This document shows positions 1-64,000 of a DNA stretch of 64,000 nt, piece after piece. Source of the DNA: Rhynchobatus australiae (taxonomy: Eukaryota); NCBI GenBank assembly GCA_034780895.1, contig JAUZTB010000078.1, positions 13,497,214-13,561,213 of the forward strand, given 5' to 3'. The position numbers and the translations under genes are program-made. The notes beneath the pieces are model-generated. The model made no database searches. It saw only the letters and a list, made by a program, of their open reading frames with translations, and was not told the DNA's origin. Numbering within the stretch: the first letter of the stretch is position 1; each line of letters starts with the position of its first letter.

Positions 1-1241
1 CACTTGTCTAGATGAGTGCAGTGCCAGCATCACACAATAAGCTTATCATATAGCAAAAAGCAGGCCATTTGATTAGCACCACATCCACATCCTAAGTACT
101 TGCTCCTTCTACTACAGGCACATCATGCCTACAAAGCATTCCAATTGGAAAATGCACTATAAGCACTCAGCTCCTCCAACAGTACTTTTCAAACTGCCAC
201 CAAGAAGTATGTTCCCCTCCATGTAACACGACTGACTTGGAAACATTTTGCTATTCCTTCATCATTTCTGGGTATAAATTCTATCACTCCATAGCCAAAG
301 ACAGGGTGGAGTTACCTTCACTAGAAGGACTGCAGAGGTTCAAGTGGGTAGTGCACCATCACCTTTTCAAGGGACCATTCCTAATTTTCTTCGACATGTA
401 CATCTCAATGATGAATATAGGAAAACCTTCTCCAATTGTTTTACTACCTCTCCTGCCCTGTGGAATTGCATTGGCAATTAAACCCCAAACAAAATACACA
501 TACTAATCCAAAAGTTGTTTAACTCATTGGGTACAGACTGCATTGACTGCCAAAGCATTAATCATAATCTAATCTGTCCCACCCTCAAACAGCTACATGA
601 CTGTACAAACTAAAAGGAATTGAAGGTTACACTGATAGGATCATTCTCAATTATGTGGCTGTCTGTTTTGTTGTGCGCAATCTGGCGATTGTGCAGGTTC
701 AGCACTTGCCAGCATCTTCGGACCAGGTGGTAGAGAAGATAGAGGAAGGAGGGAAAGGACGGAGGAAGACTGCACCTTTTTGAGCACTCTTCTGGCCTTG
801 CTATCTGGAACAGTCTAAAAGCATTATATTTTCAGTGAGGAAAAGCCTAAGTCTTTACCTCTCTGAAAATTAGACAGTAATGTCACACAGTGTTCAGAAT
901 TGGTTGATACATGGCAAGCAGTATTTGCTTACACCCAAGCATAAGGTAATGGCCACAGACAACACAAGAATGTCTAATCAATCTTGCTTGATATTCAATG
1001 ACATATTCATTTTCAGGGTCACATTAACATCCTGAGGAATTCAACAGTAACCGGAAACTTAAATGGACCAGCAAAAAAGGATCAGGTTTTCTGCATCAAC
1101 TGGTTCAACTCTTGACTTCCCAAAGGACATAAAGGGTTTGATGACATGCTCTCCATTTGCCTGGATGAATGCATCTCCAACAATATTCAAGAAATTCGAC
1201 ACTAATCAAGACAAAGAATTCATTAGATTGGCACTCCTTAC

Positions 1242-1353
1242 AGTGTGATCTGCAAAAGTTCCATTTTCTGACCCGGTGGTTGTGGCTGTCTATCAAGAGA
1301 AAAATTGTCTTCTTCTTGACTTTTTTGTTTGCCAGGTGTGAGTTCTTGGCTTT
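1242..1353 (-). other. Candidate isolated exon on the minus strand (coding status unknown)
   Basis: Strong acceptor cttttgttttccttcag and donor gtaagg on the minus strand. Two frames are open, but no protein family is recognised. Confidence 0.3.
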
Positions 1354-2513
1354 CTGAAGGAAAACAAAAGGGCAGATGATAGTGAAGGGAGTCGCAATTT
1401 TGAGAAGCATGCTTACACAATTAACAGCTTGTAAATTAGAGCAGATTGTAGGATAAGAAGAAAATTACATGTGAGGCTCAAGACACTCTTTTGATAGATT
1501 GGATTTGCATGTTCTTGAATTCCCTCCATAAACCTCATTTTCCCTTTAAGATACTCTTTAAAACCTTTAATTTGGCATTTGAGAAAAATCTTCTCTTCTA
1601 TTGCAATGTGTCTCAGTTTGAATTTTGTTTACTAATCCTACTTTAGAGCCCCGAAGCACTTATAAAATATTAAGTATACTATGCATTTTTTTTGCATGAG
1701 GTGAACCCCACCCCCGTGTCTGACCTCATCCTGCACCACAGGTATTTGGTTTAATTTATATTCCCTATTGGCAAGATTTGATTACACGCTCTTGCACTCT
1801 TTGGGAGCTGCTTAAGATGCAGGACATATATTTATTCTACATTACTGTATCAGAAGTGGCCATACACGGTTTTCCTAAGGATTCAGAATTGAAAAGCAAT
1901 CTTAATATACTTGCAGAATAACTTCCATTGTCAGAACACTTAAAAGGGTATTACTGTGTCATTGATGTAGAAAGAAGTTGCTTCTAAGTTCTTGATTCTT
2001 GTTGGAAAAGTAGCAAAGGAAGCAGGTGAGAGGGCTAAAACTATGGGAAGGGTTGCTGTACAATGACCATTGTACCTAGATTACTGTAAGGCCTACAGTT
2101 CTCAGTACATCTTCAGTGATAATTCATAGCTCTTTAAATCCTCTTAGGGGCACCATCATTCTCTCCCTGCTCCCTCACAAATTACTGGGCACTGTTCTGA
2201 TTTAGCTGCTCCTTTTTTAACCTAACAATGTAATCAGTGTCACTGCAAACAATTTATTAGTTATCTGTTGTGTGCACTATGTACTGCATCATAACTTAGC
2301 TAACAAATGTTCCCTGTGAAAGGAAAGAACATAAAGTTTAAAATCTGGAACTAATTTGGAAATATTCTTGAAGAAGCCAATACGTATCAGCCAATAATCC
2401 TCCCAACAAACATGACCTTTTGAAAGACACATTCTCAGATATTCCTACAAACATATCCCTAGAGGAATAAAACTGTGCACTACATTCACCACTGCTGCAG
2501 CACACCTGTCTCT

Positions 2514-3195
2514 GGGTCCTTGAAGGGTCTTGACCCGCAATGTCGACTATTTATTTCCCTCCATAGATGCTGCCTGACTTGTTGAGATCCTCCAGCATTT
2601 TGTGTGTGTTGTCCTAGATTTCAGCATCTGCAGAATCTCTGGTATCTCTGTTTTGCTCCTCCACTGCGGTCTCTTCGAGGAATGCCTATCCTGAAGAAGT
2701 TTTCCTCCTCTCTTCGATGGGAGTTCCCTCTCTCACTGCTCCCCCTCTGTGATCTCTGCTGCTCTCCAGCTCTTCAACCATGTGCTCATCCAGATTACTA
2801 CAGCCATGTGTCCTTCCTGGGCACTTGTCTTCACCACCATCTTGCGTCACATGGCTTCCAGCTGTTTCCAAGACTCCCAGTTTGGCCCCAAACAAGGATC
2901 CTAGATACCTGCATTCCACTGACTGCTACTCCCTTCTCTTCTCCCAGATTCTGCATGCCACCCTCGCTGCCATGTAGAGATACCTAGGGCCCTATCTCTT
3001 TCTGTGCCACAGCTCCAGGCCTCGCTCTCCACGAACTGCCATGAACTTCTCCGATGAGTCCTGATGAAGGGTCTTGACCCAAAATGTCAACTATTTATTT
3101 TCCTCCATAGATGCTGCCTGACTTGCTGAGTTCCTCCAGCAGTTTGTGTGTGTTGCCCTGGATTTCAGCATCTGTAGAATCTCTTGCGTCTCTGA
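2514..3195 (+). mobile_element. Internally deleted Penelope-like element: two direct terminal repeats flanking a piece of the ORF 5' region
   Basis: ~130-bp direct repeats (2521-2650, 3065-3193) match the termini of the GIY-YIG elements elsewhere in the window. The spacer encodes DYYSHVSFLGTCLHHHLASHGFQL, resembling a PLE ORF N-terminus. Confidence 0.7.
3056..3092 (+). ncRNA. Degenerate minimal hammerhead ribozyme motif (PLE-associated)
   Basis: gagtc-CTGATGA-a-gggt(cttg)accc-aaaa-tGTC-aact. Core box 1 and stem II are intact; GAAA is mutated at a CpG. Confidence 0.55.
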
Positions 3196-3906
3196 TCCTG
3201 ATCTTCTTTATCATCTTTTTGAGTCAGCAGAATATCCAATGACATGACCAAGATTTGAATGAATTGATCTATTATGGCAAGTAGATGTTCAAAGAGAAAA
3301 CAAAATTGAGTTTCTGATCAAAATGAAATATATGACTAGTTTCACAGTATCACAAGGCAAAGGAAGACACATTGTGAAAATGGAAGAAAACACATTCAGC
3401 AAACTCAAAGCGACATACCTCAATTAAAAGTGACCTGTTCTCTGAGGCAGAGAGGAGCAATACAAACAGGATAGTATAGAAGGTATTAGCAGGCTGAATC
3501 CTGGCTTCTGTCTCCCCTCTGCCTAGCATGCATCCCACCATTCCACCCCAATTCACTAGCCACCATGCAGCAGCATAGTTTCAGTCCCTTAGTGTTTATT
3601 AAGGGCAATTTGTGTTTTCTTTAAAGCTCAGGAAACTTTGATTCCTACCATTATATGTTTTGCAATTATGACACTATAGTATTGGCACTTTTGATTCTGG
3701 TCAATAAAATTAAGAGCAGCTCCTGCTTCCCTAATTATTTGTACTGGAAACCTAACACATCAGAATATGATTGGGAACGACAGCCCAGCTCTGCTTATAT
3801 AACCATCATGAAACCTTGGCAAGAATTCATGTTACGAAACAACTGGAGACTATTCTTGCAATTTCAGTGGATGAGCTGTAACGTGATTTGCACAACCCAC
3901 TCCTGG

Positions 3907-3914
3907 TATAAAAG
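3907..3914 (+). promoter_or_regulatory. TATA box of the SOUL/HEBP2-like gene
   Basis: TATAAAAG about 110 bp upstream of the exon-1 donor (AT|gtgagt at 4018/4019). C/EBP-like TTGCACAA at 3888-3895 lies just upstream. Confidence 0.7.
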
Positions 3915-4016
3915 CTATATCGTATACAACGTACACTGCAGTTGGTTTGCTAAGCACTAAATAAATAGTCATCTACAGAACACAGAAGAGTTGAGAGAGA
4001 AACCTGGACAACAATA

Positions 4017-4018
4017 AT
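4017..4018 (+). CDS. SOUL-like exon 1 coding part ('AT' of the split ATG); 5'UTR from about 3937
   Basis: acaataAT|gtgagt is a consensus donor. The next exon starts with G, completing the ATG. A at -3 (Kozak), TATA upstream. Confidence 0.75.
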
Positions 4019-7000
4019 GTGAGTTTTCCAAAATATATTTTCTTGATTTGATAATAGTCATTGCACTTTTAAAACAGAGTAACTCACTGCATGTGAAGGA
4101 TTTTTAATATTACTGAAATGTGAAATGAGATATATGTTGCAAAATTTTACTTTAATTAGAATTAAATGATCTGTTTTGGACTAATGTAATTCAATTGTCA
4201 GAAATTTACTCAAATTGTTAACATGCAAGGTTGATTTCCTACATTTTCCACAGTAATCCTCAGCCCCAACCACCTTTTCCATCTATATTACTATTTCACT
4301 CATTATGATATTGTGCCCATTAGGCACTCCCTAATGTGCGTATTGTACTGTACCCTGATCCACTTTCCTCTAAAGTTTTTAAAGCACTTGAGGAATGAAC
4401 ACAGTGTGCAGTAGCTTTCCTTATAAGAAACAGGAGAAATCAGCCATTTGGTTCCTCAAGCTTGCTCTGCCATTCAACAATGTCCTGGTTGATCTTCTAC
4501 CTCAACATCATTTTCCTACCCTATCCCCATTTCCTTTGATTCTTTTTAATATTCAGAAATATATTGATCTTTGTACTGAATGAACTTAATGACTGAGCCT
4601 CCAGGGCACTCTGGGATAGGGGATTACATTCGGCACTATCTTAGTGAAGATAGTCGGCACTATCTTAGTGAAGAAATTTTTCCTCATTTCAGTCCTAAAT
4701 GGCCTCCCCTTTGACATGGCAGTCCTGGTTCTAGNNNNNNNNNNNNNNNNNNNNNNNNNNNNNNNNNNNNNNNNNNNNNNNNNNNNNNNNNNNNNNNNNN
4801 NNNNNNNNNNNNNNNNNNNNNNNNNNNNNNNNNNNNNNNNNNNNNNNNNNNNNNNNNNNNNGTGGGACATAATCTAACCTTAGGCTAGGTCTTATCAGTA
4901 AAAAGTAATTCCCAAACATGACCTCTACACTCCACACGGACTCTAAATGCTGAAACAGTTGATTTGTAAAAAACTGATAGGCCTGATTTACTTGTGTATT
5001 TACTCATTCCTATAAAATTAATGAGCCAAATTCTGAAGGGTCCCCACCAACTCTACTCTTCTCTGCTTGCCTTTCCAAGGTGAAGTAGATCTGGCTTCAA
5101 CAGTACCAGAATATTACTGCTTACTGGTGTGGAATTCTGAATAGAGTGTACAATATTAACTCCTTGTACCAGGAGTGGGGACAAATGGTTAGCTGGGGTT
5201 TAATTTTCTCTTATTTTCAATGATGAAATGTGGACATTGCTAGTCAGCCTGGCATTTATTATCCATCCCAAGCTGTGTTTGAAGAGGTACTGGCAGGCAT
5301 CCTTGTTCAACCAGTGCAGTCTGTCTGATAATGGTACCCCCAGAGTGTTATTGGGTGGGAAATTCCAAGAATTTAATCCAACAATAATGGAGGAATGGTG
5401 AAATATTTCTATGGAGACACAACAGATTGCTGGCATCTGGAGCAAAAAAATAAGCTGCTGCAGGAACTCAGTGGGTCAGGTACATCTATGAAGGGAAATG
5501 GACAGTCGACGATTTAGGTCAAGACCCTTCATCTGGACTGAAAGAGGGAAGATAACTAATATAAAGAGGTGAAGAGGAGGGGTGGAGCAAGAACTGGCAA
5601 GCGATAGGTGGATCTAGGTGAGCAGGGGTTGATAGGCAGATGGAGTCACTTGGGGGATGGAAGTTGGAGATAGCGATAGAAGCTGGGAGGTGATGGTGGN
5701 NNNNNNNNNNNNNNNNNNNNNNNNNNNNNNNNNNNNNNNNNNNNNNNNNNNNNNNNNNNNNNNNNNNNNNNNNNNNNNNNNNNNNNNNNNNAGTGGGAGC
5801 AGTGTGTGGGTGATAGGTGGATGGAATAGTGGGAGAAGGGGAAGAAACTGGGAAACAGAAGATCGTGGGGGGGGGGGGAGGAAGGATGTTGGAAAGAAGG
5901 ATGTGTGTGAAAGGACCTGCGTAGATCATGAGAGAGAAAGGAACAGATGCAGAGCAGGTTACCTGAAATTAGAGAATTCAATGTTCATGACATCAGGTTG
6001 TAGATGACCCAGGAGGAATATGAGGTGCTATTCTTTTGGTTTTCGTTTGGCTTCACTCTGGCAGTGGAGGACATTGAGGACAGACAGGTCAGTGCTGGAA
6101 TAGGAAAGGGAATGATTTACAACCATGAGCTCCAGATGGCCATTGAGGATAGAACAAAGCCTGCCCCGCCATTCAATATGATCATGGCTGGCCTCAACCC
6201 TTCTTCTGTGTAGTTCTTCATAGTCGTCAATCTTTCAACTTTTTCTCTTACCACCTTAAATATGTATACTTATCTAGTTCCCTCCACCTTCTGAGGCACA
6301 GAAATTCACTATCCTCTGAAAGAAAAAATTTCTATACACCTCAGTTTTAAATGACCAGCCCTTTATCTTGTAACTATGTGCCCTTGTTTGTGACTTTCCC
6401 ACAAATGAAAACATCTCTAGATGCCTTGGAAAGGCCCTTCCCCACGACCATCTCCGTGGCGGGTAAGCAGTCGGTGGCACCCCTACTTGGGTAGGAAATA
6501 GACCAATAATGGTGCAAGTATCAGTCAACATTATGCAAATGATGTGCCCTCTCATAAATCCTTGAAGCTCCAAGATGATGACTGGGGGGTAACCACCAAA
6601 TTTTCAGCTCACAGATTTTTGGAATTTTAATTTTCCACCAAAGCACTGTTTTAGAGAATATGTTAAGTGACTCTCAGCAATCCTACAATTAACATCAAAA
6701 AAGTATTAACAAAACGTCAAGACATTTGTTCTATTTTCTCAAGGAACTGCATTATCAACAGAAAGAAGACTTTGTGCACCAACTAATATGTATAAACAGA
6801 AAGCACAGAAGAGAATGATGCTACAGTAACAAATGTGACGAAGTCTGCAATCTGAATCAATGTAAACTTACAGTTCTGGTTAAAAGTACTGAGAGCAAAG
6901 GCATGTGAATTAAAAGGGATTGAAGATCTTCAGTTTTTATTTGTACTGTTGAAACAGTTAAAAACAATTACTGTCAGAAACTTGTTATTCCCACAAGGGT

Positions 7001-10000
7001 TGGCAAAAATATGTGGTACAAAATGATCTATTCCAGCTGAATTACATATGCCAACCACACACTGATAGTTCTGGCAACAAGATAAAGATCTCCCAAAAGT
7101 ACGGAAAGGAATAAGTGAAAACTCAAGGATTTGATAAGTAATGACAACAACTAGCAAGTAAGGGTAATACAACAACGAAAGATTTGTGTCTTTCATAACC
7201 TCTAGACATGTAGCTGATGAAGTACTTTTGAAATTTAACTCTTGTAATGCAAGAACACAGCAGTCAATTTCCACGAAGCGAGTTTCAGCAGCATTATAAG
7301 AAACAGGGGCAGAAATATAGTCTGTCATTAAGATCAGTCTCAATAGCACTTTACTTCCTAAACCCCATGATTCTCTGTAGTCCAACAAGTTTGTGTTTGA
7401 AAATGTTTAATGACCCTCTGAGGTGGGGGATTCCAAAGCTCCACAACCTCTGAGAGTAAAAAGTCCTCTTCATCTAACTCCTAAGTGGCTGACCCTTTAT
7501 CCTATTACTTTGTTTCCTGGTTCTATTAGATACATGATAGGCAATAATTGCTGGTTTTGCCAGCCATGTCCGCACCCCATGAGAAAATAATTGTTGACTT
7601 CTTCCACTGCCATCTAGTGACGAGGTAATATCACTAAATAAGTTGATTCAAAACTTCATTCGTATTACTAAGATAACTTGAATGTTTGCAAAGTGAACCA
7701 ATAGAAAAGACAAAATACTTTAAAATATTTTATAAAGTATTTTTATGATTTATTTTCATTGAATATTACACTTAAAAAGTAGATTTTCAAAATGAAGAAT
7801 GAAAATGCAAGTATTTGTCAATTGGTTCCATTTGCTTCTTTTTATCTTCAGGTACTGGACGGGACTGTTTCTATTTCTCTTATTTGGTCTGATGGAGGCT
7901 GCAAACAGGTCAGAAAACAGACTATATAATTACATATAAAGGGAGAATGAAATTCAATTACAATCTGATAATATAGTCTAGAATAGTAGAAGACTTCATT
8001 AGAGCAGAACCATGTGTATCTCCATCTAACTTTCCACTTTGTACTGAATTATGAGTGATTACTTTTGGCNNNNNNNNNNNNNNNNNNNNNNNNNNNNNNN
8101 NNNNNNNNNNNNNNNNNNNNNNNNNNNNNNNNNNNNNNNNNNNNNNNNNNNNNNNNNNNNNNNNNNNNNGTGATTACTTTTGGCTGATTTTAGCTAAAAG
8201 AAAAATTACAGGATGACATTGAGTGGGGAAAGGCATTGGGTGTGGACAGTCAAATAGCCAGGCAACAGTCAATGCATAGATTCACATTTAATAGAATAGC
8301 TCCTTGCATGCTGCCAGAGGGAGTTAATTACAGACAACCCCAGCTTTACAGCAGTTCAGGTAATGGAAATTTGCCCTTATGGCATTCAAAAATCACTACC
8401 AAAATATCATGGATACGGAATAAAAGTTCTCTCTTATGAAATTCAACGGTAAAAAGTACATAAATGAACACAAAACTAATTTTGTTCAACTCGCATTTTT
8501 TGACACGAGCACGGAGGACACAGCTTTGCATTCAGTAAAATCATGATGCTGTTTTCTGGGAATGCCCCCCTGTAAAACAGAAGTCACCTGTACAGAGCGG
8601 CAGCTCTGAAAGCTGGAGAGCAGAGTGGGGAAGCAAATCAATGTAAAAAATAACATAAAGTAGTCAGGTTTTGTTCAGATACAAGATGGATTGCTCCACA
8701 AAGTGAGGCCTTTGTCTTGGGGATTGCAAACCCTTGATATTATGTGAGTAGGATTTTCCACTAGCTCTCCCCATGACTAAACACAGCATGACAATGGCAA
8801 AATAACCTTCATTCTTCTAAAAATCAGAAAGTAGCCATGAATTGGCTGCTGTGTGACAGTGTTAATCTGTAATATATGAAGGAAAATACTGGGCAAAAGC
8901 AAAAATAATAGCTGTTTCTGGACCTCACTTAAGCATGTTGGGTGGCCCAGTGCCACAGCTGGTAGAGCTTCTACCTCACAACTCCAGCAACCTGGGTTCA
9001 TTCCTGACCTTAGGAGGGTGGAGTTTGCATGTTATTTTATGATTGACAATCACAATTCCTGGAGTTTGCATGTCACGGTGGTTTCCTCTGGGTGGTCCAG
9101 TATCCTTCCACGTCCCAAAGACATGCAGGTTGGTGGGTTAATTGGCCACTGTAAATTTATAATTTGCTTCTACTGGGCAGAGTTAGAAGTAAAATCTGGG
9201 GGTGGGGGGAGGATGGAGGAATGTTATTGGGAATCTGGGGAGAATAAAATGTGATTATGATAAAATAAGTGTAAATGGGTGTTTGGTGGACAGTGCAGTA
9301 TTGTTGGACTGAAGGTTTGCTTCCATGCTGTATGACTCAACGTTTAATTAAATAGTATACCATTCAAATCTGGAGTAGCACTGCTATACAAGTTCCTATA
9401 AAGTTATACAAGGTCTCTGTCTTCTAGCTGATCACTGTAGGTCTTATGGAGCTGCCATCATTATCATCTGAGTTAGGGAAGAACAAAGAAGTGTCTACTT
9501 ATCCTTATCCAGTAACTCTTGCTTGATAATGCCCAAGGAAATATTGAATGAGAATATTGATTGCATCCTTCACCAAAATTGATTACTGAAATCAAACTAT
9601 AGTGCTCATCAATGCTCACCACTGGAAGGTGCAGCCTGGTGTATTACCCTACCCAATTGCTAAAATTAATTCCTGAGGCGGAAAGCAATAGAGAAAAATA
9701 CTTGGGCCAAGCACAGTAAATTCCATTAGATCCTATTCAATCATACCCAGGAAATCATGACTAGCCATGCTACAAAACTATGTAGCTCCATCTCCCACTC
9801 ACTCTTTGCTAAATGCAGCTTTAAATGTTCTTAAAATTTGGCTCCAGAGGAAAGGGTCATGTCTGAGTCAGATTGCCTATCCTGCTACATTTAAAATCAT
9901 CTTCAAAGCTGCTATTTTACTAGAACCTTAAATGTAGCATGACACTTAACAATATTTGTATTAATAAAAAGCAACTTTTACCACCAAGCCACAAAAGGAG

Positions 10001-13000
10001 ATTATCAGGGACAATAACTTGATTAGTCAAAACTTTGGGTATAAGCAAGGAGTGAGAGGTGGGGTTTTAGTGGTTTAGGGAGAGAATTGCAGACCTTAGG
10101 GCCCAGGGAGCTGAAAACATGACTGCCAACAGTTCAGTACAGCAATGGGGATAGCAAAAGGCTGGAAGTGGAAGATAGAATTGTAGGCGTTGGAGAAGGT
10201 TACAGAGATTGGGAAATCTGAAACAATGCAGAGTTTGGAAAACATGGTTGAAGGAGGTTAATGGATCTGTCAAAATGTAACCATCACTTTACACATTTAT
10301 AATGCACACATATAAACTGAGGTCAAGAATAATTTGGTTAATCTTCATTTCTAATTGTTCTTTTCTTTGACCAGTAATTCCAGACCAGCTCACTGCAAAG
10401 AAGGAAAGGAATGTTTCAATTATGATCTTATTTGTGCAAATTCAGGTTACGAGGTGAGAAGCAGAGATCAATCAATTTTCAATTTTAGAATTTACAGAGA
10501 GAATGCACACAATGCAAACACTTGTAATGTTTTCTTTGCTACTTATACTGAATAAATAGAAATCANNNNNNNNNNNNNNNNNNNNNNNNNNNNNNNNNNN
10601 NNNNNNNNNNNNNNNNNNNNNNNNNNNNNNNNNNNNNNNNNNNNNNNNNNNNNNNNNNNNNNNNNTTTGCTACTTATACTGAATAAATAGAAATCAAAGA
10701 AGAGTTGTTGGATTCTATCATTAGTTCTTTCATTAAATCTTCAACATAAAACTACCTTACATTACATCCAATAGGCAATTGTTAGAGAATTTATTTAACA
10801 TACTAAGTAATCACAGACACTTAAAAGATAAATTCATGGTGTTATTGATACAATTGGTCCTTTCAATACTGGAGAGGACTAGGATTTGAATTTGATTCAC
10901 TCTACAACTCTGACAGCTATAAGCAACCATCACAAAACAAAATAGAACAGTCACAACTTAGATTCTAGTGTGGATGGATACAGTCAACAAAACCACTTTC
11001 AATTAGTCCAGACTGACACTCACATCGGGAAGGAACCAGGAAAGTGGCCAATGTGGGAAACAAGTAATAAAATAACATAGCGAGAGTTAACACATATTTA
11101 TCTGGACCAAGTAGTGAAGCTTTAACTAGATTGGAGGTGAACTGACTGGTTATTGTTTAATCACTGTTTTATATGCAGGTTCGTCATTATAAGGCATCTA
11201 AGTGGGTTGCAACCAACACTACAAGTTTTTTTATGGAATTTGCCAGCTATGAAGGATTCAAAAAGCTCTTTCAATACATCCAGGGAAAAAATGAAGAAGG
11301 TATGAATAATAACATATCAACTGAACAGTAACAATCAATTTTACTGCAATATTTACCACTATATTACATATTTTATTTCAAAACAAAATATTTCCTCTCA
11401 CAAAAGAAACTAAAAATTCACTGATATAAAAATCCAAAGAAGTGGGTTTGATCCTGACCTCAAGTGGTCTGTGTAGACTTTGCACATCCTCCCTGTGTCC
11501 TTGTGGATTTCCCCCAGGTACGCTGGCTTCCTCCTACATCCCAAGCACATACTAGTACATTAAATACTACTGTAAAATACCCCTTAGTGTAGGTAAGAGG
11601 CAAAAAAATTTAGGGGAGTTTGATGGGCATGAGAGAAAGAATAAGCTATAGGAATACAGGGAAATAAGGTGGGGGGAGGGGAATTGAGACTGATAGAATT
11701 GCACTTTTAGGAACTGGCATAGAACCAATGGGTTGACTGGCGTCCTTCTATGCGGTAGCAAGTAATATCTCAACACTTGCCCCAATCACCAATTATTCTG
11801 CTTTGGTAAGCCCCTTTTGCCAAAGAAAAACAGAATGTCACCCAGGTCATTCTTAGCCTTCCTAGTAACAGCTTTCAGGGCAGATAAAAGATGAGAGAAG
11901 ATTGCCCATTTATTCATCCTCCAGCCTGGAAGCATGTATGGTCCAACAAGAATCAAGCAAGCCACAACATTGTTAAAAATAATCAAACCTTTTTTTTTAA
12001 TGTTTATGTGTTTAATAGTCATTAAAATCTTTGCCCAATTACTTCAAAAGGCTGTGCCAAGATTATGCAAACAGCAAACAGGTTAGTGTTGAGGTACATA
12101 TTTAAGGAACAGAGGAAGGTGGAAAATCAGAGGAGTTGAGAGGAAGGAATTCTAGATAAAGGGATAAAAGATCGTAAACCTGAAACATTAAGGTTTTATC
12201 TCTTCACATATGCTGCCTGGCCTCCTGAGTATTTCTGGCATTCTCTGCTTATGTCAGATTTCTAATCTTGATGGTATTTTGTAAATTGAGGCTGAAGCCT
12301 ACATCAAGAATAGTTTGAAAAACAGAATTAAGCATTTAACAACTGGCTGGAATCAAAGTTAAAAAAGGTTTGGAGGGATCTGTATGAGATCATGGAGGCA
12401 AACAGTGATAGGAATTTTACTTTTAAGTGATGCATAAGGTTAGGAAGAATGGTGCAATGATCTTGGGGAGCATGATTGATGTAATCAACAACCAAGTTAT
12501 GAACAATGCAACTTGTGAAGGAAGGAAGGCCTGCTGAAGTCTTATTGTTGAGGTAGGGGTAGAGGCATGAGATGAAAGTAAGCAGTCTTTGTGAGAGTGA
12601 GGAAATGGTAACATAAACTTGGCAGAGGACTTGAATAGGTCTCCAAAGATGCAAATAGTCAGGTTACGACTCAAACAGTGGTAAGCAGTGGTAAGGAAAG
12701 GAAGGTGACCCAGTGACCATTGTTGAGCTAACTATGGTNNNNNNNNNNNNNNNNNNNNNNNNNNNNNNNNNNNNNNNNNNNNNNNNNNNNNNNNNNNNNN
12801 NNNNNNNNNNNNNNNNNNNNNNNNNNNNNNNNNNNNNNNNNNNNNNNNNNNNNNNNNNNTTGGTATAAAGAGGGAACTTTGGCTGACCCCTGCTCTGCAG
12901 ATAATGTAACCAAGGGAAAAAAATAAGATGAGGAAGTATGACCAAGAATGGTATTTTGAGCAACCCTGAAGGTGATACATGGAAGCATATAAAAGTTACA

Positions 13001-16000
13001 GCATAAAACACATTAAACCCAACTGGTTGTGTCAATGTTTATTCTTACAAGTGAATCAAATTGTTCTATTCACATTTACCACTGTTTCCATGCTGTAATT
13101 TTCCTAAGTATTTCTTTGGATTTCTATACAAAATGTACTGTGATTACAGTACCAGAAAATGTAACTTGTGATTTTGATAAGGGCTATTTTGTTGCTGTGG
13201 GCCAAAGGAACTGGACAATGACACAGTACACATGTTCTAGTATGTAGTCTATTAAACTGGAGCTATACCTCCTCAGATGCAGGTTCACAGATGATCAATT
13301 TTTAAGGGCAAGGAGGAATAATGGCAGATAAGAGAGAACCAGTTATGGTGTTAACTAGCATGGAATTAGATCTGTGAATGCACAGTGAAAATAATTTTTA
13401 GGAGACTACCAAAAGAGCAAGGAAAGAAAGTAGCAACTCAGAGGGGTTCATGAAAAGTTGCAGAATTACCAGGTAAGATAGCACCAAATAATGAAACAGN
13501 NNNNNNNNNNNNNNNNNNNNNNNNNNNNNNNNNNNNAAACTAAGGGCCAGAGGCTGGAATATTAAAAATTGGAAAAGATGATTAAATTAAATGTTAGTTA
13601 CTGAAAATGCAGGGATAACAAATTGGATGGTATCTTTTTGAATATAAAAATCAAGATAATTTTTTTGAAAATTAATTATCTTATTAGTTCTAATAAAAAG
13701 TGAAAGAGAAATGCTAGAACATTTAATTTCAGCCCATTAATTACAGGAGGACTTAGGTTTATTGTAAGCTAAGAGTTCTAGGGAAAAAATATCTAACTAT
13801 TTAACTAACAGAGATTGACAGCCCTTTGTAGGCAAATTTATCTGTCAGAGAAATTGGTCCTTATCTTAGGGAAAGAGAATGGATATGTGATTGAAGTGTC
13901 TGTGCAGAAACCCTTTGGGAACAGTAACCATAGTTCAGTAAGTTTCAATATGGTCATGGAAAAATATAAAGTTGATTATCAAGTTAGGACCCTAAATTGG
14001 GGAAGGTGGATTTCAATAATGTAAGACAGGACCAGGGAGAGGTAAATTGGGAGCAGCTGCTAGAGGGGAAAACAACATCTGATAAGTGTGAAGTGTTTTA
14101 AAGTAAGATAGTAAGAATTCAGAGTCAGCATGTAAAGGTAAGAGGTAAAGATGATAAGTTTATGGAACCTTAGTTAACAAAGAATAATGGAGGTTTGCTC
14201 AGGGAAAAGGAGGCGTTTGTCAAATACAGGAAAAATAGGTATTGAATAAGTCATTTGAGGTTAATGGGGGTATAGGAGAAAATGTAAGAAAGAAATTAGG
14301 AAGGCAAAAAGAGAACATGAAATGATCTTAGCAAGTAGGATTAGAGACCCTAAAACCTTTTTTGAGTATGCTAGAAGCTAGGAAGGAAGCTAAGGAAGGA
14401 ATAGATCGCCTCAAGGACTAAATAGGCAATGTATGCATGGAGCCAAGGGATATGAAGCCAAGGGATATGACCGAGATCCTAAATGAATACTTCTTATCAG
14501 TATTTACCACGGTGATGGACTTGGATGCAGGAGAGTTAAGGGAGGGATATGGTGATATTCTGTAGAATGTCTGTATCAGGAAGGATGAAGTGAAGAATAT
14601 TGGAACACATAAGGGTGGATAAATGCCCAGGGCCTGACAACACCTATCCCTGGATGCTAAGGGAAGCAAGGCAGGAGATTGCCTTGGGACATCTCTGATG
14701 GAGATCTTTGCACCTTCATTAGCCACAGGTTAGGTACCAAGAGGATAGTTAATGTTGTCCCCTTGCTCAAAAAGGGCTATAAAGATAAGCTGGTGAGCCT
14801 TACATAATTGGTAGGGAAGTTATTGGAGAAGATTCTGGGGGACAGGATTTATGTTCACTTAGAAAGGCAGGGACTGATTAGGATGATTCAGCTTGGTTTT
14901 GAGCAGGTGTGATCATGTCGCACTAATCTGTTTTGAGTTTTTGAGGAGGTAACTAAGAAAGTTGATGAAATTAGAGCAGAGTGGTTTACATGGACTTTAG
15001 CAAGGCTTTTGACAATGGTAGGTTGGTTATTGGTAGGTTGGTCCAGAGGTTAAGGCACAAAGGATCCAAGGCATGTTGGCAAACTGGATCCAGGCTTGGT
15101 GACATAAGACAAAAGAGTAGCAGCGGATGAGTATCTTTCTGAATGGAAATCTATAACATGCGGTGTACCACATGGATCCATGCTGGTAGCTTTTTTGTTT
15201 GTTTTATATATATAATGACTTAGATGAGAATGTAGGTGCTCTGATCAGTAAGTCTGCAGATGACACAAAAATTGGTAGAGATAAGGAAGGTTGTCTACAG
15301 ATACAGCAGGGCATTGATCAGCTGGAAAGTTGGACAGAGAAGTGACAGATGTAATTTCATCCAAACAATTGTGAGGTAATGTACTTTGGGAGGTCAAATT
15401 CTGGTAGGGCATATATGGAATAAATGGCAGGGACCTTAGGAGCAGTGACGTACGAAGAGACCGTACAGTGCAAGTCCATAGCTCTCTGAAAGTGGTGACA
15501 CAGGTGGATAGAGTAGTTGAAAAAGCAATTGATATGCTTGCCTTCATAGGCTGAGGCTTGGAGTATATGAGTTGGAATGTTATGTTGCAGTTGCACAGTC
15601 GGTTAGATTGCACTTTGAGCATGGTGTACATAATCACAGGAATGATATGGTAGCAATAGTGAGAATGCAGAAGAGATTCACCAGGATATTGCCTGAAATG
15701 GATGGCAGTGGTTATATGAGAGATTGGATATGTTGGGTTCCAGTGAGGGGTGACCTTACAGAGGTTTATAAAATTAAGAAGCTCAAAGATAGGATAGATT
15801 GTCAAAATCTTTTTCCCGGGGCATGAGAATCCGGTGGAATAAAACAAAGGTGGAAGTTGCACATGAAAGAATTAAGTCTGGTAATAAATGTTCAGCTCAA
15901 ACTGTTCTGATAAATATTTTAAGAGGAAGAGATAGGGGAGCGGCTATATATATGAAATTTCAAGGACTAGGAGCCAANNNNNNNNNNNNNNNNNNNNNNN

Positions 16001-18113
16001 NNNNNNNNNNNNNNNNNNNNNNNNNNNNNNNNNNNNNNNNNNNNNNNNNNNNNNNNNNNNNNNNNNNNNNNNNNNNNCATTGAAGGCAACAATGCTAATG
16101 GTGGAATACACAAAATGTTTGAATTAAAGACACAGACTATCTGGGAGTCAGAAAGCTGAGCTGCAACAAACTCAGGAGTGAGGTAAAGAGAGGATGTTGT
16201 GGGAGCTGAAGATAAACATATAGCAATTGGGACACATGGTTAGTGTTAAGCAGCACTGTGATTAAAACACTGGACAAGCATCTCAACACCTGGACTATTG
16301 AAATATGAGTTAGAATCCCAGCACGATAGTTGGGTAATTACATAATTCATGTAAAACAGGAATTAATAAAATCAGTAAGTTAGTATCAATAATGGTGACC
16401 ATAAATTCACTGGATTGTTGTAAAAGTGACCTGGTTTGCTTCCTTTGAGGAAGATAAGTTTGCCATTCTTACCTGGTCTGGTCTATATGACTTCAAACCT
16501 AAAATAATGTTATTGCCTCCTGAAAGTATTCTAAAATAGTCTTGCAAACTTGTTAGTCCAGGAGTAGTTAGGGTTGAGCAATTAATATTGGCCTTGCTTC
16601 TAATATTTGTATCCTATCAACGATATTTAATTCAAAACATATTTGCCCACCACTGCCTGATTTAACTTTATGTTCTATTCGGTTCAACTCGGTTGTGTCT
16701 TGGACCATGAGATTTGCAGCAGACTGCCAGTATGTTAACAATGTATAAAGATTCTTGTCTGCAACTATAACTTCATCATTTACATTATTTTTCCAGGATT
16801 TCTCCAAATTTTCCGTCAAGCAATGGCAGACTGGGAGAGATCCCAGGCATATTCTACCTATTATGAACAAATAATAACAGTATTATTTAAACACAGGCAA
16901 GAGAATTGACATGACAGCTCCTGTTCTGCTTAAGATACCTGAAAGTGAAAGAATAATGGAAGTCAAGAACTACATTGTCCACTTTTTGTTGCCAGCTGCT
17001 TATCAAGAAAACCCCCCAGCACCCACTGATCCTGATGTAAGTAATTAGGTAGTCCAAATTTCATATAAAAACAGAGTTTGAACTAGATTTATGTTTGCTT
17101 CATCTTTTTAACCTTTGCCCCTTTACAAAATATCATTCAGTGGTTGAAAGGTGAGACATCAATATACCCTAAAGTTCAATGAATATCACTTTTCATATGG
17201 CTATCAAACAGTACACACATTGACAGTGTGATCCAACCTTTAACTTGCAAGTAAAATTTTGAAGTGGGGGCCCACGGACAAAAAAATGCATCTGCCTAAC
17301 ACACTAGCAATTTACCCTAACTTCAGAGGTATAGTATGGCAGTCACTTAACCCAAACTGGCATCAATCACTGTGGTCTTCCTTAATTAGTCATTAATGCT
17401 TCATAAATCAGCACCTAGAAACATAGATGTATTGTGCCACAATGACAGTAAACTATTTCCTTAAGAAGTTGCCACTGAATTCTTACAACTATAATGTATC
17501 TATCCAGGCAACAAAGCTGTTTATGTTAGCTCAAAACAAACTAGTTTCAAGCACATTCATTCTCTTTTTAATTATTTTGGTAATTGTATCTTAATACTTT
17601 TTCAAGCTTTTTAAGTCTTCTCATCTTAATACTTCCCTTTAGCATGTGCTAAAAAGTCAGATTTTATTTTACTCCTGAATGCTGGCAGTATTACTTGGCA
17701 ATATACAGGAGCAGCAAAAGAAACAAGCTTTACCCTTGATACTATTGCTCTTTCTCAAGAGTAACATCACATCTCTATTAACTGCTGGATTAGAGACTCA
17801 GACCTATAATCTACCATTTTGTGGTACTAGAATAACTATAAACAATGAACTTTTAAGGTAGGGGTTCTTCTTATCACATTAAGCAATTGATCCTGGCCAT
17901 TTTACATTTCTAATTTCAACCTGCTGATATTTTTCTTTTATATGAACAGGTTTATTTTATTGAATTCCCAGAGATGTATGTTTTTGTGAAATCCTTTGGA
18001 GGTTGGTTACTGACATGGAATTCAAAATTCTATTCCTCAAGACTGAAAACACAACTGAGTAAAGCTAACCAGAGTTTTGTTTCTGGTTATTACTATGGCG
18101 CTGGCTACAACAG
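4017..18113 (+). CDS. SOUL-family heme-binding protein 2-like, signal-peptide-bearing (spliced; 3' end missing, probably in a gap)
   Basis: Six phase-compatible GT-AG exons give MYWTGLFLFLLFGLMEAANSNSRPAHCKEGKECFNYDLICANSGYEVRHYKASKWVATNTTSFFMEFASYEGFKKLFQYIQGKNEEGKRIDMTAPVLLKIPESERIMEVKNYIVHFLLPAAYQENPPAPTDPDVYFIEFPEMYVFVKSFGGWLLTWNSKFYSSRLKTQLSKANQSFVSGYYYGAGYNS. It carries the SOUL hallmarks YEVRHY, FxxLFxYIxGxN, IxMTAPV, PPxPxDPxV, VxSFGG and AGYNS. Confidence 0.93.
4420..4735 (-). mobile_element. CR1 LINE 3' fragment
   Basis: Minus-strand RTRxxxxKGRPFRTEMRKNFFT, typical of the CR1 ORF2 C-terminus, plus 3'UTR. Confidence 0.75.
5412..6110 (-). mobile_element. Penelope-like element 3' fragment with terminal repeat and hammerhead-like motif (5503-5540)
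   Basis: Homologous by eye to 60590-61200 (end of GIY-YIG region, purine-rich tract, terminal repeat). Confidence 0.75.
6150..6420 (-). mobile_element. CR1 LINE 3' fragment
   Basis: SQTRAHSYKIKGWSFKTEVYRNFFFQRIVN on the minus strand. Confidence 0.75.
7852..7908 (+). CDS. SOUL-like exon 2 (signal peptide YWTGLFLFLLFGLMEAAN)
   Basis: Polypyrimidine acceptor tttatcttcag, donor ag|gtcaga, 57 bp, phase 2-2, hydrophobic core. Confidence 0.85.
8945..9340 (+). mobile_element. tRNA-derived SINE
   Basis: Pol III A-box-like ctggtagagc and B-box gggttcattcc, central gtggagtttgcatgtt...ccacgtcccaaagac domain, CR1-like 3' tail. Confidence 0.75.
10375..10453 (+). CDS. SOUL-like exon 3 (NSRPAHCKEGKECFNYDLICANSGYE)
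   Basis: Acceptor ttttctttgaccag, donor gag|gtgaga. Joins in frame to VRHY. Confidence 0.9.
11179..11299 (+). CDS. SOUL-like exon 4 (VRHYKASKWV...KLFQYIQGKNEE)
   Basis: Acceptor ttttatatgcag, donor g|gtatga. Core SOUL motif. Confidence 0.93.
11440..11760 (+). mobile_element. tRNA-derived SINE, same family
   Basis: gggtttgatcctgacctc...tttgcacatcctccctgtg...cctacatcccaa, homologous to 8945-9340. Confidence 0.7.
13560..15830 (+). mobile_element. Decayed CR1 LINE ORF2 (endonuclease end plus RT) in SOUL-like intron 4
   Basis: Fragments resembling YMDFSKAFD, GVPxGSxL, ISKxADDTK and MQKRFTRILP, with many stops and frameshifts. Confidence 0.9.
16897..17036 (+). CDS. SOUL-like exon 5 (KRIDMTAPV...QENPPAPTDPD)
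   Basis: Acceptor acacag, donor gat|gtaagt. MTAPV and PPxPTDP motifs. Confidence 0.93.
17950..18113 (+). CDS. SOUL-like exon 6 (VYFIEFPEMYVFVKSFGG...GAGYNS)
   Basis: Acceptor ttttatatgaacag, donor ag|gtaaaa. VKSFGG and AGYNS motifs. Confidence 0.93.
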
Positions 18114-20631
18114 GTAAAAATTTGATGCAAATTACCAGCTGTTGTTTAATTTGATTTTTCACTGGGTAAAAGAATGGATGGCAGATCCATGTGTTATAAG
18201 ACACATATAGTCCTCTATATTTAGTTTAAAGATTTGAAGTTAGGAGATAACAAGTATTCTTTAACTCTACCTGGCAAACATCTTTGCAACACAGATGGGA
18301 GATATGGGTGCAGGGTGACTGTCCACATCAGGTCCCAATGAGCTCCAAGGAAAGTAAAGATAATACNNNNNNNNNNNNNNNNNNNNNNNNNNNNNNNNNN
18401 NNNNNNNNNNNNNNNNNNNNNNNNNNNNNNNNNNNNNNNNNNNNNNNNNNNNNNNNNNNNNNNNNNNNNNNNNNNNNNNNNNNNNNNNNNNNNNNNNNNN
18501 NNNNNNNNNNNNNNNNNNNNNNNNNNNNNNNNNNNNNNNNNNNNNNNNNNNNNNNNNNNNNNNNNNNNNNNNNNNNNNNNNNNNNNNNNNNNNNNNNNNN
18601 NNNNNNNNNNNNNNNNNNNNNNNNNNNNNNNNNNNNNNNNNNNNNNNNNNNNNNNNNNNNNNNNNNNNNNNNNNNNNNNNNNNNNNNNNNNNNNNNNNNN
18701 NNNNNNNNNNNNNNNNNNNNNNNNNNNNNNNNNNNNNNNNNNNNNNNNNNNNNNNNNNNNNNNNNNNNNNNNNNNNNNNNNNNNNNNNNNNNNNNNNNNN
18801 NNNNNNNNNNNNNNNNNNNNNNNNNNNNNNNNNNNNNNNNNNNNNNNNNNNNNNNNNNNNNNNNNNNNNNNNNNNNNNNNNNNNNNNNNNNNNNNNNNNN
18901 NNNNNNNNNNNNNNNNNNNNNNNNNNNNNNNNNNNNNNNNNNNNNNNNNNNNNNNNNNNNNNNNNNNNNNNNNNNNNNNNNNNNNNNNNNNNNNNNNNNN
19001 NNNNNNNNNNNNNNNNNNNNNNNNNNNNNNNNNNNNNNNNNNNNNNNNNNNNNNNNNNNNNNNNNNNNNNNNNNNNNNNNNNNNNNNNNNNNNNNNNNNN
19101 NNNNNNNNNNNNNNNNNNNNNNNNNNNNNNNNNNNNNNNNNNNNNNNNNNNNNNNNNNNNNNNNNNNNNNNNNNNNNNNNNNNNNNNNNNNNNNNNNNNN
19201 NNNNNNNNNNNNNNNNNNNNNNNNNNNNNNNNNNNNNNNNNNNNNNNNNNNNNNNNNNNNNNNNNNNNNNNNNNNNNNNNNNNNNNNNNNNNNNNNNNNN
19301 NNNNNNNNNNNNNNNNNNNNNNNNNNNNNNNNNNNNNNNNNNNNGTAAAACACATCATATTTGTATTCATAGCTTGTGGTATCATAGAAACAAACCTGCC
19401 ATTATTATCTGTCTGGATTGACAGAACATATCTGATGACAAATTCTCTATTGCTCAAAAACACACTGATCATTGTTTCATCTTTCAAAATATTGAGATTA
19501 GATTAGCAAAGGTCATGATATTAAGCTTTTTTCCCTGAAACCAAATTTTTGCAAGAGAGAATTTATTTGCATTCTACCAGTTGTTGGTATTTAATTACTA
19601 GAGATGCAAAAAAAAGTATTTCTTTCCAGTTTTGTTTTCTCTTTTTTGCATATTCAACAGATAACTAGCCATGTGAACAACCCCAGCAAGTGCTGGCAAA
19701 ATAATCTGTGGCCAAACACTTCATCACACGCAAAATTGACCAATATGTAACTCATCTGCAACTGGAGGTTATTGATTTTTTAAAAGGATGTTTGATTGCA
19801 GAACCACTATCAGAATTAAGAGTATGACTATCTAACAGAAAAGCATGATAGATTTTGCTGATTTGTCTTCTGAAAAGTAATTCTGGAGTTAAATAATTAT
19901 TTGTTTTTTTCAATCTTCTAGTTTTCCCAGTACTTAATCAATGCTACAAGATGGCAGTAGCCACAANNNNNNNNNNNNNNNNNNNNNNNNNNNNNNNNNN
20001 NNNNNNNNNNNNNNNNNNNNNNNNNNNNNNNNNNNNNNNNNNNNNNNNNNNNNNNNNNNNNNNNNNNNNNNNNNNNNNNNNNNNNNNNNNNNNNNNNNNN
20101 NNNNNNNNNNNNNNNNNNNNNNNNNNNNNNNNNNNNNNNNNNNNNNNNNNNNNNNNNNNNNNNNNNNNNNNNNNNNNNNNNNNNNNNNNNNNNNNNNNNN
20201 NNNNNNNNNNNNNNNNNNNNNNNNNNNNNNNNNNNNNNNNNNNNNNNNNNNNNNNNNNNNNNNNNNNNNNNNNNNNNNNNNNNNNNNNNNNNNNNNNNNN
20301 NNNNNNNNNNNNNNNNNNNNNCCGCAAGACCACAGAATTGTTCAACAAATGTCAACCCTCACTGTAGCCTCTTCAAGATGCTGTTATGTTATACATATGA
20401 TGATTGAAATAAAATATGAACACCTTACTAGGCAATTAATTTTAGTTAATCAACTGTACTTTGAAACTAAGTTTAAAGCTTTATTTCTTTAATTGACTCT
20501 GGACATAATTGTGGGGGAAACTGCAAATTCATTTTTTCAATTCTGCATCAATATTGAATGCTATTTTCTATAAGTCTAAATATTGAATTTAATTCAGGTT
20601 ATGCATGCTATTGTATAGTTCTTTTTATTTC

Positions 20632-20637
20632 AATAAA
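20632..20637 (+). terminator. Candidate polyadenylation signal of the SOUL-like gene
   Basis: AATAAA at the end of an AT-rich UTR-like stretch after gap 19967-20321, with GU-rich tgtgtgtattt about 25 bp downstream. Confidence 0.4.
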
Positions 20638-22661
20638 TTAGTTACTTGCATGTACATCATATGTGTGTATTTCTATAACAGGTTTTCCATTAGCTCTTCC
20701 TGTAAATATGAAGTGGTACTAGAATGGAAACATATCGCCAAATCAGGCTGTCTAATCCACTGTCTGTCACACAGAGATCTTGATGAAAAAGAAATCGAGT
20801 GGGGTAAGGGGGAAGTTACAAGGCAAATTTTATTTTATTTGCTGTCAGCATAAGCTTCACCTGCTGTGAGTGCATGTCAGGAAATCTCATTTAGTTTAAT
20901 ATGTAGAAAACTAATNNNNNNNNNNNNNNNNNNNNNNNNNNNNNNNNNNNNNNNNNNNNNNNNNNNNNNNNNNNNNNNNNNNNNNNNNNNNNNNNNNNNN
21001 NNNNNNNNNNNNNNNNNNNNNNNNNNNNNNNNNNNNNNNNNNCTGCTGCATTCGTGCTTGTAAAGATAATCCACATTGTTGGTCAGGAGTTCCAGGATTT
21101 AGACCCAGCAATGATGAAGGAATGGCGATACATTTCCAAGTCAGATGGTGTGCAACTTGAGGGACAGTGCACAGATGGAGGTGTTCCCCTGCTCCTGAAG
21201 CTCTGGGTTGGTGGTAAAAATCTCAGATTTGGCAGCTACTGTTGGAATAGCCCAGGCAAACACAGTAAAATTCTGATATCCAATTATTCAAGAAATACCA
21301 ATGGTTTGGCATCTGCCTCAATCAGTCTGGAATATGAACTAGGAGGGCAGCTGGGGCTTGGGATTGGTTGGTGGACTGGTTGTGCAATTGGAGCCATGGA
21401 GGGGAACACTGGGGTTCAGGAACATGGGTAGGTCTGCAATCAGAGATGGGATCCAGATTGCTTGTATGTTTAAGCTTGTTTTGACCCAGGTTCCCTCTAG
21501 CCTCACCAGGGTCACTGGAAAATTTGTTAAAATATTGTGTATTATGTAAAACAAAGTAAAAGAAAACATTTTGGGGTATTAATAGCAGTAAGATCCAATA
21601 GTCAGAAAATCTGCTTGACCAGCACTACCAATGTCCTGAGAGTGTCAGATTATCAGTTTTACTGTAATTGGAGTTGCACATTGCAACAACTCTCTGCCAG
21701 AGATAGGGCACACTGCAGCNNNNNNNNNNNNNNNNNNNNNNNNNNNNNNNNNNNNNNNNNNNNNNNNNNNNNNNNNNNNNNNNNNNNNNNNNNNNNNNNN
21801 NNNNNNNNNNNNNNNNNNNNNNNNNNNNNNNNNNNNNNNNNNNNNNNNNNNNNNNNNNNNNNNNNNNNNNNNNNNNNNNNNNNNNNNNNNNNNNNNNNNN
21901 NNNNNNNNNNNNNNNNNNNNNNNNNNNNNNNNNNNNNNNNNNNNNNNNNNNNNNNNNNNNNNNNNNNNNNNNNNNNNNNNNNNNNNNNNNNNNNNNNNNN
22001 NNNNNNNNNNNNNNNNNNNNNNNNNNNNNNNNNNNNNNNNNNNNNNNNNNNNNNNNNNNNNNNNNNNNNNNNNNNNNNNNNNNNNNNNNNNNNNNNNNNN
22101 NNNNNNNNNNNNNNNNNNNNNNNNNNNNNNNNNNNNNNNNNNNNNNNNNNNNNNNNNNNNNNNNNNNNNNNNNNNNNNNNNNNNNNNNNNNNNNNNNNNN
22201 NNNNNNNNNNNNNNNNNNNNNNNNNNNNNNNNNNNNNNNNNNNNNNNNNNNNNNNNNNNNNNNNNNNNNNNNNNNNCAAGTGTTATTCAACACTGAGTAT
22301 TGATTCATCAGCTGATGAAGGATGATAGGTGATAGTTAGGATTAGATATCCTTATTCACATTTGAACTGATGCCATGACTTAATGGGGTCTGGAGTCTTC
22401 ACTGAAGTCACTAAAATTACAAGTACATGCTTCCCTACTGACCACCATGGAGGTCATTGTTTCCCAGAATTGTAGAAGATTGATGTAACATTTATAATTA
22501 GTAATAGAAGGGGATATACATTGGAGACTCATTTGTACACAACTTCTTCCAAAGTATGTGTAGAACTCGCAACTAGAACTCATTGGTGGTTTCTGTTGAG
22601 TATCAGGCTGAACATTCCACAAGCTGTCCAGCTTTTCAAAAATAGTTGCTAATCATCTGCA

Positions 22662-22707
22662 CTTTATGTGGACAGTACATGCTTGTGCATGTACTGTCCA
22701 CATAAAG
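22662..22707. repeat. Perfect 21-bp inverted repeat with 4-nt loop
   Basis: ctttatgtggacagtacatgc-ttgt-gcatgtactgtccacataaag. Confidence 0.95.
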
Positions 22708-22907
22708 ATATTAGATCAATCTGAAAATCACCATAAGTCATTGTGAATTACTGAGCCTTTCAAAAAGGGAATCATATAGTCACTTAAGGGAAAATAACAT
22801 GCAGGGANNNNNNNNNNNNNNNNNNNNNNNNNNNNNNNNNNNNNNNNNNNNNNNNNNNNNNNNNNNNNNNNNNNNNNNNNNNNNNNNNNNNNNNNNNNNN
22901 NNNNNNN

Positions 22908-23150
22908 TACCATTGGGGAGGAGGTACAGCAGCCTGAAGACCCACACTCAATGTTTCAGGAACAGCTTCTTCCCCTCTGCCATCAGATTTCTGAACTGTC
23001 CATGAAACCATGAACACTACCTCATTGTTCTTCTTTTGCACTATTTATTTTGTAACTTCTAGTAATTTTTATGTCTTGCACTCTACTGCTGCCACAAAGC
23101 AACACATTTCACAACATATGTCAGTGATAATAAACATGATTCTAATTCTG
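22908..23150 (+). mobile_element. Rex1/Babar-type LINE 3' end
   Basis: PLGRRYSSLKTHTQCFRNSFFPSAIRFLN followed by 3'UTR ending aataaac...gattct(a/g) repeats. Confidence 0.75.
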
Positions 23151-26100
23151 ACATGGCCGAAGATGTTTCAGTGATCTTTAGCAGAGTATAGAGCTCCTTC
23201 AACACACAATTACTTCAAGCAATTCCAAAACCCCTTTGTCCTCTTTAATTCCCTTCTCAATGCTCCTGCTTTGCCTATGCTTTAACTGCCAATCTTACCC
23301 TTATTTTCTTATCTCTTTGCAAGAGAATTTGGAGCAAAAGGCCTGCCAAACATCGGCATCTTAATCTTAAACTCTTACTGCTTATAGTTTGAGGGTAGGC
23401 ATTCAGCCCTTGTCATGGGTGATGCCAAGGCTGGAACACATGGCATCCTTGTATTGCTCCAGACTGTCAATCTTCCACCTTTACCCAGCATCCATCCCAA
23501 GGACCTGCAGCTCACCTATAACCTTCCATCTACCCTTGATGCAAAGTCCCCAAGGCAAATGGTTGCACAGGAGAAAGTTGATGATACTCTGGATGCTGCC
23601 TGGACCTCAGCACGTACCGGTCTTGGAACACTTCCCTCACAGCATCATGATAAGAGAACTGGGGAGATGAAACTAGGGTGTCTAATACCACTAATCAGAA
23701 ATGGAGTCAGCAACAGGTTCAAGCTGGCATTGGACAAGGCCACCTTAGTCCTGAGTTTTTTGGTAGAATGAGGAGCCAACCACCCCCTCCCCCTTCAGGT
23801 AGAAAAGGCATGAGAAGAGGTGGCTTTTGAGAATGCCACTTCTCATCCCAAGTATCCCTGAGGTTGGATGGGAGAATGAGTCTGAGACACCTGAAAACCT
23901 GATAGTTGGAAGCAAGTGCACATACCCATTAGCAAAATGAAAGGAAGCTCCTCATTACAGGCTTTCAGCTCCCAGATCTTCAAATAAAAGGCACGCAGAC
24001 AATAGGAACTGCCAGGAAGTCTTTAGTCTTGCTTTTAACAGCTGATTTTGCCAACTGCTGCACCTTATGGGAACACTTGAAGCTTTCCCCAGCTGAATTT
24101 CCATCCACATCACCGTTGGCTATTATGGAGCTGCCTATAACTGAGGTCCTGATGACTCATAAGACGAAAGTCAACCTACTCAAACAATTTCAGGTGAAAC
24201 TGTTTCTTAGTGCACAGACTTCCTAGCTGGAAAATGTGATAATGAACCAATCTGGTTGGCCCTTTAATGAGCAGGTAAAGGAATTGCTTAATATCTAAAT
24301 GAACTATTTATTCATCTCGTGCATGTAAACCACTCAAAATGTTTTTCCAACTCTAAAATATAAAGAGCTAAAAATTCCCTGTGTTTCTTGCCAAAAGAAT
24401 TGGAGGACAGGCCGGCTCCACTTATCAGAATATCATATGACTGATGAGGCTTACTCTACCCCTCCCACCCTCCTTTTAGTGGTTGGGTCTGCAACCTTCT
24501 TTGTATTTTGATGGAAAACTTTCATTATATGACAGGAAATTTTAGAGGTAAGTTTTAGATCACTTGTTCCTTTCCTTTCAGAGACATGGATCGGCTGGAT
24601 GGTCCTGTCAACTGCAGGTGCAGCACTACATTTCTCCCAAAACCTGGAGAGGAACTCCCCCCATGTTTTCTAAAGTTTCACAGTTTGTTAACTATATTGA
24701 TGATTAAAGCCTGTTCACACTTCTGCTAGAAGAGCAAATAAAGTCATTTCAAGCAATCACAACTGATGCCTGACATTTTTGGTAAACATAGCAAAAACAT
24801 AGCAAAAAATAATTTCTAGGAACTTATTTGTTATTGGTTTTGCCAGTAAAATAGTATTAGAAATGCACTTCAAAGTGCTCATTATATCACTGAGAAAGAC
24901 TTCAACTTTTCCTCTTTGCAATTTTGCTAAATATGTTTTGTCAATGTCTAACACAGTTGGGTGTGGAGGATGGAGTCGTTCATCTTGAGGCTTTGAGCAA
25001 AATGAAGTGTTGCATGATCTGTTGAAAGGGCCAATTCATGTCTGTATAAACAGGGTCAACATCCTGGGCTCTTAAAGGACGTGATATTGCCAAAGAGGAA
25101 AGCATGAAAAGACTCATTTGGCACTGTGTTAGCATAAAGGACTCCCGTACATGCTGCGCCTCTAACCATCTGGAAGCTTTCACAACTCGGTCTTGATGCC
25201 TTCTCCATTATTCTGCAATTTGTCACCATTCCTGTTAACCAAACTGTTGAAAGACAATTAGGGCATCCTGGGGCTGGGGAAGGGAGGCAGGCCTCAGATA
25301 TTGGCATCCAAGGCCTCGTTGCTACTCAAGGGCCCCATTCTGCTTTGCAGGTTGCAGAGGGCATTTTTGGCAGCCGCTTCATATCCAGAAGAGGGTAATG
25401 CAGCTGGGCAGGCAACACAGATTGAGGATGGATCCAGTACAAATTTGCACAAATGTTTCAGCTCCATGACCTTTCTTCCAATCTGACCCAATCTGCTTTG
25501 ATTTAAAAATTATAAAAATGCACATCCCATGTAGTTAAGGAGTCATGTAATTAATTAATCAATTAGTTATTAACTACATATTTCCAACAGCAGCAATGTT
25601 TGAACTCAGTGAATTTGAGTTGCTGCCTTGAAACATTAAGCCAGAAAAATGGTTAATAAAAAAATGCACGTCTTTCATGTGTAATTCATGCTTAAAAAAC
25701 ATTTTCACTCAACTTTTGAAGTTTTTGAAGTTTTGAAGTCTTCACCTTTACAGCAGAAGTCCCACCCATCAGGGAACTGGATTGAACATTTCCTGTCGCA
25801 ATTCATCTAAATGCTGTATTCATTTTCTGTCACAATTTGCACATGGAACCATTAAGTAGCTCACTACTGGAACATGAATTTCTTAGCACTGACCCCTTCC
25901 CCCCCCACCTTGATTTACACATGTTGCCCATTTACAGACAGGCAGCACTGGGAAAGACTGTAGCATCTGGGCATCAGATACGACCCTGAAGCTTGCTGTA
26001 AAAAAAATGTTCCCTATAAGGCCCTCAGCTTGATGACGACCAATATTTGTGGATGTAGTAAATTGTGCACAGATGCTGAGCATGCAAACACCAATTATTA

Positions 26101-27811
26101 CTACAGACTGAAATTCTATCTATCCCCAGTGTTATGAAAGGTGGGTCTGGCCACATTGCTGAGGAACATTTCTTTCAGCTAGACCATACCATTCTATTCA
26201 TCTACCACAGAAAAGTTTGTGCAAAAAAACACCTTTGACCACAAGTTCATCATGGAGTGGTCTGCACTGAATATATGCTATGTCCTGCAGGAAAGGCAGG
26301 GAGTGGATCCTTTTGGATGGTTCATCCAGCAGACCAACAAGGTCATTTGGCAGAAAGCCACATTAGCAGCATCAAGACCTTGTCTGACTGGAGGTGAGAA
26401 GGGCTGTCAGATCTTTCTTGCAAAACCAGAATCTCAGTACCACCACTGGCCTCAAGGTGGCTGCACTGCTGATTAAACCATTATCTATCTTCTGAAAAAT
26501 GCATTTGCCAAAAAAAGTTTGGAAAGTGAAAGTAATATTTGTCAAGGCTCATTCTGGCCTTCCATGTAACATACGACTCCGTGCCCTAACAGCTGGTCCC
26601 AGGGACACACAATGAGACAAATACTAACCACTACTGGAAGATTATCAGTGAAAGACACACTCTGATTTGCCTGAAACTTGCTAAGTCTTCCAGTGCAAGC
26701 TGTCCACAAAAGAATGTTGCAAACTGGCACATTGCATGGTTCAAGACCGTATGCTGTGTGTCGGACTAAAGCTTGGTGCAGCCAACTGCAAAGGCTCTAA
26801 GGGGAAATTAGTAGTCTTCTCGCCATTGCACATTTGTAAGGCTAGAATATATATTGAAATAAATCCTTGGACTGATTGCCCATTGCAAAGAAAAACGATG
26901 TCATGTTGCTGTGAATGGAATTACTGGGCTAGTACTGAAGATAGAACATATTAGGTACTTGCAAATGTTATGAATAAAGTAATATATTCGAAGTAGGTTT
27001 TCGTATTACAGCACAGAGCACCGTTAAATTACACTTTGCTGCCTAATTCCTCCGAATTTCTCATTCTCACCATCAATTTCCCATCCTTCTCCAATTCCCT
27101 GCTACCTCGCGCCCGCTCCACTTGTATTTTCCCATCTCCACAAGGCAGTCACACCAAGCTCGTTGACAGCACTGAAAAACCAAAAGGATGTTTGACCTGA
27201 AATGTCAACTCCTTCCACAATGTTTCCTGACCTGCTGAGCGTTTCCAGCCTTTACTGTTTTTGTTTCTTTAACAGCACTGACCTGCCTCCCCTTAATGTG
27301 ACGGCAGCTGTTATTCTCAGCAAGCAGCTGGTGTCTGTGAAAATACATCGACTTCTACAGCTTCCAAAAGGCAACAAATCATAATAGCAATTTCTTAATT
27401 TGAGGGTGCAGCCGTTTTGCTAGTTGTTCTGCTAACCATTGATTTAGTGTTAGAGTAAAACAATCCGGCCTGCCAAAACAAAAAAAAACCTCCAACTTCT
27501 AGGGATTAGTACCTGATGTTCATGCATTAGGTGTGGCTCAGTTGTTGCAGAAGGCCTAAGATCAGTCCTCACTCCAGAGATGAGCACAACTTTCCTTGCC
27601 AAGGGCTGTAATGAAGGAGTGCTACAATGTCGGAGGGACGTTCTTTCCGGACGAACCATCGTTAAACCGATGATTTGGCTGTTCTCTCAAGTGACCATTG
27701 CAGATATCATCATGTTATTTCAAAGAAGTTTCCCCACGGTGTCCTCGGGCCTACGTTTATACCCGATCCAACAACACTCTAAACATAGTGTGATTACTTT
27801 CACAAGAGTGG

Positions 27812-27939
27812 ACTACGTGGGATCTTGCTATGCGGGGAAAGCCTGCGGCGTTCCTTCAAATGTCATTGGATGGGGGCACTGCGTGGGATCTTGCTGTGCG
27901 GCGAAAGCCTGCGGCGTTCCTTCAAATGTCATTGGATGG
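27812..27939 (+). repeat. 66-bp tandem duplication (about 2 copies) in the promoter
   Basis: actRcgtgggatcttgctRtgcggSgaaagcctgcggcgttccttcaaatgtcattggatgg at 27812 and 27878. Confidence 0.92.
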
Positions 27940-28118
27940 CTGCGACGCAGCCCAACAGGCGGCCGAGCCGCGAGCCAACCCTGTTCCCGCCACTCCTCCT
28001 CGAGGCCTCCCTCCTGGCGCCAGCTCTGCCCGGAGATTGGCTGGCGCGGTGACGAAACAATGCCGCCTGTGTTGAGCGGGAAGCGCGCGGTGGCGCCTCG
28101 CTGGTGGCCGGGTGGGAG

Positions 28119-28176
28119 ATGGCGCCTTGCGGCTACCTGCTACTGCTCAGTTGCATCGTGGGTAACCTACCACTTG
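28119..28176 (+). CDS. Gene 2 exon 1 (signal peptide MAPCGYLLLLSCIVGNLPL)
   Basis: Strong Kozak gagATGG within the CpG island, donor g|gtgagt (phase 1). An in-frame alternative donor g|gtaacc lies at 28161/28162. Confidence 0.8.
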
Positions 28177-31100
28177 GTGAGTATGGTGCCACCAGAGAGG
28201 TAAAACCAGTCACTCACAAACTACACCGTCAAACAGCCCCGACCAGCTGCTCAGACAGATATGGCAATGGACCAATTAATCCTCATCCTATTGGGTCTGA
28301 TTATTAATATTTACATAAAGGGAAAAGGGCTAATGCACCCCAAATAACCAAAACGTTTCACAACTAATAACTTACTTTTTTAGTTGTAGTAGAAGAAGAA
28401 GATTCCAATCTTGACTGCTGGATCATTCCCCCAAATTTAATTGCTTCATGTTGGAGCATGTGTCTGAAGGTGCCTAGGCCCTAAGTGGTGGAATTTCCAC
28501 TTTGAATATCTTCTCCCCTTCTCTTAATTGCTTTCTCCTCCTTCACAAAACTCCCTAAAACCTCCTGTTCCTACAAATCCTAATGTTGTTTTCTATGGCT
28601 CATCACTTAATTGTGTTTGAAAATAAGAGTATAAGCAGGAGCCGGACTGGACTTTTTCAAAATGATTGCTGATTTTCCACCACAACACCATTTTTCAGCA
28701 CTATCCTACTGTTCGACTTGCCTAATGTCCAGAAATCCAGCAATCTGTTTTGAATGAACTCCACATTTCTCGGGAGAATTTCAAAGATGATTCATTCTCT
28801 GAGTAAAGAAATTTCTGATCATCTCAGTACTGAACAGCCTACTCTTTATTCTGAAACTGCAACCCCTGGTGTTTGGCTCCTCAGGAGGGCAAGCAGCCTG
28901 TTAGGCCCTATAAGAGTTGCAGTGAAATCTCTCCATATTCATCTGAGCTCTAAGGAATACAGATCTCCTTGTACAATAAATGTGCCATCCCTGGAATCAG
29001 TGTAAGCAATCTTTGCTGCACTTCCTAAAGTGCATCCTTTCTTATTTAGAGTGACCAAAACTACATATACATAATACTCCAAATGTAGACCTGCCAAGGC
29101 CCTATAAATTGTAGTAAGACTTCCTCACTCCTGTATTCAGATCCCCTTATAATAAAGGCTCACAAACATCACCTATATACGATTTCAATAAAATACACTG
29201 ATATTCTGTTACGTGCACTAAGGTGGTTGACCTAATGTTTTTCCAAATATATTCCATCTTCCTTGTTCTCTCCCACTCACTTGTTTCCCTCTGACGTCTC
29301 TATATCTTCCTCCACACAAACTTAGGAAAGGATATTTAGTTCCCTTAGTCACATCATTGATAGTGATTGTGAATCTTAGGTAGTACCAGTGCACTGTCCT
29401 TCAGATACTGTCAAGGGGATTTTAACCCACTCATTACAGCCTGTCAGTGTGAGAAGGTTCTGTTTATTCCCAGCCTTTTGTTTCAATATCAATTTTCAAT
29501 TCATATGAAATTCCCCCAATTCCATGTGTATTACTTTGTTGATCAACCTGCATGGAACCTCATCAAAATCTTTTGGAAATACACCACACCTACTAAACTC
29601 TTATCAGTTCCACTAGTCGCATCCTCAAAGAACTCCAGCAGATTACTCAAACATAATTTTCAAAGATCCATCTTGTCTTTGCTCAATCTAATTATTCTTT
29701 TCAAGATTTTCTGTTATTACATCTTCCATTATAGATTCCAGCATTTTCCCATCTGATGACATTCAGCCAACAGGTCAGTAGTTCCTTGTTTTTCTCTCCC
29801 TCTTCCCAAATAGTGGGGTCACTTATTTCACACTCCAATCCAAAGATACGATTGTAGAATCAATAGAATTTTAGAAGACGATAAGCAGAGCATCCGTTAA
29901 CTTTATAGCTACCTGTTTCAAAACTGGGATGTAGATCATCAAGTCCTTGGGATTTATCAACTTTGAAGCTTCTCTAGTACTATTTGTTGACATGCTTATT
30001 TCCTTCAGTTCTTTATTCTTGCTTGATCCCAGTTCTCTCATATTACTGAAAATTTTTGTGTGTCTTCCATGAAGACAGACTTGTGGTATTTCCTTACCCT
30101 CTATTTCAAATTCTCCCAATCCTTTCTGCAGGAGATCCACATTTNNNNNNNNNNNNNNTTCCTTTTTAGATATTTATAGAAACATTTACAGTCCATTTGT
30201 AATTTTCTCATCAGTATACTCTCATATTCAACCTTACTTTATTCATTTCATAGCCATTCTTTGATGAGTTCTAAATTCTGTAAATCCTCATGCCTACTCT
30301 TTATAAGCTTTATAAACCTCTTCATTTGATTTAATGTTAAATTTGTCAGCCACAGAAAATGATCCTGTAAGTAGCTTGGGATGTTTTAATATGTTAAATG
30401 TATTGATGGGCAGCCAATTGTCCAATGGTTCACTCTCAAATGAGACAACCGAAAGTAGATAGAAGCATTTGTACTTTGTCCATTTGCTCTTAGTGTGACA
30501 TTTCCTTTTGTTGGGGTTTAGGTTGCCAGCACTTATAATTTCTACTTTTGAAACCAACCAATCTCACTTTCGACCTCTGCCTTCAAAGCACTTCGTCACT
30601 ACTGGTTTCCCTCACCTTGCTTCCATCTAATTAATAAAGACTGTTTGCAGGAATTAGCTGATGACTCCTTTATTATGGGTACCATGAAAGTAGATTGAAG
30701 CCAATGCACTGTGTTCCAGTCAGTGTGAGAACAAAAACCAACTTGCCACAAACTGTTATTTTACTCTTTTCTGAAACTGTTTTCCATTTCTAGATTGTAT
30801 TCATTGTATTATTCAATGAGATAGAAATTGGATTTAAATGGGAGATTTTTACTGCATCTTGCTTATTCACCTGCCTCTGGGCATTTACTTTGAGAAGTGA
30901 TGAATTTTGGAGAGATGTGCAGCAGCTGTTCTGCATTCTCCCATGAGCAGTGGTTCACTTTGTTCTCCTTGTAGCAGAGAAGGCGGAGGTTAGATTAAAA
31001 GAGACATTCAAAATCAGAAAGAATTTTAACTGTATAAATAAGGAGAAATTGTTTCCTGTGGCAGCAGGGTTGGTGACCAGAGGATGTAGATACAAGGTGA

Positions 31101-34100
31101 TCCCCAAAAGACCTTGATACAGTGAGAATAGAAACAATTTTTCACTGGTCTCACTGATTCAATGGGTGCTTTCAAAAGGAAATTGGATGAATACTGTAAG
31201 GGAAAATTTTGAGGAGTAGACAGGGTAATGAGTGTAATTGAATTATTTCAAAGAGTTTCCAGAGGCACAGTGATTCCTCCTGTGGAATGGCCTGCTCATA
31301 TGCTGTAGCATACTTTGAGTTTATGTTATGTGGGAACCCACTATACACATAGTAATTTCCCACTATAGCATTTCAGATGAATAACCCCATTATCAAGGAT
31401 TAAATCTTAGCTGGTACCACTGTCCTATCTCGCAGATATTGTCATGGGGGATCTTTACCTCCATCTGAACATGTAGATGGGACCTGACCTTAATGATTGG
31501 GATCAGAACCTTTGGTATTTCTCAGCATTGGTGTGTGCAAGATTGGGATTCTTGCACGGATGCGGAAGTCCTAAACTTTCTGGTTGAGTTCCATTGGTGA
31601 CTTCTTGGTACCACCAGAGTGCATAAAGGCCAACATCAGAATTGGAGCTGGTTGATATTCACTTTCAGATTCTGCAGCAGATTAGTCCTGCAGCCAATTG
31701 TAAAATGCATTCATCTCATTAGTGGTTTTATAGCTGTGTGGAAGAAAGGCAGGAATAAAATAAGTGATTTTTAAATTGGGATTAGAATTATACAGCAAGG
31801 AAACAGGCCTTTCGGCCCAACTTGTCCATTCCAACCAAGTTGCCCACCTGAGCTAGTTCCATTTGCCTGCATTTGGCTCATATCACTCTAAATCTTTCCT
31901 ATCCATTGTATCTGTCCAAATGTCTTTTAAACATTGTAATTGTACCCACATCTCCCACTCCCTCTGGCAGCTTAGAACAAGCATCACCCATTGTGTGAAA
32001 ATCTTGCCTCTCAGGTCCCTGCTAAATCTTTCACCTTAAACCTATGCCCTCTAGACTCCCCTACCCTGGCAAAAAGACTGTGACAATTCACCTTATCAAT
32101 GCCCCTTATGATTTTATATACATCTATAAAGGCATCTCTCAGCCACTTACATTCAAGGGAAAAAAGCCCCAACTTATATAGTCTCTCCTTACACTCAAGC
32201 CCTCCAGTTCCAGTAACACCCTTGTGAATCTTTTCTGCACCCTTTTCAGCTTAATAACATCCTTCCTATAGCCAGACGACCAGAACGGCACACAATACTC
32301 CAAGAATGGTTTCGCCAAAGTCTTGTACAGTTGTAACATGACGTCCCAACTCTTGTACTCTGTGCCCTGATCAATGAAAGCAGGCATGCCAGATGCCTTC
32401 TCCAACACCCTTTCTACCTGTATCGCCATTTTCAGGGAACTATATACTTGTATCCTAGGTGTCTCTTTTTACAACATTCTCCAGGTCCCTGCTATTGACT
32501 ATATAAGTCCTACCCTGGTTTAACTTAACAAAATACAATGCTTCGCACTTGTCTACCATTCCTTGGCCCACTTTTCCAGTTGATCTAGATTCACTACATC
32601 ACCAATTTTGGTGTCATCCGCAAACTTACTAACCATGCCAACTATATTCTCATCCAAATCGTTAATATAGATAATGGGCGAAAGTGGACCCAGCACCAAT
32701 CCCTTCAGCACACCAGTGGTCATNNNNNNNNNNNNNNNNNNNNNNNNNNNNNNNNNNNNNNNNNNNNNNNNNNNNNNNNNNNNNNNNNNNNNNNNNNNNN
32801 NNNNNNNNNNNNNNNNNNNNNNNNNNNNNNNNNNNNNNNNNNNNNNNNNNNNNNNNNNNNNNNNNNNNNNNNNNNNNNNNNNNNNNNNNNNNNNNNNNNN
32901 NNNNNNNNNNNNNNNNNNNNNNNNNNNNNNNNNNNNNNNNNNNNNNNNNNNNNNNNNNNNNNNNNNNNNNNNNNNNNNNNNNNNNNNNNNNNNNNNNNNN
33001 NNNNNNNNNNNNNNNNNNNNNNNNNNNNNNNNNNNNNNNNNNNNNNNNNNNNNNNNNNNNNNNNNNNNNNNNNNNNNNNNNNNNNNNNNNNNNNNNNNNN
33101 NNNNNNNNNNNNNNNNNNNNNNNNNNNNNNNNNNNNNNNNNNNNNNNNNNNNNNNNNNNNNNNNNNNNNNNNNNNNNNNNNNNNNNNNNNNNNNNNNNNN
33201 NNNNNNNNNNNNNNNNNNNNNNNNNNNNNNNNNNNNNNNNNNNNNNNNNNNNNNNNNNNNNNNNNNNNNNNNNNNNNNNNNNNNNNNNNNNNNNNNNNNN
33301 NNNNNNNNNNNNNNNNNNNNNNNNNNNNNNNNNNNNNNNNNNNNNNNNNNNNNNNNNNNNNNNNNNNNNNNNNNNNNNNNNNNNNNNNNNNNNNNNNNNN
33401 NNNNNNNNNNNNNNNNNNNNNNNNNNNNNNNNNNNNNNNNNNNNNNNNNNNNNNNNNNNNNNNNNNNNNNNNNNNNNNNNNNNNNNNNNNNNNNNNNNNN
33501 NNNNNNNNNNNNNNNNNNNNNNNNNNNNNNNNNNNNNNNNNNNNNNNNNNNNNNNNNNNNNNNNNNNNNNNNNNNNNNNNNNNNNNNNNNNNNNNNNNNN
33601 NNNNNNNNNNNNNNNNNNNNNNNNNNNNNNNNNNNNNNNNNNNNNNNNNNNNNNNNNNNNNNNNNNNNNNNNNNNNNNNNNNNNNNNNNNNNNNNNNNNN
33701 NNNNNNNNNNNNNAAACTCATCCCACATACAAAGTCATGCTGACTATCCGTAATTAGTCATTGTCTTTCCAAAGGCAGGTAGATCTCCTGTCTGTCAGAA
33801 TCCCTCTCCAGTTATCTTCCCACCATTGATGTTAGGCTCACCAGCCTATAGATCCTTGGCTTTTCCTTGCAGTCCTTCTTAAATAACATTAGCCACCATC
33901 AGGTTCCACAATGATGCAAATATCTTTGCCAGGGCCCCAGTAATTTCTTACTATCTTACCATAATGTCCTAGGATTTATTTGGTCAGACACCAGAGATTT
34001 ATCCACCTTTATGTGCTTTAAGACCACCAGTACCTGTTTTGTAATGTGGATATGTTCGAATACATCACAGTTCTCTTCCCTGAATTCCCTTGCTTCCATA

Positions 34101-37100
34101 AACCTTTCCATAGTAAATACAAAAAGAAATATTAATTTAAGGACTTGCCCAGCTCCTGTGGCTCCACACATAGATGACCACATTGATCTTTAAAGGGCCT
34201 TATTCTCTCCCTAGTTGTTCCCTTTTGCTCTTAATACATATGAAATCTCATGGGATTATCCTTTACTTTATCTTTCAAAGCTATCTCATGTCTTCTTTTT
34301 GCCATCCTGATTTCCCTCTTAAGTGNNNNNNNNNNNNNNNNNNNNNNNNNNNNNNNNNNNNNNNNNNNNNNNNNNNNNNNNNNNNNNNNNNNNNNNNNNN
34401 NNNNNNNNNNNNNNNNNNNNNNNNNNNNNNNNNNNNNNNNNNNNNNNNNNNNNNNNNNNNNNNNNNNNNNNNNNNNNNNNNNNNNNNNNNNNNNNNNNNN
34501 NNNNNNNNNNNNNNNNNNNNNNNNNNNNNNNNNNNNNNNNNNNNNNNNNNNNNNNNNNNNNNNNNNNNNNNNNNNNNNNNNNNNNNNNNNNNNNNNNNNN
34601 NNNNNNNNNNNNNNNNNNNNNNNNNNNNNNNNNNNNNNNNNNNNNNNNNNNNNNNNNNNNNNNNNNNNNNNNNNNNNNNNNNNNNNNNNNNNNNNNNNNN
34701 NNNNNNNNNNNNNNNNNNNNNNNNNNNNNNNNNNNNNNNNNNATTTTTAACTAGATTTATGTTTTTGAGTGGCAGGGTCTTCCAGATGTACTGGAAAATA
34801 TCAGTAGCTTTAACATACTTCAGAACTGGGTAGTTTGTTTTCTGTCAAAGTGGTTTGGCCTGACGTGCTCGTATCAACCAAGTTACAAGGTTTTGTTCCT
34901 GGGACGGTCTTGGCTAACTATGTTAGCCATTCAGATTATGAGCTAATAAGTTTGGCACCTGGGTGAAACAACAATGGTTAATGCAGAGTGGGTCCTACTT
35001 GGCAAAACCTGGATCATTACCTCAATATACACATCTCCTGCTACAACCAAAGCTTTCCTCGTGCTCAGCTATGATCTTTGTGATCATCTAGAATTGGTTG
35101 TTCTGACTCAAGCAACAATACAGCTAAGCTGATACTTTTAGCTCAAATGCAGAAAAGTAGAATCGGTAACAGCAACCTCTTTCCTCCTTCACTCTGTGAT
35201 AGGGACACAATCAATAAGCAGAAATGTATTTGTGTCCTCTCTTCAATGAATTTGCGGATCTCTGTTGATGGAATATTTAGCTACAGCTTGCCCAAACAGT
35301 GCACATTGATTACTCAAATTATTGGATGTACTCCCCTGTTGGTAACTAAACCGCCATCCTAATGCTCATTGTGGAAATTTGCACACAAAGATCCAAAAAA
35401 AATGGCAGATTTGGAAGGCACAAGATGCAGCTGGCCTATGTTAGCACTTTCAAGATATACCAGACAATTTCTTAAAATTATAACATTAAAGAAACCCCAG
35501 CAACAAACAAAATGCCAGAACAACTCAATAGGTCAGGGGCAGCATTTATGGAGGGAAATGGACAGTTGACGTTTCAGATTGAGACCCTTCATCAGGATTG
35601 TTTGTTGGTCTAGATTTCCAGCATCTACAGTCTTTTATGTCTCCAAAGAAACTGTCCAAACCAGCTTTTTCTTACAGTTGTATTATGTTTCTGTAAGTTT
35701 TCTTTCTAACAAAGGACATTACAAACTTCTATTTTTAGCTGCCTCCACTTTTGGATGTGTCTATGCCTTGTTTTGTAGGAGATGATCATTTAACATGATT
35801 TATTGAGAATACAAAATGTTAGTAATGGTAGCTGTGAAAGTTAGAAACAAAGGTTTAGTGTCCCACATTTACATGTTTGTAATAATTCCCATACTATGCT
35901 TCATTTCAGCATTTGCTCGTCTAAATAAATGGAGAGCTACACATGAAGAGGACAATCAGAGACAATCTGTTCCAATCTCTATGGTGGAACAAAGAAGTGG
36001 ACACCTTCGCAGACTGCATGGAGGTGAGATAGACTATTACAGTCAAACAATAGTGAATGAAGCTTTACATGTGCCCCTGATTAGGTACATGGTAAATGAG
36101 CAGACTGGCATTTTACCTTGGCCATTAGCTTCAAGGCTTCAAAGAGCAGTTCTCCAAATTTAAACCATGTTATGGTAAACCTCAGAAAAGAATACTTGTA
36201 TTTACATAGTGCCTTTCATGACCTTGGACCATTTAAATACTTCTGCTATAGTGAGGCAAGGTTATCTGGGAAACGTAGAATGTAGAATACACAGCACGAA
36301 GTGTGTTGATTGAGAGGTAAATATTAGTCAGGATATGGGAAGAAATCCCTTGCTCAATTAGTGTTCTGGGATCCTTTTTCATCAATTTGAGAGGCCGCAC
36401 AACACCTCAATTTAATAGCAACAAATAATCAGCTGGAGGTGCTCAGTGGGTTGAGCAGCATCTGTGGGCGGATGGAATTGTCGATAACTCCTTCCTCCAC
36501 AGATGCTGCTTGACCTGCTGAGCTCTTCCAGCAGATTATTTGTTGCTCCAGATTCCAGCATCTGCAGTTTCTTGTGTCTCCACCTCAATTTAACATCCCA
36601 TCTGGAAGGGAGTACATCTAATAGTGTAAAACTTGCCCATACTGCATTATATTGTTGGCCTAGTTTATGTGCTGAAGCGTCTGCAGTGGGACGTCAGCCC
36701 AGAACCTTCAGACTCAAATTTGAAAATGTCACTGTTAATCTGCAATTGATACCTAGATGGCTCAGTAGGACAGTGTTTCCTCCTGCTTTTCCTTCTCTGT
36801 TCTGCACATGCTGAGCCTTGCTGGTTCCTTTAATCTAGTGCTTAAAACTGCATTCATTAGCTGTGACTTTGAATCAGATATTGAGGTTTGAATCTGCACT
36901 TGACTCTCTGCTTGAATAACTTTCCTGTGGTGTGGAGCCTAAAGTTATTTAAATTCACCATTACATTGAGATTTTTAAATTTTGTATCTCTTGCCATGAA
37001 AACAAATGTTCCATTAGTTTTTTTTTAAACCTTTATGTACTTGGCAGCTATATTTAAAATCTTCTGAATCGGAATCCCAAACATTACCCAACTTTTCCAC

Positions 37101-40100
37101 AAAGAATATTTTTTAATATCATCTAGGAATTACTGTCATTGACCTTTTATTGCCAGTTATTATCATTTCTTTGGTCCTCAGAATTATTCACCTTATCTTA
37201 TCTTTTAAAATCATCTATAAGGTAGGTTCAGAAATCTTGTAGCTGGATGCATATCCTGCATATGTGACCCCAGGTGTCAAGGCCTCTTGCTAGCACTGGG
37301 TCTTAGTTGCTAGTCCATTATTTTGAAAACATTTATCCTCGTGCCTCTAAATACTCAATATTAGTCAGTTATTCAGATTAAACTGCTGGTATATTTTTGT
37401 CTACTTGGTTCAGCTGCTGTAATTTAATTTATCTATGCTTATTATGGCCACAACAAGCTGTTGGAATTTTTCCAAACTACTATCACAGTCATAGTCCCCC
37501 TCCCAGATTTGAAGGATCCCTAATTAAAGTTGATGGTGTGAAGGATTGTGATTATTGAGGGTGTACAGAGAGGAAATGTAGACACAATATCATAGATGCT
37601 TGAACCTGGAGCAAAAATAAACATGGAGGAACTCAGTGGGTCAAACAGTATCTATGGAGGCAAAGAAGTGGTTGACATTTCAGGTCGAGACCTTGCATCA
37701 GGACTGAGAACATAGAAGGAAGATAGCTAGTACACGTTGCCTGGACTGGAGAGCATGTTTTATGAGGATAGGTTGAGTGAGCTAGGGCTTTTCTCTTTGG
37801 AGTGAAGGAGGATGAGAGGTGACTTGATAGAGGTGTACCAGATGATAAGAGGCATATATCAAGTGGACAATTAGAGGTGAAAATGGCTCACATGAGGGGG
37901 CACATTTTTAAGGTGATTGGAGGAAAGTATAGGGGGATGTCAGTGGCAAGTTTTTTTTACAGAGAGTGGTGGGTGTGTGGAATGTACTGCTGGCAGAGAA
38001 GGTGGGGGCAGATACATTAGTGGCACTTAAGGGACCCAGGCACATGAATGGTAGAAAAATGGAGAGCTATGTGGGAGAGAAGGCTTAGATAGAGCAGGAT
38101 AAAATATCAGCACAACATCATGGGCCAAAGGGCCTGTACTGTGTTCTAATGTGCTGTGTTCTATACAAGTTTTTTCTAAAAATTAAAAAAGCACGCATTA
38201 TTTCATACTAAGCAAAAGAGAAAATTTCAAATACTTATTTCCTGCAGTTTGTATGAACTACCACAAATATTAAAATCACAAAGCAAAACTTAATTTCCCC
38301 CTCTGCACCAAATTCCTGACTTCACTTCATTTAAGTTCACTCAGTGAGACTGATTTTAAAAATGCATCTTAACTGCATTTTTGTTTGGTTATCATCCAAA
38401 ATGTGTATGATGTTTTTTTGTGCTATTGATAACTTGATCCTATTTATAAAATATTTATAAACAAATATGTAGAAACAAAACATATGTTGTCTTTGAGAAA
38501 GTTATCACAGATAGCTGCCACATTACATGATTTTTAAACTGATATTTTCCTTATTTTAGTCTATTCAAAGAAAGTACTCCCATTTCACAAAGGAGAGCAG
38601 CATAAATACAGCTTAATGCCAGTCATTCGCAGAAGACGATATCCCAATGCTTTTCGTGAGTAGCAAAATGTTACGAATGGAATATTTATTATGTAAAACA
38701 AAAATGGTACCTGCCCATCATAATTTTATGGTAAACAATGATCAGGGTGTGTGGGCAGGGGGTGGTTCTCATGACTTACAAACAAAGCACTGGGACAGAG
38801 ATAGTACTGGGATTATAAAGATGTGAGGTTAATAATTATATTTATGGTGATGGATGATAGCACAGGAGAAATTACACTGTGAGAACAATGACTACTAGAA
38901 AGAGCAAGAAAAACTGATTATAAAGGTGAGGTGGCGAATGGTAGTGGTAATTCATCATTGCGAGTAGCAGAAATAGGGTATCAGCAGTCTTCTTCACTGC
39001 ACTTGCTTTTTTCCATGTTGGAGAAAGAAATTGAGTTGGGTAAAAAAAAGGGCTATCGTCTCATAGTTGCAGTTTCTTGCTATTGTTAGAGACCAGTTTC
39101 ACCATCAACAGAGATTCAAAGGGTGGCATAGGCAACATGGGGACAATGATTGTACTGGCAGTGCAGGAAATACAATGACAAAGCAGATTCTTTATAGTAA
39201 CTAAGCAGACTGGAGGGATATACGGTGATTAGAGAGAGTATGCAGAGGGTAGGAGAAACACACTTTGCAGAATTTTAAAATCCAAACTTGCCAGTAGCTG
39301 CTACTTAATTGACCTCATGTTTTGTAGTTTGTTCATTGTTTTGCTTCAATCTGACCATTTGGCTTTTTTCCTTGACTGTAAATTTCTATTTGACTATTTG
39401 ATTGTTCCAAAATGAATCATAAAATCAGTGTTTTTTTTCATTCTTTGCATCAAGGTCAAATCTGAACTTGATACTTCCAGCATTTTCTGATACTATGGTT
39501 GTAAAATATCTCTTTGCAAATCCTCTAGGCAATAAAGAAGTCATAGTAGATGAAGAACCAACTGGTGGACATAAAGAATATTATTTACCTGTACCTCCAT
39601 CTAGACTTTATCCACATGTATATCAAGGTGTGAAAAAAATTCCAGGATTTCAGTAATGGACTGTACGGTACTAAGGCTTTAGTGATTATATGTGTATGAA
39701 TAAAGAACTCATTCTCAAACTTTAGGGTAAGAAATAACTTGCATTTCTAATTGAATCTGAAGAGGATACAGGATGACTTAATAGAGGTCTTTTTGGTAAA
39801 ACAAGATTTTGATAGAGTACATGTGGAGAAGTTTCCACTTATAGGAGAGACCAAAAGCAGCACCAGTAATATAAGATCATGGAATCAGTCATAGCATAGA
39901 GGGCGATCATTTGCTCATCAGTTAGTGTTCTTTATAAGAGTTTAATCATTACTCCCATTCCTACCTTAACCTTAACTCATGGTATTTTCCTCTTCCAGTA
40001 TCTGTCCATCTCCTTTTTAAAAGTTATGATTAAATCTACTGCTCTAACTTCTCAGACAGTCCATTCCAGATTACTGTAGCACTCTGCAATTCACCTCTTC

Positions 40101-43100
40101 TTCTTTAGCCAGTTATCATACATATATAGACATAATGACACTCAAAACTTTTTCTCCTTATTTACTCATTCAAAATCCTTAAGCTTTAAATGCTCCACAT
40201 CTCTCTATGATGTGCGAAGAATCCCAGAGTTGTACTTTCTCTGTGTAACAGAAGTTCTACATCCCTGGCACCATTCTGGTAAATCCATTCTGTACCCTAA
40301 AGTTCTCAATTGTAAAGGAAACTAAAACTAGGAACCGTAAGTTTAAGATAGTTATAAAGCCATCTTTTATCCAGAGAGTGGTTAGAATGTGGAACTTAGT
40401 ATCTATCTCTTTGTCCAAACCTTTGTTTATATACCCTAAAACAATGTCAATANNNNNNNNNNNNNNNNNNNNNNNNTCTTTGCTGCATTAAAGTGATTTG
40501 TAAAGTTGCTGCTATGAGTGCCCATTGTTCTGTTTGATGTGTCCTGAATTGTTAAATTCATGCAGATTCTTAACTTGGAACTGGATTGATACTTTTCCTG
40601 TTAACTGTAATATTTGTTGAATCAAAGACAAGTCAACAACCATTTAACAAGATTGCATCAGGCAATGTTGATCTTATTCACATATTACTATCTCAGAACT
40701 TGACTATGCACTTGAGAACTTTATCAGGAGTCACTCTTGCACTTTCTAATGGATGGCTGTTTAATGTTATACTTCTTTCCTCTGTCTTGGGGATTAAAAT
40801 TATGTTGAAATATACTTCAAAATATAAATTAATTGTGGTTTGATGAGTTGTGACATAATTCTACATAACAGTATCAATGGCATTTATATAGCACCCTTAA
40901 TGTTGCAAAATGTTAGATGCATTTCACAGAAGCAAAACCAGAACTTGGCACTCAGCTACATGGGGAGAGATTCAGAGAGAGACTAAAGATGTAGGTTTTA
41001 AGGAGAGAGATTGTCCAAACAAGTGCCTGCATTAAACACCAAAAACTCAAATCTGGAAACTCCATTTCAGTTCTGAGACAGAAAAGCAAAATAGAGGAAA
41101 GGATTAAGTAAACTGCAGAAAAGTTCACCTGAGTTTCATAATATTTATTTTTAGATCCAGTTCATCACAGCGAAGAGGAAATTATCAGAGGTGGACACAG
41201 GGATGTTATAATTCCTGAACCTGAATTTGGAGTCCCTTCTCAAATATATCAAGGTTTGAAAATAAATATTCTCTAGCATTTGTTCTCTAGCATTTTCTCT
41301 CGCATAGTGACTTTGAAAATTGATGGAAAGTGGAAGATTTGAGAATGTTACCTTAACCTTTTTAGGCCTGTTACTCGGAAAATCTAACCAAAAAAGTAGA
41401 AGAAAGAATAGGTATCATGCCTCTCCAGAATAAATCCTGATTGTGGTTATTTTCACTCTTAGCAATTGAGGGTAGAAAATAAAGATGTGCACATGTACTC
41501 TTAAATAAAATGAAAATAACTAATGACCATTAAATCTAATTTGAAATCATCAATAAGACATCTGTTTCAGTGCAAGGCTTCGTCCATTGTAAATTGAAAT
41601 CAACCCAAAAATCAGTTAACACAATTGCAGTAGAGAACTGGGTGCTTTTATCCTGAAACCAGTTCAACCACATTTATAGCAATTAACAAAATGCTTAATA
41701 GCCACCAAGTCACAGTTGAATCATGATTTGAAGTGCATTATTGCCAACCACACACTTCAGAAATGGACGTCTAAGTGTCTAATCACTATTTGCACGATGG
41801 CTGAAGGGTCTGAAGCTTTTGTAGCAGCATGGAAATCATCCAAAACAAAACTGTGCTAAACTGTTTCCCAAATGTTCAATGTTTTCAGCCCTGAGATGAA
41901 CAGTGCAAATGGTGTGTTGAAACACCTGAAAGGTATATAGCTATACTGATTGATTACAGCCCTATTTAATTACACTGATGCAAGGTCAGATTATAGTCTC
42001 CAATTATGAAAATACCTGTTCTTTAGTTTCAAACATTTGATGAAATTACTGTTTGGGATTATTATGGAATTAAACCAAATGTAAAGCAAATAAGATAAAG
42101 CAATTTAGATTTCATACTAAAAACAACTATCTTAAGATTTCCAGAACTATATCAATTTGTGAGCTAATATTTATTTTCTTTTGATACAGGGCTGAAAAAA
42201 GCTTTAAATATCTACTGCCTACAGCCTACAGCATCAGAATTAAATCTGACATTTTCTATATCAACTCTTTTTGACATCCGGTGGGGACTGCTTTTCTGAG
42301 TTTCAAACCAGCTAAGGAGCATTAGGCCTTTCTTTGGCACTGTGCCCTACTGTGAGACACAGTTCAATTCAACATAATGTGNNNNNNNNNNNNNNNNNNN
42401 NNNNNNNNNNNNNNNNNNNNNNNNNNNNNNNNNNNNNNNNNNNNNNNNNNNNNNNNNNNNNNNNNNNNNNNNNNNNNNNNNGAAGGAAAAATGGTTCCAA
42501 AGACACACATCTTTACTAATAATAGAAGATTTCAGCATATATTATTGTCTGCATCACTTGAAAGTGCTCTTTGGTGAGAATATTGTGATGCTAGCCATGT
42601 GAAAATATCTCATGTTGGTGACCTTGTGGAGGTAACTCTGAAGTGACTATGGAGGATTTTCATTTGTTAGCCAAATGTACATTTTTCAGAAAAAGTTATT
42701 AGATAATAATCATGGACAAGCATCTGATTTTGGGAAAACTTGGAAGTTTTCAACTTGCCATCCAAGCATAAAATTAAACTGGAGATCAGACACCTGATGT
42801 GGGAACTCTTTTTGTTTCATTTCCATTGGGTTCAGTTCAGAGTAATACATACTGTTTCCATAACTGTAGTGCAGTTACTTAGCACATCATACTTATCAAA
42901 TCTGAAACATATCTGAATGCTCAGTCCCATTCCAGGTGGTACATTAATGCACTGAGCTATTGGTGAGTATCATGACATTTCTGAATGAATCTGTGCGTTA
43001 ACTGCAGTTTACTGTGCAGACCAACATCCATTGAACCCAGGAACCCAAGAGCTCATAAGGAAAGTGCTTCTCTTAGTTTGAGAATGAAGCCTGTGCATTC

Positions 43101-46100
43101 CTGGATTTCAATATCCACAGACTAGCTAGGCCACCTCAGAATGTGTGCTCCATATTGAAAGTTGTATTTTTCTGTAGAATTGTCCTGAAGTAGTGTAATG
43201 GCTTTTGTAATTGGTGAATGGGACGTGATTTACGCTTCCCAGTGGTTATTGAGTTTCTTTAGTAGGTAGTGGTGAAATTGGATTTTATAGAAAGCTGAGA
43301 CTAGATGCAAAGGGAAGGGAAGAAATGAAATGGAATGTGAAATAGTGCATTGCAGGCTAATGTACAACAAGTGATTGGTGTACTTATGTAAACAAAGTGA
43401 ATCTTAAAAAGCTATGAAGGACAATAGGAGAAACTAAAAACCAAGATAGTTATAATGAGCCTAAAAGTAGACAGTCTCTGAAAAAGAAATCTCTGTAAAG
43501 AAGACATGAAGGAGTGAAAAAGGACTTTGCAAGAGGCATTGTCTACTACTGCAATGCGTAGGATAATATTTCTTGGAATCTGCTGTTTGTGGAAGTACAA
43601 TACCTTTACCAATTACAGCATTTAGCATAACTCCAACCCATGTTGAGTAAAACATAAAATATAATTCTTAAGGGGTACACTGACAAAAACTACTATTTGC
43701 TGCTTTTTGTGTAAATTAAGATATGTATAAGATATCTTTATTAGTCACACGTACATTGAAACACACAGTGAAATACATCGTTTGCGTAGAGTGTTCACCC
43801 TGCAAGTGTTGCCACATTTCCAGTGCCAACATAGCATGCCCACAACTTCCTAACCTATATGTCTTTGGAATGTGGGAGGAAACTGGAGCACCCAGAGGAA
43901 ACCCACACAGACATGGGGAGAATGTACAAACTCCTTACAATCAGTGGCCAGAATTGAACCTGGGTTGCTGGTGCTGTAATAGTAGTGTAGTATAGTTAAT
44001 TGCTACACTACTGTACCTGCCATGCACATCAGACATCTTTGCCAGGGACTTACTTAGACACAGTTATCAAGGTACTAAACATCAAAATGGTGTATACTTG
44101 GAGGGATGTTAGGATATAACATTGTATTTTTCACCTTCAGTTGTAGCCAATTATTTGCTATTGCAATTCTAGTTTTTGTAGAACTATTTCTAAAGTCCCA
44201 TTTTGTTTCCTAAATATCCAGTTTGGGAAAGTTGTTTTATTGAAATTCCTCCTTTTATTCAAATATTGTGAATGGGAGTCTTTAACGGTATTTGTCACCT
44301 CTTAGCCAGATAGTTGTCTCACTCTGATGTGGTTTGGTGGACCCAAAACTAGATTGACCTGTTTTTCACTGTTACTGTGTTGACATAGAAGGGATTAAAG
44401 ATGAATTTTAGATAGATCATCCAAATAGCATTCTGTCAAGTGAATATTTTGAAAAGTTTGAAGAAATAGATGGTTTAAAGAGTAGTGTGACTTTTTGGAA
44501 TGTCAGATTTCTGGAGTTATTAATCAAAAAAAGATTTTAAGGATTGGAAAGAAAATGACATTTAGGATAAGAAACTAAGGCATGGAAACAAGAGAGCCAA
44601 TATTGTTGAAGTTTGTGGGAGAGTCGCAAAATCCCACATACAGACTGCTTGTTGAAAACTGAAGATAATTACAAGGCAAAGAAAATGTGGATAGCTGATT
44701 GATACAGAAATCATTGGACTGGATTGTTCAACTAGCTGGTGCTTCTATGGAGAATTGCTGGCTAGCTGCAGTAGCTGGATTAGCTCATTCCTGACTTCCA
44801 CAGCTCATTAAATTGTGGAAGTCAGGAATGTGCTGCAAATCAGATGCCAACACATCTGACCTCCCACCCAGCCACTGGACTCAGCATTGTCCAGGAACAG
44901 AACTCTGTCGTAAGCTGAGGGCCAGATACATTTCATTACTGTCCCCAGCCATGGTTTGCACGTGTAGTGTGAGCCCATTCATTTGGATGGGGTCAGCATC
45001 CAATATTAAGATGCTTTTTTTTACTCGGTTCTTGTGTTCTTAATTTCTATAACAGGTGTGCTTTAAGTAATATACTAATTTTTTATTATTTCAAATAACT
45101 TAAATCTGAGGCATGTAGAAACAGTTAGAAAGGCCTTTGACTGCATTGGTGTTAAAAAACCTTCAAGACAGTCCAGAGGCAGGATTTTCCTTCTGAGGCC
45201 TTGCTGCAATTGTGGATTGTTCTGCTTTGCAAGATGACTATAGCACCATGGTCTTAACATGCAGGGCCGCAGAAGGTTAATCAGCTGTGGAAATAGAGCA
45301 GGACAGAGGACAAGGAATAAGTCAAATCAAGCGTAATCTGACCTATTACCTCTTTGAAAGGTTCCAAAGCAAATCGCAGAAGTGATTCAAATGGCCCAGT
45401 GCAGACATTCCTAGTTAGGAAGCCAAAGGGTAAAGACAAAACTGTGTGTATGTTGCATTAATTCTTTAGGTATAACACATTTTATATTTTCAAAACTTAG
45501 TAATTTGTAAGTGACAATTCTTCAGTTTTATTTTTAGATGTACAAACATTAGGGAAATAAAAGTTGTATGTTAAGCATTGGTTTCTGTTGCTTTAATTTA
45601 TTTATGTTTCCGTTTGTGCTTCCGGTGTTTGGAGTTTAACCAAGGTTCCATTTATGTATGCATCATATATTAGAGTTGACTTAGAAAGTGTATCATTCTG
45701 TCAATTGTACTCAGATTTTTTAATTGAACACTTGGCAAAGAGGCAAGCTATATTAGCAGAATTAAAGTAGGCTGCAGCGCATTAAAGTGAAGGTTGGGCA
45801 AGGTTTCATAATGGTCTGAACCAGCTCACGTTCCAATTAAAGGATGAACATTCCAATGCTTGGTGTATGTTTTCTTCACAAAGAAGGGAAGAACTGACAC
45901 TGATATAAATACTTGGCCACCGCACACCAGTTAAATTATGGTAAATTTTTAGACATACAACTAGTTTCTGTATCACTTTGGTATGTGGTATTTATACATG
46001 GGGGTTAAAACAAAAAGGAGCAATGTTGGATTGTAATCAATAAATGTGATCTTTCTCATTTGTTTTGAGTTCACCCTGAGCATACAAAGCCACATGTAGA

Positions 46101-49100
46101 TCAGAGTTTTCTCGTCATATTAAGTTTTTTGATTCTTCAGTTTGTGATTTGTGTTGTGCCCCCTCATCAATGAACACAGGTCATTAACAAAGTTCAAAAG
46201 ATTCAAGGCTATCAAATGGTTTGATTTATCTGATTTTATCAGTGTGTTTTATTGGGTAGTTTTATGGATCATCATTTTTAATCAAAAGAAGATATCCCTT
46301 TTAATTGCCAATATAAGATTAATGAAAACAGTGTTCTGGGCCTAAATGTGTGTTGTATCACATGCAACAATGCTAACCATAACTCATACTTACACATGGG
46401 CCATTAACTTAAATGAACTATTGATGTTAACCATATAATGGCAATTGAAACTTGAGGGAGGATTGTTATTGTCAAGTTTGGAGTGGTAAAACTACCCAGT
46501 GGCTCAATTGATATGCACCAGACATTCTTGATCTGGGCTGAGTTAAATAATTACAGACAGGGTCAACAACCAATTTCTAAGGGGAAAATGAGTCGGGTTC
46601 CACATTCCTGCTTGCTACCCAGAGATTAAATCAGGAAATTGAAAATGTAATTTGTAATCATAATATTAGATTAAATCATGAAGTCCACGTGGACATTTTA
46701 ATCAGGTGCTTGCATGACTTTAGTGCCTATGGAATTACAAATTGCCTATTGTGAAAAAGGGGGGAACCTCATAAGCCAGGTTGAACCATGAGATTTAACT
46801 TCTAGTTACTCAGTTATAATGCATCATTGTTATTGTCATGAGACCTATTATTGGGTTGTCAGTGTCATACTAGGATTATTATCTTTCACATTCATTAATC
46901 CTGCAACATCACATGAAATTTTCCTATACATTTATTTTATACCCGTCATTCTATTGTAACCTGATTTTCTTTTTTTCTTTTGTACCTTACTCCTGATGCC
47001 TTTTTTCACTGGTCAAGACAGTGGAATTATCCAGCCCATGAACATCTTAGCAAAAAAGCATTCATGTCATTCTTTGACTGGAAGTGCAAGATACAGGTTT
47101 TCTTTTCTCAAACACTTTTCCTTACCATAGCAGATATACTGAGAACTAACAAGCTCATTGTAAAATCATACTGTGATAGAGAATGAAAGTGTGTAGATGC
47201 ACACAGTTAAAAAAGTGAGAAGTACAATAATCCCCTGGGCATTGTCATTGAGTGGTATGTGAGAGGAAACCTTGATAAATGTAACAAATCTTAATGGTAC
47301 AGTTATCAAATAATTTCATTTCAGATTCAAAAGAAGACCTTGTATGGGACTTGGATGGTGAAAGCAGAAGGCAATTTATGAACAAAGTGCCACATTATGA
47401 ATCATTTGAAGAAATGTTTTCAGGTGTGAAAAGTAATTATAGACAAAGAGATACCAAGGGCTAATTCCTTTCCCTGTGGTTTTTTGTAGAAGTGCAACAA
47501 TTTATTTAGTACAGCTTCCCAATGTTGCACCTGCTCCTCAACCAGCCAGTTTAAAATAGCAAGCAAATAAATAGCATCTGGGGAAATTACTGACTTAAAT
47601 TTGCATATAAGATTATAAAGAGCCGATGAACACAAACCTATCAACGTAGCATATTATTCTGCACATAAATGATCCTGAAGACTTGTTAATGTCACAATGC
47701 ATTCTAGCAGGAATTTATACAATGCTCCTCAAGTAGATGAGCACTTTCAGGACATTGACACTGAATGGGAAATCTTAGGAATAAAGACCTACCTGAAAGG
47801 ATTAGCTTTTTAAAATGGTTTTGAAGCTAAAGAGAAAGCTATGGTGAAGTTGTTTGGGGATTGAGAAGTAATGCAGAAAGATTTATGATTTTGGAGGAGT
47901 GGGGCAAACCAGTAATGTTTAAGAGTCAGTATAAAACATAGAATGTGACCTGGCGGGAGGAGCTGGAGAATATTTTTCACCAGGGGAACAAAAGAACAAA
48001 ACTTCTGAAATAAATTTATTTAGATACAGAGAGCTAGTGAGATATGCACAGCAGAAGTGGATATTTGTAGGAGAAAACTTAAAACATGAAAGCTATGTAA
48101 ATTTCAGCATCAACAATCAGCATGGAAGTTGATGGGTTTGTTTCCAGGAGCACATTGATTCTGTTAAAAGCATCATGGATACTGTCTTGTTAAGCTAATT
48201 GTTGGCTTATCTAAACCGTGAGGGAATTTGGTGTCAGTCAGATGGAGAGTGCAGCAACTGACCCAGATTAGGTGGTTCTTGCAGAGTGGAACCGTTGAAG
48301 GGTGTGAAAGATAAACATTTGTCTCAAATGAGCGAGAGAAGTGATAAGTAAAAAGGAAGCACTAAATACAGTGGTCTGCATGAGCAACCTTTTGGGTGTT
48401 GGTACAAAAAACCACTTGAGATTTAATGAATGCGTTGTTGATAAATGCAATGTTAAACTATATAAGGAAAGTCCAGTTCCAGCTCCAACCAAGTTATTCA
48501 TTGTTTATTTTGGCACAACTTTAAGGTATATCGCTACTGTGTGGATTGTAATATGTGATGAAAAGATATAGCCAGAAACATGAGATCTTGGAAGTGCACT
48601 TTCCAGCAGGCTCTGACTTCTTACTGCTCTTGAACTCTCCTATATTCCTGGTTCTTGGCTCCATTCTTTCCTCCTTGGGATGTTTGAGCCATATATGGTA
48701 TAATAGTGCTGAAGAATCCACATCGTGATAGTAGTTATCAGATCTCCTGTATGTGATATTTGTTCTTCCAGCTATATTTCTTTTCAGACCTTGACCTTCC
48801 AAGTGCTGATTTGTCCCCTTGAGTTATGAGGGTGCTTTCAGTCCAAAAATGTCTTGGATTGATAATTTATGAGCTTCTGGATATCATGGTCATTCTTATC
48901 AGACCATTCTTGGTGTTCTCTCGTAGAGCAACAAACGGTTCTTTGCAGGTGCTAATTAAAGTGACCTTCAGAAAGACCAGGTATTTTGGACATTCTGTAA
49001 CTCCTATAGATTGGAAATCTTCAGGTTGACTTTTCAGGTCAACTGAATAGAGCATTCTTTGTGGTGTCTGTGATATTGATGCTTGTGTAGCAGCTTTTCT

Positions 49101-52100
49101 TTCACCATCATCCTTTTGAGGCCAAGTTGATGAAGATAACAAAGTGGAATAAGCAGTGGATGATCCATCAAGCATTAGTTCCTGCCATAGCAAAAGAGAT
49201 GAAATGCCCTTGCAATCCCTTGATCAGGCAATGACATACTAATAAGTACAAGTACTTGGATTAATGATATTGCCACAGAGGGTTACTAAGACACCATTGT
49301 TTTTTTTGGAGAAACTGCTGAAGGAACTCAGCAGGTCAGGAGCATCTGTAGATGGAAATGGATAGTCAATGTTTTGGGTCAAGATCATTCATCTGGACTG
49401 TTTTTTTTGCTCCAGATTCCAGCACCTGCAGTCTCTGGTGTCTCTGTTTTATTGGTTTGCCTTTCTAGTGCCCTGCCACCTCGTTCCTTGAGCTGTTTTT
49501 CTCTTGCTTGTAATGTCCCACTCAGTATGTTATCAATGTAAAAGTGTCTGTATTCCTTGACTATGGTAGTAGTCATTTCAGTTCTGTCACATTTTGGGTT
49601 GTTCAAAAAGGTACCAGTGTCCCAGGTCCCAAACTTCACTTTAACGATCAAAACATGCCTGTACATTATTTCTTTAAATGTGGAGTAGGCATTGTGGACT
49701 AGTTGACAGAACTATGCTGCCCAGGGCCTCTGACCAAGTATAGACCAATTCTGCCCCCTTCTCTCATCTCCTCCCTCCCCACCACCCACACCCCCCAACA
49801 CACACACATGCATAAAACCACACAAGTTCCCCAGAAGAACTCAGGAAGATTTCAAAGCTTCAACTAACTAGGAGGAGCTGGCTGATGTTAACAGACTGTG
49901 ATTACTCAGTGCTCTGTAGAACATTCGTTGGATTGTACCATGTGTTTTGCTGGCTGAGGGAAGCAGAATCATCCTCCGGGAGTAGATTCTCCTAATGATT
50001 TGGGGAATTAAAAGTCTTACCGCAGTAGTTCAATACCACAGAGAGTGGATAGCCCTTAGTTGGATTTGTAAATAGAACTTGCTAAATACCAAAGTTCATC
50101 CAGCTTATACTAAGGATTACAAATTGATGACTCCATGATCTGATGTTCAAAGTCCTTCTGTAGGAGTCATCAGAGACTTGTACATTCATTTTCATTTTTG
50201 TATTTGTAGCCTAGTCACATTTACAGGTAAAAAAAGATATTTACTTGAGATACCGAAGGCATGGCAACTAGCAGTATGGAATCAATAGCACTAAGGTACA
50301 TTGCTTTCAGGAGAGGGAAGATATTAGATTTTATAATTTTAGATTTAAAAAAAACAGAACATTTAAAGAAAAGGACTTTGCTTTAACTGTAAGCCATTAG
50401 GCAGACTATGATGCCAACGGGGTTTCAGACCTGATAAATGCTGATCTCACATGAACTGTCAAATTGAAGTAAGGCACTCTCTAAGGTGGAGGCAAGTTTA
50501 TTTATAAGTTTGTTGCAAATAGCTAGAGCCTGCAAACAGTGGCTATTGTTAGGTAATGTTGGTATAAACCTAAGCTTTTTCTGTGGCTGGGCAATTGCAT
50601 TTGGCATAAACGCAATACTGAAGGATTGTCATGTACACTTAACTCATAGTAGGAATGTTTCTTTGGCAATAAAATTACTTCTCAAATTTCCCTCAGCATC
50701 TTTTTTGATTCCTCCCACTTTCTACAAATTGAAGATGTAGCAATGTTCACTTACATGGGGCCCCTGCTACGTCTGTCTTTTTGTGGACTATTTGGTATAG
50801 TCCTTGTTTCAAACCTACTCTGGCACCCCCTCCCCAACTCTTTCTCTGCTACATTGAGGACTGCATTGCTCGTGCAGATCTTTTCACCTTTGCTACCAAC
50901 TTCCATTGCATCCTTAAATTCACCTGGACTGTTTCTGACATGTCTCCTCCTTTTCTGGATCCACCAATATCTGCTATAAACCCATGGGTACTCGCAGCTA
51001 CCTCAACTACTACTCCCACCCTGACTCCTTTAAGGATGTCATCCTTTTCTCTCAGTTTCTCCATCTCCACTGGATCTCTTCTCAAGATGAGGCTTTCTGC
51101 TGTAGGACATGAAATCTCCTTGTTCAGAAAACATGGCTTCCCCTCTGCTGTGGTTGATGAAGCCCTCACATGCACTTCCTCCGTTTCCTGCACGTCTGCT
51201 CTCAGCCCTACTTCCCTCCCTAGACAGAACTAAGAGTTCCTTGATCCTCACCTTCCACCCGACTAGCCTCCATATCCAGCATATTATCCTTTGCCATTTC
51301 CACCAGCTGCAATAAGATCCTTCTGCCAGTCAGATCTTCCCCCCAGCCCCCTTTCTGCTCTCCGCAGGCACAGTCCATGACTCCTTTCCCTCCCTATCCC
51401 CTGGCACTTTCCCCTGCAACCGTAGGAGGTACAACACTCCATCTCTTCCCTCACTGCCATCAAGGACCTCAACAGCCCTTCCGGGTGAGGCAGAGATTTA
51501 TATGCATCTCCTCCAATTTGGTGTATTGCATTCAGTGCTTGAGATGCTGCCTGCTCTATATCAGCAACCCAAAGCAGAGACTAAGCGATCATAATGCAGA
51601 GCACCTGTGCTCTGTCCACAATGGCCAGTTTGAGCTTCTGGATGTTTATGTAGATCATTTCAACTCTCCTTCCCACTGCCACACCAACCTGTCTATCCTC
51701 AGCCTTCTACACTGCCATGTTGAGGCCAAATGCAAACTAGAACACCTCACAGTTCATTTGGGCAGCCTACAACTCAATGGCGTGAACATTGAATTTTTTA
51801 ATTTTAGGTAACCCATCTCCTCTGTGTTCCTTTCTTACTATCCATCCAGGTTTTTTTTTCTGTCTCTCCCCCTTTCCCCCTCTCTCCCTCTCTTTTCACC
51901 TTTTCCATTCCTTCCCCCTTTGTAACTAAGACTTCACCCTCCTCCATCTGGTTCCATCTGCCCTTCATCCTCATTCCTATCCACCTGGGTTTCTCCTTTG
52001 ATCTCCCAAGGTTCGTCTTTCCTGTCTTGGCCCCCACCTGGATTTATCTGGCCACCATCCCTCCCTTATCTGGTTCCACTATCACTNNNNNNNNNNNNNN

Positions 52101-55100
52101 NNNNNNNNNNNNNNNNNNNNNNNNNNNNNNNNNNNNNNNNNNNNNNNNNNNNNNNNNNNNNNNNNNNNNNNNNNNNNNNNNNNNNNCACATAAGACAGCA
52201 GTCATTTGATATGAGTAAACAAAAATCACATAGCCTGTGAGTAAATAGGTACTATGATCATTTTTGTGCACTTGTCTCTGAAGTGGGACAATTTACCCAC
52301 AACCTACTGATTTGAGGCAAGAAGGCAGCACACTGAACAATGGCTGACATATTGTATCATAGATGTGTTTGAATTTCGTGTTACATTATTGAAAATATGT
52401 ACATGCTTTGCTCATTCAGTGGGGAAGCTTTAGTTTTACCATGGTGGAATTGTTTTTACAGAATGAACATTTATGAAATTGTTCATTACTTGGTTTCAGT
52501 TCAGGTTGTTAGAGTTGGCTGTTGCTGAGCAGCTTGCTGATTACCATCTTGTAAAAAGAAATCCTGTGTGGAGGATAAATCATTTAATATGTTGTGTTAA
52601 TGGCTACATGCAGTGATATTTGAGAAAATGTTTGCACCATAGAAAATATTAATTTGCTCGTTTACAACAATATCACTCTCTACAGAGCTTTTCCTCTCCA
52701 AAAGTTTCATTTAAACATGGTGGTTGAGATTATGCCTCATCATGACCTCATCCAAAAGCTAGGCAAGCTAGGACTTTCATTGCACCCTGGTAATATGACA
52801 ATAAACTAATTTGATTCTGATGGCACTTCTGACAGTATACCAGTAGGGCATTATCTGTGATCTTATGCTCAAATCTCTTGAGAGAGAGACTTGACCTCAT
52901 AATCTGTGAATTTATTGCAATATCATCTGGGAACCAAATCTGAGAGTGGAGGTATAAAACTAAGGTAGAAATAATAGCATTTGGGGTTTTAAAATTATGG
53001 TTTTCACGAGAAAAGATTTAGTATTAAATTAAATACAAACAAATTGTTAGAAATGCTTAACAGGCCAGTTTGCAAGTGCAGAAAGAGAAAGAAAGAAAAT
53101 TTGATAAAGTTAATGTTTCAGGTCAGTAACCTTTCTACAATCAGAGAACTTCTGATGAAAATAGAACCAGGCTGGCATCTTCAGTTGGTAAAGTCAATTT
53201 AACCAACCTTTGTACAAAACAATATTAACTAATAGGCATATAATTTGAAGCCAGATCTTTATGTAAGTGAATAAANNNNNNNNNNNNNNNNNNNNNNNNN
53301 NNNNNNNNNNNNNNNNNNNNNNNNNNNNNNNNNNNNNNNNNNNNNNNNNNNNNNNNNNNNNNNNNNNNNNNNNNNAATACAGAGTAAAGTGTCACAGCTA
53401 CAGAGAAGTGCAGTGCAGGTAGAGAATAAGGTGCAAGGTCACAACAAGGTAGATTGTGAGGTCAAATATCCCAAGCAGAAGCCTCATGACCAGTTCTCCA
53501 GTGAACAGGAAGTGTGGTAAAGCTAAGAATCTTTAATCCAATGTACATTAAATAAATAATCCTAGATTGCAAGGACTGGTCTCATTGTCGCTAATACCAC
53601 ATTTCACTTGCATTGACAAAACTAAAAATCCATCATGGTTAATGAGATGCCTCACAGCCTATTTGAAGGCTGGATCCTCTGAACATCTACTTATAATTAG
53701 TGCAGAGATGCCTTTTGCATTCCATCAATGGAGGCTGTACCGTGATTGAATTTACTAATTCCATTATCTCATGAAGTAGCTGAAGCTTTGCCTAATTCTT
53801 TGCCCCAATCAAGAAATCGTCACAAGGTGAATATGGATGTTGTCATTCAATCCGACTGTTTCAAGCAGTCAATCTCAGAAAGTCTGTTTTGTAGCCATGA
53901 TCAACACAATGAATTTGAATTTGGAATCAGCTTTGAAGTCATGGTACCCACCAATGGCTTCATAGTAAGCTGTTCCAAAGATCGAGCAATAACTATGGCA
54001 TGGAATACAGTACCTGGATTCAAGACTCAATGTCTCAATAAACCTGGAAGGTTAAGAGGTAATCAGGATTTCCTGATTAAGTTACAACATTCTAGAGCAT
54101 TTCCAGGCATATCTGATTTCATTCTTAAAAATAAAAGACAGATTATGTGCCTTAACAAGATCTAGGAGCTCTTCATCTTTTGAATTTGCTGAACTTTACA
54201 TTTGGATTTAATAGAACAATCTGTCCAACCAAGCAGTCAAAATGAGTTCTCCAAGCTATGGCAACATTTTAACATTCAGTCGCTAAAAACAAGGTTTCTG
54301 TGCAAGTCCAGTCTTTGCTTTAATATTCTAAAATAATGTTAACAGTGCATATTTTAATTATTATGAAAATTGTTGGAAAATGTGTGCCTTCTTTATTATC
54401 CTTTCCACTTGTATTGCCACTTTCAGGGAGCTGTGGACTTCGACCCCAAGATTTCTTTGTATGTTAATGCTCCAAAGGGTCCTGCCATTTACTGCATACT
54501 TTCTTCTTGTATTCGATCTCCCAAAATGCAACGCCTCACACTTGTCCAGATTGAACTCCATCTGCCATTTTTCCATCCAAATTTCCGCCTGATCTATATC
54601 CTACTGTATTCTTTGACAACCTTCCTTGTTATCCACAACTCTGCTGATTTTCATGTTGTCTGCAAACTTACCAATCACCCCACCTATGTTTTTATACAAG
54701 TAATTAATATATATTACAAACAATAGAGGTCCCAGCACTGCTCCTTGCAGAACACCACTGGTCACAGACTTCCAGTTCTCTATGACCATATTAAGCCAAT
54801 TTCATATCCAATTTACTAACTCATGGTGGATTCCATGTGGTTTATGGAATTGAATTATTAAAAAACTATAATTGTTTATTTGGTATTTAAAGCATTATTA
54901 GAATTTAGTCAAAGCACACACAAACACACCCTGATGTGTTTAGTAGGTCCAGCATTTTGAATTTTTTTCCAGATTTCAACCACCTACAATTCTTTGCATA
55001 TCTGGTTATTGCTGTGTAGTATTAAAACTTTGATAGTTGTTCAAACTAAATGTTCCCTTGTTTTCCAGACTTAGAAGATGAAAAGATCAAGCAAGCTAAT

Positions 55101-58100
55101 AAGCACCACAATGCTGGTCATGCACTCAATCATGAACATGAACATGAACACGAACATAACCATGAACATGAACACAAGCCAACTGTTAATCGGGATGATT
55201 ATTGGATTATTGGGCAAAGACGCTTCAGAATAATCGTGCTTAGTAAGTGGTGAATGTACTGGAGGCTATGAAGACCATATAGTTCCACCAATGCTCATTA
55301 AGTTTATTTAGTGAGTCACTGACCATTACAGAGTAGGAAGCTCCTAGGTTTCAAATTAGAGTTAACATTGGGTCCCACCATACACCAATATAAGGCCATA
55401 TACTGGGGCCTCAGGTTCCAAAGAGGAGGAGTTAATAAAAATGTTCTCTCAACATGACTTTACTTGTGCTTTACCATCATCAAGTAAATACAATTACCTT
55501 TGCAGGTAATGTATTGGCTGCAAAGGTAATTGTATTTTTCTCCCGTTGTTGACACCCTCCAAGGCTTTGCTGCTGTAAATCTGAATCCATATTCCAGCAC
55601 AGCTCCCCAGCAAAGACTTGCCTGCTCAGCTTCCACATGTAAATGACTCCACGTTGGTAACTTCCTGTGGAGGGTGGACGAGCCACCTTGCCAGCAGTTC
55701 CCATGACAAAATCTTGACAGTTTGGAAGCATTCCTTAGATCTCCAAGAGAAAATCACCAAACATTACTCCATTATGAAAGATTACACTGGGTGCTAAGGA
55801 GATCTTACCCTTTCCTCCACAATTACAACTTTCATCTGAAATGGCTCTAGTGAACTGGTAAAAATATAATATTGGTAATATTAAAGAACTAATATATAGT
55901 TTACAAGTAAAACATATCCCTTTTAGGCAAAATAGTAAAAATAAAGTTGTCCATCCATGGCTATCAAGAAAAATTAACTATAACATTCGATCAAAGGCTT
56001 GTAATGTTCCCAAAGAAGCAGTTAGTGTGAGGATTAGGAAAAGTTCAGCTTAATTAATGGAGTACCAAGGCATTGATAGGAACAGGGAGGTAGAATATGA
56101 GGATGGGCTAAGGGGAAACACANNNNNNNNNNNNNNNNNNNNNNNNNNNNNNNNNNNNNNNNNNNNNNNNNNNNNNNNNNNNNNNNNNNNNNNNNNNNNN
56201 NNNNNNNNNNNNNNNNNNNNNNATGAGGATGGGCTAAGGGGAAACACAAAAGTGGAATGTAAGACTTTCTTTAGAGATTTTATATAATATTTTGCTTTTT
56301 ATAAAATATTAGTTAAAATTAAAGTGAGTCCTTTACACAAGAGACAGGAGAAATTATACTGGGTATAAAGAAATGTCAGAGAAATTAAACAAATATTTTG
56401 TGCCTATCTTCTTGAAAGAAGAGACAAAAATCCTCCAGAAATAGCAGAGAAAGGTGCCTAGATTGAATGAGGAGTTCAAAGATATTGACATCAGTGAAAG
56501 ATTAATCAGTGAAAGGTTAATATAGAAGAAATTAATGGGATTGAAAAGTAACAAATTTGCAGGATCTGATCACCTGCATCTCAGGGTTTTAAAGAAGGCA
56601 GATATGGAGACGGTGGATGCAGTAGCTGTCATCTTACAAAATTTTGCAACTGCATAATGGTTCACACAGATGGAAAGGTGGCAAATGTAACCCCGCTATT
56701 TAACAATGGAGGAAGAGAGAAAGCTATGAATTATAAGACGGATTAGAACATAGAATAGTGTAGCACGATCAGGCCTCTTGGCCCACGGTGTCTGTACCAA
56801 CAATGATGCCAAATTAAACTAATCCCATCTTTCTACACATGACCTATATCCCTCCATCCTGTGCCTGTTCATGTGCCTGTCTAAATGCCTCTTAAATTTT
56901 GCTATTGTATCTGTTTCTACCACCTCCCATGGCAATGCATTCCAGGCACTGAAACTCTGATCACCTGACCAAGCTCATTTCCTAATACAAGGTCTCATAT
57001 GGCCCCTTCCTCACTGCCTCACTGGATGATCTCTCCAGGATGTCCTCCCTAAGTACAGCTGTGACATTCTCCCTAATCAGTGGTGCAACTCCCCCACCTC
57101 TTTTACTTCCATCTCTATTGTGTCTGAAACATCTAAACCCTGGAACATTGAACTGCAAATCCTGCCCCTCTCTCAGCCAAGGTCTCTGTAATGGTGACAA
57201 TGTTGTCATTCCATGTACTAATCCATGATCTAAGTTCATCTGCCTTACCTGTAAATACAGACATTTCAGCCAATCAGTCCCACCATGCTCATTAACCTGG
57301 CCCTACCTGTCCCTTCTTTCAGACTCATTTGACCTAATCTACCTTCCACTCAATCTCTCTATCTATTAACCTACTGCTCTGGATCCCACCCTCCTGCTTT
57401 GTTAGTTTAAACACTCCTGAGTAGCAGTAGCAAACCTCCCTGCAAGGATATTCGTGCTCCTCCAATTTAGGTGTAACCCATCCTTGTGATCCCATGTGCC
57501 CTGGAAGAGAGCCCAACGATCCATGTACCTGAAACCCTCCCTACTGCACCAGCTCCTTAGCTACGCATTTAACTACTATCTTCCTATTTCTTGCCTCACT
57601 AGCACATGGTGCAGGAAGTAACTTTGAGATTACAACCCTCTGTCCTGTTTATTAACTTTATACCAATCTCCCTAAATTCACTTTGCAGGACTTGATCTCT
57701 CTTCCTGCCTTTGTCATTAGCATCAATGTGAACCACGATCTCCTGGCCGTTCACCCTCCCGTTTAAGATTGTCCTGTGCTTGCTCGGAGACATCCTTGAC
57801 CCTGGCACCAATCTGTACCCCTGATTGCTATTACTATTGCTTGCTTAGTTCTTGACCTACTCTGCTGTACAACAGAGTCAATTTGGTACCAATGATCTGG
57901 TTGCTGCTGTCATTTTCCCTAAGAGGCTATACCTCCAAACAGAATCCAAAACAGTGTACTTGTTAAAGGGGAGGACGGTCACAAAAGACTCCTGTACCAT
58001 CTGCCTGCTTCTCCTGGTGATTACCCATCCATCTGGCTGAATCTTTGGATAGTGTCCTGTCACTGAAACATACAAAATTCTGACAGGGTAGATGCAAGGT

Positions 58101-61100
58101 TAATGTTTCCACAGGCTGGTGTGTTTAGAACCAGGGCTCATAATCTCACAGTAAGGGGTCAGTGATTCAGATTTGAGGGACAAAAAATTTCTCCAACCAG
58201 GGGATGGCGAATTTTTGGATTCTCTGTCCAAGAGAGTGGGTGATGCTCAGTTGCTGAGTAATTCAAGACAGAAATTGATTAACTTTTTAATATTAAGGTA
58301 ATCAAAGAACATGAGGTTCGTGCAGGAAAATGACACTGAGNNNNNNNNNNNNNNNNNNNNNNNNNNNNNNNNNNNNNNNNNNNNNNNNNNNNNNNNNNNN
58401 NNNNNNNNNNNNNNNNNNNNNNNNNNNNNNNNNNNNNNNNACACTGAGGTAAAAGAATACCTGTGACCTTACTGAATGGTGGAGCATGCACAAAGGGCCA
58501 AAAGTCTACTCCTGCTTCTATTTCTTATGTTCTAATATTGTTGTGTAATATGCACCTTTCATTATTAGCAGTAAAAGATTTGGTTGTTTTCAAGCTGGGT
58601 TATTAATGAGTGACAGTAAAGTTGGAGGTCCATAATTTCACAGTGCTTCTACTCCTGTTTTCTTCAAAAAAGTAATCAAACCCGGACATAGTTGGAAGCT
58701 TAAAATTTATCTCCTACTGTATATAAAGAGAGCACACAGTTGCAACAGCATCTCTACTCTCCTGCTGCTAATGGGAAAGGAGATACTCCTATACAAAGAG
58801 AGGTTTGGAATGATGTACCCAGTCCATCAGCATTAGGTGCATTTGTATCTTTTATAAAGCACCATAATTACTGTTGTGCTAACTCTTTTTTCTTCTTTTT
58901 TTAGTTATTTTAGCAGTTCTCGTTGGTTTTGCTATTTTACTGATACTGGCATGGTTCTTTTTACCAAGAAAGCTTATAAAGAAAATGTAAGTTTTATGTT
59001 GTATACACACAAGATGCTGCAAAATATCTTGAATTATTATCTTGAAAATATCTTGTCACTGCTATGACTCTAAAGGAAAGAGGATTTTTTTTCAAATTTT
59101 AATGATTTGTACAAAAGTAGGGATTAGAAGGGATGGTTTAAAAATGTATTCAGTTAAACTAGAAGGGATGGTTTAAGAATGTATTCAATTAAACATGAAG
59201 TGATGCTTAAAGAAAATGAAGGCTTCATGAGCTTTTCTATGCTGCTCATTGCCTACCTATTCTGCAACCATCTTAGCACTGCTCTTCTACATATTTATGC
59301 CTCACACCATGACAGTATTACACAACGTATGGAGAAAACACAATCATGTTGCAGCTTTTTCTGTGATACACATTGAGCACTACTTAGTATTAATAAACAT
59401 CAGAGTCATTGGCTATGCGCACCGAATTTTGGCAATGCTTTTGTCTTTCACAAGGGCTCATTGTATTAATTTTGCTGAGTAAATTTGCAATGATGGGCAA
59501 TTTTCCGAATGTTCGGTAAATTTATGATTCCTTTAAGATAGGCTATAGAGCAAATGCTGGTAAATGGTACTAAAACAAATAGGTACTTGATGGTCAGTGG
59601 AGACATGATGAGTCAAAGGGCCTGCTTCTGTGCTGTATGGCTCTACAACTCTATATGAGCTGTATGGACACTTTCTACAAATGTGAAAAGCAGCTTGATC
59701 ATCTTTGTGAACAAGTTAAATTGATGTTAGTTGAAGTAATACGATGTGGATATAATGGAATGTTGCAAAATGTTCTTGAATACCCAAATAGTGCAAGCCA
59801 TAATACCCTATAATCTTTCCACATAAACTGTTGGTTGAATGCTGANNNNNNNNNNNNNNNNNNNNNNNNNNNNNNNNNNNNNNNNNNNNNNNNNNNNNNN
59901 NNNNNNNNNNNNNNNNNNNNNNNNNNNNNNNNNNNNNNNNNNNNNCCATTCATTACTTAAAATTTTGCAATGTTGTTGCACCTTATCATATCTCTCAGCA
60001 ACCTAGATCTCTTCTTAAGTTGCCTTGCTTCTTTGGTACCATAAGACCATGTATTGGCCCAATCTTTCCAGGAGAAGTCACTCCATGCACATGACAGAAA
60101 CTGAGGACTGATGTTGGCAGACAGCCTGGAATCATCAGCTTGTTTTCCTGTTTGAAAAAGACCATGACCTTGGAATACTTCCTGTTCTTTTGGTAATCAA
60201 GACCTTTGCCTGTTAAACTTCCTTGAATCTTTTGGCCAACAATGCTGAATTTCTGAAAATTCCACATCTATCAAACACTGTGGAAGGAAAATAATGGCCC
60301 ACCACAGATCACTTGAAAAAAAACAATCCTCTTAATCTTTATACTAGTAGTATCCCTGTGATCAGATCACAAAATGCACCTTTACAGATAATGTAGCACT
60401 TGTAGCATAATTGTCCTCCCTTGAGATTGTAGAACAGACATTCAAAGTAGATGTTGTTTGTTGGAGGTTAACAATTGCTTCCACATTGCAAGGTAATGTG
60501 ATATTACTCTCTAACTTGCTTTCAAACCGGAGTACCCAAGAGTCACTTAGATCAGATACCATTTTGTTTCCAATACCTTCTCTATGCTACACTACACAAA
60601 ATGCTGGAGGAACTCAACGGGTCAGACAACATCAATGGAGTGAAATAAACAGTTGACATTTCAGGTCGAGACCCTCCATCAGGACTGGAAAGGAAGAGGG
60701 GAGAAGCCAGAATAAAAAGGTAGGGGGAGGAGCACAAGCTGGCAGGTGATAGGTGAGTCCAGGTGAGAAGGGGAAGGTAGGTGGGTGCAGGAGGGAGGGA
60801 TGAAATAGAATGATATGAGAAGTTGGTAGGTGGAAGAGGCAAAGGGCTGAAGAAGAAGGAATCCGATAGGAGAGGACAGTAGAATATAAAATAAGAGTTG
60901 GGAACCAGAGGGAGGTGATGGGCATGTCATGAGGGCAGGGGAGGGGAAAGAGAAGGGGTGAGAGGGCCATGGGAATGAGGAAAAACAAAGGGGGGGGAGG
61001 AGAAAACAGAGGAGGGTCGTTACTGGAAGTTAGAGAAATCGATGTTGATGCCATCAGTTTGGAGATTACCAAGATGGAATATGAGGTGTTGCGCCTCCAA

Positions 61101-63909
61101 CCTGTGTTTGGCCTCAAAGTGGTAGAAGAGGATGCCGTAGATAGACATGTCAGTATGGGAATGGTAAGTGGAACTGAAGTGGACGGCCACTGGTCCTGAT
61201 CAATGATCCTGGCTGTTGTGGTGAACGGAGCGAAAGTGCTTGATGAAGTCGTCACCCAATCTGCGTTGGGTCTTACCAATGTAGAGGAGGCTGCACTTCA
61301 AGCACCGGTTGCAATAAATGACACTCTCAGGTTTGCAGGTGAAGTGCTGTCTTACCTGGAAGGACTGTCTGGGCCCCTCAATGGTGGTGAAGCCAACTTC
61401 CATCCTGTCCTTAAATGTACTTGGCCATCTTCAACACCTCTCTCCCCTTCCTCGATCTCTCTGTCTCCATCTCTGGAGACAGATTATCCACTGACATCTT
61501 TTACAAACCTACTGACTCCCACAGTCACCATGACTACACCTCTTCCCATCCTATCACTTGTAAGGATGCTATTCCCTTCACTCAGTTTCTCCGCTGCATC
61601 TGTTCTCATGATGAGGCTTTCCATTCCAGGACATCTGATGTGTCCTCTTTTTTTCAGTAAACAGGGTTTTCCTCCCACCACTATCAACACAGCCCTCATC
61701 CACATCTCCTCCATTTCCCCCACATCTGCCCTCACCCCATCCCCTCCCCTGACATAACAGGGATAAGGTTCCTCTTGTCCTCACATACCACCCTAGGAGC
61801 CTCTGCATCCAACACATCATTTTCTGCAACCTCCGCAATTTCCAATGGAATCCCACCACCACTTTCCATAGGGATTACTGTCTCCCAACTCCCTTGTCCA
61901 CTCGTCCCTTCCCACCAATCACACTCTTGGCACTTATCTCTGCAATGGTACAAAGTGTTACACCTGGCCCTACACCTCCTCCCTCACCACCATTAAGGGC
62001 CCCAGACTGTCCTTCCAGGTGAGGCAGCGCTTCACCTGTGAATCTGAGGGTGTCATTTATTGCATCCAATGCTCCCGGTGCAGCCTCCTCTGCATTGGTG
62101 AGATCCAGTGCAGATTGGGTGACCGCTTTGTCGAGCACCTTCGCTCCGACTGCTACAACAGCTAGGATCTCCCGGTGGCCAGCCACTTCAATTCCACTTC
62201 CCATTCGCATACTTACATGTCTATCCACGGACTCTTCTGCTGCCACTTTGAAGCCAGATGCAGGTTTGAGGATCAACACCTCATATTTCTTCTTGGTAGT
62301 CTCTAACCTGATGGCATCAACATCGATTTCTCTAACGTCCGGTAACCACTCCCCTTTGTTTCCCCTCACTCCTGTAGCCCTCTCACCCCTTCTCTTTCCC
62401 CTCCCCTGCCCTCATGATCTGCCCATCACCTCCCTCTGTTTCCCCACCTCNNNNNNNNNNNNNNNNNNNNNNNNNNNNNNNNNNNNNNNNNNNNNNNNNN
62501 NNNNNNNNNNNNNNNNNNNNNNNNNNNNNNNNNNNNNNNNNNNNNNNNNNCCCTCATGATCTGCCCATCACCTCCCTCTGTTTCCCCACCTCCTTTCCTT
62601 ATTCCATGGTCTATTGTCCTCTCCTATTGGATTCCTTCTTCAGCTCTTTGCCTCTTCCTCCTATCACCTCCCTGCTTCTCACATCATTGTCTTTCATCCC
62701 CCCTCCCCCACCCACACCTTTCTGCTCTCACCTAGACTCACCTATCACCTGCCAGCCTGTGCTCCTCCTCCCACCTTTCTATTCTGGCTTCTGTCCTCTT
62801 CCTTTCCATCCTGATTAAGGGTCTTGACCTGAAATGTTGACTGTTTATTTCGCTCCAGTTCCTCCAGCAATTTGTGTGTGTTGCTCCAGATTCCAACATC
62901 TGCAGAATCTCTTGTGTCTTCTCCTTGCTAATCAAAGTTATGAATGGAGTAAGCAGCTATAAATTTAAATTCACACCACTACTGTAGTTACCAGTACTTC
63001 CCAACATCACGCCACTAGACATATGGTGAGATATCACAGTACTTTAAGTACTGGACGATCTTGGTCACTTGCAACTACCAATACACTGTAACATCAAATG
63101 TGCACTTCTAAACTGGCTGGTCCTACAACCCTTTATAGAATCATGCAAAGATATGCCTGTTGGTCCAAAAGGATGTCAGTGATTGCCATGTGCATAGCCT
63201 GCAACGTCATGAACAACACCTATCTGAAGACCCCTTATTGAAATAACTGGATTTAGCCGGCAGGCCATCTCCTTCACAAATGGAAAATGAAAGAATTTCA
63301 CTCCTGCAAATGTGAAAGCACTCCTTACATAACCAGTATCTATCCACTATATGTTTGGACAGGATCCACCAATGCCACATATCAAGCAGATTCTCATGCT
63401 ATAAAATAGGTAAATGTTTTTCCTTTGAACTATGGAATAGATTACAAGCAAAATTCTTGCTTCATTACCTTTAATCGCATAAGTGAAGCTGCTAAAACTG
63501 TTGTAGCAGCAAGATCCTGCCTTGACTAAGAACTGTTCGCTCAATTTGAATTAGGTTAAAACTTACGCCGTTCCTGGTCTGTTCAGCTCAGAGAAAGAAT
63601 TTACCTTTCCAGCAGCAGAGAGAAGCATTCGAATTTATTGGTGCTGCGTTCAGCAATGGAATTTATATGAAACAAAAATTCATAGATTCTGTTACTTTTA
63701 ACTTTGACAGTAGTGAATGAAAACTGATATTCTGGGAAAAAAGTACATTGTGTCCATCATTTTCAAGAATCTTCTTTATTCAGTACTGGCTTAACCTTTA
63801 AATTAGGAATATAATATTATTTATTTTTCCATAGTTTGTAAACTAATTGTACACTGTTCTGTTGACTTTAATTCATATTATATTTCATTTTAGACGTAAC
63901 CGAAAGTGA
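28119..63909 (+). CDS. Uncharacterised ~278-aa single-pass (type I) membrane protein with repeated exon modules and His-rich tract (9 spliced exons)
   Basis: Exons 28119-28176, 35910-36023, 38560-38655, 39529-39627, 41155-41253, 47325-47423, 55069-55242, 58905-58986 and 63894-63909 are all GT-AG and phase-compatible (837 nt, no internal stop). They give signal peptide, ectodomain, TM (IIVLIILAVLVGFAILLILAWFFL) and tail PRKLIKKIRNRK*. Further exons may be hidden in gaps. Confidence 0.8.
28620..30340 (-). mobile_element. Old CR1 LINE fragments in gene 2 intron 1
   Basis: Minus-strand remnants of CR1 RT and 3' end (e.g. IPVLKQVAIKLTDALLIVF). Confidence 0.65.
31780..34325 (-). mobile_element. 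CR1 LINE (RT plus 3'UTR), interrupted by a gap
   Basis: GLVLGPLSPIIYINDLDENIVGMVSKFADDTKIG; LYKTLAKPFLEYCVPFWS...KRVQKRFTR. Confidence 0.9.
35500..35643. mobile_element. Short inverted PLE terminal-repeat insertion with hammerhead-like motif (minus, 35563-35600)
   Basis: The minus strand reads caatc-CTGATGA-a-gggt(ctca)atct-GAAACGTC-aactg, abutting a plus-strand terminal piece. Confidence 0.65.
35910..36023 (+). CDS. Gene 2 exon 2 (AFARLNKWRATHEEDNQRQSVPISMVEQRSGHLRRLHG)
   Basis: Acceptor ttcatttcag, donor gag|gtgaga, 114 bp, phase 1-1. Supplies an A-F-A signal-peptidase-like site. Confidence 0.75.
36416..36580. mobile_element. Fold-back (MITE-like) PLE terminal-repeat insertion with 13-bp target duplication
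   Basis: ~50-bp inverted arms. cacctcaatttaa occurs at both 36403-36415 and 36581-36593. Confidence 0.75.
37580..38165. mobile_element. PLE terminal repeat (minus, 37580-37730) fused to a CR1 3' end (plus, 37735-38165)
   Basis: Hammerhead-like motif at about 37670-37706 on minus, then [33 protein letters not shown] and a CR1 3'UTR. Confidence 0.75.
38560..38655 (+). CDS. Gene 2 exon 3, repeat module 1 (VYSKKVLPFHKGEQHKYSLMPVIRRRRYPNAF)
   Basis: Acceptor ttccttattttag, donor c|gtgagt, 96 bp, phase 1-1. Aligns with exon 4 (HKxxx[ML]PVxxxRxYP). Confidence 0.8.
39529..39627 (+). CDS. Gene 2 exon 4, repeat module 2 (RNKEVIVDEEPTGGHKEYYLPVPPSRLYPHVYQ)
   Basis: Acceptor tcctctag, donor tatcaag|gtgtga, 99 bp, phase 1-1. 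Confidence 0.82.
41155..41253 (+). CDS. Gene 2 exon 5, repeat module 3 (DPVHHSEEEIIRGGHRDVIIPEPEFGVPSQIYQ)
   Basis: Acceptor tttatttttag, donor tatcaag|gtttga, 99 bp, phase 1-1. GGH, PxP and YQ are shared with exon 4. Confidence 0.82.
43730..44020 (-). mobile_element. tRNA-derived SINE
   Basis: tgtctttggaatgtgggaggaaactggagcacccagaggaaacccacacag...aaactcc...ttgaacctggg is the reverse complement of the SINE above. Confidence 0.75.
44786..44830. repeat. 17-bp perfect inverted repeat (extendable hairpin)
   Basis: cattcctgacttccaca-gctcattaaat-tgtggaagtcaggaatg. Confidence 0.9.
47325..47423 (+). CDS. Gene 2 exon 6, repeat module 4 (DSKEDLVWDLDGESRRQFMNKVPHYESFEEMFS)
   Basis: Acceptor tttcatttcag, donor cag|gtgtga, 99 bp, phase 1-1. 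KE and VP are in register with exon 4. Confidence 0.75.
49305..49446. mobile_element. Short inverted PLE terminal-repeat insertion
   Basis: Same architecture as 35500-35643, with a degenerate hammerhead-like motif on minus at about 49363-49400. Confidence 0.65.
50745..52086 (+). mobile_element. Decayed Penelope-like element (RT C-terminal part plus GIY-YIG endonuclease)
   Basis: MGP; FLCYIEDCI (YIDD-like); PFLD; FRVRQRFICISSNLVYCIQCLRCCLLYI; then a pyrimidine-rich tail. Confidence 0.85.
54378..54840 (-). mobile_element. CR1 LINE RT fragment
   Basis: VTSGVLQGAVLGPLLFVIYIN...GKFADNMKI; KWQMEFNLDKCEALHFG. Confidence 0.85.
55069..55242 (+). CDS. Gene 2 exon 7 (His-rich: ...HHNAGHALNHEHEHEHEHNHEHEHK...WIIGQRRFRIIVL)
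   Basis: Acceptor cccttgttttccag, donor a|gtaagt, 174 bp, phase 1-1. Confidence 0.85.
55131..55175 (+). repeat. (CATGAA)n coding microsatellite encoding HEHEHEHEHNHEHEH
   Basis: Hexamer repeat with synonymous CAT/CAC variants. Confidence 0.9.
56050..58535. mobile_element. Nested CR1 elements: plus-strand CR1 (56050-56740, 58070-58535) containing a minus-strand internally deleted CR1 (56745-58065)
   Basis: The inner minus copy has ORF1 esterase-like IVVHIDANDKGRK and endonuclease N-terminus WLREGQDLQFNVPGFRCFRHNRDGSKRGGGVA joined directly to a CR1 3' tail. Confidence 0.75.
58905..58986 (+). CDS. Gene 2 exon 8 (TM helix ILAVLVGFAILLILAWFFL plus basic stop-transfer PRKLIKK)
   Basis: Long polypyrimidine acceptor, donor at|gtaagt, phase 1-2. 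Confidence 0.85.
60590..62917. mobile_element. Penelope-like element with ~800-bp inverted duplication of its 3' part
   Basis: 61392-62917 (+) has PFLDLSV, FYKPTDSH, IPFTQFLR, GIY-YIG and terminal repeat. 60590-61391 (-) repeats the GIY-YIG (VIYCNRCLKCSLLYIGKTQRRL) and terminal repeat. Imperfect 13-bp flanking direct repeat at 60577 and 62918. Confidence 0.88.
62930..63560 (-). mobile_element. Old RTE-like LINE RT remnant (continues at about 59995-60580, split by the PLE)
   Basis: Minus-strand gtcaaggcaggatcttgctgctacaacagttttagc resembles GV(K/R)QGCVLAPTxF. A KxGxxxxPxxYRPIS-like remnant lies near 60100-60160. Confidence 0.45.
63894..63909 (+). CDS. Gene 2 exon 9 coding part (IRNRK*); exon runs to the donor at 63923
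   Basis: Acceptor tatttcattttag, TGA at 63907-63909, donor gag|gtgagt at 63923/63924. Confidence 0.65.
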
Positions 63910-64000
63910 CATTGTAAAGTGAGGTGAGTGATGTGCATCACAGAGATATTTGTAAAAGTGATACTAGGTTCTGCTTCCTCCCAATTCTCACCTTTGTATT

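Follow-up and report, generated by a model that had tools for sequence, protein, structure and literature searches.

Duplicated exons as likely splice cassettes in the predicted ectodomain of an uncharacterised shark and ray membrane protein

Results

Structure of the gene

The window analysed here, a stretch of 64,000 nt of contig JAUZTB010000078.1 of the ray Rhynchobatus australiae, harbors on its + strand a gene model of nine exons with GT-AG introns and an open frame of 278 codons. In this order, a predicted signal peptide, an ectodomain, one transmembrane helix and a short basic tail are encoded. Exon 1 (28119..28176, ending in phase 1) contains the start codon, with an in-frame stop upstream of it, and the predicted signal peptide; the hydrophobic N-terminus is kept in the orthologs. 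The N-terminal ectodomain is provided by exon 2 (35910..36023; 114 bp, phase 1-1), which is not a clear repeat member and is optional in the models of three species. Exon 3 (38560..38655; 96 bp, phase 1-1) encodes a polybasic RRRR, a predicted proprotein-convertase site, and has a length of 35 codons in sharks. It is followed by three exons of 99 bp and phase 1-1 each: the Tyr/Pro module of exon 4 (39529..39627; donor AG/GTGTGAAAA), exon 5 (41155..41253; donor AG/GTTTGAAAA), a clear duplicate of exon 4 and a cassette in the models of four species, and exon 6 (47325..47423; donor AG/GTGTGAAAA), likely the third duplicate and a conserved cassette with the motif HYES[FL]E. A predicted helix, a His/Glu-rich tract and the start of the transmembrane helix lie in exon 7 (55069..55242; 174 bp, phase 1-1), while exon 8 (58905..58986; 82 bp, phase 1-2) contains the transmembrane helix and the beginning of the basic cytoplasmic tail. 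Exon 9 (63894..63923) contributes the last four codons, the stop and a donor to a further untranslated exon beyond the window; the C-terminus agrees with the orthologs.

Exons 3 to 6 had been described in an earlier note as 96, 99, 99 and 99 bp long and all in phase 1-1, and these lengths, the AG/GT ends and the peptides quoted there were confirmed. Nevertheless, introns 1 to 7 are all in phase 1 and exons 2 and 7 are phase 1-1 as well, hence the exons are symmetric throughout the ectodomain and not in exons 3 to 6 alone. The description of the ectodomain as built from a repeat fits part of it, as exons 4 to 6 supply 99 of the about 227 residues from exons 2 to 7.

According to DNA and protein searches the gene is single-copy in the R. 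australiae genome. The neighbouring genes match the SOUL, choline transporter, DZF/dsrm, TGT and uridine kinase families, and among 69 candidate exons further upstream there was no family match.

The non-consensus donor contexts quoted for exons 4 to 6 were found as described. The 11-mer AGGT[G/T]TGAAAA, a pattern picked after these donors had been seen, has three occurrences in the 64 kb against 0.17 expected, and these coincide exactly with the donors of exons 4 to 6. Among 27 donors from neighbouring genes, none had the shorter GT[G/T]TGA, but 24 of these donors had been drawn from a set chosen beforehand for resemblance to the consensus.

Relationship among exons 3 to 6

The similarity of the four exons was significant in a shuffle test, their sum-of-pairs score lying above that of the shuffles (p = 1.5e-4), and the modules thereby withstood the shuffle-based refutation suggested in the earlier note. 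This did not extend to the proposal that all four constitute one 33-aa repeat: across species, only the match between exons 4 and 5 survived correction for 20 tests (cross-species profile z = 4.7, p = 1e-4). These two exons, of the same length and phase and with a common donor, are similar in register in both protein and DNA, with 50 of 96 nucleotides identical versus 30 expected (p ≤ 1e-4), and their similarity reached p < 0.025 in eight of nine species. When exon profiles were compared by hhalign, the pair obtained a probability of 37.6%, compared to <10% for the other nine pairs. Exons 4 and 5 are, on this sequence evidence, clearly tandem duplicates.

For exon 6 a third copy is likely, judged from the DNA similarity (p = 0.005 with exon 5, 0.02 with exon 4) and the odd donor in common; the intron at its donor matches that of exon 4 at 11 of 18 positions (p = 0.002). 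The protein similarity of exon 6 to exons 4 and 5 amounts to z = 1.4–2.5, the lower value belonging to exon 5. The pairs 3/4, 3/6 and 4/6 reached z = 2.3–2.5 across species (p about 0.01 each), and no similarity was found between exons 3 and 5 in the same comparison. Exon 3 strongly resembles exon 4 in R. australiae, with 7 of 32 residues (p = 3e-4) and 39 of 93 nucleotides (p = 0.003) identical, but this match is weak in the eight other species (p = 0.02–0.31). An HMM of exons 4 and 5 missed exon 3 (0 of 10 species at p < 0.05) as well as exon 6 (0 of 7). Thus, the exon duplication proposed earlier holds for exons 4 and 5 and likely for exon 6, while it is doubtful that exon 3 is a repeat member, which then would be an older one. 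Exon 2 was not accepted as a module (z ≤ 1.9; HMM p < 0.05 in 2 of 10 species).

The extra module copies that had been envisaged were detected neither in the window plus 400 kb flanks (N stretches excepted) nor in 39 ortholog models, and genome-wide DNA and protein searches yielded no further copies either. Two off-locus matches (E = 0.06 and 0.4) lie over the His-rich region and the membrane segment, and they contain a stop.

Orthologs and conservation

Uncharacterised orthologs were found in 12 named elasmobranch species, comprising sharks and rays. A profile of eight sequences compared with 1.84 billion representatives retrieved five proteins at E ≤ 0.001, three of which are named elasmobranch records, and in a word-seeded profile search all 22 matches, down to E = 10, were elasmobranch. 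A distant and taxonomically unplaced relative, P0040, has a much lower identity than the elasmobranch orthologs. It possesses one clear module, the end of which resembles both exon 4 and exon 5; exon 4 is the module best kept in it. P0040 as a query gave no match in the R. australiae genome, an uninformative result. Searches of Pfam, PDB sequences and Atlas returned no family above the cut-off, and literature searches by locus identifiers and one motif yielded nothing on the gene; supplements may list these loci. As judged by these searches, the family appears to be restricted to cartilaginous fishes, with sharks, rays and the unplaced P0040 as its members so far. Most likely, the gene family is new and its architecture a familiar one.

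Exons 4, 5 and 6 each have their own conserved motif across sharks and rays, and the duplication of exons is older than the shark-ray split. Mean pairwise identity is 58–60% for exons 4 to 6, compared to 52% for exon 2 and 47% for exon 3. The fast divergence postulated in the earlier note can therefore apply to an early phase only; since the split, exons 4 to 6 have been the best kept among exons 2 to 6. Because the duplication took place before the split and these exons are better conserved than exons 2 and 3, ongoing fast divergence is unsupported. Two sequencing runs behave as genomic DNA; over positions 35600–43800 (exons 2 to 5), no exon-joining contigs were present among the rows listed, which is uninformative on splicing. 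Among the 40 of 209 differences listed, two of organism B fall into exon 3, each altering a residue of the motif that had been aligned previously.

Alternative exon use in ortholog gene models

Isoforms were assessed from 39 predicted ortholog gene models, with more than one model in eight species. Such predicted models usually rest on RNA-seq introns. Exon 6 was both present and absent within six of the eight multi-model species, exon 5 in four and exon 4 in one; exon 6 was optional in all six multi-model sharks. Exon 3 occurs in 38 of the 39 models, the exception being a fragment that starts later. Models dropping exon 4, 5, 6 or 5 plus 6 exist, which indirectly supports the combinatorial in-frame skipping that had been predicted, and six of the eight possible combinations of exons 4 to 6 occur among complete models. 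Exons 4, 5 and 6 are likely used as optional splice cassettes, as far as ortholog gene models can tell. Weak donors, previously put forward as what permits skipping, are not specific to it, as exons 2 and 7 with their consensus-like donors are dropped in some models too and exon 4 is dropped rarely. Exons 4 and 5 are missing in all three Narcine models and exon 6 in the models of skate, Heptranchias and Hemiscyllium, hence no single module is indispensable. Three lamniform models lack exon 8 and with it most of the helix. Mutually exclusive use of the duplicated exons was rejected, as the longest models in six sharks hold exons 4, 5 and 6 together.

Predicted protein features

A structure model (pLDDT 52) had no fold over exons 2 to 6 and a confident helix solely at the membrane segment; it was built from eight sequences, and such a small input can itself lower the score. 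Cysteine is absent from all 12 ectodomains, in which Ser plus Thr account for 5–11% and His for 6–13% of the residues. A mucin-type stalk protein (podoplanin, CD164-like) was discarded on the basis of this Ser/Thr content. The canonical R-x-K/R-R is present in 10 of 13 proteins including P0040, and the other three have RKR or RRRQR. HYES[FL]E, containing an S-x-E site, was found in all eight proteins that have exon 6. The number of SxE sites ranges from 0 to 4 per protein. Basic residues are more numerous after the helix than before it, and the cytoplasmic tail has about 13 residues. This charge bias and the N-terminal hydrophobic stretch favor a type I topology, for which reason a cytosolic phosphotyrosine adaptor was set aside.

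Discussion

Comparison with known systems

CD46 (STP-A/B/C), CD45 (A/B/C) and CD44 (variant exons) are type I surface proteins with symmetric stalk cassettes. As in the gene studied here, phase 1-1 exons for the region that separates signal peptide and membrane are combined to alter the length and content of the stalk. However, those stalks are Ser/Thr-rich mucins or stand beside folded domains, whereas the ray protein is low in Ser and Thr, has no folded domain and showed no sequence similarity. Equatorin, podoplanin, TMEM154 and syndecan, which share a disordered ectodomain and one helix with it, were weak Atlas feature neighbours at 0.75–0.77, within the range expected by chance, and none of their Pfam families matched. 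Podoplanin also has a short basic tail.

PIANP/LEDA-1 and AJAP1 are type I proteins as well; furin-like convertases are reported to process PIANP, and the sushi domain of GABA-B1a is a binding partner of the two proteins (PMC7577901). The likeness would consist in the topology and the furin-type site, both predicted here from the protein sequence. The AJAP1_PANP_C domain (PF15298) did not match the ray protein in Pfam searches at E ≤ 5 and E ≤ 1, and the latter differs by its tail of ~13 residues, the duplicated cassette modules and the His/Glu tract. Old tandem exon duplicates have been linked to alternative splicing of the mutually exclusive type, as described in a study on tandem duplicated exon substitutions (PMC9741552), whereas the modules here mostly occur side by side in one model and are skipped as cassettes. 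Elasmobranch Scpp proteins are characterized by a signal peptide, Tyr-rich acidic low-complexity sequence, SxE sites and local exon duplication, together with mostly phase 0 introns and a derivation from the adjoining sparc-L (PMC9122587). The former traits have counterparts in the shark and ray protein, the signal peptide as a prediction and SxE as one conserved site in exon 6, with no SxE at all in 3 of 13 proteins. Its phase 1 introns, transmembrane helix and neighbours other than sparc-L set it apart.

Interpretation

The reading that we prefer, to which we assign about even chances, is a single-copy shark and ray gene for a predicted disordered type I membrane proprotein; its exons 4, 5 and probably also 6 are old tandem duplicates and likely serve as optional cassettes. 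After removal of the signal peptide, a furin-type convertase would cleave at the polybasic site of exon 3, which is constitutive, and free a peptide of ~60 residues. The membrane-bound remainder would then expose between one and three short linear motifs of Tyr/Pro/acidic character, with a His/Glu-rich stretch beneath them that is possibly pH- or metal-sensitive. Inclusion or skipping of exon 6 (most often) or exon 5 would alter the number of motifs and their distance from the membrane, and the choice of exon 6 also the presence of a putative conserved S-x-E/tyrosine modification site. Cassette choice could in this way tune binding to a putative extracellular or luminal partner, and the basic tail would do no more than anchor the protein to the cortex or inner leaflet. 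Points against this reading are the lack of the canonical furin motif in 3 of 13 proteins, the modules missing from the models of some species and the dropping of exons 2 and 7, which would suit tolerant splicing noise.

A bolder version, which we regard as rather improbable, has a cartilaginous-fish-only proprotein grow from one to three modules before the shark-ray split, with a regulated splice switch for distinct modification-dependent binding motifs and with the 60-residue N-terminal peptide shed to act as a separate signal, in a tissue specific to elasmobranchs. The analysis lays out how an undescribed gene family, apparently restricted to cartilaginous fishes, is built, and it offers a dated case of exon duplication leading to conserved cassette splicing in a disordered ectodomain. 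Should the switch be regulated, it would point to a ligand or adhesion system of sharks and rays that is new and comprises three motifs and one cleavage site. As an architecture this is nothing unusual, and nothing indicates Dscam-like diversity (≤8 combinations) or an arms race.

Several alternatives have to be weighed against the preferred cassette proprotein. The modules might be spacer and their skipping tolerated noise, symmetric exons of a disordered stalk being lost without cost and minor forms being recorded by annotation pipelines. The dropping of exons 2 and 7, the absence of whole modules from the models of some species and the phase 1 of all ectodomain introns are consistent with this, but the modules have retained a distinct motif each in both sharks and rays and surpass exons 2 and 3 in conservation, the same exon 6 is optional in every multi-model shark, and three other records contain read-through peptides similar to the odd donors of this gene, so that we consider it somewhat unlikely. 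A secretory-granule or acrosomal membrane protein similar to equatorin, in which the His/Glu tract and Tyr-rich modules condense or tether a luminal matrix at acid pH, would fit the His content and the equatorin clusters in both Atlas feature searches (0.75 and 0.77). These values do not exceed what the tool gives as expected by chance, and the Pfam search gave no Afaf (PF15339) match, which makes this identity quite unlikely. Less probable still is an SCPP-like mineral-matrix protein of teeth, denticles or tesserae, in which acidic, Tyr-rich modules with S-x-E would be borne by forms that are shed or lack the transmembrane helix. The disordered Tyr/Pro/Glu-rich modules, the conserved S-x-E of exon 6, the lamniform models without exon 8 and the Tyr-rich, acidic elasmobranch Scpp with SxE sites (PMC9122587) speak for it; the phase 1 introns, the transmembrane helix, neighbours unrelated to sparc-L and SxE sites numbering just 0–4, with none in 3 of 13 proteins, speak against it.

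Finally, the gene could be the unrecognisably diverged ortholog of a named single-pass protein of bony vertebrates and not lineage-restricted, a possibility that we judge unlikely. Disordered single-pass proteins generally diverge quickly, P0040 exemplifies relatives at much lower identity and the neighbours are conserved genes, but the profile and word-seeded searches led back to elasmobranch records, three of five and 22 of 22, respectively. This alternative concerns the identity of the gene and is compatible with the disordered proprotein with optional cassettes.

Gene structure and predicted protein

The four repeat peptides proposed in the earlier note were found where it had placed them, and its exon sizes (96, 99, 99 and 99 bp), phase 1-1 and donor contexts were borne out after correction of the borders. 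Exon 3 (38560–38655, 96 bp), exon 4 (39529–39627, 99 bp), exon 5 (41155–41253, 99 bp) and exon 6 (47325–47423, 99 bp) lie on the + strand, flanked by AG and GT, and are part of a nine-exon, 278-codon frame from 28119 to about 63909. The frame opens with a signal-peptide-like start and continues through an ectodomain and a single long hydrophobic helix to a basic tail of ~13 residues. The ectodomain comprises exons 2–7, every one of phase 1-1, and is devoid of cysteine and poor in Ser/Thr, while His, Glu, Arg and Pro are abundant. A structure model built from 8 sequences predicted exons 2–6 to be unfolded (pLDDT 52, pTM 0.20), with helices restricted to the signal and membrane segments and to the junction of exons 6 and 7.

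A stop codon is located 14 bases upstream of another donor (63894–63923), hence splicing extends into the 3′ UTR. One model from Leucoraja carries a longer, alternative tail. Exon 7 encodes 49–64 residues, and the length of its His/Glu tract (55100–55180) differs among species, with Chiloscyllium having the longest and skates the shortest.

Similarity among exons 3–6

The earlier note had proposed a 33-aa repeat spanning exons 3–6. The four-exon score exceeded that of shuffled sequences (p 1.5e-4), but the similarity was unevenly distributed; therefore, two copies are certain, a third is likely and a fourth is doubtful. Exons 4 and 5 are the certain pair, with 50 of 96 identical bases versus 30 expected from codon shuffling, a profile z of 4.7 across 9 species and p < 0.025 in eight of the nine. 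Exon 6 is similar at the DNA level to exon 5 (p 0.005) and exon 4 (p 0.02) and shares 11 of the first 18 intron bases with exon 4, although its protein similarity reaches a z of merely 1.4–2.5. The sequence AGGT[G/T]TGAAAA, a pattern picked post hoc, occurs at the exon 4–6 donors and at no other site in the 64 kb; a GT[G/T]TGA start was seen in none of 27 control donors, most of them preselected for consensus. The match between exons 3 and 4 is strong in this species (p 3e-4) and weak in eight others (p 0.02–0.31); exon 3 also has no similarity to exon 5, comprises 35 codons in sharks and differs in its donor from exons 4–6. An HMM built from exons 4 and 5 did not recognize exon 3 or exon 6, and the additional copies envisaged earlier did not appear in 464 kb, N stretches excepted.

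Orthologs and age of the duplications

The gene is single-copy in this genome: a full-length ortholog query matched five exons at the locus, besides two weak off-locus sites (E 0.06 and 0.4). An exon 7 query retrieved Narcine proteins with 82% identity, pointing to a probable ray origin of the window. Protein searches yielded 39 ortholog models covering 12 named species of sharks and rays. None of the 39 bears a functional name; one carries the automatic label 'LIM domain-containing protein A-like'. A profile search of 1.84 billion representatives returned five proteins at E ≤ 0.001. Three are named elasmobranch records, one is a fragment that matches skate exon 5, and the fifth, P0040, is a distant relative of 214 residues with the same layout. 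No match above threshold came from Pfam, PDB sequences or the Atlas. No paper on the gene was found by locus or accession identifiers or motif in the main texts of openly available papers. The gene represents a real, undescribed family in which the repeat is real in part and conserved cassette splicing is likely.

Sharks and rays diverged roughly 250–300 million years ago. Since exons 4, 5 and 6 were found in both, the duplications are older than this split. Mean pairwise identity was 58, 60 and 59% for exons 4, 5 and 6 (9, 9 and 7 species), compared with 52% for exon 2 and 47% for exon 3 (10 species each). Fast divergence after duplication, as proposed earlier, thus fits the early phase only; later, exons 4–6 were the better kept. 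Judged from these alignments, the copies parted from one another early and were then conserved, each with its own motif. P0040 contains one clear module, which scored as exon 4, ends like both exons 4 and 5, and did not match exons 5 and 6. An ancestor with one module would fit this, although P0040 could instead be a skipping isoform. At the exon 4, 5 and 6 donors, the window's read-through is similar to read-through peptides of three further records, a weak hint that these odd donors are old.

Exon skipping

Presence and absence within species were counted among predicted gene models in the eight species with at least two. Exon 6 was both present and absent in six of them, which are all six sharks, exon 5 in four, exon 2 in three and exons 4 and 7 in one each; exon 3 varied in none and was present in 38/39 models. 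Exons 4–5 are missing from all Narcine models and exon 6 from those of both skates. In-frame combinatorial skipping was recovered to the extent that six of the eight possible combinations of exons 4–6 occur among complete predicted models; weak donors are not established as its cause because exons 2 and 7 are also dropped. Exons 4–6 are not used in a mutually exclusive way, unlike the duplicated-exon events in PMC9741552.

Two Cetorhinus models (P0031, P0032) and one from Carcharodon (P0034) lack exon 8 and hence most of the membrane helix, which suggests secreted or differently anchored forms. In Narcine P0002 and P0003, ~75 residues without a match in the window replace exons 4–5; their first part presumably resembles a retroelement gag start, and the insert may represent exonisation of an element or an artefact of annotation. 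The peptide at the end of exon 1 in Narcine models matches window intron 28177–28199 read in a different frame, ahead of a second GT; the shift of the donor would be accounted for by a 14-base difference. Lamniform and Hemiscyllium models have an exon 2 extended by five residues via an upstream acceptor; a similar frame is kept at 35895–35909, where, read by eye, the AG is apparently absent.

Possible function and alternatives

Ten of 13 proteins, P0040 among them, carry the R-x-K/R-R motif in exon 3, a predicted convertase site; the remaining three have a basic cluster. The HYES[FL]E motif of exon 6, found in 8/8 proteins, contains an S-x-E sequence; PMC9122587 describes sites of this type as putative Fam20C sites. 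We consider it an evenly balanced proposition that the gene encodes a type I protein that would be processed by a convertase, leaving a stalk that may display one to three putative linear motifs selected by splicing. Such an architecture is already familiar: CD46, CD45 and CD44 are cassette-exon stalk proteins with a similar way of working. By analogy, the protein may also work like PIANP/AJAP1, with putative processing as in PIANP (PMC7577901).

Alternatively, the modules could be mere spacer and their skipping tolerated noise; the dropping of exons 2 and 7 is compatible with this, the conservation of exons 4–6 less so, and we regard it as rather unlikely. As to identity, it is unlikely that a named gene has its diverged ortholog here. 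Membership in the SCPP, AJAP1/PIANP, equatorin and mucin-type families failed on the features tested; an equatorin-like granule protein is quite improbable and an SCPP-like matrix protein highly so.

Neighboring genes

Directly upstream, on the same strand, lie three of the exons of a SOUL heme-binding protein gene (11179–18113, +; PF04832). Pfam matches identified, in order downstream, choline transporter-like (stretches L006–L009, +), DZF/dsrm (ILF3-like; L012–L017, +), TGT (QTRT1-like; L018, −) and uridine kinase (L020, +) families. The SLC44A2-ILF3-QTRT1 order corresponds to that of human 19p13.2, where a uridine kinase gene is not known to lie. In the 200 kb upstream (L022–L041), none of 69 candidate exons from a crude exon finder matched a Pfam family; this region is possibly gene-poor, or its genes were missed by the finder. 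A GC-rich stretch is located there near L031:7200–8100.
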